From NCBI GenBank assembly GCA_965153455.1, contig OZ234493.1:18714213-18778212 (forward strand): a stretch of DNA of 64,000 nucleotides. Reading direction: 5' to 3'. How positions within the stretch are numbered: position 1 is the stretch's first letter; each line of letters starts with the position of its first letter. The DNA is from Sphagnum compactum (Eukaryota). Positions 1 to 64,000 of this stretch are shown one piece after another. The translations under genes were made by a program, and so were the position numbers. The notes beneath the pieces were generated by a model. That model saw only the letters and a list, made by a program, of their open reading frames with translations. It had not been told where the DNA came from and made no database searches.

Positions 1-1430
1 TGTATTTAAGTAATTGTGTTTGCTCGATACATGCTTGGTACAAGCTAAAATCATAAATGCATGTCTACTATCTTAGGGCAATAATAATTTTTTATAACAT
101 TAAAAAAAAACAACAATATAAACAAATTAATCAATTGAAAAATAATTTTATTACAATTTTAGTTATTAATTCTTCATCAAAGCCTTTTTGAATTTTAAAA
201 AATAAGATCAAATTAATTTAAAAATTTTATATATCTCTCTCTATATATAAATTTTAATTTCTTTTAAAATTGTGGTGTTTTGTTTTAATCAATTCTAGCA
301 TAATCTTTCAAATCAATTTTTTAAGAATCTCATTTTAATAAGATTTAAAAGAATTGAAACTAATTATTTGTATGTTTATCAAATAAATTTCATTTAAAAA
401 ATCAGTCATATGAATTTTTTTTACATTTCATAGTGATATGAAACCTTGTGCTACAAAAAGGTAAGTGACAACCCAAAAATAAATAAATGATAAGAGGCAT
501 GTTTAAATCAGTTACCCAACATTCCTATTTTGAGAAGAAACCCAACAAGTAGATGGGTAGACTTTGAAACAACCCATCAATCGGATGGGTGGGGACCCAT
601 ACACATGCCCGTCCATTAACTTGGGGCAATAAATATAACAACTACTTTTCTTTTTTTTTATACTAAATTTTTTCCATGCACATAACCACCCACAAAAATA
701 ACATTCCACTTGGATACCTTGAAAAAAACAAACTGAACACAATTTCTCAAGACCAAACATTCGATCATAAAACCATTTTGAACATTAATTCGCATGCAAG
801 TGACCATTCACTGGCATTGGTTTGCACTAGATCGACATTTGGTTAGTGGGTGATGTTTGGTGGGGGGCAAATCTCCACCCTATCCTACTATAGGAATTTT
901 CTAGAATCAGAGTTTCCTTTGAAAATCTAAAAGCCATTAAAGTGGTGAGGGTAAACCCCAAGTGAAGGTTTCCTTTAAAATCAAGGATTGGACAAAAACA
1001 AGTAACTACTGGTAACGACTTTCATGAAAGTTCCCATTGAGTTCACTGCTCCTATAAGAAGTAGAAGAACATGGGAACGGTAAAAGAGAGATCCGTTCCC
1101 CATGTGCCCTTGTTCGCTGGAGAAGGCTAACACGCTACCTTCGACTACCACACACAAATTTCTGTCCCCTCTCCGTCTCTCTCTCTCTCTAGTGATTGAT
1201 TTGCTTTACATTTTGTGGCGGATTCTGGGTTTCTCAGTGAGTCAGGGAGTGGGTCTCCGTTTGTTGCACTGGAGATTGCAGTACTGTATCGCCGCAATTT
1301 ATTTGGCAATTTGTGGCACAGACGCTGAGTTTTTGAGAATAAGAGGATTGTTGAAGTGGGTGGGGGGAGGGGGCGTGTGTGTGTTTTTGTGTTGTTTGGA
1401 AATTTGGGGTTTCTTGCGGGTTTTGGAGAA

Positions 1431-4400
1431 ATGGCAAGCGCCGTTGTTGGGGTGGTCAAGCCAGTGGCGTTTTCATTGCCTTCTTCCAAGTTGCAGCCGG
1501 TGTTGCACCAGCTCAATAAACAACCTTCCCTCTTCTTGCCTCCTCTGCCTTTGCGGAAGCATCCAAGGTACCCATGTGACTGTTTTTGTGGGTGTTTTCT
1601 CCTTCTTGGATGACCTTAACGCGATTTGTTTGGCAAGTGAGCTTGTTCTGACGGTGAGCAGTTTGGAAGTCTTCTTTTTACAGAAGACCGGAATTTCAGT
1701 ATTCTTAGGTCTACGTAGATTCTCCCCAAGTGCCGTAATTTGCTCTGAATCCAGTGTAGAACACTTCTGTAAAGTCTTGGCTTTTAGGGTTCTCGGAGGT
1801 AAGAAAACCCTTGCCAGTTAAGAATGGGTCATTTTCATCTGGTTACCACTGGAACTTGAGACCTCTTCTTTACTTGATTGCTCTATGTGTGAATGCAGGA
1901 AAACGTCGGTGTCAGCTACTCTGAAGTCCGAGGGTTTTTGGACCCCATCTTCATTTGACAGCCATGATGTGTGGTCTATCAGGTGCTGTGTTTTGTCCCA
2001 AAATAGTTTGTTTTTCTTTCCTGGATTCCAGATTTGCAGAGAAGCATTTTCATGAGAGGTTCTTCAGTGAGGTTGGTGTTTAACAAAGTGACCTACTGGG
2101 CAAACAGGAATGATCTGGAGTTACCAACCTCAGCATATTTGGGACCTGTAGCGCAGGGTGGACAGGGACCTCCACCCATGCTAGCAGAGAGATTTCAGAG
2201 TGTCATCACACAACTCTTCCAGCAGGTTTGATTTTGTTCTCCAGAGTTTCCTCAGAGTTCACATTTTGATTTTATGGTTTAGTAGGATTATTGTCCTTTT
2301 CCCCCTTCACTAGAACATACAGTCCCTTTTTCAAGAGATGTAGGTGCTACATGGAAGTCCTGTAATTGTCTCCCTGTTCCATGTGGTTCCCAAAATCTGG
2401 AGGATGTCTGTTAGCGATCTGATAAAACTTTCAGCTTTGCACAATTGAGGTTTTGCTAGGCTTTCTTGCATTCTGGGTTGAGCTTTTATGGTGGTGTTTT
2501 TGTCCTTCCTAAGTGGGATGATGGGTTTGTGGGGCAACAGAGGATAATTCGGTGTGGGGGGGCAGTGGATGATGACATGGCAAATTTGATCGTTGCACAA
2601 CTGTTGTACTTAGATGCTGCCGATCCCAACAGGGTTTGTCTCATCAGCCAATCCTTATTGTTTTAGAAATTCTCTGTTCCTGAAATTTATTGGAATTTTT
2701 TGCAGCTAGAATTTGTGAACACTTCACCATGTATCTTTGTTCAGATGTCAGGTTTCAATCATGGGTTGAGGGTTTCACGGGTTTAGGGTTTAGGGCTCAG
2801 CTGCTAGGGCTCTGAAAGCTAACTATTTCTTAACCTTATCCAGTCTTCCAAGCTCATTATGAAAAGTGTGAGGTTTGTTCCATAACCACTTGCCTGGGTA
2901 CTTCTGAAGACTCATATTGTATATTTTGCAGGACATTGTCATGTATGTCAATTCCCCTGGTGGTTCAGTTACTGCAGGTAAACAGAATTCTGACTCTTCA
3001 TATTAGATGTAAAATAGTAGGTTCACACTAGAATCTGCGTTGATGTTAGAGAGTTGCAGACTTGTGTCCTTATGGTCTCCTTTGGTCAACAAAGCAATAA
3101 TTTGTTCCACAATTGTTGTAGCATTAAGGGACCACACTCGTATGATCTCCAAGCCTTGCTTGAAGTATTAAGATAGAGAGAGGTATTTTGGTATTCTTTT
3201 GATATAGGTGGAGGTGTTGTAACAGGTATGGCAGTTTTTGATACAATGAGACATATCCGACCAGATGTCAGTACCGTTTGTGTTGGCCTTGCTGCCAGGT
3301 ATGTCATCCTTTCATCTCCTTATGGGGGCCATTTAGTGTCAAACTCAGGGCTCCAGTTCACAAGATAATAAGTAAAACTGATGTAGATTGTTGTGCATGA
3401 GACTTTGGCCTGCAAAAGTGAGTCTCAATCTGAATCCAACAGACAAAACTGCCCATACCTGCTTTCAAACATAAAGGTGTGTCCCTTTATGGGTGAGTGC
3501 AAGACCTTGACATGCTTCAAAGGCTACAACTTAGCTGATACCCTAGCGTGCACTTTGAAACAATAGGCTGTCCAATCAGGGAAGGCATATCTGATTAGTT
3601 GGTACTGCTGACATTGCAGTATGGGAGCTTTCCTACTCAGTGCTGGAACAAAAGGTAATGTGAAAGATCCTAAGAAAGTTTGTTTCAAACTTGCTCTTTC
3701 TGCACTTAGGTCGAAGCTTTTGTGATTCACCTTGGCTCTAGAGAAGAGCAACTATACAACAAGTTGCACTACGCTTTTTCGTATCTAGAAACTGAAAAGT
3801 AAACTTGTACTTTTGATGATGTGTCAGGTAAACGGTACAGTCTTCCAAATTCACGTATTATGATTCATCAGCCACTTGGAGGTGCCCAAGGGCAACAGAC
3901 AGACATTGAAATACAGGTGCACATTTGCCTCTTTTCTCATCCTTTTGCCACTAAACCCAGAAACTGTGATGTATGTTATGCAACCATTAATAGAGCATAC
4001 ATCACTGTGGTTCATAGCTCAATTAGCTCTGTTTCTTGTCTCTTTTGAGCTATCTCCCAATAATCTGATTCATTTGCTTCTTTTTCTTTCCCTTCGAATC
4101 TGGGTCTTATTGTTGGCCATTTCAACTCACTAAGATTTGTAACCTATTTTTTGAAAGAAAAAGTATGTTGTTCACCTCCATCAAGTTCATTCTTCCTAGG
4201 TAGAGATCTCCTTATCCATCTTTGTCTCCTCCCATATGGATTACTTGGATCTTTTCTTCCATTTTAAACATTTTCACTGCTTTAGATTTTCTTCCTCCTA
4301 TAGCTAGTCTTTCCATTGATTGCTTGGAAGTAAGTGAAAACTTCAGGTGAAGAGTTCTTCAGCTGCAGAGTAACAGGAAGGTTTGTCTGTTCCTCTAAAA

Positions 4401-7109
4401 TCTACCAAATGATGCACAGTGCCTGTGATTGTAGCTGTTATCCCCTGTTTGTTAATCCCCATCATGGTCATCTTTATTCTCCAGATCCAGATATCCTCTC
4501 AAGACTTAGTTTGAATGAACACTTTTATAGAGGTACTAAGCACAGAAGGACTTTTCTTTCTGACCTGTCTATATTGAGAAAGGTCTCAAGTTGGGAACCT
4601 TTTGTCTCACCATGTTACATTCCTCTTTACAATCTTCTTTTGCTGTTCCTTCAGTTGATGTAGATCAGCTTTAAAGATTTCAGTGTTCATTTGTTATGAC
4701 CAATGTGGGTAAGTGTAGCAATAAATTCTTTTTTCTGTAAAAAGAGATGTGTTTCTTCACTTTTCTTTGAACTTATTTCTTCAGTAGGTAGGTATGAGGT
4801 TTAAAATCTTGCAGAGTCAGAAATCCTCATTTTTTTAATAATGCTAATAATTTTGGTGGTGAAAAGTGTGGCTATCATTTTCCTCCTCATGTACTGTTGG
4901 AAGTTCCATAAGAGGTTGCTTAAACCAAGATTTTTTGTTGCAGCCAGTTTGGCCCCTCTCACAGAGATCTCTTGGTGGCTCAATTCTTTCTGCAAAGCTA
5001 TCCTTCTGTGCTTAGTACCTCTCAATGATCTTTGGGTGTCTAAGATCAGAAAGGCTCATGTTCCTTTATAGGACTGGTGGACATGATCAAACTTCTAAAT
5101 CTTTCAAGATGGGATATTGATAACACTTTTCCGCTTTTGCTGCAGTTGTTTGATTTGAACTCTATATAATAAGATTGAGCAGATGTAAAAGCAGTTAGTA
5201 GGGTGTTTGGTCATTTATTTCAATATCATTGTTTTAACTTCTTGTTGGTTCAAAAACAGGCTCTTAATTTCAGATATGTGTGGGTTATCAATATATAAGA
5301 AGTAATTTCTTTTGGATCCCATAGTTTCAGGGTTGTGCAAGCAGTTAATCTCGTGGTTTGTGCTTTTCATATATAATCTGATCCATACTCTTGGTCTTTG
5401 GTGCTTATGGACAAGGTATTGGTATCCCCATGGGTACTAGGTGTGCAGACTATTTAGTGAATTTCTACCTCCTTTTTCCATGAGTTTGATTTTCGAAAGT
5501 GTCTTTTGAAATCCAACACTCGCCCTGTTATTGCTTCAGAGATTATACCTAGTTCCTAGGTTTGTGGTTGATCTTTTTGTCCTGGACTTTCTGGACTTCA
5601 AGAGTTTTATGTACCTGGATGAAGACTCTTTTTGCAGTGTCATATACCCCAATACATCTTGTGAGCTAATGGCTTCTGTTGTAACTTCTTGGATTTATTG
5701 ATAATCAAAAGTCCTAGAGATCTTTCATGTGCCATTGTTTATGTATGCACTCTATCAGAGTATGCAAATATTGACATGATCTGTATGCCTCGCATTCGTT
5801 TCAAAGTCTCTATAACTGCCAAGTTGGGCACTATAAATAGTCAGTTCTAGAGGTTCTTGAGGCTTTGTAAGTTTTCTTCATTTCTTTGACGGTTAGTCTC
5901 ATTGTCCTTCTGAAGGATAAAGGCTATATTGTAAAGATTCTCTTAATGAGGACTATAGGTCTTTTAGACAGAGAAAATTTTCTTTTTGGACTTAAGTGTC
6001 CAGACTCATTGAATGATTTTGTAGTCTTGTAAGTGGGGAGCCTTTTAAAGCAGACTTGGTCTGCTTGGTCTTTGTTCATCTTCTCCCTTTTGTCTGCTAT
6101 GATTTCTTCTTCCTCATGTGCCTTCCTTTTTCCCCCCCATTTTCTTCCCTCTGTGTTTTCTTTTCTGTGGTGTAGGGAGCCAGTACTTTCCATGGCTGAG
6201 AAACTTAGTATGCAGGCTAGTGGTTACACTGACCTATCTCCACTGTAGGGAACTGATGAAGTAAGTGGGAAAGTTGTGACAGAAAAGTCACTATCATACA
6301 TGGTGATGGTCCCTGAAAAAGTCACACACTGTCACTGCTGTTCATAGTGTTAGTTTTATTGTTCTTATTATACTTTTTCTTCCCTTCTTTGTATTTCTTT
6401 TTCCTGTGTTCTTAAGTCCTTACCTGGGAGTTTTTGTCTTTTACAGAAGATTTTTTCACCTGGTTGCAGTTACCTTTAATTGTGAGTATAGAGATGTCTT
6501 GATTCTCACAATAGTTAATTCTTCTCTTTGGAGCTTTTTCTCAACTCTTTTTTGAGAAGATTATTGTGCATCTGGCCTTAACAGTTCATTAGGTTCTTGC
6601 CTTCTCCAGGTTAATCTGCTTTTGTCTTGCACTGAAGGATAGCTGTGACACCATTGGTCTAAACTGTCAGTTGGATGAATATGAATGTTTATGGACAGTT
6701 TCTTTGTGGAAGTGTTGAATGTTGTAGGTCAAATGGGAATTAGCCTGGGAGTTACAGGCAGGAAGGACTGGCCATTTCACTTTGTTGCAGGAAAAAGGCG
6801 GCAGTGGTTTAGATGATCATATGAGTCCAGTCAAGTGTCATGCTTAGTTTTGTTAGAGGAACAGAAGGCTGATTTTAATTTCCCTGGTGCTGTCATTGGG
6901 TCCAGGCAAATGAGATTTTGCACCACAAGGCAAATTTGAACGGGTATCTTGCTTATCACACAGGGCAACCTTATGAAACAATTGTGCAAGATACAGACCG
7001 AGATTTTTTCATGAGTGCAAAGGAGGCAAAGGAGTATGGACTAATTGACGCCGTGATTTCTAACCCTTTGAAGGCACTTAGGCCACTACCTGAACCTGTC
7101 CCTGCTTGA
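1431..7109 (+). CDS. CLPP5: Chloroplast ATP-dependent Clp protease proteolytic subunit 5, 9 exons, 292 aa
   Basis: GT-AG exons 1431-1567, 1899-1982, 2108-2225, 2541-2633, 2932-2977, 3226-3298, 3620-3654, 3828-3916, 6906-7109 join into an 879-nt open frame. It encodes a transit-peptide-like N-terminus, then [36 protein letters not shown]...[15 protein letters not shown]...GLAASMGAFLL...[13 protein letters not shown]...[19 protein letters not shown]. Catalytic Ser (codon split by intron 6), His and Asp are present. Confidence 0.96.
4300..6350 (+). mobile_element. Decayed Penelope-like retroelement (RT remnant) in ClpP5 intron 8
   Basis: Ordered RT motifs broken by stops and frameshifts: [25 protein letters not shown]...RGTKHRR (~4420-4550), [31 protein letters not shown] (~4890-4985), LQLFD (~5140), [22 protein letters not shown] (~5406-5470), RFVVDLF (~5558, degenerate YxDD), CNFLDLLI (~5680), [15 protein letters not shown] (~5820), LKDKGY (~5910). 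Boundaries are approximate. Confidence 0.8.
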
Positions 7110-8773
7110 GTGACTGCATCAATATTGCTCATTGAATCCAGCTTTTGGGCCCAAGATTTGTGCCAGAATACCAGAATAAGACTTGTAATGGGACGCATGC
7201 AGTTCTGAATTTGACAGGATGTGAATACTCCCACAAAGCCTTACAAAATTAAGCTTAACCCTTTGAACTATAGAGGTTTTTTATGTCCACTTCAGCTCTA
7301 TGATGGCTTTGTCTTTTGCTCCTTTATAGTTTCGAAGGCTGAACAGAAGCTGCAAATTTTGTTCACTGGTAGATAACTTTGTGAGATTCTGAAGCATTGA
7401 AAGTCTTTTAAGCATGTGCTTGAATTTTTGTTGTTTAGTGGTGTTGGTGTGTCCAGACTTTGCTACACTTGCATGCAATATTGCATCTGATCTGATGCAT
7501 GAAAGGGTCTGAAACCTTGTTAGCTTCAATTGCATCTGTTTCAAAGCAAGTGAACTGTGAATGCTGTGGCAACATACCCTGTATGTATGAATCCAGGTTC
7601 AAAGTGCTTTGTCTGAATCCTGCATTCCCCTTGCCCTTCAGCACGGTAAATATATTTTGGTTCATAAACTAAGGAAAGGTCTTGTGCTGCAATCAATTAG
7701 ATTGCACAAATTTGTGCCTGTAATAAATGGTTGTAAAGTACACATGAACAAGGTAATGGCTGTTTTTAATGATTTGTGATGAATGACACTTGCTAGACAG
7801 GAGATTTGCCTGGGCCAATGTTTTGCAACTCTTAATGACTTTGTTTTTGAAAGTTGCAACTCTGCCATGTGAAGTCCTATACCAGGAGATGAGAAAGAAG
7901 ATCCCCTACCTTTCTTGCTTGTTGCTACTAACTAACCAGCTAAACACTTCTCACCAAATGATTTTCTGGATATGGACATGTGAAAGACTGTATGTTGATG
8001 AGCTATGGTTTGAAATTTGACATTGTTCAACAGAATTTATTGATTGTCAGTGACATTGATTTTTAAAAAATTCATATTCATATTTATCCAACTGTTAGTC
8101 CAAGTAGAAATCAGCATCAAGAAGGAATCTTTGTTGGGGTGGAAATTTACAAACATAATTGGAGGAAGTATTTACAAACTATAATTTTATTAAAATCATA
8201 TTTTCTTGTCTGCAGAGGCATACTGTTTTACAGTAGAGTCAAAAGTCTATATCCTTTGTGTAATTCTTACAATCACAAGATTCAATTGTCAGTCCTCGTA
8301 ATGTCTTTCATGGAAAGGACTTGGAGAAATTCAAGGGGGGAGGGGTGGGGGCCAACTCATCTCCAAAATGTCATAGTGTGTTGGAGGGCACCTCATATCT
8401 ATGAATATCCCTCCTGGAAAGGAGGAGGAATCTTACACCTACTCCTAAAGAGGAGGAGGGAAACTATGCCTTATTATAGGTATAAGTTCCCTCCCACTTT
8501 GATTAGTTCACCAAATTTGCTTTTAAAAATGGTCATAAGAACCTTAAATCCCTTACATTGTGTATGGTTGCAAAATCTCTATCATCCACTTATTATTGCA
8601 GAAGGTCGCATGTGAATAAATGTTTTGACAAGTTATCATGTATGTGGGTATAGGCACGATGTATAGTTCATGCTATTTAATGGTTTGATGGTGAAGGCCT
8701 ACATAGCCAAGTCAGATGTTTGGGATGAATTCCTTACTTTTTCAGACCCTCAAAGTGAGAACCCTCCCCCTCC

Positions 8774-9301
8774 TGCCCCTTGTGATTCAAGGATGTTTAG
8801 GTTCATGATAATGTTTGCCTCTTGCTTTGCCCTACTCTTAAATTGTTTATAATCCAAAAACACAATACTGTGCATGTTTTTTTTCAACATAAAAAATGTA
8901 GCCAAGTCCACCCTGCCTTTGGGTAGGAATCATTTTTGTCTATACCTTGGGTTCTATGTATTATTGGCTGGTGAATGGAAACCTATTGACTTTTGGATCA
9001 GCACCTTGAAATCATAACCAACAATACCTATCAGGTACCCATGTTAATAATCTGAGTTGTGTATTGAAATCTTATTTAACAAAACTGCTCGCCGGTCGTC
9101 TATTAGTTGCCCCTGTAATAGTGCCAATTCCAGATCAACACTTTTTGCTCAATTAGTAGTGAAGACACATTCCCCTCTCCTTCCAAGTGTATACTTGGAA
9201 CTAGTAATAAACACTATCTTCAGTACTTATCACATTGAGTTGAACATTTGAACCATCTCCTTCTCTACGCAAATTTGTTTGACCCTAAGCTTATGTGCGC
9301 A
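8774..9301 (+). repeat. ~520 bp dispersed repeat, uninterrupted copy (second copy at 41776-41990 + 42799-43005 + 53490-53600)
   Basis: Collinear similarity by eye, e.g. gccccttgtgattcaaggatgtttaggttcatgataat vs gccccttatgattcaatgatgtttaagttcatgataat, and gtatacttggaactagtaataaacactatcttc vs gtatacttggaactagtagtaaacattatcttc. Confidence 0.85.
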
Positions 9302-10449
9302 AGGTGACAAAGAACCTCTCCCTAAGCCCCCCTACCTCTTGAGACACCAAATAACCCTTAACGAGCTCTATCTGGCACAGTCTCCGAACCCCCAACCCAT
9401 CGCCTACCCCACCTCCAAAGCCAGGCCCTCCTTTTGTTATCGACAAAACATCCCAAGCATCATCATTTGTCTGTCACTCCCTTCGTCGTTGACTTGCAAA
9501 ACATCCAATGTTCTGCATTAGAAACATAATAGTTCAAATATAAACTAAAAATAGCAAAATGTAGATTGGGTGTTTAGGGTTTCATATTGTAAGCAATGTA
9601 AGGAATGTTTTAGGGTTTGGTGGTGCAAAATGATTATAGAAGCATTGAGTGCAAAGCACTAATTGTCCTTCGTCAGAAAACACATTGGAGAGTGTGATTG
9701 TCCTTCGTTAGATAACACATTGGAGAGCGACCTTCCCTTGAAAGGTTTAGGGTTTAGGGTTGCATTAAGTGTTAAGATGATTAAATTAAATAGCTTCTTC
9801 ATAATTGTTGTGTCATGTTTTAATTCGTGAGCAACTGTGGAACCAACACAAAGAACAAAAATTGCACCTTTATTGCTATAAGTGTCATTGAGGAAAACAA
9901 CACAGTACATTGTGGGAAGATCTCCCACTCCCATTGTTATTTATAGCATTGAAGGTGAGCTTGTTTCTCTTGCAACTAAAGATGATGATAGACAAAATCT
10001 TAATGACGCACAAAAGCTTGACAATAGCATGATGTGAACTAGATGAGGGAACAGAGAGCGAAAACATCTATTGCAGGAGGCGTTGTCGATTTTTGGGCAA
10101 GAAGACTCCTACATGATTTGTTTGCTTGGAAGACAAAAATAGATCGACATTGTGAAAACATCAGCAAGAGGATGGGTAGAAGGGGTAAGCTTTCTATTAT
10201 TTTATTTCTACCTATCATGAATTTGTTGTTGAATGTGCTACAAAAAATGGGCAGTAGGAATTGTTGACTACAAAAAAAGGTCTTTGTTTATTGACTACAT
10301 ATAGGACCTTGGGGTTTTACAGTTTGTTGTTTTTCTTCTGAAATTTAGGTCTATTGTGTTGAATACATATAGTTTGGGAAAGTAATAGTGGACATCATTT
10401 CCTATCCACCTTGTTTTGTAGAACATAACAATTCTTTAAAAAATGATTA

Positions 10450-13400
10450 ACATATTGCAGGTATTGGGGGGTTTAAATGGTAAAAGTAGGATTTTCAAAT
10501 CAACAATGCAATAGAATTGACATCATTGTGATGCACTATACCTTGAAGAGTATGAGACTCTCGCATTAGAAGCACATTTCGATGTCAAATGTGTTAATTT
10601 CCCCAACGGAAATTGGCCTACCTTTCAATGCAAGTTTTACAAGAATTATTACAAAGACAATAACACCTTAAGCTACCATAGAATGATGATGCAATGCCTG
10701 AAATACAAAGGCAAGGAATTGTTGAAGATGTACCCAACTTGGACCAAGTCTAAGGCAAAAGAATTGACAAGGTTAAAGGAAAAACATAACAAGACCCTAC
10801 CAAACAAAAGTAAATGCCCAAATGATGATGCAATAGAACATCCCAATAAGAGGGCTACATCAACAAGTTTAAAATTTCAAGACAAAACACTACCACTTCC
10901 AAGGCCCATACATCAAAAGGACAAGGTGGTTGTTGAGTTAAACAATGATGGAGACTTTTCCTCAATTCACTACCACGGTATGTATGATTCCAAACCTAGC
11001 ATTCTTTTTGAAAATTTCCAGTTCATATAAGAGCTTAGCTTGTTGCATTTTCATTTTCCAATTCTAATCTATAAACTTTTTTTCTTAGGTTCACTTTGCA
11101 AATGAAGATTTCCAACTCTAGTTGTTGATTAAATAATTAATTTCCCACTTTTGTTTGTAGATATTCATAATGCCCGTGTACACAATCTGTACCGCACATT
11201 TAGATTCCCAAATTTTCATTCACTTTTAAGTGGGATACTTGCAGGTGTTACCTAATCACTATAAACTACTAAAAACATTTTCCAAGCAAAGATGCCTATA
11301 GTGGAAAATTCTACAATTATAAAACCAATACGTTGTATAAAGCAGAACAAACTAAATGTAGGTCTATTTTTGTGAAGAGAAGTATTTAATTCTTTCTATG
11401 AGGGCAATTAAAGGCCCATATTCATTTGAAAGCACTAAGAGATTCAACCTATGTGTTGGCAAGTCTATTGTTGTTTCCAAATGGGCGAACACTATCACAA
11501 AAGGGTGTAGCACATGTAAGTAGAATTGACATTGAAACAAAAGCAAGGAAGACAATTGAAACATTTACAATCGAAAGCGTTTGTGATTTGGCGCCTCCTC
11601 TTATGGAAGTACAAATGAATGGGCTTTATGTCTTATTGTCAAAGATGAATAAAGTAATGGCCCTGACAATGTTTGAAGACCTTGAAGAAGCCCTAGCTTT
11701 CCTTATGAAAATGGAAAGTGAAGGTACCTTAGGAAACACACTTGTGTCCGCATTTGGAAAATGGTACCTATTTCCAATAGCGAATTTACTTTTTCTTACT
11801 CACTATCGTTGTTTTGCACCCTAAGTTCAAATGTCTCACAATCATTCATCTACAACTTGGGTTCTTATTACTTACATTCAATGTTCTACAACCTTGCTTC
11901 TTATTACTTGTACAATCACTATTCTCCAATTTTGGTTTTTATTAGTCACAGTCAATGTTATGTAACCCAGGTTGTTATTACTATAAGTCATTGTTCTCCA
12001 ACCTAGGTTCTTATTAGTCATATATTATGCATGTAGGTTGCTAAAGGGGTTGAAAGGACAACCATAATTTTTGAGATTGTTGCAAAGTCTTTGAACGCAT
12101 GGACTGAAGCTAGTTGTGGAAAGAACACCATGAAACGATTCATAGAGATGAAAAATCTTTGGGAATACCTACAATATGTGAAAAAAAAGGAGTATGATGT
12201 AGATAAGGCAAGGGTTGCAAAAACACTTAGGAAGAATAAAGAAGAATGTGTCTAGCAAGAATTGAAATTTTATGACCAACAAGTTAAGGGTATTAAGGAG
12301 AAATCCAAGTGGGGGTGGTCGCCTTTATACTAGCTATTGAAGCATTATCCTTTGCAAATTGGTCTTCAATGCCCATGGCAGCACACAAAGGAGGAGTTGG
12401 AAATCATCACTAAAGAACTTGAAAAGGAATCAAAACCCTTCTCATTAGATAAGGCATGCCCGCATATTGTTAAAGCTTTCAAACTTTTTTATAGAGCATT
12501 GTTTGGTAAACAACACCCCCTAGCACATCCAAACAAAAGTCTAACACAATGCACTATCCTCTATTATGCTTGTGACCAAACCCACTCTGTGAGGTTAACC
12601 ATTGTTATGCAAAATGTAGACTACGGAATTCTTTGGTTCCCAAAGATGCAATACGACATTGAAGATGTTTTGCAAGCTTGAAAGGACTTGTTGGGTCTAC
12701 TAGGTTTTGAACTTGAACTACAAAACCTAGTGGTTGAGAAAATATGGGGGTTTATGGCCACAATTGCTCATAGAGCAATCTCAGACATGTGTAGTCTTGG
12801 ACTAAGCAAGTAATTGGAATATATGTGGCGTAGTTCTTCCACTGGGCCAGGTGATAGGCCTACACTAAATGAGGTATTACATCTTCCAACTAGTACTCCT
12901 AGCTTTATTTTGTTTATGTTGCACATTCCATTCAATATGCCACATTGTATGGCATAATGGGTGTAGTCACAATCCAATGAGCCAAAAAGGGCATTGGACC
13001 ACAAAGAAAAACAATCAAAATTTGATAAATATTTATATTTTGCCATCTAAATCCATGGAAATCATGGCAAGTTATTGTTTTTTCATTCATTTGAATGTTA
13101 AGGAATTCAAACCAAAAATCCATTTGATGAAAATTTAAGTTTTAAGTTTTGATTTTGGACCTCGAAGAGTGTACATGAACAAGTCGGACAAGAGTCAATT
13201 TTTCAAAGGACTATCAAAAGGACTCATATAATAAATCACATTTGATGGGAAAAAAATTAAGAGGATAAAGACTTATTAACCACATTATAAAAACATTCAT
13301 ACCTTAAAATATGTGGAATTATAAAACTTTAAAAATTCAAAGAACTTTCCAAAATTGATCCAGAATTTTAGAACTTCAAAAGTCCTTTATCACACATAAA

Positions 13401-16400
13401 TGGGGTAAAATGTACATGATGTGTTAAAAAATTTGTAGTTTATCATATAAAAACATAAAAATGTAAAAAAATAAAAATTGTTTATGATTTGAAATTATTA
13501 GCATTTAAAAAAAAGAAACATTGAATTTACAAGGAATCATGACACTTTCAAAAATTCATATTTATTCAAAATGATGAAGAAAAATAAAATTATGTACTTG
13601 GACAACTATAAGCATTTATTATAACAAGTTGTAAAAAACATTATTCCAAAATTCATTCATATGAAAAAGTTTTTTCTGGCAAAAAAGACATGTGATCTTT
13701 TTTCCAATAATCCTATTGGCTCATTATATCTCGTTCACACCTTAATGTGTTCATTTGAATGTTCTATTATTAGTCTCAACAAACCCTTGGTGTTGAAAGA
13801 GGAGATAGACATGGGTTGGGTTTTCCTAGGGAAGGCAAACTTTGGAAATGGTAATGCCTTTCGTGATAGGGGAGGTAAATTCCAACAATTGTTAACAAAG
13901 TTATGGACTTCCAGCTTCATGCATTGTCCCTTAAACTAGGGACGATAAAATAAACATATTAGAACAATGTTGATGTTAGTGTTGCCACCCACAAATTGGA
14001 CGAGGCAACAACAAAAGGTATATACACATGTGTCATATTTCCAATTCTGCTTTATTACTTTAGTTTTTAGATCATGACTAATTACTGATTTATGTTTTAC
14101 ATTCCAATTTTAGTGCTTTGATGTGTAATCATTCCCTTTTACAGGACTAATGACCAAATTCTACCAATAGCACCTATTTTGACAAATATTATGGAAGAAG
14201 TTGAAGAGTTTCAAGGATTAGATTTGCTACGGATGGTTGTAAGTCATGAAACACCAAATCGAAACCCTAGCCATTTAGTTGGTATTGCCTTGCAATCTTA
14301 CATCAATAATCCCACCCTTGCATCACCACCCCCATCAAATGTTGCCTTTGCTACCCTTATTGGGTTCAAGTGGACACCATCCCTTTCCATTGGTCTACAA
14401 CCTCCAAGGTAATCTGCATTGAACCCCTTAAGATCATTATCAAACCTCAATGACACATCTTCCCAAGGTGTGCATTTTTTTAAGCTAATCACAAAGCTCG
14501 ACCCAAAAGGTGCAAGCAATGTGTTGACATGTATGGCGGGATCAAATATTGGTGAATCAAAGGATATGCGTATTTGTGGTTGCAGAAGATGGGGTTACCA
14601 CACGCACTAGTAAAAATAGGCCAAAATGTAACCAATCTTTTTGCGACTACATGCGACTATCAATTATTTGCAATTACATTTGGACATTTTTTGCAACTAT
14701 TTTTTCTGTTGGTCATATTTGCAACTACAGTGCAACTAATTTGCAACTATTTTGATGTTCATCCTTCCATGTGAACAACATTTAATTTAATTTTCATCCA
14801 AGAAAAACAATTTATGTCCCATTAGTTGCAAATGTGACCAATTTAGTTGTAACCCTATAAACAATATAAAGGTATATTTTGAATGTATACGAACAACCAT
14901 ATTAGATATGTATTCAAATATTATTATTATTATAAATTTCCTTGATATTATGGTTACATTAAATGGTATATATTTTGAAGTATTTGTTAAATATATTGTG
15001 CCCATATTACAAGTTTATCCAAACCATTTTATTATACTTCTTAAAATTATTACAAATGACATTTATTATTATTATTATTTATGTTAAATTATATATTTAT
15101 ATGAAACATGTAATAAAAAACTAAATTTCAATGTTATCTTTAACTAAAATTTAAAAATTGTAATATCTTATTACTTAATGATGATGATGATGATGATGAT
15201 ATTAAAATGATAAAAAAATAATTTTATAATTACTGAAGTAATTATTAAAATTTTAATATATTATTAAATTATTATGAAATTATTTTCAATTGACTAATGT
15301 ACTTATTATGATTAACTTTTATTTATTTAAAAATGAAAACTTAATTATAGTAAATCATAATAGTTCTAACAAGTGACATATAATAATAATAATAATAAAA
15401 TAACTAACTTAGGCTAGTGACAAATTACATTATTGTTATTATTATTATAAATAATCAATTCTGAAATATTATTAGATTAATATAATAATTACTAGGAAAT
15501 ATTAATATATAGTTTTAAGCTTTTGTACTTAAATTTTATAGTTGATATTTATTAATTATTAATTAGTCAATGAATATATTCATTTACTGATATATAATTT
15601 TTATTCTCAGTTCTATTATTTTATTATTATATAATAATTACTGTATTAGTTAGAATGGAAATCTAATAAATTATTATACAAATGCAGAAATTATTTTCAA
15701 AGGAAAAATATACTTATTAAAAATATAAAATATTTACTATAATAGTTCATAAATAGATTTAATGAGTGAATTAATAATACGAATAATAAAAATAAAATAG
15801 TTAACCTTAGCTACCATCTAGCTATAATAATAATTGAATTAATGTCATTTTTATTATTAAATATTAACTTTTATATTTACTATTAACTATATAAATGAAA
15901 ATAATAATGGGAGTAATTATAATAAAATAGTTAGCCTAGGCTAGGTTTTAATTATATTATTAGATATAAAAAACCTAGTAGTCAATATTTAATAGTTATT
16001 AATAATTAAATATCGAATATTTCAGTTATTATATTAATTTATTTGGTTACGAAATAATAATTTATTACTTATTAATAATTAGCTAAATATTTCAATATTA
16101 ACCAATTATTAGTTAATTAAATTGGTTGATAGATTATTATAGTTAATATATAATTATAATTATATAATATTAATGTTTATCTAACTAATTAATTAATTAA
16201 TATTCAATAATAATTCAATAATAAAAAATATTGATTAATAATAATAATAATAATAATTAGTTAGTTGGATAATTTATAAAGCGAATTAGTTAATTTCTAG
16301 TTCAGTTGTTAATTAATTAATTATCAAGTTTATTATTTTATTTTTATTTTTTTATTCATTAAATAATTAATAATTCTATTAGTTAATTAATCAACTAGTT

Positions 16401-19200
16401 AGGTGTCACTTATTTACTTAATTATATACTTTTGAAGATGGGAATGATACCCAAAACATATGGGATAAATGTGTTAATTGCAAGTCATTTGCAACTGAAC
16501 ATTTTTAGTTGCAAACGACTTGCAACTAAAAAGTTTATCCCATATGTTTTGGCTTTCATTCCCATCTTGAAAAATATATAAACAAGGTGATTTGTCCTAC
16601 ATTTACAAATTAAAATACATGGGCATATGGGATGAGTCATTAAATATGATTTGACCCAAAATAAAATATAAATATTCATGTACTTACACCTAACTACTTA
16701 TTTCCTTAACTTGCATACCTACTTTTCTACCTACCTACCTACCTAAGTAGGTATTTGGCCTAGGTAGGTAAATAGGTCCTATTTAGATAGATGTTTAGCC
16801 TAAATGGGTAGGTAGGTATATAGGTAGGTACCTAGTGCAACCTACATATTTAAATATTGATTTAAATTTAATTTGAAAAAATTCAATTAATATGCCACAT
16901 GGAAAAAATTTATTGCACCACGTGTCACAATCTAAACTATCCAAACATAAAAAATAAACATTTTAGATTATTTCAAAATAATAATAATATATTTTTAATT
17001 ATTAAAAGTTGGGACATGTGGCAACACATAATTTGTTCCCATTGTTCACCAAAAAAGTCGCATCTTAGTTGCAAACGACAATACGTATATGACTAGTCAA
17101 AGGATGAAAACGTATTTTGTTGATTTTTTTTTCTTTCATCCAAAATTCGTTGTCATTTGCGACTAGTGTTAATGTGACTTGTCTAACGCAACTATTAAGA
17201 TTTTAGTTGCAAATGTCGCTTGCAACTAAAAATTAGTCGCATGGACCAGTCGCAAAATGACCATTTTCTACTAGTGACGGTCTAATGCCTTGCTTGAAAA
17301 AGATACGTAAATAAATGAATAGTTCCAACAAAAAATGTAGATCTACATTATTTAGTTTCATGGATTAGTTCATTTTAGGACCATTGGAAGGACTTATACC
17401 TAGGTAAGTTATATAAAACATTACATGATATGCTTGTAGAACATTTGAATGAAATTCTCATATTGTCATTTTCTTAACTAAGTTATGTTATGTTTGTTTA
17501 ACTAACAATCCTTGATTTCATTGGCAGTTTGGCGTCAATTGTGCAAAACTTCATACAGTCCAAAGGTGGGACCAATAATTCTATTATCTCATTTGTGATT
17601 GCAGGTGAATACTTGAAACTAAGGCTTGATGTTGACATTGGCCTATTCAACAACAAAGAAAGGTTCTTGTCTACTAATGCCATGGAATTCTTTAGGGTGT
17701 GGTTTACACATGGCCAATTATTAAAGGAGTCTATGTACATTACCCACCCCCACTTGTGGGATATTGTGAAGAATTGGATCACAGGAAAGGGAGAGTCAGA
17801 GGATAATGTTATTAAGTTTGTAAGAAAAAAATTAAATGTGCCTTTTGAAGTGAAGGTTGTTTTAGTCCCACTTCAAGATGTAAACCATTGGAGTGTTATT
17901 GTAATGAGTGATGATAGTCTATACCACTATGAGACCCGCTAAAATTTGCAAACATCTTTCATTCACCAGTACTACATTGTTTCTTTGCCAAGATTTGGGC
18001 AATGAAACAAGGTAAGTTGTCTAGCACAAATGAATGGAAATGAACCATGTTTAAGACGAATTGGACCTGGGTTGATGGATTGCAACATGTGTCAGATTGG
18101 GAATGTGGATTTTATGTGATAAAGTTCATCACAAAGTCCTGCAAGTGGATGACACATGATAGATCCACTTCTCTTTAGGTATTTTTTTAAAAATTCATTA
18201 TCCCATATTTTCCCCCTAATTATCAATCATATTTACAACTATAGTTACACATTTGCTCGGGTGTAGGTGACACAGACTTGGTTCTCAAGGGATGAAACAA
18301 TCCAAAGTCGATCAACATTGGTTGAAGTAGTCAAATAGACGTTGCATAACATTGATGTTTTAGACAATGCATGGTTGATTATGCGTGTTTTATTGACTTG
18401 GAAGAGCATCCAAAAGTTGTTGAATTAGACCACTTCATAAGACTACGAGGTACTGAAAGGAGTGATTGACCTAGGAGGATGGTGTGTTCTACCAATTAGT
18501 CGACCACATAGTCTAGATGTGGTTCTAGATTTGTTGGCAAACAATGTTGAATGTTACTAGGTTCTTGTTGCAGAACATTTTGGACATAATGTGAGATGTT
18601 TCAGAACATTTTGGAAACATACATGGTATGAGATGTCTTCGTTTCGGGAATGACCAATGCTTTTGATCATACTCCTTTGAAAGCCACAAAAACCCAATTT
18701 TCAGGACTCCAAAATTTGCAAGAAATTAATAAAAGAATTGATTATATTGTCTTTTGCCATGATGCAGAAAACTAACTTTTCACTTATTGCAAGAAATACA
18801 TGTGGTGGATTTGTTTTGAGCCATTCACATATAGTTATTATTGTAGGACATGTAACAAGTTTGGAGTGCAAGTAACTCTACGTTTTTTGAGGCCACTAAA
18901 TGTAGGGTTGCCAATAGTTAGTGCAATTAAGACATTGAATATCTATGAGGATGTTGATTGTAGGTGCTTTGGAGTGGTTAGATGTAACTTTCATAGTTTG
19001 GCATCAATCCTAGGAAATGTGAGGCAAGCAATTATATTGTTTGTCGGAGCAGTGGGAGTTAATCATGTTACAAGAGTTAGCACAAGTAATTAAGAAAATA
19101 TGCCACTAGCACCTAATAGCGGTTAATGGTTTTGGGATGCAGTTCAAGACCAATAAATTGCTTGACTTAATGGATCTAGAAATCTAGGCAATTAGGAGAT
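10450..19200 (+). pseudogene. Decayed multi-exon transposon gene with a zinc-knuckle remnant and a Ulp1/C48 protease remnant
   Basis: ICGCRRWGYHT|V*C is reconstituted across the CACTA insertion (14570-14604 / 17280-17290). Ulp1-like motifs VLVPLQDVNHWSVIVM..LYHYE (17857-17935) and LQHVSDWECGFYVIKFI (~18081-18130). Many stops; extent is approximate. Confidence 0.5.
14605..17276 (+). mobile_element. Non-autonomous CACTA (En/Spm) element, copy 1
   Basis: Termini CACTAGTAAAAA...TTTTCTACTAGTG; 3-bp TSD ACG (14602-14604 / 17277-17279); many subterminal TTGCAACTA/TAGTTGCAA motifs; (TACC)n-like block ~16715-16845; AT-rich core ~15000-16430. Confidence 0.9.
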
Positions 19201-19899
19201 GTACATCAAGCTCTTGTAATGGTTGAACATATATTGAGTTTTTTTGCCATTGCAATGTGCTCATTCATTGATTCTCTAATGCTAAATTTTTTTATGTGGA
19301 CAATAATTTTGAAACCTTATAGGATTTTGAAAGCAAATGGATGCAATTTGCACGTGCATGTTTTCATTAGATCAAAATATTGCATAGTATTGTAGTCAAT
19401 GTTTCATGATATCTTGTAACTCAATTTGTGAAACATAATTGTTTATAAAAGTTCATAACACATTGGAAATTAATATCTTGTTTTCTAATTCACCTCATTT
19501 GTAGGAGTTGTTTTACATTCAAAGTTGTGTTCTTCATATTACCCATTCCTATACAATCTGAAGATTTGCATGATGTTTTAATGAGTTGAATTGTGGAGAT
19601 AGTTGGCAGAAAAAAATGCAAATTACATTCACATAGTCTTCACAAACCAAGTTGAATTGTGTAGACAAATTTGGTAAATGATGAAAACATCATACGTGTT
19701 TATTGAACTCAAGGCAAACTTTATTTCTTTTCTTCAAACAACAATTTCATTCAAACTTTTCAAAATGTTCTACAAAAAAAAATTATGTCATATATTATAT
19801 AGGTTCTACAAATGGCAAATTGTTTTAGTATGTATTTGCCTATGAGCCCAATGTGGCCCAAGGCACACCAATGGCATAACTGTTTATAACTACTTTGAC

Positions 19900-22170
19900 A
19901 TACTCTAATGGAATGGTTGCCATTTAAAGAAGTCTATATGCGAATATACTTTGTTGATTATCTTTCAGCTAGTTGTTTTTTAGAGCATTGGATTCAAGCA
20001 ATCCTTTGTGTCTTTTCAAATTATTATCATTAGGCACAATTAAGAACAATGGTTTTTGCATCAAAGTTCTCCAAACCTGCAATGCTTTATGCTAGCATAT
20101 CTTGTTGTTTTCTTCTCAAAACTTTCAATCCAAATAGTAAATGTTTTTGTAACGATGGAAAATCACATGCAATAGTTTTGAGTTCCCTCAAAACCTGGTC
20201 AATTAACTCACCTAGGTTTAAAGTTGTGTAGGCTTCATCTTGCTCTATTGTTTCCAAGGCATCAACATCGTCAGGCTTCTCATTCACATCAAATTCTTGA
20301 TCAGGCATGTCAATAGAATTAATGTGGACATCCAATGCCGGACCCTTATGAACCCCATGGAGTGTATTTGTCTTTGTACAATTGCCCCATCTAGAACATG
20401 AGGATGGAGCATTTTGAAACTTTTCATAACATACAAATTATTCCTCGCACTGCAAAAAGGCAATTACATTGTGGCCATTCAAAAGTTAAAGCATGTATAA
20501 TCCACACTTTCGATGGGTGGTTGGTGGATGCCACTAATGCAATATCCTCCCCATCTGGGCGTAACATCACATTGTGTTTGGAATATCACGGGCTCTAAGT
20601 ACAATGCTCGCAACAATGCCTTCCTATTTTTTGTTTCATACATAACCAAAGATTTTCAGCTACACACCATACTAGTAGTGTGTTAGAACATCACCAACTA
20701 GATGGTAAATCAACCAATCCATTCTGCACCCAATGAACCTTTCTCTTGAAGAGTACAATATTCTTTTCATGTTTTGTGGAATGATTCCACATAGGAGTTT
20801 CTGTCCTACCTTGCATGTTTCGATTCCCAACACACCACATCCCTACCTTCAACAACTAATGATCTTTGAGGTATTGAATGAATTGAATTGCATTTGGGAA
20901 ACTTATTTCCAACGACTGAATTTGTTGTTTTTCCCACAAGATAAGGTCAAAATTGGTGGGACATCCTTGCAAATGCATTATCCTCCCAAGGGCACATAAG
21001 ACTTTAGCTCATTCCTCTACAAATGCAATCTTCTTTACGACATTCCCAACCCATGTTTTCCACACATGCCACAAACACAAAAGCATGCTAGCTTTTGGTC
21101 AAACATTGCTTCATGGAAAAACAATTTCAATAAGGCAATGTGTGCCCCAACAACAATGGCAAAAACAAATCAAATTCACATTAAGGATATGCTTGTTCTA
21201 TTGGGGATAATGTACCTAGGAGCAATGACACAAAATACGACAATGACTATGTTTTACATGGGAACATTTGCTACAAATGTAGACTGTAGATTGTAATGGT
21301 TTTTTGCATTTGTACATGAAATTGCAATGGGCACTTAAGCTTGTACCAGACTATTGAGTTGACACATTGTTAATTTTCAATGCCCATTAACATACACCTA
21401 GGATATTGTTTTGTAATAAAAAAAACCTATAAACCCAAATTGAACAGAAAGCAAAAACTTATACCTAAACCAAAACTTGTGAACCCAAGTTGACAAATTG
21501 TAGTATATTTTGGTTCTGTTCATATGAAGGTAGATATGACCTTTGAAGGCAGAATTGAAAACACGACAAGTGCAAACAAATCCCAAATGGAGACAAATAA
21601 CCTTTGGGACTTATTTTGGAAAAGAATAATCTTACTTCGAGATGTTGATTTCTACTTGAGCATTATCAACAATGATAGCATACAACATCCAATCATTTGG
21701 CATTCTTTGAGATAGTGATTGGCAGACTAGATGGAGGTCATTTTTTCGGCATTTTCTAATTACAATGAATGCAATGGGTATTTCATTTTGCCATTCGTCA
21801 AACACCATCATTGTGTATGGAGAGTACTACAAAAAAACATAGTGCAAGGTTAATAGGTTGAATGTTATAAAACATAAAAGTAGACAATACGAATAAACAT
21901 ACAACATCCGTGTTTAAACAATACAAACAAGCATATGACATGTTTAAATAATGCACATGACATCCATGTTCGAACAATACAAGTATATGAATGACATTTG
22001 TGTCTTCCATTTGAACCTATGAAAAGCAAATTTCACACAACTATTATTGCCAATCGTGACCCATGAAGTTTGTGATGAAGGTAAATCTCATTTTTCATAC
22101 CTAGATTTTGTGAGGAATTTTTCCGTTGCTTTTTCCACAATGACTATTGATGAAAGATTCTAATTCAATT
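19900..22170 (-). mobile_element. Mutator-like (SWIM-domain) transposase remnant
   Basis: Minus-strand fragments EWQNEIPIAFIV (~21760-21796), LCLWHVWKTW (CxxH motif, ~21050-21080), and SWIM-like WPQCNCLFAVRGIIC (~20430-20477), followed by an acidic/coiled tail (ORF 20087-20335). Confidence 0.6.
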
Positions 22171-22179
22171 GTACTCGTG

Positions 22180-25100
22180 CACTAGAAGAAAAAGGCCAAT
22201 ATGTGACCAATGCATTTACAACTATTTGCAACTATTTGGTTTTGTAACTAAATTTTTGCTTTCTATGATTAATGTGACATCATGCTAACATCAACCGAGT
22301 CACTTATGATTAACTTGCAACTAATTTGCAACTAAATTGGTTTACATCTATATATGAGTTGGATTTATAATCCAAGAATAACCATTTAAAGTCACATTAA
22401 TCGCAAGCGGATTAATGTTTAGTCGAAATCAACATATATTTACATAGATTAATTAGAGTAATTATTTGATTTATGATTCAACTTAATATTCAAAGTATTT
22501 TCATTGTAATTAATATATAGTTATTACAAAATCATAATATTTTATTTATTTAAACATTAATTATAATATACACATAATTTATAATTAAACTTAATTATTC
22601 ATCATTTTAATTTTTATTATTTTAAAATTTAAAACATTGTAACTACATTTAATTGAATTAATTTAATTTTATACTTGTAAAAATTACATTCAAGTATACA
22701 AGAATATTTAATTATATACTTACAACATATAATTTTTATTACATCATAAAGAATTTGGAATAATTTTATTGAAAATTTAATATAATAATAATTATTTATT
22801 TTACTTATATTTATTAATATTTCTATAAAAATTAATAAATAATATTATAACATAAAATTTCACATTAATTAAAATGATAGTCCCCAATCATAAAAAATAA
22901 CTATCACATTTAAAACACTTATTTTTTACTATTAATAATAAAATAATTCTATATTAAATGAGAAGTTATGTTTTATAGTTAAGGTTTTTATTTCGAAATT
23001 TTATAATAATATTAAAATAATGAGCAAAGTTGTTGTAATTATTGTATTTAAAAACAGAAATACACTAATATAATAGTATGTATTATTCACTACTTACTCA
23101 TTAACAGTAAATTGTTAATATAAAAACATAAAATATAATAATAATAATTATTCTATAGTGGCATAAAACTATTAAAATTTACTTAATCTATTTGTAAGTT
23201 AGAATTAGAATACTTGAATAATTAATTTATAATTACGTTTTACTATTATGATTCATAAATTATAAATTATAATTTTAGTTCTTATTTCAGTTTCCAGAAT
23301 AATCATAATTTAATTAAAATAATTCATGTTATGACCATAACTACATGGATTTAAAAATAATAAACTAAAATATTTATTTCATGTAACTATTTGTTCATAA
23401 TATATCACTATTATAAATAATTATAAATGATTATATTTACTAATTATAAGTTACAGTAAATAGTTATTGTACAACATAAGTTTTTATATTATATAATTTA
23501 TATTCTTATAGTGAAATAAATCAATTACTGTAATTAATGTTACACTACTTTAAAATCATTACAATTATTTCAGATAAATGTTAATTATAGTAATTTCATA
23601 ATTTATTTTTTCTAATTGAACATAATTATTCACAATCTGTAATCTATAACTTTAAATCTGAATTAAGTTTGTGGAATTTTTTTTAATGTAGTTAAAATAA
23701 TTATTGTAATGATAATAATTGCAGGAATTACTATCCAGTAGTTTTTTAATAAAAGAATTCTGTAATTACTTATCTAGGATAAATATTTTATAGTAATATT
23801 ACAGTAATAAAAAAATATATATGTTCAACAAATTCTTATATTCATATTTATTAATCAAAAATGGAAAAAAACACATTTTGACCAATAAATAGTTTTACAA
23901 TAATAAGTTTAATTATATAATAATTACAATAATTCATTTAATGTCACTTTTGAAATAAATAATTTGTGTAGGAATTTATTTTCTGAAAGAAATTATTATT
24001 TCATTAATTTTAATTTGAAAATAAATATTTATAATATTTATTTTAAAGTATAATAATTAAATTATTCTTAAATTAATTATATCATCTATAATTTGACCAG
24101 ATTTTAAAAATTAAGAAAATATTTTAAATTATTTAAATCATTTATTTATCCATGAGTTATGTATTAACAAGTTGTGAGTAACTAAATAGGTAGTTAGTTA
24201 AATATTTAAAAACTATTAGTTACTTAGATAGTGGATAATGAATACTTAATATTTGTAGCGTATAGTTTATATTTTAAATAAATTTTTAATTTAGTCATTA
24301 TTAATTAAATGATTATTTAATTATCTAGTGAGCCATGTGATTGAATTGTTTAAAAATCTAAAAACCAAGAAAAAAGGCATGAAGAAAGTTTTGAAATTGC
24401 AACTTAGTTTGTGAGGAAGTTACAACTTCAAAATTTATCCCATAGTGTTTATTCTCCATTTTTAGTTTGAGCATTATATAAATAAAAAGTGTGGTCATCC
24501 AATTTCACATTAAAAAATGTGTGCACATGGGATGAACCATTTAAAAGGTTTAACTCAAAACAAAAACAAAATTTATGCATAATTTTAGATTGCCTACTTC
24601 CCCAACCTACTTGTCTGCGTAGCTAAATAGGTGCCTAGTTTGACTTACCCACCTAAGTTGACCTATGTACTTACCTACTTAAGTACTTACATATATGAGT
24701 AGCTATTTAACCTAAAAAAATAGGACCTACCTACTTATCTTTTTACCTAAGTAAATAGGTAATTATTTCACTTAAATTTTTAGCCATCTACTTATGTACC
24801 TACCTAAGTACCTACCAACCTAATATTAATATTTTGTGTTTTTTTTAAATGCCACGTGGCATCTTTAATTTAGGCCACGTGTCATAATCAAATTCATCCA
24901 AACATGTGAATTGAACGTTTTAAATTATTTCAAAATAATAATATTATCTATTTTAAATAATTAAATATTGGCACATGCGGCAACATTTCATTTGCCTTCA
25001 ATAATGACCAAAATGGTCACATCTTAGTTGCATGTGACAATACTTATATAATGGAGTCAAAGGATGAACTTGTATTTCTTGATTTTTTCGTTCATCCAAT

Positions 25101-25232
25101 ACCCTTGTCGTTTGCGACTAATATCACATGCGATTTGTCGAAGGTGACTAAGGGGATTTTAGTTGCAAATGTTGTTTACAACTAAAATTTAGTTGTAGGG
25201 ACCAATCGAAAATAAGTGTTTTTCTTTTAGTG
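22180..25232 (+). mobile_element. Non-autonomous CACTA element, copy 2 (same family as copy 1)
   Basis: Termini CACTAGAAGAAAAAGGCC...TTTTCTTTTAGTG; 3-bp TSD GTG (22177-22179 / 25233-25235); the right ~800 bp is collinear with copy 1; AT-rich core ~22450-24350. Confidence 0.9.
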
Positions 25233-27039
25233 GTGTAACCTATGTCATTGGCCTGAATGTGAATTGGTTATCCATTTCTTCTTTCCAAAGCCATCTTTTT
25301 TGTAATTTATTTGAATTTCAAACCAAGAAAACTATTCCAAATCCAATATTTTTTGGAAATGTTATTGGATTTCTACAAATCCAAACATCTTCATTAAATC
25401 CTATGCATCAAAAGTTTTCTAACAATACCAATAGTGTGACCAAATTCCATTAATATTTTTTTATATAAATGAATTTTCAATGAAAAAATTGTTGTCAATA
25501 ACTTCTTCACTATAAGTTGAAACATTATGAAACCAACTTGATACGGCATTCATTGAAAACTTTCCAACAACGTCAAGAGCATGATAAGACGCACCATCAT
25601 TTGGGAGATTTCAATGCAACAAACAAATCAAATAAACTACCTTGTTTCATAGATAAATATTGGAGGTTTTCAAAGACCATAAGTGAAGAAATAACTTAAT
25701 AAAAATCACCATTCTAATAGTTGATTTTTAGTTTTTAGTTTACATAATAATAAATGACTAAAGATTTGTACTTCATATTTGGTTTCTAGCCAAATTTGGC
25801 TAAATTTTCTTAGGGATGATAAATTGTTTTATTACAAATAGAAATTCCTAAAAACGAACAATGACCATCACCTACATAATATATATTGGCACCTTCACTT
25901 TTTAGGGTGAAACCTTTTATTAAAAAGTCCACATACGCATCATACACCAAATTTTAGATGAAATATAGCCAATATATGCATTGTTCGGGCACTTGGGCCA
26001 ATAAACTAGGTTTGACTTGGTAAATGATCACATGGTTCGATAGTTGAAATGGGTGTGTTCATTGCTCCATGTGCAAGTGTTCAAGAATTATCGCTAATTT
26101 GTTGAAGCATACTTGCATGCGACATTGGAAAGCTTGGTCACGATTTCTTGTGTTTATGCCAATTGGATTGAATGTTTCACCTATTGATGAATGTGGTAAG
26201 AGTTCTTGAAACATTACCCTACCATTTTCTTTTTTGCCATGGATTGTTGTGCTTTGTTTTGGCAAGATGTTGGTCAAGTCTTGTAGAACCTTGGGGACAA
26301 ATGGTGAGACATCTTTAATGACAAAACTTTCTATTGTATTTCCAATGATGTTTCTTACTTTCCTTACCGATACAATGATAAAAAATGGAATGGATTTTCC
26401 TCAATATAGGACATAATATTGTTAGTCTAGGATCCACACTCTTAATGTAAGATTGACAATGAAATATAAGACTTGATTAGTTCCATATGCAAAATTGGGT
26501 TTCATAAAACAAAAGTGGAATTGGAACCCAAGAATCCAATTCGTAAAACAAAATTGCATGTCTTAATAAAAAATTGAGGATCCTAAATCATGGATCCAAT
26601 TTTATAAAAACTAATAGGTAGTAAATGTTCTTGCAAAATCAAGGACTCATATTCCCAATTCAAAAGGATTTAATTCATTTCCTTCCAAAGTTCCTTATAT
26701 TTTGGAAAATGATAAGGTCTTGTACTAAGACTTATTAAGGATTCTAAATTCTTGAAACCACACCTTGGTTCCTAAAAACGTTAGTGGTTTGACACCTCTT
26801 GTGAAAAAAATTAGGAAGGTGCATGAATTGATCTTGACCATGTGTATGTAAGAAATTCATTAAGGATGATATTGAAAGGAAAACTAAGACTCTATGAACT
26901 ATAGTTATTCATGATTAAGGACTAAAAGAAAACAATGGAAACTTGATTCTTGAAGACCATAGATCTTGAAACAAAACACACAAATGGATGGAAATAAATA
27001 ACATAAACATGTAGACAACAAAATGTACTCAAAAGATGT

Positions 27040-27325
27040 TTCACATGTTTGAAAATGAAATGTTGGGTGTTTCCATTGGGAGGGATTGTACCATACTGGC
27101 TTGTATTTTCATGCCCACCCTTCCTTGAACATCCTTGGAATCTAGTTTTAAACCCCAAGTTGCACACCAATTTGTAGTAAAGATGGTGTCACAAAAAGGA
27201 ACAACACAACGAGACAAAGTTGTGTGTATTCTCCTATACATCAAGGGTGATAGGTATGCTGGAAAGAGGTTGGCAATAAATTATTACAACTAAATCACAA
27301 TCCACAAAGATGACATGTGGGGTAG
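27040..27325 (-). pseudogene. Degenerate RING-finger-like coding remnant, probably TE-borne
   Basis: Minus-strand translation PTCHLCGL*FSCNNLLPTSFQHTYHP*CIGEY/TLSRCVVPFCDTIFTTNWCATWG has RING-H2-like spacing, with two stops, one frameshift and one Cys lost. Confidence 0.45.
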
Positions 27326-27699
27326 TTGCAAAATAGGGTGGTTCATTTTTTCATCACATTTGACTTTCTACATATTGTATTCTATTCAAATGTCATAAAC
27401 ATGTGGTGAAATCATCAATGTGCCAAAAATGATTACAAATTAAAATTGCCAATTTGAATAAGAATATGCACATAATGATGAAATTCACAAAATATACAAA
27501 AGGAAGAAACTTACAACATCGTAGCTGCTCATCGTTACTTTGGTAGATTGATCTTCCAATATGCTAGCCTCAACAATTTTCGTTCTCTAAACTTCTTTTT
27601 GGTTCCTTGGCCTGTAGTAGGTATTTGGTTCATTACTTTAGGTATCAGCACAATGGCTTTCAACCTAAATGCAAACATATAGTCATGAACTTTCATCAA

Positions 27700-29060
27700 A
27701 TTATTATAATTGCAATAATTACTTTTGATTACTGTAAAAATATAAATAAATAATGTGAATATTTTGTATTTCTAATAATTGTTAAGTGTAAATAAGTGGT
27801 TTTAAGTTATAAATACAACAATTTACAATAATTACATTCATTACTTCAATTATAGTATAATTATCGCAAAATTATATACCAATTTAATTATAATTTATAA
27901 CATATAAATAGCTGAAATATTATATAATTATTATGATAATAATATTAAATATATATATATAATTACTGTAAATAAATAATTTATAATAAAATTTGATTAA
28001 AATAAATTTTCTATAAATTTTATAAATTTTTATTAATCTATAAAAATACTATAAATAATGTTGTAGTAGTAATTATGCATTTTCAATAAAATATTATAGG
28101 TTTTACATATAATACTCTATTATAATTGAATTATTTTAATTATAAGTAGTACATTACTTATTCAAATTATAGTAAAATTACCATAAGAATTGTAAATGTT
28201 AATTTAAATTATAAATTATAAATATTATTATTAAGTGCAATTACATATTACATAAAATTTTAATGAATTTTTAGCATTGTAAACAATTTAATAATTAGGA
28301 TATATTTTTATGTTGGAAATTTTATTATTTATTGTAAATAAGTAATTATAAATTATATATATATATATTTGAGAATAATGATGATAATTACATTAAATAT
28401 TGGAATTACACTATGGTTAGTGTAAAAAGATTAAATATGGATTTTAATTATAAAATTCAAGTTGTAAAAAATTTGATTATTTATAGTTATTTATAACTAA
28501 TTTGGTAATTAATTTAATTACAATAATTCTATGATAATTATTGTACTTGTTTTTTATACACCTATGGATGTTTGATGTATTGTCACCTTTACATATACCC
28601 TAATATGAAGCTAATATACAATAATATGTTTTTCAAACCATACCTAACTAATCCACGAGAATAATACATATATATACCATTATGAATGTGGAATGCATAA
28701 TGTATACATAAGGCTTACTATACATAATTGTTAGTCACCAAAACATAAAACACATGATTGATCCTATACAAAATTAGTAATATACATAACTTAATGTATA
28801 AATAAATATTAGTTACCATTTTTTGGTCACTGTTGCAACTAATGGGCCATACAAAGGCCTTCTAAGATGAAAATAATGTGAGAAATCATCCCATTGGAAG
28901 AATGAAAAACCTATAAATAATTGCAACATAGTCATAAATGTGACCAAAAAATGTGTGATGTGATTTCAGTCACAAATGTAACCAATGTTAGTTGTCAACA
29001 ACGATTAGTCGCATGTAGTCACAAATCATTTGATTACATTTTAGCCTTTTTCTACTAGTG
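27700..29060 (-). mobile_element. CACTA element copy 3, reverse orientation, only one terminus found
   Basis: Ends in TTTTAGCCTTTTTCTACTAGTG at 29060, the reverse complement of the left terminus of copies 1 and 2, with subterminal repeats and an AT-rich core ~27700-28560. No partner terminus was seen. Confidence 0.75.
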
Positions 29061-29989
29061 ACGGTGCTTTTATTGACGAAAAGGTCCTTTCTTTTCTTGG
29101 GCATCAAGTTATCCTTGTCCTTATATATTTTCTCATGATTGAAGTATAAAGAAAAGTAGTTTTATTATATTTGTTCTTAACGCCAAATTTCTTATAATAC
29201 GGAATTGGGTGAAAGATCACATCCTAATGGGAATAATGCTTTCTTGGAAGTTGAATCATTTTTGCCCACCATCTATCATGGAACCTAGGATTTCAATGTT
29301 TTTAACAAATCATCAATTAACTTGATAGTTTTCAAAATCTAACTATCGGGGTCTTTCAAAGAGCAAGAACATATTTTCATCGTTGTGGCTTTGGTGGCTT
29401 TGACAACCTCAATAAATATGTTTTTCTTAAAACGAAAACCATGCATACCACTGTTTGTAGAGCACGACACAATGGTTGTTGTCATGTTTACTAAGTAGCA
29501 GTTGCAATTGAGGTGTTGACATAGTACATAAGAGTGCCCGACATTCGTTTTTTGCCTTTCAACTTGTAGTTGTAGTTGAAAAACAATGATGCCGCGCACT
29601 TGCAACAAAGACAGTAATCTCAATCCCAATGTCATCCATGTGTGATTTATCATTCATCACTATGTTTGTAATTGACCAAAATAGTTGAACATGGGACCTT
29701 CTCGGTTGGCACACCACCCTAGGAGGCTTGATTATAGAGTGTGTAATTTTCCAAGTCGGCTTTTCAACTAGAATTCAATTTTAGACCATGTGGGTGTTAA
29801 GAGCATTCCATGGAGTCCAAAATAGTTGGGATTTGCCTTGATTTGTCCACCAAGAGAGTAGGCAACTCAATTCATTTGGCAATTGTGAATAATGTTTTTA
29901 AATATTCAAAAAATTACAATTGAAACGTAGTTGAAGATGACATCAAGTCAAAGGTTGGTTGGTTGAAAAAGAGGGGTTTTGTAGTAGTG

Positions 29990-32700
29990 ATTTAATTGGC
30001 AATAGATGAAGGTAATTCTTTCAAATTGAAACACCTTAACAAATTAAATTCCTTGAATGCATCAAATTGGCCAACAAACGTAAGTAATTTTTGCAAGTTC
30101 GTACATTCTCACAACAAATTTTTTTGGAGTGCATTTAATTGGCAAATGTACATGTAAGTAATTCTTGCAAGTTGAAGCATTCACACAAGTCAAGATTGTC
30201 AAGTGCATTCAATGACCAATAAATGAAAGTAGTTTTTTCAAATTGGAACAACTTCACAAATGAAGCTTTTGGATTGTATTGAATTGGCCAATAGAGGAAA
30301 ATAGTTATCTCAAGTTGGAACACTTTGATAAATGAAACAGTTTGAATGCATTCAATTAGCCAATAGATGAATGGGCTTCTTTCATGATGTTTTCAAGTTA
30401 GAGAAGTTTTATCAATAAAGATTTGGAATGCATTCAATTGGCCAATAGATGAAGGTAATTTTTTCAACTCGGAACACCCATTCAAATCAAGCTTTTGAAG
30501 TGCATTCAATTGACCAATAGATGAAGGTAAATTTTTTAACTCGGAACACCCATTCAAATCAAGCTTTTGAAGTGCATTCAATTGACCAATAGATGAAGGT
30601 AATTTTTTTCAACTCGGAACACCCATTCAAATCAAAAAATTTAAGTGCATTCAATTGACCAATAGATGAAGGTAGTTCTTTCAACTGGAAACAACATGAC
30701 AAATAGAGCAGTTGGAGTGCATTCAATTGGCCAATAGATGAAGGTAGTTCATTCAACTCAGAACACCCATTCAAATCAAGCTTTTGAAGTGCATTCAATT
30801 GGTCAATAGATGAAGGTACTTCTTTCAACTCGGAACACCCATTCAAATCAAACACTTGGAGTGCACTCAATTGGCGAATAAATGACGATAGTTCTTTCAA
30901 CTCGTAACAACCTTTCAAATCAAGCTTTTGGAGTGCATTGAATTGCCCAATATATGAAGGTAGTTATTTCAAGTTGCGACACCTTTTCAAATCCAAGTCT
31001 TGGAGTCCATTCAATTGGCCAATAGATGAAGATAGTTATTCCAAGTTGCCACACTTTTTCAAATCCAGGTTTTGGAGTGCATTCAATTGGCCAATAGATG
31101 AAGGTAGCTCTTTCAACTCGGAACACCCATTCAAATCAAGCACTTGGAGTGCATTCAATTGCCCAATAGATGAAGGTAATTCTTTCAAGTTGCGACACCT
31201 TTTCAAATCCAGGTTTTGGAGTGCATTCAATTAGCCAATAGATGAAGGTAGTTCTTTCAACTCGAAACACCCATTCAAATCAAGTATTTGGAGTGCATTC
31301 AATTGCCTAATAGATGAAGGCAATTTTTTTAAGTTGCGACAATCGTACAAATAAAACTCTTGTAATGCATTCAGTTTGCCAATAGATGAAGGTAGTTCTT
31401 TCAATTCGAAACAACATGACAAATGGAACACTTGGAGTGTATTCAATTGGCCAATAGATGAAGGTAGTTCTTTCAACTCAAAACACCATGACAAATCAAG
31501 CTTTTGAAGTGCATTCAATTGGCCAATAGATGAAGGTAGTTTTTTCAACTCGAAACACCATGACAAATCAAGCTTTTGGAGTGCATTCAATTGGCCAATA
31601 TATGAAGGTAGTTCTTTCAACTTGGAACACCCATTCAAATCAAGCACTTGGAGTGCATTCAATTGCCCAATAGATGAAGGTAGATCTTTCAAGTTGCGAC
31701 ACTTATATAAATAAAGTTCTTGTAGTGCATTTAGTTCGCCAATAGATGAAGGTAGTTCTTTTAACTCAGAACACCCGTTCAAATCAAACCTTTGGAGGAC
31801 ATTCAATTGGCCAATAGATGAAGGTAGTTCTTTCAAGTTGCGACATTTATATAAATAAAATTCTTGTAGTGCATTCAATTGGCCAATAAATGAAGGTAAT
31901 TCTTTCAACTCGAAACACCCATTCAAATCAAACACTCTGAGTGCATTCAATTGGCCAATAGATGAAGGTAGTTCTTTCAAGTTACGACAGTCATATAAAT
32001 AAAGTTCTTGTAGTGCATTTAGTTCGCCAATAGATGAAGGTAGTTCTTTCAACTCAAAAGAACATGACAAGTGGAACACTTGGAGTGTATTCAATTGACC
32101 AATAAATGAAGGTAGTTCTTTCAACTCGAAACAACATGACATATCAAACTTTTGGAGTGCATTCAATTGGCCAATAGATGAAGGTAATTCTTTCAACTCG
32201 AAACGCCATGACAAATCAAGCTTTTGGAGTGCATTCAATTGGCCAATAGATGAAGGTAGTTCTTTCAACTTGAAACACCCATTCAAATCAAGCACTTGGA
32301 ATGCATTCAATTGGCCAATAGATGAAGGTAGTTCTTTTAACTCGGAACACCCGTTTAAATCAAGCACTTGGAGTGCATTTAATTGGCCCATAGATGAAGG
32401 TAGTTCCTTCAACTCGGAACACCCGTTCAAATCAAGCACTTGGAGTGCATTCAATTGGCCAATAGATGAAGGTAATTCTTTCAACTCGGAACACCCCTTC
32501 AAATTAAGCACTTGGAGTGCATTCAATTGGTCAATAGATGAAGGTAGTTCTTTCAAGTTGCAACACTTTGACAAATCAAATTCTTGGAGTGCATTCAATT
32601 GCCCAATAGATGAAGGTAGTTCTTTCAAGTTAAAACAATCCGACAAATCCAATTCTTGGAGTGCATTCAATTGCCCAATAGATGAAGGTATGTTTTCCAA
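29990..32700 (-). repeat. Coding tandem array of 72-bp (24-aa) LRR units, about 38 copies
   Basis: Consensus LKELPSSIGQLNALQxLxLxxCxx. On the plus strand the block GAGTGCATTCAATTGGCCAATAGATGAAGGTAGTTCTTTCAA recurs every 72 nt. Twenty full units were counted in ORF 31231-32964; the total is estimated from length. Confidence 0.95.
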
Positions 32701-35700
32701 ACTTTGGCATTGTGCCAAATCAAGTACTTGTAATTGTAAACAATTAAACAAATTACTTGGCAACTTTTGAATCGTGCATTTTTTGAGGCACAACCACTTA
32801 ACGTTATTCAAATTTCGCCCTTGGATGAAAATTTTCACTATAATTGATGAAACTTCTGTTAGGTCAACCAACCTAAGGTTGCAAAATCTCGTTGAGCCGA
32901 TTTGGGACAATATAGGCAAATTGTCACATCTTTTCAATGAGATGCCTTCCAAATTTTCCACCACCTATGACATGAAATGAAAACAAAAGGATTATCAATA
33001 TAAAAGAACATTTCATCCTAATACCAATTTTTACTAAAAAAACATATATTTATAAAATCAAGATTCAAAGTTAAAACATTTGGTTCTTGACATCAAAATA
33101 AATTCATAGGAAATCAAAATAAAATTATAGGATTCAAATAGTATGGTGACAACCTCATCCTTTAGTAAATAAAAGTTGACTCATTTGATTTCCATATAAA
33201 TCGATTCATAATTGGAAGTTCCATTGCAATATTTTGACCCATGTCTCGTAATTGTTCATGTATGTACAAGATTCCACCTTCTATCTGTTGGATTAAAGAT
33301 CTATCTTGTAAATTTTGTAATTCAAACTTTGGGTGTAAATAATCTCCACTCCACGCTCGACAAATTGTACTTATTTTCAAACCACCCAAAAAACAAGCAA
33401 TATCCAAAAACATGTTTTGATGTTGTTTATCCAAGTGCTCATAAGAAATCTTCAAATTCCTCCAAAGCTCTTCATTATCATTACCCCCGGTGAAACTTTG
33501 CCCACTTTTCAATTTGTTCAATGCACCTTCCCAAATTTCCAATTCTTTAATATTGGAGAGAAAAGAACCCAATATTTTAAGACTTAAAGGGAGCACCCCA
33601 CAAGCTTTTACAATCTTCATACATATATCTTGGAAATCCTTTGTTGGAACATGATTTGCATTACCGAATGCATGGAACATAAATAGTTCCTTTGCTTGCT
33701 CTTCTTCCAAAGATTTCAAGACCACTTTTCCATCCTCACTTACATGAGATTCCAAAATTTGCCAATTTTGACAATTCACAAGTAGTTTGCTTTTAGAAGT
33801 TGCATTGTTGGTAACATTATCAATGAGAAGTTGCAAGGATGTAAGGTTCCTTGCATCACCAACATCATCCACCACCACTAACACTTTTTTCGATATCATA
33901 CATTGCCTAATTTGGTCAAGGTCTTTTTGATTCACATTTTCATCCTCGCATAACGTTTTGCCACACAAATCATGTAGGAGTTGTTTTATGACATCATTGA
34001 TATTGTCCTTTGATTTCACATCCTCCAAAAAACTAGATTTGTCATATTGGTTGTGGTACAAATGATAGAATTTTTTGCACAAAGTGGTCTTCCCAATCCC
34101 ACCCATTCCAACCAAACCAACAATAGATTCCTTTTGTAACAAGATGTTTATGTCTTTTGCTTTGTTAATCAATGCCGCCTCATAACATGGCAAAGGTGGA
34201 AGCAATATATTTTTCTGTCAAAATTCACAAAATATAAGTCATTTATATGTTATCTTTCTTATTTGATAACCAATATATATGACATTGCATATGCAATACA
34301 CATCAAGCGTGCTATGACCTAATGTGTATCAAATTACATGAACATATACGAAATCAAAAGACTTAGATTTCATGTTTTTACCTCCATACATATTTTCAAA
34401 CATTTTAACAATAAAAAATAACTTGGATGATCTTTGTTTGGCGGCTTGCAAATTGTCAAGTGATTAACATCTTCAATTTCGTAATGATTGTTGTTTGATA
34501 ATTGAATAGTGGAGGCAAATGGCACTAAAATTCCCTGCATGTGCAAAAGATTAAATTAATGGAGCTCATTGACTTGTTTGTTCACTTATGCTTTAACTTA
34601 TAAGTAACATAGTAATTTCAAATGGTGGTGGAAACTATAGCTTAATAACTATTGATGTTTGAATCATAATCAAATTTTGTGTAAATTAATTTCCTTCAAC
34701 CCTTTTGCAAGCAAATTATAAATACATCACAAAGTTATTGATTTTTAATCTCATTAATCTTACATGTTTTAATGATGTTAACGATTTTCCTTACAATGAT
34801 TTATATGGAATTGATTTGATGAAAAGAACATTTAAAATCTATTTCTTGATGTTTGAAATCAATCAAAATTTCCTTTCCATCAATAATAATTCATGAAACA
34901 AAGTTCATAAAACACATGACCCATTCACCACATTAATATATTTAGAAGTATGGAGTCCTTGATCGCAGACAAGTTTTGACAATACAAAAAATGTTCAACT
35001 AATGAACCAAGTTGGATAACTTTCAATATGGTGAAATGAAAATCTTACCCAATTTTCATCGAGTGGTAATCCTTCACCAAATGCATAAATGTTGACGTCT
35101 TCATGAATGACATTTATAAAATCCTCTGAAAGGTATTCCATTTGTGGGTTGAAAGGTTCTAAATTTTTTGAAAAACCAAGTTGGGTGGCATACTTGTACA
35201 ACAAGTTGATTTGTTGATATTGCCAAGTGAAATATTTTGATAACTATTGGGTACCACCAGAATGTGGCACACCATAAAATATTACACTTTTGACATTATT
35301 CAAAAATGTCTTACAACATTTTTGTACTTCATCATCCAAATCATTTCTTAGGCTTTGATGTACATGTTTGTGAGCTTCAACCACCAAGCTTTTGAGTACA
35401 AGACCTCCAAAACTATAAGCAATTAATGCCACTGGTCCATCCCAAAGGGATTGATAACTACAAAATATTCAACAGTGCACCAAAATTTTGTTATCAACAT
35501 TGTATTAGCATGTACAAATTTATCTTATTATACTTGGGGAAATTTTCCAATTCACACATGACCTAAGCCATAAGTTCATAATTGATTTGCGCACCATTTG
35601 TCATTTTTCATTTATTGATTCCATTAATCTACCTAAAAAATATGACAACCATGTTTTGGTAAAATTATTATTATGTACAAGTATGTAGGTGTTTACATTC

Positions 35701-36555
35701 TTGTGTTAATGTACAACTCATCTTCTATGTGTTCCTTTGGAAATATCATGGAAATAAAATTTAAAAAATTTGTTAAAAAAAAAAAACCCTTGTTTGGAAA
35801 TAATTTTTTTGCAATGAAATGGATGCAATTTTTCTACGCATGTATTAATTTAATTTAATTCAATTTAATTGCATTACCAAAGATAAAACTTCAAAAAATG
35901 CGAATTAAAAATTGTCATCAAAAACCAAACTCGTTGTACCGTGAACTTATAATATGAACATACGCTTTGCTATTATCTTCAAACATAAACATTTTCATTT
36001 TAGCCCCATTTTATGTTCTCCTATAGGAATTTAACAATTCAAATAAATTGAAACTTGTTGGTGTGTATCACAATACTAGCACACATGAATAATTAACTTG
36101 TGCAAAACATTTAAGAAATTCTAAAGTTGCAAACAATTATCTTTAATGTATAAAAGGAGTAGTGACTAATGTGTCCATAAATAGAGGAGATTGTCACACC
36201 TTGAATTTGTAACCAATCTTTGAATGAGATTTTTGCCAATTTCAATCACATCATTGTGAACACTTGGCACAATGTTAGAATCATAGGACAATGATAAAAT
36301 TCGAACATTGTTGTTCAAGTCTTCGGGTAGCCACTTTTCTGGCCAACATATGCACTCTTCTTTATTGTTGGTGGGGCGTGTCGTCCATGTTTCCTTCCAT
36401 TCATCATTTGTGCCAAAAACAATTCCATGAAAAAAAACGATGGTCAAGTTTGGTTTATTGGAATTGCAAGTGGGATTTAAATCATGCACTTGATATTTTT
36501 GCAAAGAAAATGAAATTGAGTGAACACAATTCTTCAAACATCTCTTGAAATTCAT
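29990..36555 (-). pseudogene. Alpha/beta-hydrolase-NB-ARC-LRR (HNL-type) immune receptor, disrupted
   Basis: Exons 36555-36200, 35457-35049, 34534-34382, 34214-33154 and 32964-~29990, with GT-AG junctions. Hydrolase: IVFFHG...CWPEKWLPEDL..VRILSLSYD, IAYSFGGLVLK, VIFYGVPHSG, DVNHLTICKP. NB-ARC: GMGGIGKTT, VLVVVDDV, GVLPLSL, FLDIACF, IHEQLRDMG. Lesions: TAG at 35244-35246, a 1-nt frameshift near 33170, TAA at 31231-31233, and more in the distal LRRs. Confidence 0.9.
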
Positions 36556-38625
36556 TTGACTATACATGAAATAAAAGAACCGTAATATACAAATTATAGT
36601 AGTTAGATAAAGGTAATAAATAATTGAAAAGATTAAGTTTAACAAGAAGACAATAATAGATGAATTGGAGAATACCAAATTTATCTTGCATGACTAACAA
36701 ATGAAGATCATTCGCATGTGTCATAGACCTCAAAGTTTCAAAAAATAGTTCAATTAAGTAAATATTGTTACATAGTAGGTGGAACGTATGCCAACCAATA
36801 AAGGTCAATGCTAAGAATTGGATTCTTTCAAGTTTGGGTCGATTAGCTTAGCCATCTAGTTTGGTTCATTTGTATTTCATGACATTTTCCTCAACATTTG
36901 GGCCACTTAGGCCTCCAACTCCTAAGGAATTGGGACACGAACCCAATAAGAATGTCCAAGACCATTGTAATAATTTGCTTTAGGTTACACATTGAACTTA
37001 ATTGCACATTAAAACTACACATTGAACTTAACTCATAATCTATAATGACAATTCCAATCCTTACAAGTTCAATATATTCATAGTCAATACCAATTGACAA
37101 ATTTCCCTTTCACCAATTCTACTTGTTATAGCAACTGAGTCGCTGGCCTAATGTAAGAGGCTATAATGAGGACTCCATTTCCTATTGTTTTTACATCATT
37201 TCATATTGTTTTTATCTAAACAAACAAACTGGAAAGTAAGGCAAAGTGAAAATGTATGACAAGGAAGCTTGTAAATGATTGAGGACATTCAGGTACCCTA
37301 GTGGCTAAAGGGTATGGTTGTGAAGCTGCTGGTTGGGCGTTCAAATCTGAACTAGACCTCCTTCTCCTGATGCTTTGTGAGGACAACAAGCTATCATGGT
37401 TGTAAGGGTCAAGGAAAATTGTCCACACCCAAACAAAATAAAAAAAAGTAAAGAAAAAATCAAACTTCAACATGTAACTTGGAAAGCCTAAGAAAAAACT
37501 GTCTGAAGAAAGCTCATGATAAGGTCAAGAAGAAGCACCACATTGCTGTGCCATCCAGAGCTTGAAGGAGCATTTTCAGTGGGGACCAAAGGTGTCTCAA
37601 TCCAGCAGGGACACGTGCAACATCTCTCTTTCTTTTTGGTGGCCCTTGTGAAAGACCAACTCCTTTCCCCTTGAGACAATATGAATTTCCCATATTTTGC
37701 ACTACTGAAATTCCTTTTGCTCACTGCTCTCATAGATATTTTTCTCTTAACCTTTTGGTCTCATAAAACCTGCTACAAATCCTTTGCCGTCCCGATAGCA
37801 TACACAGGGTATGATGGGTGTCCCTCACATCACAGATTCCCGCAAGCTAAGCTGATCTTTCCACTAGATCTCCCCAGAAAACATCAACCCCTTTCCTCTT
37901 CACGATCTCCCTGGAATTCTCACACTTCTTCTCTCACTCCTTTTCGACCTTTCTTGCAGATGTTTCTTCTTCTTCATTGTCTCCTCGCCCAGAAACTTCT
38001 AGAAGGGTTTTGCCGTGACTCTTCAGACTCTAGCATACGCGCTTTACCGATTTCTTCTTGGCCACTGAACAATTCATTACTTTCTTTTCTGGAACACATG
38101 TCTCTATTTTCTACTCATAATTGAGGATAGAACATGCAATGTCAGCTTTAGAGTTGTCAAACGCGCTTTACTTTTTCCCTCCGGCCTCCTCCATTATTAT
38201 CATCATGACTTTTGTTCACATCCACACACTGACCTTTCTTTTACCAAAAAACTAAAGCGGAAAAAAAGCTAAGTCATAAATCTAAAAAGTGCTAAAATCA
38301 AATGCTTTTTGAGATTCTGAATAGCCAAAATTCATCCAAATTGAAAGAAAAATCGTCAGATTTCCTTACATGGTTTTCAAGTAGGTAGCCAAAAGTAAGA
38401 GAAACATGTTTCAAATTTTCTAATGCCATATTTAGCTCATAGCTCAATCCGACTAATCTTCCTACCGATGATAGGCACTTGGGCTATATTTCAAAACTGA
38501 CCCAAAAAGTTATGCATCCACACGTTTCCTGCTGTTGGCTGATTTCACCCAGTGCATTATTGAGGCGCTCTGTCAGAGCTCATGTTGCAGGCAATGCATG
38601 ATTAATTGGGGCCTTGGGCGGACCG

Positions 38626-38842
38626 GCCAGGATGAATTGGCCCCCACATTGGGATCACTGTAAAACCCCCAAAACCCATTTAATTGGCCGTATTAGGCCC
38701 CAAAATTTATAGATTTGGACTTTGGGACCCTGATTTAGTCCATGGAAATGATATCTAGAAATATTTAGACTATTTACGAGCAATTTAAGTGAGCTTTGTG
38801 GCTTTTACCATGATCCCAATGTGGGGGTCAATCTGCCTTGGT
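38626..38842. mobile_element. Short inverted-repeat element (MITE-like)
   Basis: ccaggatgaattggcccccacattgggatcactgtaaaa (~38626-38664) is an imperfect reverse complement of ttttaccatgatcccaatgtgggggtcaatctgccttgg (~38803-38841). Confidence 0.6.
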
Positions 38843-38934
38843 TGCGTGAACCTGGCCTACACTAGAACCACCCTGAAAATCCCAAAGTTTTTGGGGGCAG
38901 CTTCAAAACTTTATAGATACATGTAGCGTCCTTA

Positions 38935-39226
38935 GAGCATCTCCACCCCACACCTGCAAACACCCCTTTTCATTAAATCTTGCAGCGGGGTAGCGTAACT
39001 CATGCTCCTCTCCATTTATGTCGATTTGCGGTGGTCATTTTTAGCCCCTTTAAAAGCTAGCATGGATGTGGACGGTGACTCTTACTGGTCCAGATGTAAA
39101 GACCTAAATGGTCTTTGAGCGTTTAAAGGGACTTTTATGACGTTTGTGGGTGGGGACAGTGACCATTAAAAACTATTCTATTTTAACATAAAGCAGTTTT
39201 TTGCAGTTTTTGAGTTGGAGACGATC
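38935..39226. mobile_element. Tourist-type (PIF/Harbinger) MITE
   Basis: tta|GAGCATCTCCA...TGGAGACGATC|tta: 11-bp TIR with 2 mismatches and a TTA TSD. Confidence 0.65.
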
Positions 39227-40470
39227 TTAGACAAAATCAGGGTCTCCAAATCGACAAAGACAGCCTCTAAAAGGCCTCACTCAAGAAGGTGAGTGTACCA
39301 GCTTAGGTGCTGGTGCGCCCTGGCCAGTGGCTATGATTGGAGCAGCCTGGGTGGAGAAGGAAAAATTACACGGACGGTCGTAGCAAATAAATCCAGAGTG
39401 GAAAAACAAGAGAGATTCTGTACAGAGGAGTGATTTTTCTTTGTGAATTTTCGCACTGTGGCTACAAAGAAAATTTGAAGAAATTGGGAAAATTCGTTTT
39501 AATAGTGTGAATTTGAGAAGAAAAAGCACATAAAATGGAAAAAATCGACAAAGTTTACAAACCACAAAATTGAAAAAAGAAGGAAAGGAAAAAAAGACTG
39601 GTACAGAGATATATATGTGTGCACCCTAAATAAAATATGAAAAAACACGTTGTGAAACTGAGGGCGACTTTAGAGGAGGGTCCAAGGTCCAGGGACCAAT
39701 GAATTCAAGCAATCTTATTGGTCGAAAGCTTTAAATTGGTCCCAATGACTTTAGAGGGAGGGTCCAAGACCAAAAAGTGGCAAATTGAGGCTAATATGGC
39801 ACCCGTTTTAGAGGGAAACTCAATTGATTGGGACCAAAAGACAGTGCTAAAAGCTCCTGTTTTGGAGAACCTAGAATGAGGCTAGGGACCCAGGTACACT
39901 CCAACTCAAGGATTCAATTTGCTTCACATGAGTCCAAATTGGTTCCTAGGAAATTGGGCCCTGGACCCTCGTCTAAAGTGGGCCGGATGGTGTTTTACTG
40001 CAAGACCCTTTTGACTCCTTTTGTGGAGAACCAACCACAACCAGCACGATTGAGATCTGGTGCAAAGAACAAACACGTTGGATCCGAGATCTGAGGCGTT
40101 TAGCCTAGTGAAAGCTAGTAAGTTTTTGCTCATACGGGGTTTTCTGACTTGCTTTGTGTTATGGTGCCCGCAACCAAGTCTGTTGTTTGTGAAGGAATTG
40201 GGGAAACCTGTAATTAATGGCCAGGCCGAACCTGCAGCTACATTAATACATTCACCTTCTTGAATGAGCCCTTTCCCCATAATAACTCCAAGACGCATCA
40301 AAGAAATGTTAAATTTGAACTCAGAGACCCTGATTTAGTCTAAGGCCCGCTTTACACTAGGAGTCGGGGCCTGAAAAAACTTGGGGCCAACTTTCAGCAT
40401 TTTTGGCTTTTTGTCTGGCCCCAAGTTACTAATAAATGCTACAACATTGGCCACAAGGGTTGCAAATTGG

Positions 40471-40782
40471 CATCGTGACATCAAAGGGACAAACATCCTG
40501 GTTGATAACAGGGGATGTATCAAGCTTGCAGACTTTGGTGCATCCGAAAAGGTGGTTAAACTTGGAACGATTTCTGAAGCCAAGTACATGAAAGGCACCC
40601 CTTACTGGATGGCTCCTGAGGTCATTCGTCAGATGGGTATTAACTGGCAAGCTGATATGTCGAGTGCCGGCTGCACTGTGATTGAAATGGCGACTGGTAG
40701 ACGTCCCTGGAGCCAGCAGTTCCAAGAGGTAGTTGCATTGTTCCACATTGGAACTACAAACTCACACCCTCCCATCCCTGAG
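40471..40782 (+). pseudogene. Intronless MAPKKK (NPK1/ANP-like) kinase-domain fragment
   Basis: [31 protein letters not shown]...[14 protein letters not shown]...[38 protein letters not shown] covers subdomains VIb-X only, with no N-lobe and no recognisable start. Confidence 0.88.
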
Positions 40783-41089
40783 CCCGAAGTTGCCAAGTGC
40801 ACAAAGTTGCCAAGTGCACAATTTTGTTCAAATGTTGTGCACTTACATGGAAATGTTTCTTTCTTTCCTTCTTCATTGTTACTTTCATTAGTTTGGTCAG
40901 ATTTTTCAACAGCTTGCATCTCCCAAAGCGATCCCAGTTCCCCCTTCTTGATTAGATAGATAGGAACTCCTTGATCGAATGTTTCTTGTAGACGTTATTC
41001 CTTCATCTGATTTCAACTACATTCAGCAACATTTTACAAAAGATCTAGTTCTTTTTTGTGTTCCTTAGAGTCGAAAAGATATGCATCAT

Positions 41090-41320
41090 TCATGAGTTCC
41101 CATCACTTGGCTTCATGCCCTTAGAAATAGCCCATACTCTTTGTACATTCTTTGAAAATTGCAAATCTGATGGGTTATCATGGTGCCCTAGTATCCAATC
41201 AAAGTGAATGGTCCTCTTCTCCTCAAGTATGTACAAGGACCAATGGTTCCATGCCAAATAAGGCGCAATCATAGTATTACAAGAATTTGTATGGTTCTTG
41301 AAATTTTCTTCCCCCACTTA
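41090..41320 (-). pseudogene. Second Ulp1-like protease fragment
   Basis: IAPYLAWNHWSLYILEEKRTIHFD...FSKNVQRVWAISKG parallels VLVPLQDVNHWSVIVM..YHYE...FFAKIWAMKQG at ~17860-18012. Confidence 0.55.
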
Positions 41321-41990
41321 GCCACCCCTCCCCTACTTTTAGCATCGTTCTTGAAACAAGAAGAGGCTTGTGAAGTCAACAACAAATATCCACTCCTATT
41401 TGATGTTACATTCATTGCATCCTTTCCATTTGTATGTGGTGGTAAAATCTTGGCCATCCACCTAGTATTGCAAAAGATTGCACGTGAATCAATGTTATTT
41501 TTTGGCGAAATTTTGCCAAGTTTCGACTTGAAAATATGATTTGAACCCTTACAAAGGATTTTCCATGGAAAAAATGGCCTAATTCGCCAAATTTCAAATT
41601 TTTTTTTCCAAATCTTCAAATTTTTATGATGAAGGTCTAGTAGGTAGCTCAGAATATAAAGGGATTGTGGTTTTTTCTACTTTCATATCTAGTATGTAGC
41701 CAAATTTGGCTAAATCATCTAATGGATGATTGCCATTTTAAGTACATCACAAATTTGCAAAAAAAACCCTATTGTTGCCCCTTATGATTCAATGATGTTT
41801 AAGTTCATGATAATATTTTCCATCTTGCTTTGCCCTACACTTAAATTGTTATACTTCAAAAATATAATGCTATGCAAGTCTTTTTTCAACATAAAAAATG
41901 TAGGCCAAGTCAACTCGTCATTGGGTGGGAATCACTTTTTGTCGATACCTTCGGTTCTATGTATTGGCTAGTGAATAAAAACGTATTGAC

Positions 41991-42790
41991 CATTGTTGGT
42001 GGTTTTCATTTTTTGGTGAGAATCGTTGGTTTTGGTTTTTGTGGTAGGTTCTGAAAACCGCCCCTATTCTTATAAAGATTTTTTTTTCCCATTATGATAA
42101 TTGCCCCAGTTTTCAGAAATTAAAAGAAAATTCGGTTAAGCGTTTCAGGTTCAGCAGTTTTCAAAGAATTTTGAATCATTGATTTTCAGGGACGGTTCTC
42201 ACAAATTATGGTTTTTTGTTTCATATATATATATATATATATTATTTATTTTGATTTATTTTGTGTTTCTCTTCTTACAATCATCATTTTTTTTGCACGA
42301 AATTTCGCATTGTTGCGAAATTTGAAAATAACCTGCGACAAGTTCAAAAGATTTTTTTCCCAAAAAATTCCCCAAAAAAATAGGGAAAAAGACATTAGTC
42401 ACCACCTTTAAATTGGCAATGTGCTTCTAGAGGTAGCTAAAAAGTAGCAAGATTTTTTAAAAACTTAACTTCTAGTCAAACCTAGCTAAATTTTCATTTA
42501 TTATGGCAATCACCTCTATAAACGGTAACTTTAGTTTTTTTTAAACATAAGCTTTTTACTTTTTATTTCTTACCTTAAGAGTTAGACCTTTTTCAAAATA
42601 TGAGAATTGGTCCAATTTTTAGATTAACAACCAAGTGAGAGCTTGGGCAATTTTCATTGGGCGGTTCTCACTTCCAATGAAAACCTTCAGTTTGGTTTTC
42701 ATAGTGGTTCTCATCGGTCAACTCTCACTAAAAACTGAATTGAAAACTAATGTCGATTTTCAACTAACAGATGAGAACCGCCCAACATTG
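41991..42790. mobile_element. Non-autonomous hAT-type element, 800 bp
   Basis: Perfect 8-bp TSD GTATTGAC (41983-41990 / 42791-42798); TIRs CATTGTTGGTGGTTTTCAT...ATGAGAACCGCCCAACATTG; the empty site is visible in the paralogous repeat at ~8983-8990. Confidence 0.88.
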
Positions 42791-43005
42791 GTATTGACTT
42801 TTGGATCAACATATTTAAATCTTGACCAACAATACCTATCAACTACCCATGTTAATAATGTGAGTTGTGTATTGAAATCTTATTGAATAGAACTGCTTGC
42901 TAATTGTCTGTTAAATGCCCCTATAATAGTGCCGATTCTAAATCAACATTTCATTGCTCAACTAATAGTGAAGATACATTCCCCTCTCCCTTGTTTGGGT
43001 TTATA

Positions 43006-43481
43006 TGACACACCCTTTTAGGTGGACCCTCAAGTAGGAATATTTGTTTAATCAGGGCACAAGTTTGAACCACTGTGAAGTGGCTTTCATGGTGAATTGG
43101 GTTGTGAGTGTAAGTGTTGGACTAGGTTTGACTCTTAGTTTGGTAACACTCATGAGTTGCATAGGTGCTGGTCAGTGAGAGTTTGAGGAAAGGGCTTGAG
43201 GAAATGTCTTTTGCCCATTAAGTCCTTGAACTAGACACAAGTTTGGTATTAGGTCAAAAAACGAGAGATGGTAATCTTGAGCAATAAAGCCTTGTACCAT
43301 TTGGGAAGTTTATATTGTGTTGAGTCCTATCCATCTAAAGGTTGGGGTTAACATTAGGTTATGAAACGCATCTGAGTGTTAGAACTCATTTAATGTGTGG
43401 TTTGCCATGTGCAGTTAATTTAGGTGTTTAACAAGGAGTGAGATCAAAAGTGAGGACCCTGAAGCAAATCCAAGTGCAAGA
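43006..43481 (+). repeat. 5' LTR
   Basis: Starts TGACACACCC, is collinear with 52975-53489, and is followed by the PBS-like sequence. Confidence 0.85.
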
Positions 43482-46400
43482 ATTGGTATTAAAGCAAGTT
43501 TTTTGAGTCTTTGGAAAAACCTCTAAAACATTTTAAGGTAGTTTTCTACAGGCAAATGACCTTAGAACAACCAGCATTAAACATAGTACCGATGGTGGAG
43601 CCTAAAGCAAAGAGGAAGTACAAGATTAAAAATAAAAAAGAAAAAGATGTAGCCTTTGAGGAATTGGCCACCATAAGCAAAGTCATGGTGGAGGGAGATT
43701 TGCTTGAAGATGAAGCTTAGAGTTTAAAAGAGTTGGAGAAGGAAGTCGCAATGAATCCTTCCCACAAGAATAAGAAAAAGAAGGGGAAGGATGGGGCTAG
43801 GCCAAGCAAAGCTTTGGCCTAAGAGAAGACTTCTTCCCCTATTGCCTAAAGGAAGGGAGGAATTGAAGTAAGCAAGGGTTCACTAACAAAGAAACCTCCC
43901 ACGACTCCCAAGAAAAACAAGGGAATGGAAAAAATTCCTAACCCAAGCAAGGAGCCACTAGTGATGTGGACTTGCACTCTTTTGAAGAGTCCAATAATGA
44001 GAGCGACTCTTTGTTGAATCTACTTAATGAACCCATAAAGGAAAAAAGGAGCAAATAAGCCCTAAAATGCTCAGAAATGGACAAGTTTTTTGAAGCACAA
44101 GAATAGGAAGTAAACCAAAATGGGATGAAGAAGCCATCCAAGGAATTTTTAGCCTTCCTTGACACCTTCTGAACCTTCATGGTCCAACATAACAAAGCCA
44201 TGTTGCAACACAATGAAGCTGCAAAAATTATGGGCCAATATGCATAAGGTTTGGGCGTTATAGGCATTGTTCCAAGTGGGGGTTTTGCCAAGGTTTCCAT
44301 GAAAGCAAAGCTGCCTAATTCCTTTGCAAGGAAGGAGATGAAGATGAAAAGAGTGCAACCATGGTTGCACCAAATGGAAGTATCTCGAAATTCAACACCT
44401 CAAATTAGACAAGGAGAGAATTCAATTCGTTCAAACATTCTTTAAGGAACATGCATGGGACTATTGGATGTGTCAACAATAGGAGACACCCAACCTACTT
44501 CAAGTCTTCATGACATGGGAAGAATTCAAGTTGTAGTTAAACAAAAGGTTTCTGTTGCACCATGTGGTGTTCAAGGATGGGATGGAGTTCTTGGAGCTCA
44601 CCCAAGGACATGGAGTGGGCTTTTTGGCCCATTATGTGTAAGACTTTAGCTAAATGTTGACTATGGTTGAAAAAATAGATCATCAAAAAGTTGATATTTT
44701 TACATGGGTTAAAGCCTTGGGTTTGAAAATTTGTCTATCAAAGGATGGACATTATAGACGCTTGTCGGGGTTTGATAAAGATGGTGGAGTGCACGGGAGA
44801 CAAAGGCCCTTTGTGTTCCAAGGGTGAAATAGGAAATGAAGTCACCTAAAATTAACATGCCGGCCCAAGGAGTGGGAGCAAAGGCTAATATAAATGCAAG
44901 TGGGGCCATGGCAAGCCAAGGCCTCACAACAACATGGAAAAGTCATGGGGCAAGGAATTGGTTACAAAAAAGGCCAAATGGCACTTAACTAAAGTCAAGT
45001 GTTTCAACTATGATAATCATGGGCACTTGGCAAAGGACTATCCCAAGCCACTTCAAGTATGTGATTGCATTACCAAGGTAAAATGATTCTCCTAGGGGTT
45101 TCATGGCCAAAATAGGGGCCCACAAAATTGAAGCCTCTAATTTGTTAAAATTGAAATGTAAGATAAATAACAAGTTGATGTTTTGTCTTTTGGATTTAGG
45201 AGTGACCAATTCAATCATGACTTCACAAGTAACGAAACGATTGGGACTCAAGACCAAATTAGTGGCAAATACCATAATAATGCATTTGGCACAAGGCATA
45301 GTTAAACCTTCCTTTAATGTAACAATAGGTGTCAAGCTATTTTGTGAGGGATTTCAATTTTTGGAAAACTTCACCTTGTGTGATTGGATAATTTTCATGT
45401 AATTGTACTAAACACATTTTTGGATTCTTACAAAGTAGACATCTTAATGAGTTGAGTTGCTTAGTTTTTTAATTTTGATATTTTTGAGAGTTTCCCAAGA
45501 GGAATTTAAGCCACAAGGGGTAAGGAAACCTCCTACTTATATTTTGGATTCACTCAATAAATTTTGGAAGGTTTTAACAAATGAACTTTCCAATGCCCTT
45601 CCACCTTGTAAAAATATTGACCACAAGATAAAAGTGGTGCATGGTCAGCCCTACCATCTAAGGCACCCTATAAGTTAAACCAAAAAGAGTTGGAAGAACT
45701 TTTAAAATAATTGAATGACCTTTTTAGTCAAACATATATTCGGCAAAATAAGTTGCCTTATGGGGCCCTAATTTTATTTGTTGATAAAAAGGATGGCAAG
45801 TTGAAGATGTGCATTAATTATTGTGTCTTGAACAAAATAACCATAAAGAAAAATATCCTTTACTTCACATTGATGATCTATTGGATCAACTCAATGGGGC
45901 CACGTACTTTAATCGAATTGATATCAAATCAAGGTATTATCAAATTGACATTGCAAACAAGGACGTTGAAAAGACAACTATGAAAACCAAGTATGGTTCA
46001 TATGAGTTCCTAATAATCAATTTGGGTTATGTAATGCCTTGTCAATGTTCATAACCTTGATAAACTCATCTCCTATGAAAAGTTGGACGTGTTCGTGATC
46101 ATTTATATTGATGACATCTTGGTGTATTCCAAGATTGTACAAGAGCACGTGGAACATTTGGAATGTGTTCTAAGTAAATTTCGACAAAATGAACTTTTTG
46201 CCAATAGGGCGAAATGTGAGTTTGCCCAAGAAGAAATGGATTTCCTAAGGCATATTTTATTAAAGGAAGGGGTGACGCCCAACCTTAAAAAGTTACAAGC
46301 CATAAGAGATTGGAAAAGGCTAGTCATGATCAAAGGAATTAAATCCTTTTAAAGTTTAGCCAACTTCTATTGGAAGTTTATAAAAGGATTTTTGTAGGTG

Positions 46401-47445
46401 GCAAAACCACTTTCAAACCTTCTAAAAAAGGAGTTATCTTTTGAATGGAAAGAAGAGCAACAAAGGGCATTTGAGGACTTGAAAGATAAGCTTTTATCCA
46501 CCCTTGTGTTCAAGTTCCTTCACTTCACCAAATTGTTTAAAGTTCACATAGTGCAAGAGACTTCGCTATCGAAGGGGTCCTCATGTAGGAGGGAAACCCG
46601 ATTGCTTTTGAAAGCAAGAAACTTTGTGGAACACAACTACGATGGCCAATTCACAAGGAATTGTATGTTGTTGTATGTTGTTTAAAAACATGGCAACATT
46701 ATTTGGGGACACATAAATTTAAAGTCTTCATGGACAATGTTTCTTTGAAATATTTTGAAACCTAACCAAAAGCTTCATGGAAGTGGTTGAGATGGCACAA
46801 TACTTTAGCATTTCTAGATGTGGAATTCATTTACAAACTAGGTCGAAACAATGTAATTCTTGATGTGTTGAGTAGGAAGGAAGAATTTCAAGTGGAAAAA
46901 CCCCCGACCAAAATTCAAGCATTAAAGGCCATCTTCCAAGGGGAAAATAACCTCAAGTGGAAAAGAAGGGAGGCTTATGTGTAAAACCCCTTTGCACAAA
47001 GATATTTCAAAAAGTTGTGAAAGTGGAGAAAGGTGAAAGGCATCACCTTAAAGGAAAGATTGCCATTTAATGGAGGCAGTCCTAGATTTATGTGCCAGTA
47101 GGGGAAATAGCGCATGAAGATCATGTAAGAAGAACATGATGTGCCCATGGTGGGACATTGTGGGGAGTAAACCACGAAAGTGGCCATAATGAAAACATTC
47201 AACTCGCTTGAGATAAAAGGAGATAAAACATTTTGTACACATGCATGAAATGCCATAACACAAAATCCATTTACAAAAAGAAGTATGGACTACACAGGCT
47301 TCTCCTGATCCCAAGTGAGCCATGGGAGATTATCTCCATGGACTTCATGGCACAACCCCCCAAATGGAATAGAATGGACGCCATTTTAGTAGTATTTGAT
47401 CAATTCTCCAAGTTGGTGAAAATGGTTCCAACAAAGACAATCACA

Positions 47446-48073
47446 AGGTGAATGCATGGATAGATGGATTGTTTGGATTGTCACACTTGTAATTTTTCTT
47501 GATTACATACAAATGTAAAATTTAAAGCCATATTCAAAATTAACATTGTTAATTTTTTAATTATTCATGTTGTCATAGACTTTAATGGGAATCATCATAA
47601 TGTTTTTGGATGAATTCTAAAAAGATTATGGATTTGTAATGGACTTTTGAAATGACAAAATATGTTTGTCACATAGAATAAATGAAAAATGTGCACTACA
47701 AAACATATGTCAAAGTAGTGTGAAAATAAAAATTAACAATAAAACATCATCAAATGAAGAATATATTATTGAAATGCATTGAAACTTTCCTATAATATAT
47801 ACATAATTTTGAAAATTTTTAAATGACATGATTGTTATAAATTTTTATCCTTGAAAGTTCATTTCACATTAATAATAATAATTTTTTGCATGAATTTTTT
47901 ATCAATCACATGTTTAGGGATATTTAATGTCACATGTTGGTTTATTAATATTTATGATTAAAACATAGGGCATAATTGTAGGATTTATTGTTTGATATTA
48001 TAAAAAAAATCGCTATTGTTAGATTATGGACTTTCAAATGCCACTGTTGAACCACCTAACCATGCTTTCACCC
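47446..48073. mobile_element. Non-autonomous TIR element with 4-bp TSD (copy A), inserted in the integrase
   Basis: caca|AGGTGAATGCATGG...CCATGCTTTCACCC|caca. Removing it restores the frame KMVPTKTITRTFD. Confidence 0.8.
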
Positions 48074-48691
48074 CACAAGAACTTTCGATTAAGCAAAAAT
48101 GTTCTTTGACATGTGGGTTAAGCACCATGAAATGCATCAATTCATTGTAAGTGATAGAAATGCCAATTTTATGACAAGTTTTAAAAAACATTTGTTTTGA
48201 AAGGTGGGGATGAAATTGTTCCACATTATTTCTTTATGATGGCAACTATGAGGAATTATTGCACACCTTCACCACTAAGATATGCACTCACAATAAAAAC
48301 CCGGTTGGAAGTGGAACTACTATGTAGTGTAGTCTAACAAGTAAGGTGGTTCGAGGTAAGTAATGAAATTCACCAAAAATCTAATGCATTGTGTCCAAAT
48401 TGAAGCTACAAAACATCGTGAGGGAATTGTAACTCACCATGATGGAATATTGAGGAGCCGTATGTTGATGTTCCTTCGATGTCATGTTCGATGGTTTGAA
48501 ACCTTCCATTCCGTTTGTCATAACAACTACATACAACATCCTAATCTAACATGCATTGGAGTTGGAAGCTAATATAAAAGGAGCCATGTTTAAACAAATC
48601 TCATAATTTTTTATTTTATGTTTTTGATCAAGAGTTAAGCCTCGGAGCTAGGAGCCACTTGCCTAGTTTGAGGAAAATAAACATACAACTC

Positions 48692-49056
48692 AACCTCCTC
48701 TACTTCCAACAAGTGTAACTCCCTTATAGCAAGCCCGATGAGGCTGAAATTTTGGGAGAGCCTTCTACACCTTCTAAGCTAAAACTAATTCAAATTTGAC
48801 ACAAATCCAATGGTGGATTTGAGAGAAACAACTAATTGAACAAAAAGTCCAGAGGCTTCACCATGGAAATCATTCCATGAAACCCACTTCAACCCCCTCT
48901 ACTTCCAACCCTTGTAGCTTCCTTACAAAAAGCCCGATCAAGCCGAATTTTTGGGAGGGCCTTCTACACCTTCTAAGCTAAAACTGATTTAAATTTGACA
49001 CAAATCCAACGGTGGATTTGAGAGAAACAACTAATTGAACCAAAGTCCAGAGGCTT
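48692..49056 (+). repeat. Tandem duplication (~165 bp unit, ~200 bp period) inside a nested insertion
   Basis: ctctacttccaac...gccttctacaccttctaagctaaaact...aaatttgacacaaatccaa...agtccagaggctt occurs at 48692-48857 and 48891-49056. Confidence 0.9.
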
Positions 49057-50904
49057 TGCCACAAGCACTTGTTACACAAGTTCCTTTCATGCTTAATCCT
49101 TACACACACACTTCCCATGAGCACCTCTCCACACATAAGAACTAAAACACAATCTTCCTCACACTCATTCTCCTTCCCTCTTCTTTTTTTCTTTTCACAT
49201 ACACAAGAAGTCCTTTTTTTCGCAAGCCTCCATGACCTTCCTTGAGCTTGTTTCCCTTGTCCAATGAAAGCTTCGAAATCCTTTTTCACCAATCAATGGC
49301 CTCCTCATCTTTCAAGGGCCAATGAGAATTTGAGAATGAATTGCCATCCAATTGAAATTAGGATGAGAATCTTTGGGCCCAATGAAACACAAGAGATATT
49401 CCATCCTCCAATCAAAGAGGATGACAATCCTCATGACTAATGGGATTGGAGGATCCAACCTCCCCCTTATCTTGGATATCTTGATGAAGTCTCTTGAGCT
49501 TGATCCTTATCTTTTTTGTTCGTTGACCCTCACATCCTACTTCTTCATCCTAATTACTTCAAGTAACTAACTACCAGGATAATTTATCGGTAGTAACAAG
49601 GAAGAGTCCTTGAGTTCTTACTTGACTAATTCAATGGTTGAAGTAACATTTTCGTGTAACATTTACTCCTTTGATATTCCCTACCTATTTACTTTACTAT
49701 GCGCTAATTAATTATGTAGTACATAGTAAATTATAATTACAATTTGCATCACAAAAAAAAACTCCCACATACCTCTAGATCCACCGTTGAATTTAGGGTT
49801 TGATGAATCCCTTAGATCTAGGGTGTTCGAGTTTTCATGAGGTTCCGCCGTCACTCCCACACCTTACGCCTACCCTAATTTGTTAAATAAAAAGGCCTCG
49901 ACCCCTTTTGAACGCAAGTACCACCTTGTTTGTACTACCTTCTTGGTTTTTGTTGATGCAGGTGCAACTAGTCATGGCGGACGATGACGCTATGCCTTCA
50001 AATCCTCTAGTCGCACCCGTACAACAAGAAGAGCTTGAAGAAGCACTGCTCGACTTGAATGTTTCTCAACGGCCGCACGAAGAAGAACCGCCCAGGAGAG
50101 TGGTGCGCACTCGAGTCGATCGTTCGGTATGGGATCGTCGATTGTCTCTTAACCCACATGCCTTAACAATTTATTTAGAGTTTGTTCCTGCTCGTGGAGC
50201 CGCGCCAGAAAGGTTTGAAAAGTGCTAGTGCGAAGATGATGATGTCCGTCTCCATTGTCGAACGTGGGTTCCCGGTGATGGCCATTATCGTTGGCTACGA
50301 GGCCCGATCAACCCACTTCCCTTGGAGCATCGAGCCGAGTACCTCGTTCGCACCATTCGCCGCATCCTAGATTTTTTTCAACTGTGATCTATCCTTTAAG
50401 TCAGTTATTCAGTTGTAATTCACCTAAGGCTACTCAGGCGGAAATGTTAATACTTAAGCTTGATTTGGATTGTATTTAAGAATCTAATAGAATGAGAACT
50501 AAATAAATATGTAATAGGACTGCATCCTAAAATCTTACAAGTACATCATTAGTGCTTGAAGGTCATTCTACAGACTAACTTAACATTGTCATGGTGAAAT
50601 GTTATTGTTAATTATGAGCTTGTATTCCCAATATATCAATAAATCCCATCTAATTTTACATCCCTTTTCCCTTCTCCACAACATAAAAAAGGACAATGCA
50701 CTTTAAAAGGTTTACTAGGTGCTTAACTGATTAAGCAATACATCAACTGAAATAAAGAAGTACTATATGCCTAGAAATATCACAAAAGCTGATTCAACTA
50801 CTAATAATCACTACTTGGAGGCTTATAAGCATTCAAATCATTAGTACTAAGGAAAATTACGGAACTAAAGCTTAATTAATTGTTGAGCTATAATCCATGG
50901 CTCA

Positions 50905-51565
50905 CAGCAACCCTTACACTTTACCAAATACTCTTCGACTCTAAGGCATGTTTGTTTTGCGTGAAGTATGTTTTTGATTTCGGCAACTAGCTTATGTTCA
51001 ATAACATGCACTTCTGATCACACCTTTTGCTTTTGGTATGGTCTTTGTTCATCACGCAGAAACAACTTTAATTTTGAAACATGAAAGGTCAAATGTGCCA
51101 CACAATTAATCAACAACTTCAAAATATACATTTTGGGGTGTGGTTTAAATGCAAAATTTTGTAAAGCCCCGTGTATATGACAAGGAAATGTGGGGCCAAT
51201 CCATCGGGCATTTTAAAATTTTAGATGTTCAACCACACATGTTGCCCAATTTCAAACTCCACATGCCTTCGTGTTGGCATGTTTTCATATCAATTTTGAA
51301 TTTGCTCCAAGAACTTCTTAATTCAGGTGTATAATTTTTCACATTCTTTGACCATTTTCACAACGTCTTCCTTGGAATGATCCTTTTGTCCCATGGGAAT
51401 GGCTAACTCCATTGGCTTCCTAACTTCTTTCCCTAACGTTAATTTGAACAAAAACATCTTTGTTGTTGAATGTGTTGTGGAGTTGTAACAAAACTCCACT
51501 AGACCTAAATATTCGCCTTAATCCTTTTGATCGATGTTCACATAATTTCTGAACTATTGATTCCC
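50905..51565 (-). mobile_element. Inverted integrase C-terminus and chromodomain segment
   Basis: Minus strand reads RNYVNIDQKD*GEYLGLVEFCYNSTTHSTT...RHVEFEIGQHVWLNI...YTGLYKIL...HLTFHVSKLKLF...EEYLVKCKG. Confidence 0.8.
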
Positions 51566-51640
51566 ATTGACATTTTTGGCACCACCTGAACTAGTTTGAA
51601 CAAGAGAAGGGTCATAAATTTGGAGTGAAAAGAACTCAAA

Positions 51641-52242
51641 CGGTGCAAGCAATATGTTTTGTACATACTTGCTACCTTGTTTTCTACTTAAAAACACCAA
51701 AAAAATAATTTTACAAACTTCTAACCTTCCATTACCATTTCAAAACAAATACTTTTTTTAGTTTTTTCATGGACATCTCTAGCCTCCCTCTAGCTTTTTA
51801 AAGTAATTTGTGTCATATTATTTGAACTTGAAAAAGTACCCCAAAAATATCCCCAACAATTTCATTATTTTTCAAGGGTTGGGGATGATTTAATTTATGA
51901 AAACAAACTCCATTAATCAAAAACATATATTCGAATGTTCACCACATCAATATTGAGGTGCATGAAAAAAAACTGAATACTTGCAAAAACATTTCACCTA
52001 CTTGCAAGTACTTGAACATTATTTTTTCAAATTGCCACAAATTTTAGGTCCAATTCAAGTACTTGCAATTAGTGTAAAACAACATGATTATAACAAGTTA
52101 ACTTTTGAAGTTCATGTAAACAATAGTTAAAAAATAATGTTATTATCTTCATGAAATCATCTACTTGTTAGTCCTTTTATATAGACACCCCAATATTTTG
52201 TTGCTTACATTATTTTGTGTATGTTTTAACATGTTTTCACCC
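51641..52242. mobile_element. Non-autonomous TIR element with 4-bp TSD (copy B)
   Basis: caaa|CGGTGCAAGCA...CATGTTTTCACCC|caaa. Removing it restores the frame GVKRTQKEKKNP. Confidence 0.7.
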
Positions 52243-52974
52243 CAAAAGGAAAAGAAAAACCCATCTACAAATGGTCTAAGTGTTGATGAAATCATCAACC
52301 CCCTTTAAAGTGGGGGAGAGTGCCCACAAAATAACAAAAGGAGTTAACCTCATTAATCTTGGGGGGGGGGGGTTAAGGGTTTTCACAAGCATGGTTGGCA
52401 ATGAAAATGTTAATGTTTGTGGTGGAAGAAGTGGATGAGAAAGGCAAGGAGGTGGTAATCAATGGACTTGGAGTTGGACTCGAATAAAAAGCTCTAATGC
52501 TTGGTCAAGTGAGATCGAAGTGGTGGTGCATATGAATAAAATGGCACATCCCTGAGTGGAGGAGTCAAACTTCTTGTGCATGAACTTACGAATCATGTCC
52601 CATTTGGGTAAAGGGGATTTGAACACTAAAGACTAGTTCAACACTATATGTTAGTATGTTTGTAACCCTTGTTTAGTGTGGTGATTAAAATCTCCAAGTT
52701 AAATTCGAAGTGGACTCCAAGGAAAGTAGAGATGACCACGAGGGGGAATTTGGGGAAGACACCAAAAGTGAATGTACTAGGTGAAAACAAAAAACTCATT
52801 CGATAATACCTCCTTCGCTAAAAACACATAAACACAACACAAATGGTTTCCTTTGATCAAGAAGTAACTAATCCCACCATGGGATCAAAGTGAGAAAGGC
52901 GACAAAAGTGCTTAAGAGCGATCACCCCTAAGTAATATCAACAAGAATGTTGACATTTCTAAAATGGGGGAGAA

Positions 52975-53489
52975 TGACATGCCCTTCTAGGCAGACCTTC
53001 AAGTGGGAATATTTGCTTAGTCGGGGCCTAAGTCTAAACCATTGTGGGCCAACCCCTATGGTGGATTGGGTTGCATGTTTAAGTGTTGGATTGGGTTTGA
53101 CTCCCGGTTTAGTAGCACTCATGAGCCACGTAGGTGCTAACGAGTGAAGGTTTAAAGAAGGGGACTTGAAGAGATGTTGGTGCTAATGAGTGAGGGTTTG
53201 AAGAAGGGGACTTGAAGAGATGTCCTCAATGCGTTAAGTCTTTCACACAAGTATAAGAAAGAGACGGAAGATAATAATCCTAGGTGACAAGGCTTTGTAC
53301 CATTTCTATCCGCAATGGGTTGACTCCCACCTGTTTAGAGGTTGAGGTTAATCCTAGGTTACGAGACAAGTTTAAATGTTGAAACTCATTTAGTGCGTGT
53401 CTTGCCATGTGAAGGTAGTTTAGGTGTTTATCAAGGAGTGAGATTGGACACGAAGGCGCAAGGGCACCAAGGCAAATCTGGGTGTGAGA
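52975..53489 (+). repeat. 3' LTR, with an internal ~45 bp tandem duplication
   Basis: Follows the PPT, ends GGGTGTGAGA; ggtgctaa..gagtga.ggttt.aagaaggggacttgaagagatg occurs twice at ~53132-53222. Confidence 0.85.
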
Positions 53490-54847
53490 GTATACTTGGA
53501 ACTAGTAGTAAACATTATCTTCAATACTTTATCACAATGTTGAACATTTCAACCGTCTCCTGCTTTGCTCAAATTTGTTTGACCCTAAGCTTCTGTGCGC
53601 CAACCCCCAAAAAAAGAAATTCCTAAAAATGATCCTATTTCCCTTGGGCGCCACCAAAGTATTCCCAAAGTGAACCTCTTGCCCCCGCGGCCAAAGACTT
53701 TGTCAACTCGGTAAACTTCGTTCCATGTGTCTTACCTCTCTATAAGTCACTGATCCGATTATTATTTTAATCGTATTGTGCTCGCCTTTTGAATCGCAGT
53801 ATTATTTTAAAGCCTAAGGTACTTCGACTTTGGAGTCTGAAGTCCACACCTTCCAAAGAAATTCGTAAACTGAACCTCTTCCCCCGGCCCTGCCGAAGGT
53901 CTATTCCCAAAGCGGATCCCTTGCTTGGGAACCGCGTAAGACTTTGTCTCCTTTGTGAACTTTGCTCCATGTGTCTTACCATTAATTTAATCCTAATATG
54001 CGCACGTTTGGAATCCCAGTATTATTTTAGAGCCTAAGGTACTTTCTCTTTGGACTCCACAAAGTCCAAGGCAAAGCCCACATCCAGATTTCTTTCGTGA
54101 TTGATGGAGCTCATGCAAAGGACCTACAGACCACAACTCCGGATTCTGGAAGGTCTGGTAGTTCAAGGTTGTATCCATCTCGAGAGACTCAAGGCTCTCA
54201 TTTCGGATGTGCTCGAAGTGACGAAGACTGTTTTTTCGCAGTAGCCATCGAGTTGAACGGACAGGGGGTTGGCAGAGTGAAAGACGCGCGTGGGCAGTAA
54301 TAGCAGCAGGAGGAGTGGGGAGAGTTGTTGGGATCACAGCATCTTAATTCGGAATAGGAGTAGGTCCCTCCACAACGTCAAGGAACCATACATGAAGTGG
54401 AAAGTAAGATGTGCAATTGGGGCAGAGCTCCTGCAAGCATTATCGTATGTCTTCTCCAAGCTAGTTGTACCATGATGCAATGTTCAACATCGAAGTAGGA
54501 GCTCTGGGGTGATGTCGAGTTGCAGCGGCCGTGATTATTTTATGATCAAGGTGTGGAGTTCTTGAACGACCCTAACCTCATTAGTGTACTCTCATGGTCT
54601 GCCTAGACTGAATCGATCCAGGATAGTTATGGCAAGGGAGCTGCCGTGGTGTAGATCAGTGTTTTTTCCAAATGATTTTTAACAAATAGCCTTATGGCGA
54701 CAGTCTGCCTCAGCTGGCACCCTAAAACCACATGCGAAGACACCTCTAATAGGGCCTATCCACGCAATACAATGTTAAGGCTACTGTTGATTTTGGCTCA
54801 GAAACACCCCAAAAATCTTAGTAGATAGTAGTCGCCAGACCCAAATC

Positions 54848-57800
54848 ATGGACCATACCGACACTAAACGGATCATTGCCGGTGGATATGCGCTTGAGTC
54901 TTATGTTCTTAGGTCTCCCCATATCCTCATACCTCAGCTGAACGTCAAATTTCGTCCTTCTTCTAATGGTGAGTACTTTGACATGTCCTATGAAGCCATA
55001 GAGAAGAAGTCTAACGCTCATGTACGTCCTCAGCGAAAAGGTTCTATCAGCATCAGCAAAGAAGATTACCTGATGCTGATGAGGTCCATAGGTGACAGGC
55101 GGAATGTCGGATCCACCTGTTTGCAGTACCTTTGGCCTTCGGATAAGCTGGATTCTGTAGTCTCAGGTTTCTTTCTCAGTTGTAGTGGGGGTTTTACCCA
55201 GCTTTGTCGAGCTCTATGCACCAACAGGACCATGTCGACCTTACAGATTCAACTGTCAGGAAAAGCACCGGATGTTTTAGCTCTTTTTCGAGCTTTCGAC
55301 ACCAATGTTTCCTCCCCGAGTCAATTGTTGACAATAGATCCAGCGGAAAAACGGATGATGGAAGTTGCCATTGCGATGAAGGTTGCAATAAAAGAAATTG
55401 CCTTTCTGCTATGTTATAACGAAGCTTTGCAAACTATTCAGATTCAAAGTGACAACAATTCTGATCAAGATTGGGTTAAATTGGTGCGACCACTGACTAA
55501 GGATCTAGATGTTCAGCAAGAAGATGTTCAGCAGCAATCACACGTGGACCTTGCTAAGCTCCATGTGACAATTTCGGGGAGTGCAATGCCTGCTGCAGTA
55601 TGCAATCTTGCTTTCCATGAGGTGTTCCAAAGCTCAACCCTGAAAGAGCTTACAGTTGAAACCTCGGACCATTATTGGGACATGCTGGACAGTAGTCGCA
55701 GCTGTGCATTGCTCCAAGCATTGGTCAGACCATTGATTGCGGATGAAGCTGGTCAGGAAGCAAAAGCCAACCTTAGCAAGCTCACTCTTGTACTTCCACA
55801 TGTCGGAGTGAGTGGAAGTTGGTCTCCTGCAATATTTGCAGAAATCTTACCTGAGTTATTACAGAGAAATTCCACACTAAAAGAGCTCACAGTGAAAGCT
55901 CCTGAGGGAAGAGATGAGGGAAGAGAACCTGTGTGCACTATTAGAATCTTTGAAGGAGAACAAATCCCTTGAAATCCTTGACCTGTCTGAATGTCAAGGG
56001 ATACTTACTCAGAGGGTTATTCCTACCCTTATGGATATCCTCTTAGTGAATTTCACTTTGAGAGATATCAATTTTGGAGACTCTTCAATCTGGTATGGTG
56101 TGAAGGAACAACTACAAAAGAATGAGAAGTACATGCAATCATGTTTGAGGAAGCTTCCAGTGGCCAAGGCACAGGCTGCAAGAGTGTTCTTGTGCGGTGG
56201 TCCATATGCTGGTATGTGCCATGGAATTGGTGTGATTCTTCACATGCTCTGTGTCACATAGAATTTGGAGGGCTGTTGGCCAACCTTTCTTCCTGTCCAA
56301 AAGCAGTCTTTTCTAACCTGCACAATCTTCCATAACTTCTTCAGCAATTGCATCTTGGGCTGCATTTCTAGATTTAATCCAATTATTGAGATCCTCCAGA
56401 TTTGCAGATAACCTGTGACAGTTTTAACATTCAAAAGCATGTAATAGATTTGAGAATGGTAGCAAGGGAATGGCAGTCTGGCTCTAGCATAACATGACAG
56501 CTTGAACTTTGATGGCAAGCAGACATAACAGCTCAATAGGGAGAAGTCAATGGGGACAGCCTTGTAGTTTGTTGTTTTTCTCCCGCTTGAAATCCCCTTG
56601 CCACAGAGGAGTTTATGGTTCATGCTATGTAGCTAATTGGTAATGAATTCTTGCAGGTAAGACAACATTGCGAAAAATCCTCATCCGCTGTAGTGAACCT
56701 GGCAGCAAGTTTCGCAAAACCTATCTCAGTCCTTGCAAAGATCTTGTGGTGAAATCTCATGATGGCATTCAAAAATTACTCCATGGACCTTTTCAGCTTG
56801 CACTACGCACACGTGGAATTGAGATTTGTGGCTTGAAAAACAATGCAGGAATAAGGTTGTCCATCTGGGATATGGGCGGTCAAGAAGAGTACCATGCCTT
56901 TCATGACTTCATGTTCCCCAATCTTAGCGACACAGGAAACCCATCCTCATTTCTCCTTGTCTGCAGCCCATTCACAAGTGTGCACATGAATGCAAAGAAA
57001 CAACCTGAAGTCATATTTCAGGAGTTGGAGTACTGGCTTCGATTCATTGCTTCCAATACCAGGAAGTCCATCTCCTTCAAACCGAAAGTTGTTGTGGTTT
57101 TGACTCATGCTGACAAAGTTGCTGGGCTTGCTACTTGGGCAAAAGGGATTGTCACACGATTGCAGAGGAATTTTGGTGATGCATTAGATCTATCACCCGA
57201 GCCCATTGCTGTCGATGCAAGATCCTCTCATTCTTGTAACTCCATAGCTTGTCTTATCCAAGACAACACCCAGGCCATGCTTGAGAAGTTACCACCTGTC
57301 TATGAGGTGTGCAGTGTGATGAGGCTTGTCCTTGCAGACTGGAGATTGCAACATCCAGAGTGTCCATTGATCAGTTGGCAGACATTCTCAGACCTCTGCC
57401 AAGATGCACAGGTGCCAGACTTGATTACATCTCTTGAAGGTTTTGCTCCAGAATATCTGCTTGTGGAGGAAAGGCGCAAAGCTGTTGCAGAATGTCTGCA
57501 CGACGCTGGAGATATCATTTTCATCAATGATTTTGATTTCATTGTGGTGGATTTGAATTGGTTTTGTCACCGGGTCATGGGCCACCTAATCCAGCTGAGT
57601 CATGACAAAATCAAAGATCAGAGCTCCATGGGATCTCCAGCAGATGGTTTTAGAACAAGGGAATACGTAGAAGCCATTCTGAATGACTCTTTGAAGACCT
57701 CTCGTGAGCTTGGTCGTCATGGAGGAAGTATGCAGAGTGTGAAAGCTGAGACTTTGGTGAAACTCATGTTGAGGTTGGAGTTGTGTTTCGAGAGAACGAC

Positions 57801-59624
57801 TGGATCCCTTGATGATGGTCTGTTCATTCCCACGACTCTAGCCAGAGAGTCTGGATGTCTGTGGCATTGGCCAGCAAGCAACTGTGATTTCCAATGCAAC
57901 ATTACAAAAGTCGTACACTTTGGACGGAGGCTTCAGTGTGATGATCAGAAGTGCACATTCATACCTCCTGGTTTATTTTGCCGATTACAGGTTTGAGTAC
58001 CACCTTGCATCTTTTCCAAGTCACTTCATTGATAATATTGAGGGAAAAAAGTTCTTGTTAATAATTATGCCCATAGCCATGCATCCACCATGATGATATA
58101 ATGTTTTGGGAACTTTGCATTTTCTGAAATTTTTAGGTAGAACAAGGATAGAAGTGAATCAAAAGATTATTGTTTGTTGACATGTTGTCATGGTTGTGCA
58201 TACAGGTCTCTTTGCACAACAAGTTTCTAGGACCTAGTAATCACATGACTGCTGATTACTTCCTTGAGAAGGACCTCATCCTCATTGTGTTTAATGGGGT
58301 GGAGATTGTGTTGGAATATCATGGGAACGTGGGTACTCATATTGATGTGTTGGTACGCTCAAACTCCATGAGCTTTGACGATGCTCTGGAGATTGTTCAT
58401 GAGCATGTCATGACACATGTTCAAGAACTTTGTGTCAGTTCAGGAGGCTGCCAAGGTGTCTTACTTGTGGAGGGGATTGTGCGACCAGAGTGTGTAAGGC
58501 AACAAATGTCTTTCATGCAAAGGCAAAATCAAGCAGTCCTTGTGGAAGATTTGAAGCGTGCAATTGAGGCTTCTGGGTCCAGAATGAGATCCTACCAGCA
58601 TACTTGGAGTCAATTGAAAGAAGGAGATCATGTCATTCTTGATTCAAGTTGTGAAGCAGCCATGGACCTCTTGGGAAGCAAGGAAAAAGAGGATGTGGAA
58701 AGACGACTTCGTGAGCTACGACATTCCAAGGGTTATGACCACACAATGAATCCCTTAGGTGGATTGACATCATCAATCCTGGAAGCACAGGATTCAACCT
58801 TCCCCAAACCCATGTTTTATGGTGAAAGCTCTAAAGTCCTTGTGCCCAGCTCAGGAGACAATAGAAGCAATGTGCAATGTCCTTCACCACAAGACCCAAC
58901 GTCTTCGGACCAGGACATAGTTTTGCGGAAGATTGAGGATTTGAGCATACAAATTAGCCATCTCGAAGAAAGGTTGTGTCCAATGACTAAACACGTCATT
59001 GATTTTTTCGTGAAGTCCTCACAACACCAAGTGCCACGCATTGTGTTGTTCACTAAAAATGATGCCTGTATGAAGCAGAGGTTGGTAACAAAGTTTGTGC
59101 CTGGAATGAAGGCTCTACGACTGCATCTTCTATGCGAATACAAGACACACGTGCACAAAGTGCTGGGGAAGCATGGATGTGAGGTGATTCTTCAAGAGAA
59201 GGAATGGGAGGAGATCCATGGATTGGTGGTGGAAGGGCTGAAGTGGGTCTTCCTGGCTATCAAAGTGGGAATGCACGTCACAATGGGGATAGGTGACCTG
59301 GTGCCTAATCCTAGCAAAGCATATGCAAAAGCTGTAAGTGATTCTGTGGGATCTCATTTGCCAATAGACTGGGCCACTGTTACACCTCAGGAACTTGTGA
59401 TGGATGCAGCTTCAGCTGTGAGAACTGCACAGAAAGAGTCTGCAGAACAATGGCTGGTGGACTTCTTGAAAGATAAATCTATTCTCAAAGACTTTGGCTT
59501 GCAGAGGGTGATATACAAGGATGAGCAGACAGCTGAAGTGGGATGGATTTGTGAAAAACATTTGAAGAAGGGTTTGCAATGTGGCGAACTTGCAAGACTT
59601 CCACATGGAGGAATGGGGCTGTAA
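54848..59624 (+). CDS. TRN1-like: TORNADO1-like LRR-ROC-COR (ROCO) protein, 3 exons, ~1370 aa, one frameshift near 55895
   Basis: Exons 54848-56211, 56657-57990, 58206-59624. ROC motifs: LCGGPYAG|KTTL (P-loop split by intron 1), RTRGIEI, IWDMGGQEEYH, VVLTHADK, VDAR. COR: GDIIF..IVVDLNWFC. TRN1-type tail: VPRIVLF...LHLLCE...AEQWLVDFLK...FGLQRVIY...WIC. Exon 1 length is out of phase by one base. Confidence 0.85.
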
Positions 59625-60499
59625 ACTAATAGGTGCACATGTCTTTAAGGATGTCAAGCGATCTTTGAATAGAACTCTGAATTGGTTGGTCATAGAGGGA
59701 GGTGTTTACTTACGCTTGAATTCAATTAGTGGGAGGGTGGTTCAGCGACCAGAGACTTTGAATTGGATGCATAATTGGATCAGCTGCCCTTTAGGTGACA
59801 TTACATGTATAATTCCTTTGACAGAAGGTTGGAGTTCAAGATGTATCTCAAAATGAAGTTCTCGCCGATTCTTTTTTAGAAAAACACATCTTAAAGATAT
59901 GGGGTCAATATCATACCTGCTAGGTGATGAAATTCTGCAAATTCAAGCCACTGTTGTGAAGGACTAGAACGTGGAGTGGTACATACCCCAGGTACTAATT
60001 ACTCTGCCAAATTTGATATTCTGTTTGGACTTCCTCTGTCAAAAAGAACAATATCTGTGTGAATGGAGGTTTTCACAATGACCGGAAGTCTTTGTGAAAA
60101 GAAAACACGTGAAGAATTTTTTTTGGGGCAAGATAAAGCAATAATTTTTCTTTCTAGAATGTAAACACTAGTGTTCTTGGGAGCTCAAATGGTGAGCTTA
60201 ATCAAATTTTGGAGGAGAAAATGCTACTTTTCAGAGTTCACATTAGAGCAAACCAGAGGTTTCATTAACAAGAAATCTCAATCCCATCAAAATCAATATT
60301 GCAAGAATTCTCAATCCCATCAAAGCAGGTTTTTCAAAGCCCACTTTGTGCTTAAAACTCTCAATGTTGTTTCTCCTCTTTTTTCTTTGTTTGAATTTTG
60401 GGATTTATTCTTGTTTTTCATTCTATTTTTTTTTTCTTTTTGTTCTTTGTTTTTTTGGTGATCTCCTTCCCTTTGGTGTTCCTTTGAGCCACCCACCAT

Positions 60500-62460
60500 C
60501 AAGGATGAGTCATCCTGTTAATGCAGGTCTTGTGACAGAAACACATACCTTGGTTAATTACATGAGACTGTGATTTGGAAATGTGACCTGGATTTTTGTG
60601 GGCCACTGTGAAAAGAGAAGGACATCAACATCAACTACTTTATGAAAAGTTATCATCATCAATTGGAATGGCTAAAACGCTTTCACCTTTTGTAGTCTGT
60701 TGAAGGTGGCACTGTGAAGAGTTTGTGTGTTGTGCTTAGAATAATAATCGTGTGTGGGTTTTGTGTGTGCTACTGAAGGCAGAAATGGTGAATGGTGAAG
60801 ATGGTGTTGCCAAGCTGGGCTTTTTTTTGCATTCTTGATGGGGGAATGCATTAGAGTGATGGTAGGAAGGATGCTTGCGTGGCCAAGGGAGGAGATAAGT
60901 GGGAGGAATGTTGGTGGTGAGGCACAATGGAAAAAGCTAAGTTCATGATTCATGCTTTTGGTTTGGTATGCTTAAGTATGTAGTGAGGTTGTTTGTGAAT
61001 AATGAACTGCAGTAAGATGAATGCTTGATTCGTAGATGTGGATGCCACTGTTAAGTTGAATTTTTAGGTTTCTTCATTATTTCTGCTATGCTGGGAACTT
61101 GGAATTTCATATGCAATGTTCAGTCATTCAGTTAGTAGGAGAAGTAGGATTAGGGATGGTTGTGGAAGTGATGAAAACTCTTAGGGGATTGTGAGCATGG
61201 TGAGGAATTTCTGTGTCTGTCTGTTTGTTGAGTCTGTTTTGTGAAGTTCCATCTCGAAGAATTCATGGTGTCAGATTTTAGGCGTTATTGATGTGGTAAT
61301 GTTACATTCATTCAAGGGTCTAAGAGAAACTATATTTTATGTGTTTTTGTTGAACAGAACAATGGCATCATGTGATTTGAAAAGCATTCTGTTTGTGCTA
61401 TTTGGCAGCTTAATGAGTAATTGTATTAGTGGGGAGTTCGGAACTATCTTGCAGAAGAAGGGCAAAAGAAAATGTACTTTTTTGTTGAGTTTGGATGCAA
61501 GGCAGAAACATCCTGCGAGCATTTAATCTCTCTCCATGTTGCCATTTGTGAACAAAGTTCCAGTTACTGAGAGTGCCAGTTGACATAATTGTGATGATTT
61601 TGTTGGCCAAGTATGCATGTTAGAAGGAAGGTCAGAGAGTCTTGTGAATGTTCATGAGTATGAGGGCCATGAAGAAGAAAAATTGCTCATGAAAGAGTTC
61701 CAGAATGTGTTCATCCAAACAACCATCCACCAGATTCTTAGATTTGAAAATCACTCATTAGTCTAGAAGTAGCTGAATTTGTGTCAGGTTATTCATGCAG
61801 AAAGATTCAAGTGCATATGATGTGTGGCATTGTTGCAATAGTATTTCGCTTTATTTTCTTGGCATTTCAACAAGTTAGGTAATCTATAACTCCCAAAGTG
61901 GTGAGGGAGCATTATTTCCTTCTGCCACTTTCTTTTGGTGAGAAGATTGCCTGAGTCTGATGCTTGCTGCTTGAATGAGTTTTGATTTGTGTGAAATGTT
62001 GGATATGAGAATTTGGGACTGGATTGTTATAAAACTTATTGGTTCTTGTTTCTGTTGTTTGATTTTTCAACTGAATGCCTTAAGATCGATCTGGCAGATC
62101 TAAAAGCTAATATGGAAGTTCCAATTAACATAATAACAATTGATCATATGTTTGATGAAGGTTTGTCCCGTGTCTGTTCTTAAGCCATTGATACCAAAAA
62201 CAAAGAGTCGCTTTTTGAATAACATGAACCAAAAACAATGAAGTCATCTATTTCCTTCTTTAGTGTAGGTTGCCAAAGTGAATAATCATGGCTGAGTCTT
62301 CCTCTTGCTTCTGGACTTGCAACAGAAAGTCAGCATTGAAGCAAGTGGTTACATTGGCTTGTACCCGTTGCAGGGAAATTATCCAGAACTGATGAACTGA
62401 ATTGTGAAGGAGATGTCACTTTCATACATGTCACTATTGATGGTCACTGAGTAAATGAGG
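60500..62460 (+). mobile_element. Possible very decayed second Penelope-like remnant
   Basis: Only weak motifs (FGTILQKKG ~61437; CEMLDMRIW ~61990), plus a ~70 bp block at 62385-62455 similar to 6250-6320 at the 3' end of the intronic element. Confidence 0.3.
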
Positions 62461-62779
62461 GATTATCACTGGTGTTTATATTGCTAGAGTTATAGTTAGT
62501 TCAAACTAGTTCAAGTCCCTTTTGTGTATTTTGTGCTTTTTTTCTTCCTTGTTCTTTAATCATCATTGGACTTCCTCTTTAACTTAAAGGGAAAGTTTTG
62601 TCTCTTTGCTAAAGTACCTTTAATTGTGAGAGTTATTGGATTATTGGTGTTTCAAGGCTTTCATCAAGTTTTCCATTCTGCATACCTAGTGTTGCATTTA
62701 TGCAGGTCCTAAATAACTATGGAAACATTTCAGTTTTAGGTTTAACCAACCTCAAGTTTCTTTCCAACATGCAAACCTC

Positions 62780-63700
62780 TAACTGAGACAGGTCTACTTT
62801 TTTTTTGGATCTATTGTGATTGCAGATGCAGATGTAGTTCTTAGTATGCCTTGTTTGAACGGGACTTAGGTCGTGGGATAACCTTTTCAGTGAGGAAAAG
62901 ACTTTTACACTGTTACAAACCTCCTCCCTCCTACAAACTAAAGTTATGACATGCTAATTGTGCATTTCAGCACAAAGTTTATGAAGAATGCTCTATCCTT
63001 TCTTTTGATCAAGTCCAAAGCGGTCTCTGTTTTAGGGAGTACATGTGGTCATCTCAAGTGTCATTTACTTTTGACAGGAAGCAATCAAAGTATAACTAGT
63101 GGTTGTCTCTCCTCTGGACCTAATCAAAACACCATTACTCTTAGCATCTTTCACAATTCAGTCCCTTGCATTTTCATGGTGCCCCCCAAGTCATGTGCTC
63201 AGGAGTCAAGGGCATCAAGAGGACTTTTCTTCAGTTTGGAGGGTATAAGGATAGAAAGCTTATGCAATCTCAAGGCTTTAGAACTTTCTATCACAGCGTC
63301 AAAGACTAATCTTGGAATTTGATTGGTGTACAGTATCTGAAACATGGTTGAAAAACAGTCAAGTTGACAACCACTGTGTGAGCTTCAACCACCCGGATAC
63401 AAGGTGAACTTCTAGCATGTACTATAGAGGCACAATTGGCAGTGCCATTTTCCAAGTTTCACCTATTTGCATGATCTCATTTCAGATAATTTCAATCCAG
63501 ATAGCTATCTTAATTGCTCATTTTCTATGGCTCAAACACCTCAGCCAACCTTTAAATTGTTGGCTTAATTTGTCTTCATTCCATCTTCTCAGTGTTGCTG
63601 ATTGGTTACACTCTGAAATCTTACCCTAATTGCAGAATCCTGGAATTTTTTCTACCTTTATGCAAACTACTGTAGCATTTGAACTAGAGTAAGCTAGGGT
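62780..63700 (+). mobile_element. Possible decayed gypsy protease/RT remnant
   Basis: DADVVLSMPCL (~62825-62857) resembles the retropepsin DxxLGMxWL motif; nothing else is clearly readable. Confidence 0.25.
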
Positions 63701-64000
63701 GATTCCCAAGTGAATGATGTCCTTCCATCATGTGCACAGTGAAGAGACGACTGCTGAGTAATGCAGAGAAATGGAATCCATTCAAGGAAATTCTTGTGTG
63801 GATTGAGTCCTTTGTTGCCAAATTCCAAATTATATCCTTTCTCTTGGTTGGTGTATGTTAAGAAGGAAGCAAATGGCGAGATTGCAAATATAATAGGATG
63901 TCTCTCATGTACTTCAAACAGGAGCCATGAAAGAGGAAATAATCATGGAGCTCTCAGATATTGCAAGCATACATTGGTGTAAAGGGTTCTGGAAATCTGG

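Follow-up and report, generated by a model that had tools for sequence, protein, structure and literature searches.

Why does a stretch of Sphagnum compactum DNA carry some three dozen consecutive copies of a 72-bp repeat, each built on a similar scaffold around a changing core? A reading made from the sequence alone had proposed a recombination-driven system of receptor diversification, in which paralogues and pseudogenes donate specificity cassettes to an NLR gene. We analysed the whole 64-kb stretch (the window) together with related loci. The region probably encodes the LRR domain of a gene, now a pseudogene, from a large and young Hyd-NLR family of Sphagnum, and its features call for no dedicated cassette or homogenising mechanism. 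The window copy is an ordinary decayed member of a striking and already known kind.

Gene structure and layout of the array

What kind of gene does the array belong to? The following exons, listed in coding order, were placed by comparison with paralogues, with a Sphagnum protein (P0003) and with Pfam.

37607..37693, minus strand: probable first coding exon (MGNSYCLKGKG...), from paralogue comparison
36200..36498 (3' end approximate), minus strand: first hydrolase-like exon (KYQVHDLNP...TIVFFHGI...), 79% identical to P0003 residues 53-150
35049..35459, minus strand: hydrolase-like exon with the YSFGG motif, from the P0003 alignment; contains an in-frame TAG
34382..34534, minus strand: final exon of the hydrolase-like domain at the N-terminus, matching P0003 residues 289-339 at 94% identity
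33154..34214, minus strand: NB-ARC and winged-helix exon with the P-loop GMGGIGKTT, from Pfam; carries a 1-bp deletion
32728..32964, minus strand: opening part of the LRR exon (VVENLEGISLKRC...), upstream of the regular units, with an AG acceptor before it
29980..32727, minus strand: whole LRR repeat array, 32 in-register 72-bp units (32727-30423), then about five decayed units

Pfam recognised the NB-ARC domain (PF00931, E 7.6e-30, 104.4 bits against a cut-off of 23.5), a WHD_ROQ1 domain (E 7.8e-11) and the repeats (PF23598 LRR_14, E 2.8e-82; PF23286, E 9.2e-49). With best relatives among Sphagnum proteins, these matches bear out the earlier assignment to a bryophyte NLR. The hydrolase exons align with P0003 residues 53-339 at 79-94% identity, and the N-terminus of P0003 itself matches the DUF676 serine esterase family (PF05057, 22.4 bits, cut-off 20.3). 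Searched as separate pieces, the hydrolase exons of the window gave no Pfam match, nor did eight other ORFs of the window. Downstream of the probable first exon the paralogue match runs in another frame, perhaps through a frameshift or an alternative exon. Judged by its predicted domains, the gene is a Hyd-NLR (hydrolase-NB-ARC-LRR) of Sphagnum, with a putative hydrolase domain. At E<=0.001 it matches 2,746 proteins, of which the best 82 listed are Sphagnum or contig proteins, and all 12 family proteins inspected share the same architecture and scaffold.

Within the array, which is coded on the minus strand, the following parts can be distinguished.

31288..32727, minus strand: units U1-U20, still open in frame
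31936..32295, minus strand: units U7-U11, the first of two copies of a higher-order block of five units, from unit comparison
31288..31647, minus strand: five-unit block U16-U20, second copy of that block, from unit comparison
29980..30412, minus strand: decayed old tail of repeat-derived units with many stops (IKLL*LENIM ... EFNLLRCFNLKELPSSIAN*), common to loci L050, L026 and L077

TRF called 30423-32690 with period 72 (31.5 copies, 82% matches, 0% indels, score 2614) and, separately, 2.4 copies at 30202-30371. U1-U29 run in perfect 72-bp register from the first start at 32727, U30-U32 follow after a 1-bp slip, and five degenerate units extend to 29980. A unit scan gave 37 peaks, close to the 38 or so exact 72-bp units first counted; the exact period stands, but no two units are identical. 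Elsewhere in the window there is a single anchor-like match, at 54917, and no second array. The array has no intron, but its frame is interrupted by stops: with TAA in U21, U24 and U25, an extra A in U30 and a stop-rich tail, it is not the one open exon that had been described.

Each unit corresponds to one turn of an LRR solenoid, with the 24-residue consensus xLxLxxCxxLKELPSSIGQLNALQ. The structural frame takes up 18 codons (L2, L4 and C7 plus the LKELPSSIGQLNALQ scaffold), while codons 1, 3, 5, 6, 8 and 9, in and just past the beta-strand, are hypervariable. An AlphaFold2 model of 31234-32964 (pLDDT 87.7) is a regular 24-residue solenoid with the strand at unit positions 1-3 and a helix at 15-19; the variable positions fall in or just after the strand of each repeat, as expected if they lie on the LRR beta-sheet face, where they had been placed before. 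All the unit types named at the outset (VLDLNGCSE, KLDLSWCFE, VFHLSCCFE, ELYLY[DK]CRN, NLDLKRCRN) were found in the array. The claim that the scaffold is nearly invariant even at silent sites fared less well. Pairs of window units agree at 45-70 of 72 nucleotides (mean identity 0.80 for nucleotides and 0.70 for amino acids; amino acid identity to consensus 0.80). S15, S16, I17 and N21 are fixed, third positions at G18, L20, L23 and L10 vary with a diversity of 0.23-0.46, and in the window units that lack stops pS comes to 0.24 for codons 10-24 and to 0.233 for the 18 codons outside the hypervariable set.

Might the array be an assembly expansion of a shorter repeat? No contig bridges it in four sequencing runs, whose contigs span only about 80-230 bp; the best run contains 0.32 of sampled window words. 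Nevertheless, every unit differs, which makes each junction unique, and zero-difference contigs (runs X1, X2 and X8) cross junctions at 30822-30935, 30910-31005, 31235-31406 and 32323-32419. In addition, at least 99 independent metagenome loci carry arrays of 10-71 units, as do annotated proteins from several Sphagnum species. We regard an artefactual expansion as barely credible. The many contig "joints" within the array have sides only 20-28 nt long; we read them as repeat cross-matches and set them aside.

Lesions and the state of the copy

Does this locus still encode a receptor? Six changes interrupt its frame.

35244-35246, minus strand: in-frame TAG in a hydrolase exon, Tyr in P0003 (P0003 alignment)
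near 33175-33177, minus strand: 1-bp deletion at the end of the NB-ARC exon, against seven of seven paralogue loci
31231..31233, minus strand: TAA for the scaffold Gln (codon 19) of U21, the first stop within the array
31036..31038, minus strand: TAA for Glu (codon 12) of U24, from unit translation
30964..30966, minus strand: TAA for Glu (codon 12) of U25; the unit NLK*LPSYIGQFNALQ is also present in locus L050
30603..30609, minus strand: run of seven A in U30, six in sister units, shifting the frame (unit comparison)

The NB-ARC deletion leads to a premature TAA at 33164-33162, nine codons short of the donor site, and the open frame that begins at 32964 stops at the TAA of U21. An intact frame for a full receptor is absent (TAG, 1-bp deletion, three TAA, extra A), and to judge by its reading frames the window copy looks like a pseudogene, broken in several places. 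The broken state of the copy speaks against the recombination-driven diversification first envisaged.

The lesions do not all carry equal weight. The TAA of U25 lies under zero-difference contigs of run X1 (30910-31005) and run X8 (30916-31029); that of U21 lies under none of the zero-difference contigs listed. The extra A of U30 may be a sequencing error, since it falls in a homopolymer. The TAG at 35244-35246 was unseen in four sequencing runs, in which every contig over 35244 reads a Tyr codon. Given that TAG and two frame changes in short A runs, some lesions may be errors of assembly or alleles private to this individual, and the decay of the gene may have gone less far than they suggest. 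Could it then be working, with the lesions outside the array set aside in this way and the protein ending at the U21 stop? An open frame that ends within the array is normal for the family, being the state of 39 of 42 complete arrays, and the missing TAG and the two A runs point the same way. Against this stand the TAG, the 1-bp deletion and a possible frame change in exon 1, three lesions independent of one another that lie before the array or where it begins. Furthermore, no identical protein was found among annotated Sphagnum proteins, the best NB-ARC identity being 86%. We think a working gene quite improbable. Contigs of RNA runs match at only 95-99%, which places members of the family in RNA libraries and is not evidence of transcription of this locus.

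Truncation is common among its relatives. Stops within units occur in 90 of 99 arrays, and 39 of the 42 complete arrays have a dead tail; less than 90% of the span is open in frame in 39 of 42 (median 11.7 of 25.9 units). Nearly all arrays of the family thus close with a dead tail of their own repeats. As a decaying pseudogene, the window copy is of little import in itself.

Turnover of units, selection and exchange between loci

What, then, keeps the scaffold so similar across the family? The exact 42-nt scaffold was found in at least 120 metagenome contig stretches, many times per gene. These stretches hold 2,688 units, with 2,310 successive spacings of exactly 72 bp, and identity to consensus across the family arrays has a median of 0.79 and reaches 0.885 in the best array. 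Family units were drawn from metagenome contigs, with loci picked by an exact scaffold match and units by an anchor at codons 14-18, a choice that biases scaffold diversity downward. Distances between loci are uncorrected and compare non-orthologous units. On this basis, the NB-ARC domain of 25 loci (300 pairs) gave a pS of 0.169 and a pN of 0.082, and the scaffold codons outside the search anchor, in 22 of those 25 loci, gave 0.180 and 0.087. As the two silent values are about equal, the scaffold is no more conserved than a young gene family predicts, and extra homogenisation is unnecessary. At L2, L4 and C7 pS is 0.33, above the 0.18 of the scaffold, in three codons and mainly at one site.

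The same comparison bears on the idea that the nucleotide sequence of the scaffold is conserved in its own right, for instance because small RNAs regulating the whole NLR family target it or arise from it. In seed plants, conserved NLR motifs are targets of small RNAs, and an exact 42-nt string repeated many times per gene in at least 120 stretches would suit such a role. Silent divergence equal to that of the NB-ARC exon, however, leaves no excess conservation to explain, and we hold this idea to be very improbable.

The hypervariable codons tell a different story from the scaffold. Between loci their pN is 0.415 against a neutral pS of 0.17-0.18, and within the window the ratio of pN at hypervariable codons to pS at the other codons is 1.81 (bootstrap CI 1.46-2.33). 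Positive selection at these positions had been anticipated, and the six codons do outpace silent sites on both measures (1.81; 0.415 vs 0.18), which fits past diversifying selection. Recent differences between copies of the same locus showed no enrichment: hypervariable codons hold 9 of 27, where 25% would be expected (p 0.21). As a neutral yardstick we rejected the per-codon pS of these codons themselves (0.41-0.55), whose values are inflated by multi-step codon paths.

How do the units come to be arranged as they are? Blocks U7-U11 and U16-U20 agree at 327 of 360 nucleotides, a value reached by 23 of 2000 order shuffles, and the order of types that had looked shuffled is thus in part a block duplication. 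Another locus, L011, has a six-unit block in tandem repeat. Across the family, 573 of 2,690 units have their nearest neighbour within their own array, where 30 would be expected by chance. The window array is colinear with L050 and L026, apart from block indels, and has one stop-bearing unit in common with them.

Units common to several loci had been named beforehand as a sign of support, and the window's unit types were indeed found in metagenome arrays, some variable segments being identical. Does this reflect ongoing recombination that copies roughly 30-bp specificity segments or whole units between loci, with paralogues, pseudogenes and dead tails as donors? The nearest neighbour lies in another locus for 1,770 of 2,690 units, a count inflated by one locus sampled in several metagenomes, and array similarity does not correlate with NB-ARC distance (Mantel rho 0.05, p 0.35, 21 loci); inter-locus exchange would give both results too. 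The stops in 90 arrays and the dead tails offer a possible reservoir, and there is precedent for repeat exchange between fungal NLR genes in the account of PMC13449251. Direct traces of exchange are scarce. Any exact 100-mer is common to only 49 of 7,260 locus pairs, a test that covers exact tracts of 100 bp or more, and about 14 of these are one locus sampled twice. Among 19 non-duplicate pairs, four of the 27 stretches examined have a repeat anchor and two of those four are contig-end overlaps, leaving two clear cases in which the arrays of different loci have an exact tract of at least 100 bp in common. When copies of one and the same locus are aligned, 255 units are identical and 25 point-changed, with few unit indels; one of ten such pairs clearly differs by one unit (L039 vs L107, otherwise near-identical arrays), possibly as an assembly artefact. 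Colinear descent with block indels (L050, L026) explains the shared types, and the near-equal scaffold and NB-ARC pS and the rarity of long shared tracts argue likewise against donors. We consider ongoing exchange between loci unlikely. Of the proposed recombination-driven diversification, in-register duplication of units and blocks remains, in the window and in L011. The data thus support repeats that duplicate in register and vary strongly at exposed residues, and they do not support other loci as cassette donors.

We favour the account of a decayed member of a young family. Unequal crossing-over or replication slippage would duplicate or remove units in register, singly or as multi-unit blocks, and arrays would in this way grow, shrink and be reordered. 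Positive selection for new binding surfaces would have diversified the six exposed positions, and the similarity of the scaffold, silent sites included, would follow from family youth and structural constraint. This copy, with disabling changes in its hydrolase exon, NB-ARC exon and array, would now be decaying, like most array tails of the family.

Relation to known repeat receptors

Bryophyte Hyd-NLRs (HNL) have been described by Chia et al. (2024, PMC11218826), whose non-flowering plants include Sphagnum. The window gene resembles them in its hydrolase N-terminus, by the DUF676 match of its paralogue, and in having its closest proteins in Sphagnum; it differs in being broken in several places. 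The accessible part of that paper classifies N-terminal domains and does not describe highly regular LRR arrays. Moss Hyd-NLRs and conserved-repeat NLRs, the latter "also in plants", are the subject of papers that our literature searches turned up; the present Sphagnum LRR arrays are undescribed in them, though supplementary files may list them.

Lamprey and hagfish VLRs, the source of the cassette idea, likewise achieve LRR recognition with modular units. Their germline gene is incomplete and is assembled somatically from flanking cassettes, whereas the window array is complete and contiguous in the genome. Of such assembly there is no sign, the 64-kb window holding no donor array beyond the one anchor-like match at 54917.

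Tomato Cf-2 and Cf-5, with 37 and 31 LRRs and specificity in the repeat block (as excerpted from Matsushima & Miyashita 2012, PMC4030839), offer a parallel in 24-residue plant LRRs, highly conserved tandem units and an LRR number that varies between homologues. According to the same excerpts, they are extracellular receptor-like proteins without NB-ARC, and their super-motif consists of two alternating LRRs; the window period is one unit, interspersed now and then with multi-unit blocks. Other moss Hyd-NLRs (P0103, P0086) do have super-repeats of two units.

A further likeness in design is to the HIC repeats of fungal NLRs, for example HET-E/NWD WD40, as presented in parts of Ament-Velasquez & Saupe (2026, PMC13449251) and Dyrka et al. 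(2014, PMC4986451); the former places HIC NLRs in plants too. Both systems have an NLR sensor of near-identical tandem repeats with a few hypervariable positions, diversifying selection, and gain and loss of repeats. In the Sphagnum case the positions under diversifying selection are codons 1, 3, 5, 6, 8 and 9, and exact tracts of at least 100 bp give little sign of repeat exchange between genes, with two clear cases among the 19 non-duplicate pairs. The fungal repeats are WD40, ANK or TPR, the window's are LRR, and there is no RIP in Sphagnum. HIC repeats are given as 80-100% identical, with a T-REKS similarity of 0.85 over at least 100 aa; the window, measured by pairwise identity (80% for nucleotides, 70% for amino acids) and by identity to consensus (0.80), lies at or below that range. 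Are moss Hyd-NLRs then an LRR-based plant counterpart of the fungal HIC NLRs? Hundreds of arrays, with as many as about 70 near-identical units each, would in that case go on making new binding surfaces as units are gained, lost and exchanged, and dead tails and pseudogenes such as this copy would be a unit reservoir for recombination back into live genes. We put this forward as a speculative and rather doubtful extension of the data.

The family itself is of wider interest than this copy. Peat mosses possess a very large set of hydrolase-NLR genes, which is of interest for immune-receptor evolution, and the sensors are unusually regular, with 18 of 24 codons held, six hypervariable and as many as about 70 units in an array. 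Found in a land plant of an early-diverging lineage, they offer a handy natural system in which to measure how new specificities arise when repeats duplicate and exposed residues are under selection, one that is open to direct comparison with the fungal conserved-repeat NLRs.

The array and the gene that carries it

The repeat array forms the final exon of a minus-strand gene. Tandem Repeats Finder places 31.5 copies of the 72-bp unit at 30423-32690 (82% matches, 0 indels, score 2614), with a brief continuation at 30202-30371, and sliding the unit consensus along the window yields 37 peaks on the minus strand. The units translate on that strand as xLxLxxCxxLKELPSSIGQLNALQ. No intron lies within the array, yet the reading frame is interrupted, and the tail units hold many stops.

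Features of the gene and its array, in window positions
37693-37607, minus: N-terminal exon, alignment of Sphagnum protein P0003
36498-about 36200, minus: N-terminal exon, P0003 alignment
35459-35049, minus: N-terminal exon, P0003 alignment
34534-34382, minus: N-terminal exon, P0003 alignment
34214-33154, minus: exon with NB-ARC (E 7.6e-30) and Roq1-like winged helix (E 7.8e-11)
From 32727, minus: 29 units in perfect 72-bp register, consensus scan
31233-31231, minus: stop TAA for Gln19, unit 21
31038-31036, minus: stop TAA for Glu12, unit 24
30966-30964, minus: stop TAA for Glu12, unit 25
30609-30603, minus: run of seven A shifting the frame, unit 30
Down to 30423, minus: 3 further units after a 1-bp slip, consensus scan
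Down to 29980, minus: 5 degenerate units, consensus scan

The NB-ARC match, with Sphagnum proteins among the best matches listed, bears out the assignment to a bryophyte NLR made in the sequence-only reading. Plant LRR families match the open part of the array (LRR_14, E 2.8e-82). P0003 is 72-94% identical to the N-terminal exons, and because its N-terminus scores 22.4 bits (cut-off 20.3) against DUF676, a family of putative serine esterases, the window gene is, by homology, a hydrolase-type NLR.

Is the gene intact? An in-frame TAG at 35246-35244 in the hydrolase exon stands where P0003 has Tyr, and a base present in 7/7 paralogue loci is missing from the NB-ARC exon near 33176, which creates a TAA nine codons ahead of the splice donor. 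Together with the array stops, these lesions mark the gene as a probable pseudogene. Every contig over 35244 in 4/4 public runs reads the Tyr codon and lacks the window's TAG, and two frame changes of the gene sit in short A runs. The unit-25 stop lies inside zero-difference contigs of two runs (X1, 30910-31005; X8, 30916-31029), and metagenome locus L050 also holds the stop-bearing unit that matches window unit 25. An RNA-library contig of run X16 links 35459 to 36203, omitting 743 bases in agreement with the intron that separates the first hydrolase exon from the second; being only 95-99% like the window, it shows that a family member is spliced, and not that the window locus is.

The sequence-only reading had also raised the possibility that the array is an assembly expansion. 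The best public run contains 0.32 of the sampled words, and contigs are short in all four runs aligned, none bridging the array. Zero-difference pieces nevertheless cross unit junctions in run X2 (30159-30331, 30822-30935, 31235-31406) and in X1 (30910-31005, 32323-32419), which argues against the array being an assembly invention.

Directly downstream of the NLR tail, 13000-30000 is very AT-rich (GC 0.18-0.34 in 2-kb bins) and holds several short AT-rich tandem repeats; Pfam gave no match for five open frames there or for the ORF at 43938-44399. On the plus strand, an open frame at 40375-40959 matches the C-terminal half of a protein kinase domain (Pkinase, E 9.1e-24, profile 121-219 of 263) and probably represents a single exon of such a gene. 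Repeats occur at 48690-49056 (199 bp, 1.8 copies, 88% matches) and 53133-53223 (46 bp, 2 copies, 93%). Three long plus-strand open frames at 54791-59624 (393, 449 and 488 aa) look like a single large gene. The first has LRR-like 'LKELTV' stretches; the middle one weakly matches Roc GTPase (E 7.2e-5) and COR-A (E 2.2e-4), both under Pfam cut-offs. This gene may be of ROCO type, another STAND-like candidate receptor adjoining the NLR.

Silent and amino-acid change within the unit

The segment types first read from the sequence are present in the minus-strand translation. The observation as a whole is real but overstated: the silent sites described as nearly invariant have pS = 0.24 over codons 10-24 of the window array. 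No two window units are identical; pairs match at 45-70 of 72 nt, with mean identities of 0.80 (nucleotide) and 0.70 (protein).

A search of metagenome contigs for the exact 42-nt scaffold returned at least 120 stretches. The 120 loci total 664,627 bp; in them a 14-nt anchor with up to 2 mismatches detected 2,688 units, and the distance from one unit to the next is exactly 72 bp in 2,310 cases. Across these units the variable codons are 1, 3, 5, 6, 8 and 9, and third-position diversity is low throughout, within the scaffold and outside it alike (P14 0.03, S15 0.04, A22 0.10, L2 0.11, C7 0.16). Between loci, NB-ARC gives pS 0.169 and pN 0.082 (25 loci with gap-free NB-ARC, 300 pairs), and scaffold codons 10-13 and 19-24, the anchor excluded, give 0.180 and 0.087 (22 of the same 25), values that are uncorrected and come from loci chosen by exact scaffold match and from non-orthologous units. 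The scaffold is thus as diverged silently as the NB-ARC domain, and its sameness would reflect a young family and ordinary purifying selection.

The proposed hypervariability of exposed sites stands. Between loci the six variable codons reach pN 0.415, against a neutral pS of 0.17-0.18, and in the 27 stop-free window units their pN is 1.81 times the pS of the other 18 codons (bootstrap 95% interval 1.46-2.33). This excess fits past diversifying selection. In same-locus copies across metagenomes, 19 of 27 recent differences are non-synonymous, and the six codons show no significant enrichment (9/27, 25% expected, p 0.21). A single-sequence AlphaFold2 model of 31234-32964 is a regular solenoid (pLDDT 87.7) with a beta-strand at unit positions 1-3, at times from 23, while positions 15-19 form a short helix; the variable residues are so predicted to lie within the LxxLxLxxCxxL strand and immediately behind it, a motif described as making up the concave side of LRR structures (PMC4030839).

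Descent and proposed exchange among arrays

How do the arrays change? Donation of cassettes by paralogues and pseudogenes had been proposed. The window types ELYLYDCRN, KLDLSWCFE, VFHLSCC, NLDLKRC and VLDLNGCSE are found in other loci too. The nearest neighbour lies in the unit's own array for 573 of 2,690 units (chance: 30) and in another locus for 1,770, with 347 ties; about 13 locus pairs, each a single locus sampled twice (255 identical aligned units, 25 with 1-3 differences), inflate the figure of 1,770. An exact 100-mer is common to only 49 of 7,260 locus pairs. Among 27 shared stretches from 19 pairs that are not twice-sampled loci, just four contain a repeat anchor, two of them contig-end overlaps. 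This rarity of long exact tracts appears to speak against frequent inter-locus exchange and leaves cassette donation unsupported. Array similarity bears no relation to NB-ARC distance (rho 0.05, p 0.35), which is compatible with exchange or fast turnover.

Duplication of repeats in register, by contrast with donation, is visible. Window units 7-11 and 16-20 are a duplicated five-unit block (327/360 nt identical, a match attained by 23 of 2000 order shuffles), and locus L011 has a tandemly repeated six-unit block. The arrays most similar to the window's, L050 and L026, are colinear with it apart from block insertions and deletions, and all three have a decayed tail in common (IKLL*LENIM ... EFNLLRCFNLKELPSSIAN*). 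Block duplication, colinearity, unit types common to several loci and own-array neighbours would favour in-register duplication and descent. Among the twice-sampled loci there is one clear difference in length: L107 and L039, from different metagenome assemblies, share 41 identical units and differ by exactly one 72-bp unit (about 949-1165), either real unit-number variation or assembly collapse.

Among 99 arrays of at least 10 units, 90 contain an in-unit stop, 71 a frame-breaking spacing and six neither. Where both ends lie inside the locus (42 arrays), the frame stays open from the first unit over 11.7 of 25.9 units (medians), and only three are open across 90% of their span. Dead tails occur in almost every array of the family. 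The window's open frame, 20.8 of 38.2 units, is typical. Its gene is in a state of decay and otherwise ordinary for this moss NLR family, which is large and unusually regular.

Relatives and known systems

The NB-ARC exon retrieved 2,746 proteins at E<=0.001. The top 82 of the 120 matches listed are Sphagnum-named or unnamed contig proteins; the species named among these 82 are S. compactum, jensenii, fallax, tenellum, balticum, troendelagicum and magellanicum, and NB-ARC identity reaches 86%. All 12 proteins inspected at full length have the same architecture, the scaffold NLKELPSSIGQLNALQ and 6-25 units. Several annotated C-termini among them (P0009, P0014, P0001) read into frame-shifted repeats, so database protein ends are unreliable in this family. 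P0001 (Sphagnum jensenii, 1364 aa) carries two partial hydrolase/NB-ARC stretches in tandem and looks like fused neighbouring family members, or a mis-annotation.

Hydrolase-type NLRs are already described in mosses, Sphagnum included (PMC11218826); our literature search, which covered main texts, turned up no account of these Sphagnum LRR arrays. More distantly related moss Hyd-NLRs, P0087 and P0103 of Ceratodon and P0074 and P0086 of Sphagnum, also carry very regular arrays. Those of P0103 and P0086, the latter from Sphagnum magellanicum, are built on a super-repeat of two units (48 residues) whose internal identity is very high and which recalls the alternating repeats of tomato Cf-2. Tomato Cf-2/Cf-5 are described as having highly conserved LRR super-motifs in tandem, variable in number (PMC4030839). 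In the established fungal HET-E/NWD model, near-identical NLR sensor repeats with few hypervariable sites undergo unequal crossing-over and inter-gene exchange (PMC13449251, PMC4986451), and a 2026 survey reports that such near-identical-repeat NLRs occur in plants too (PMC13449251).
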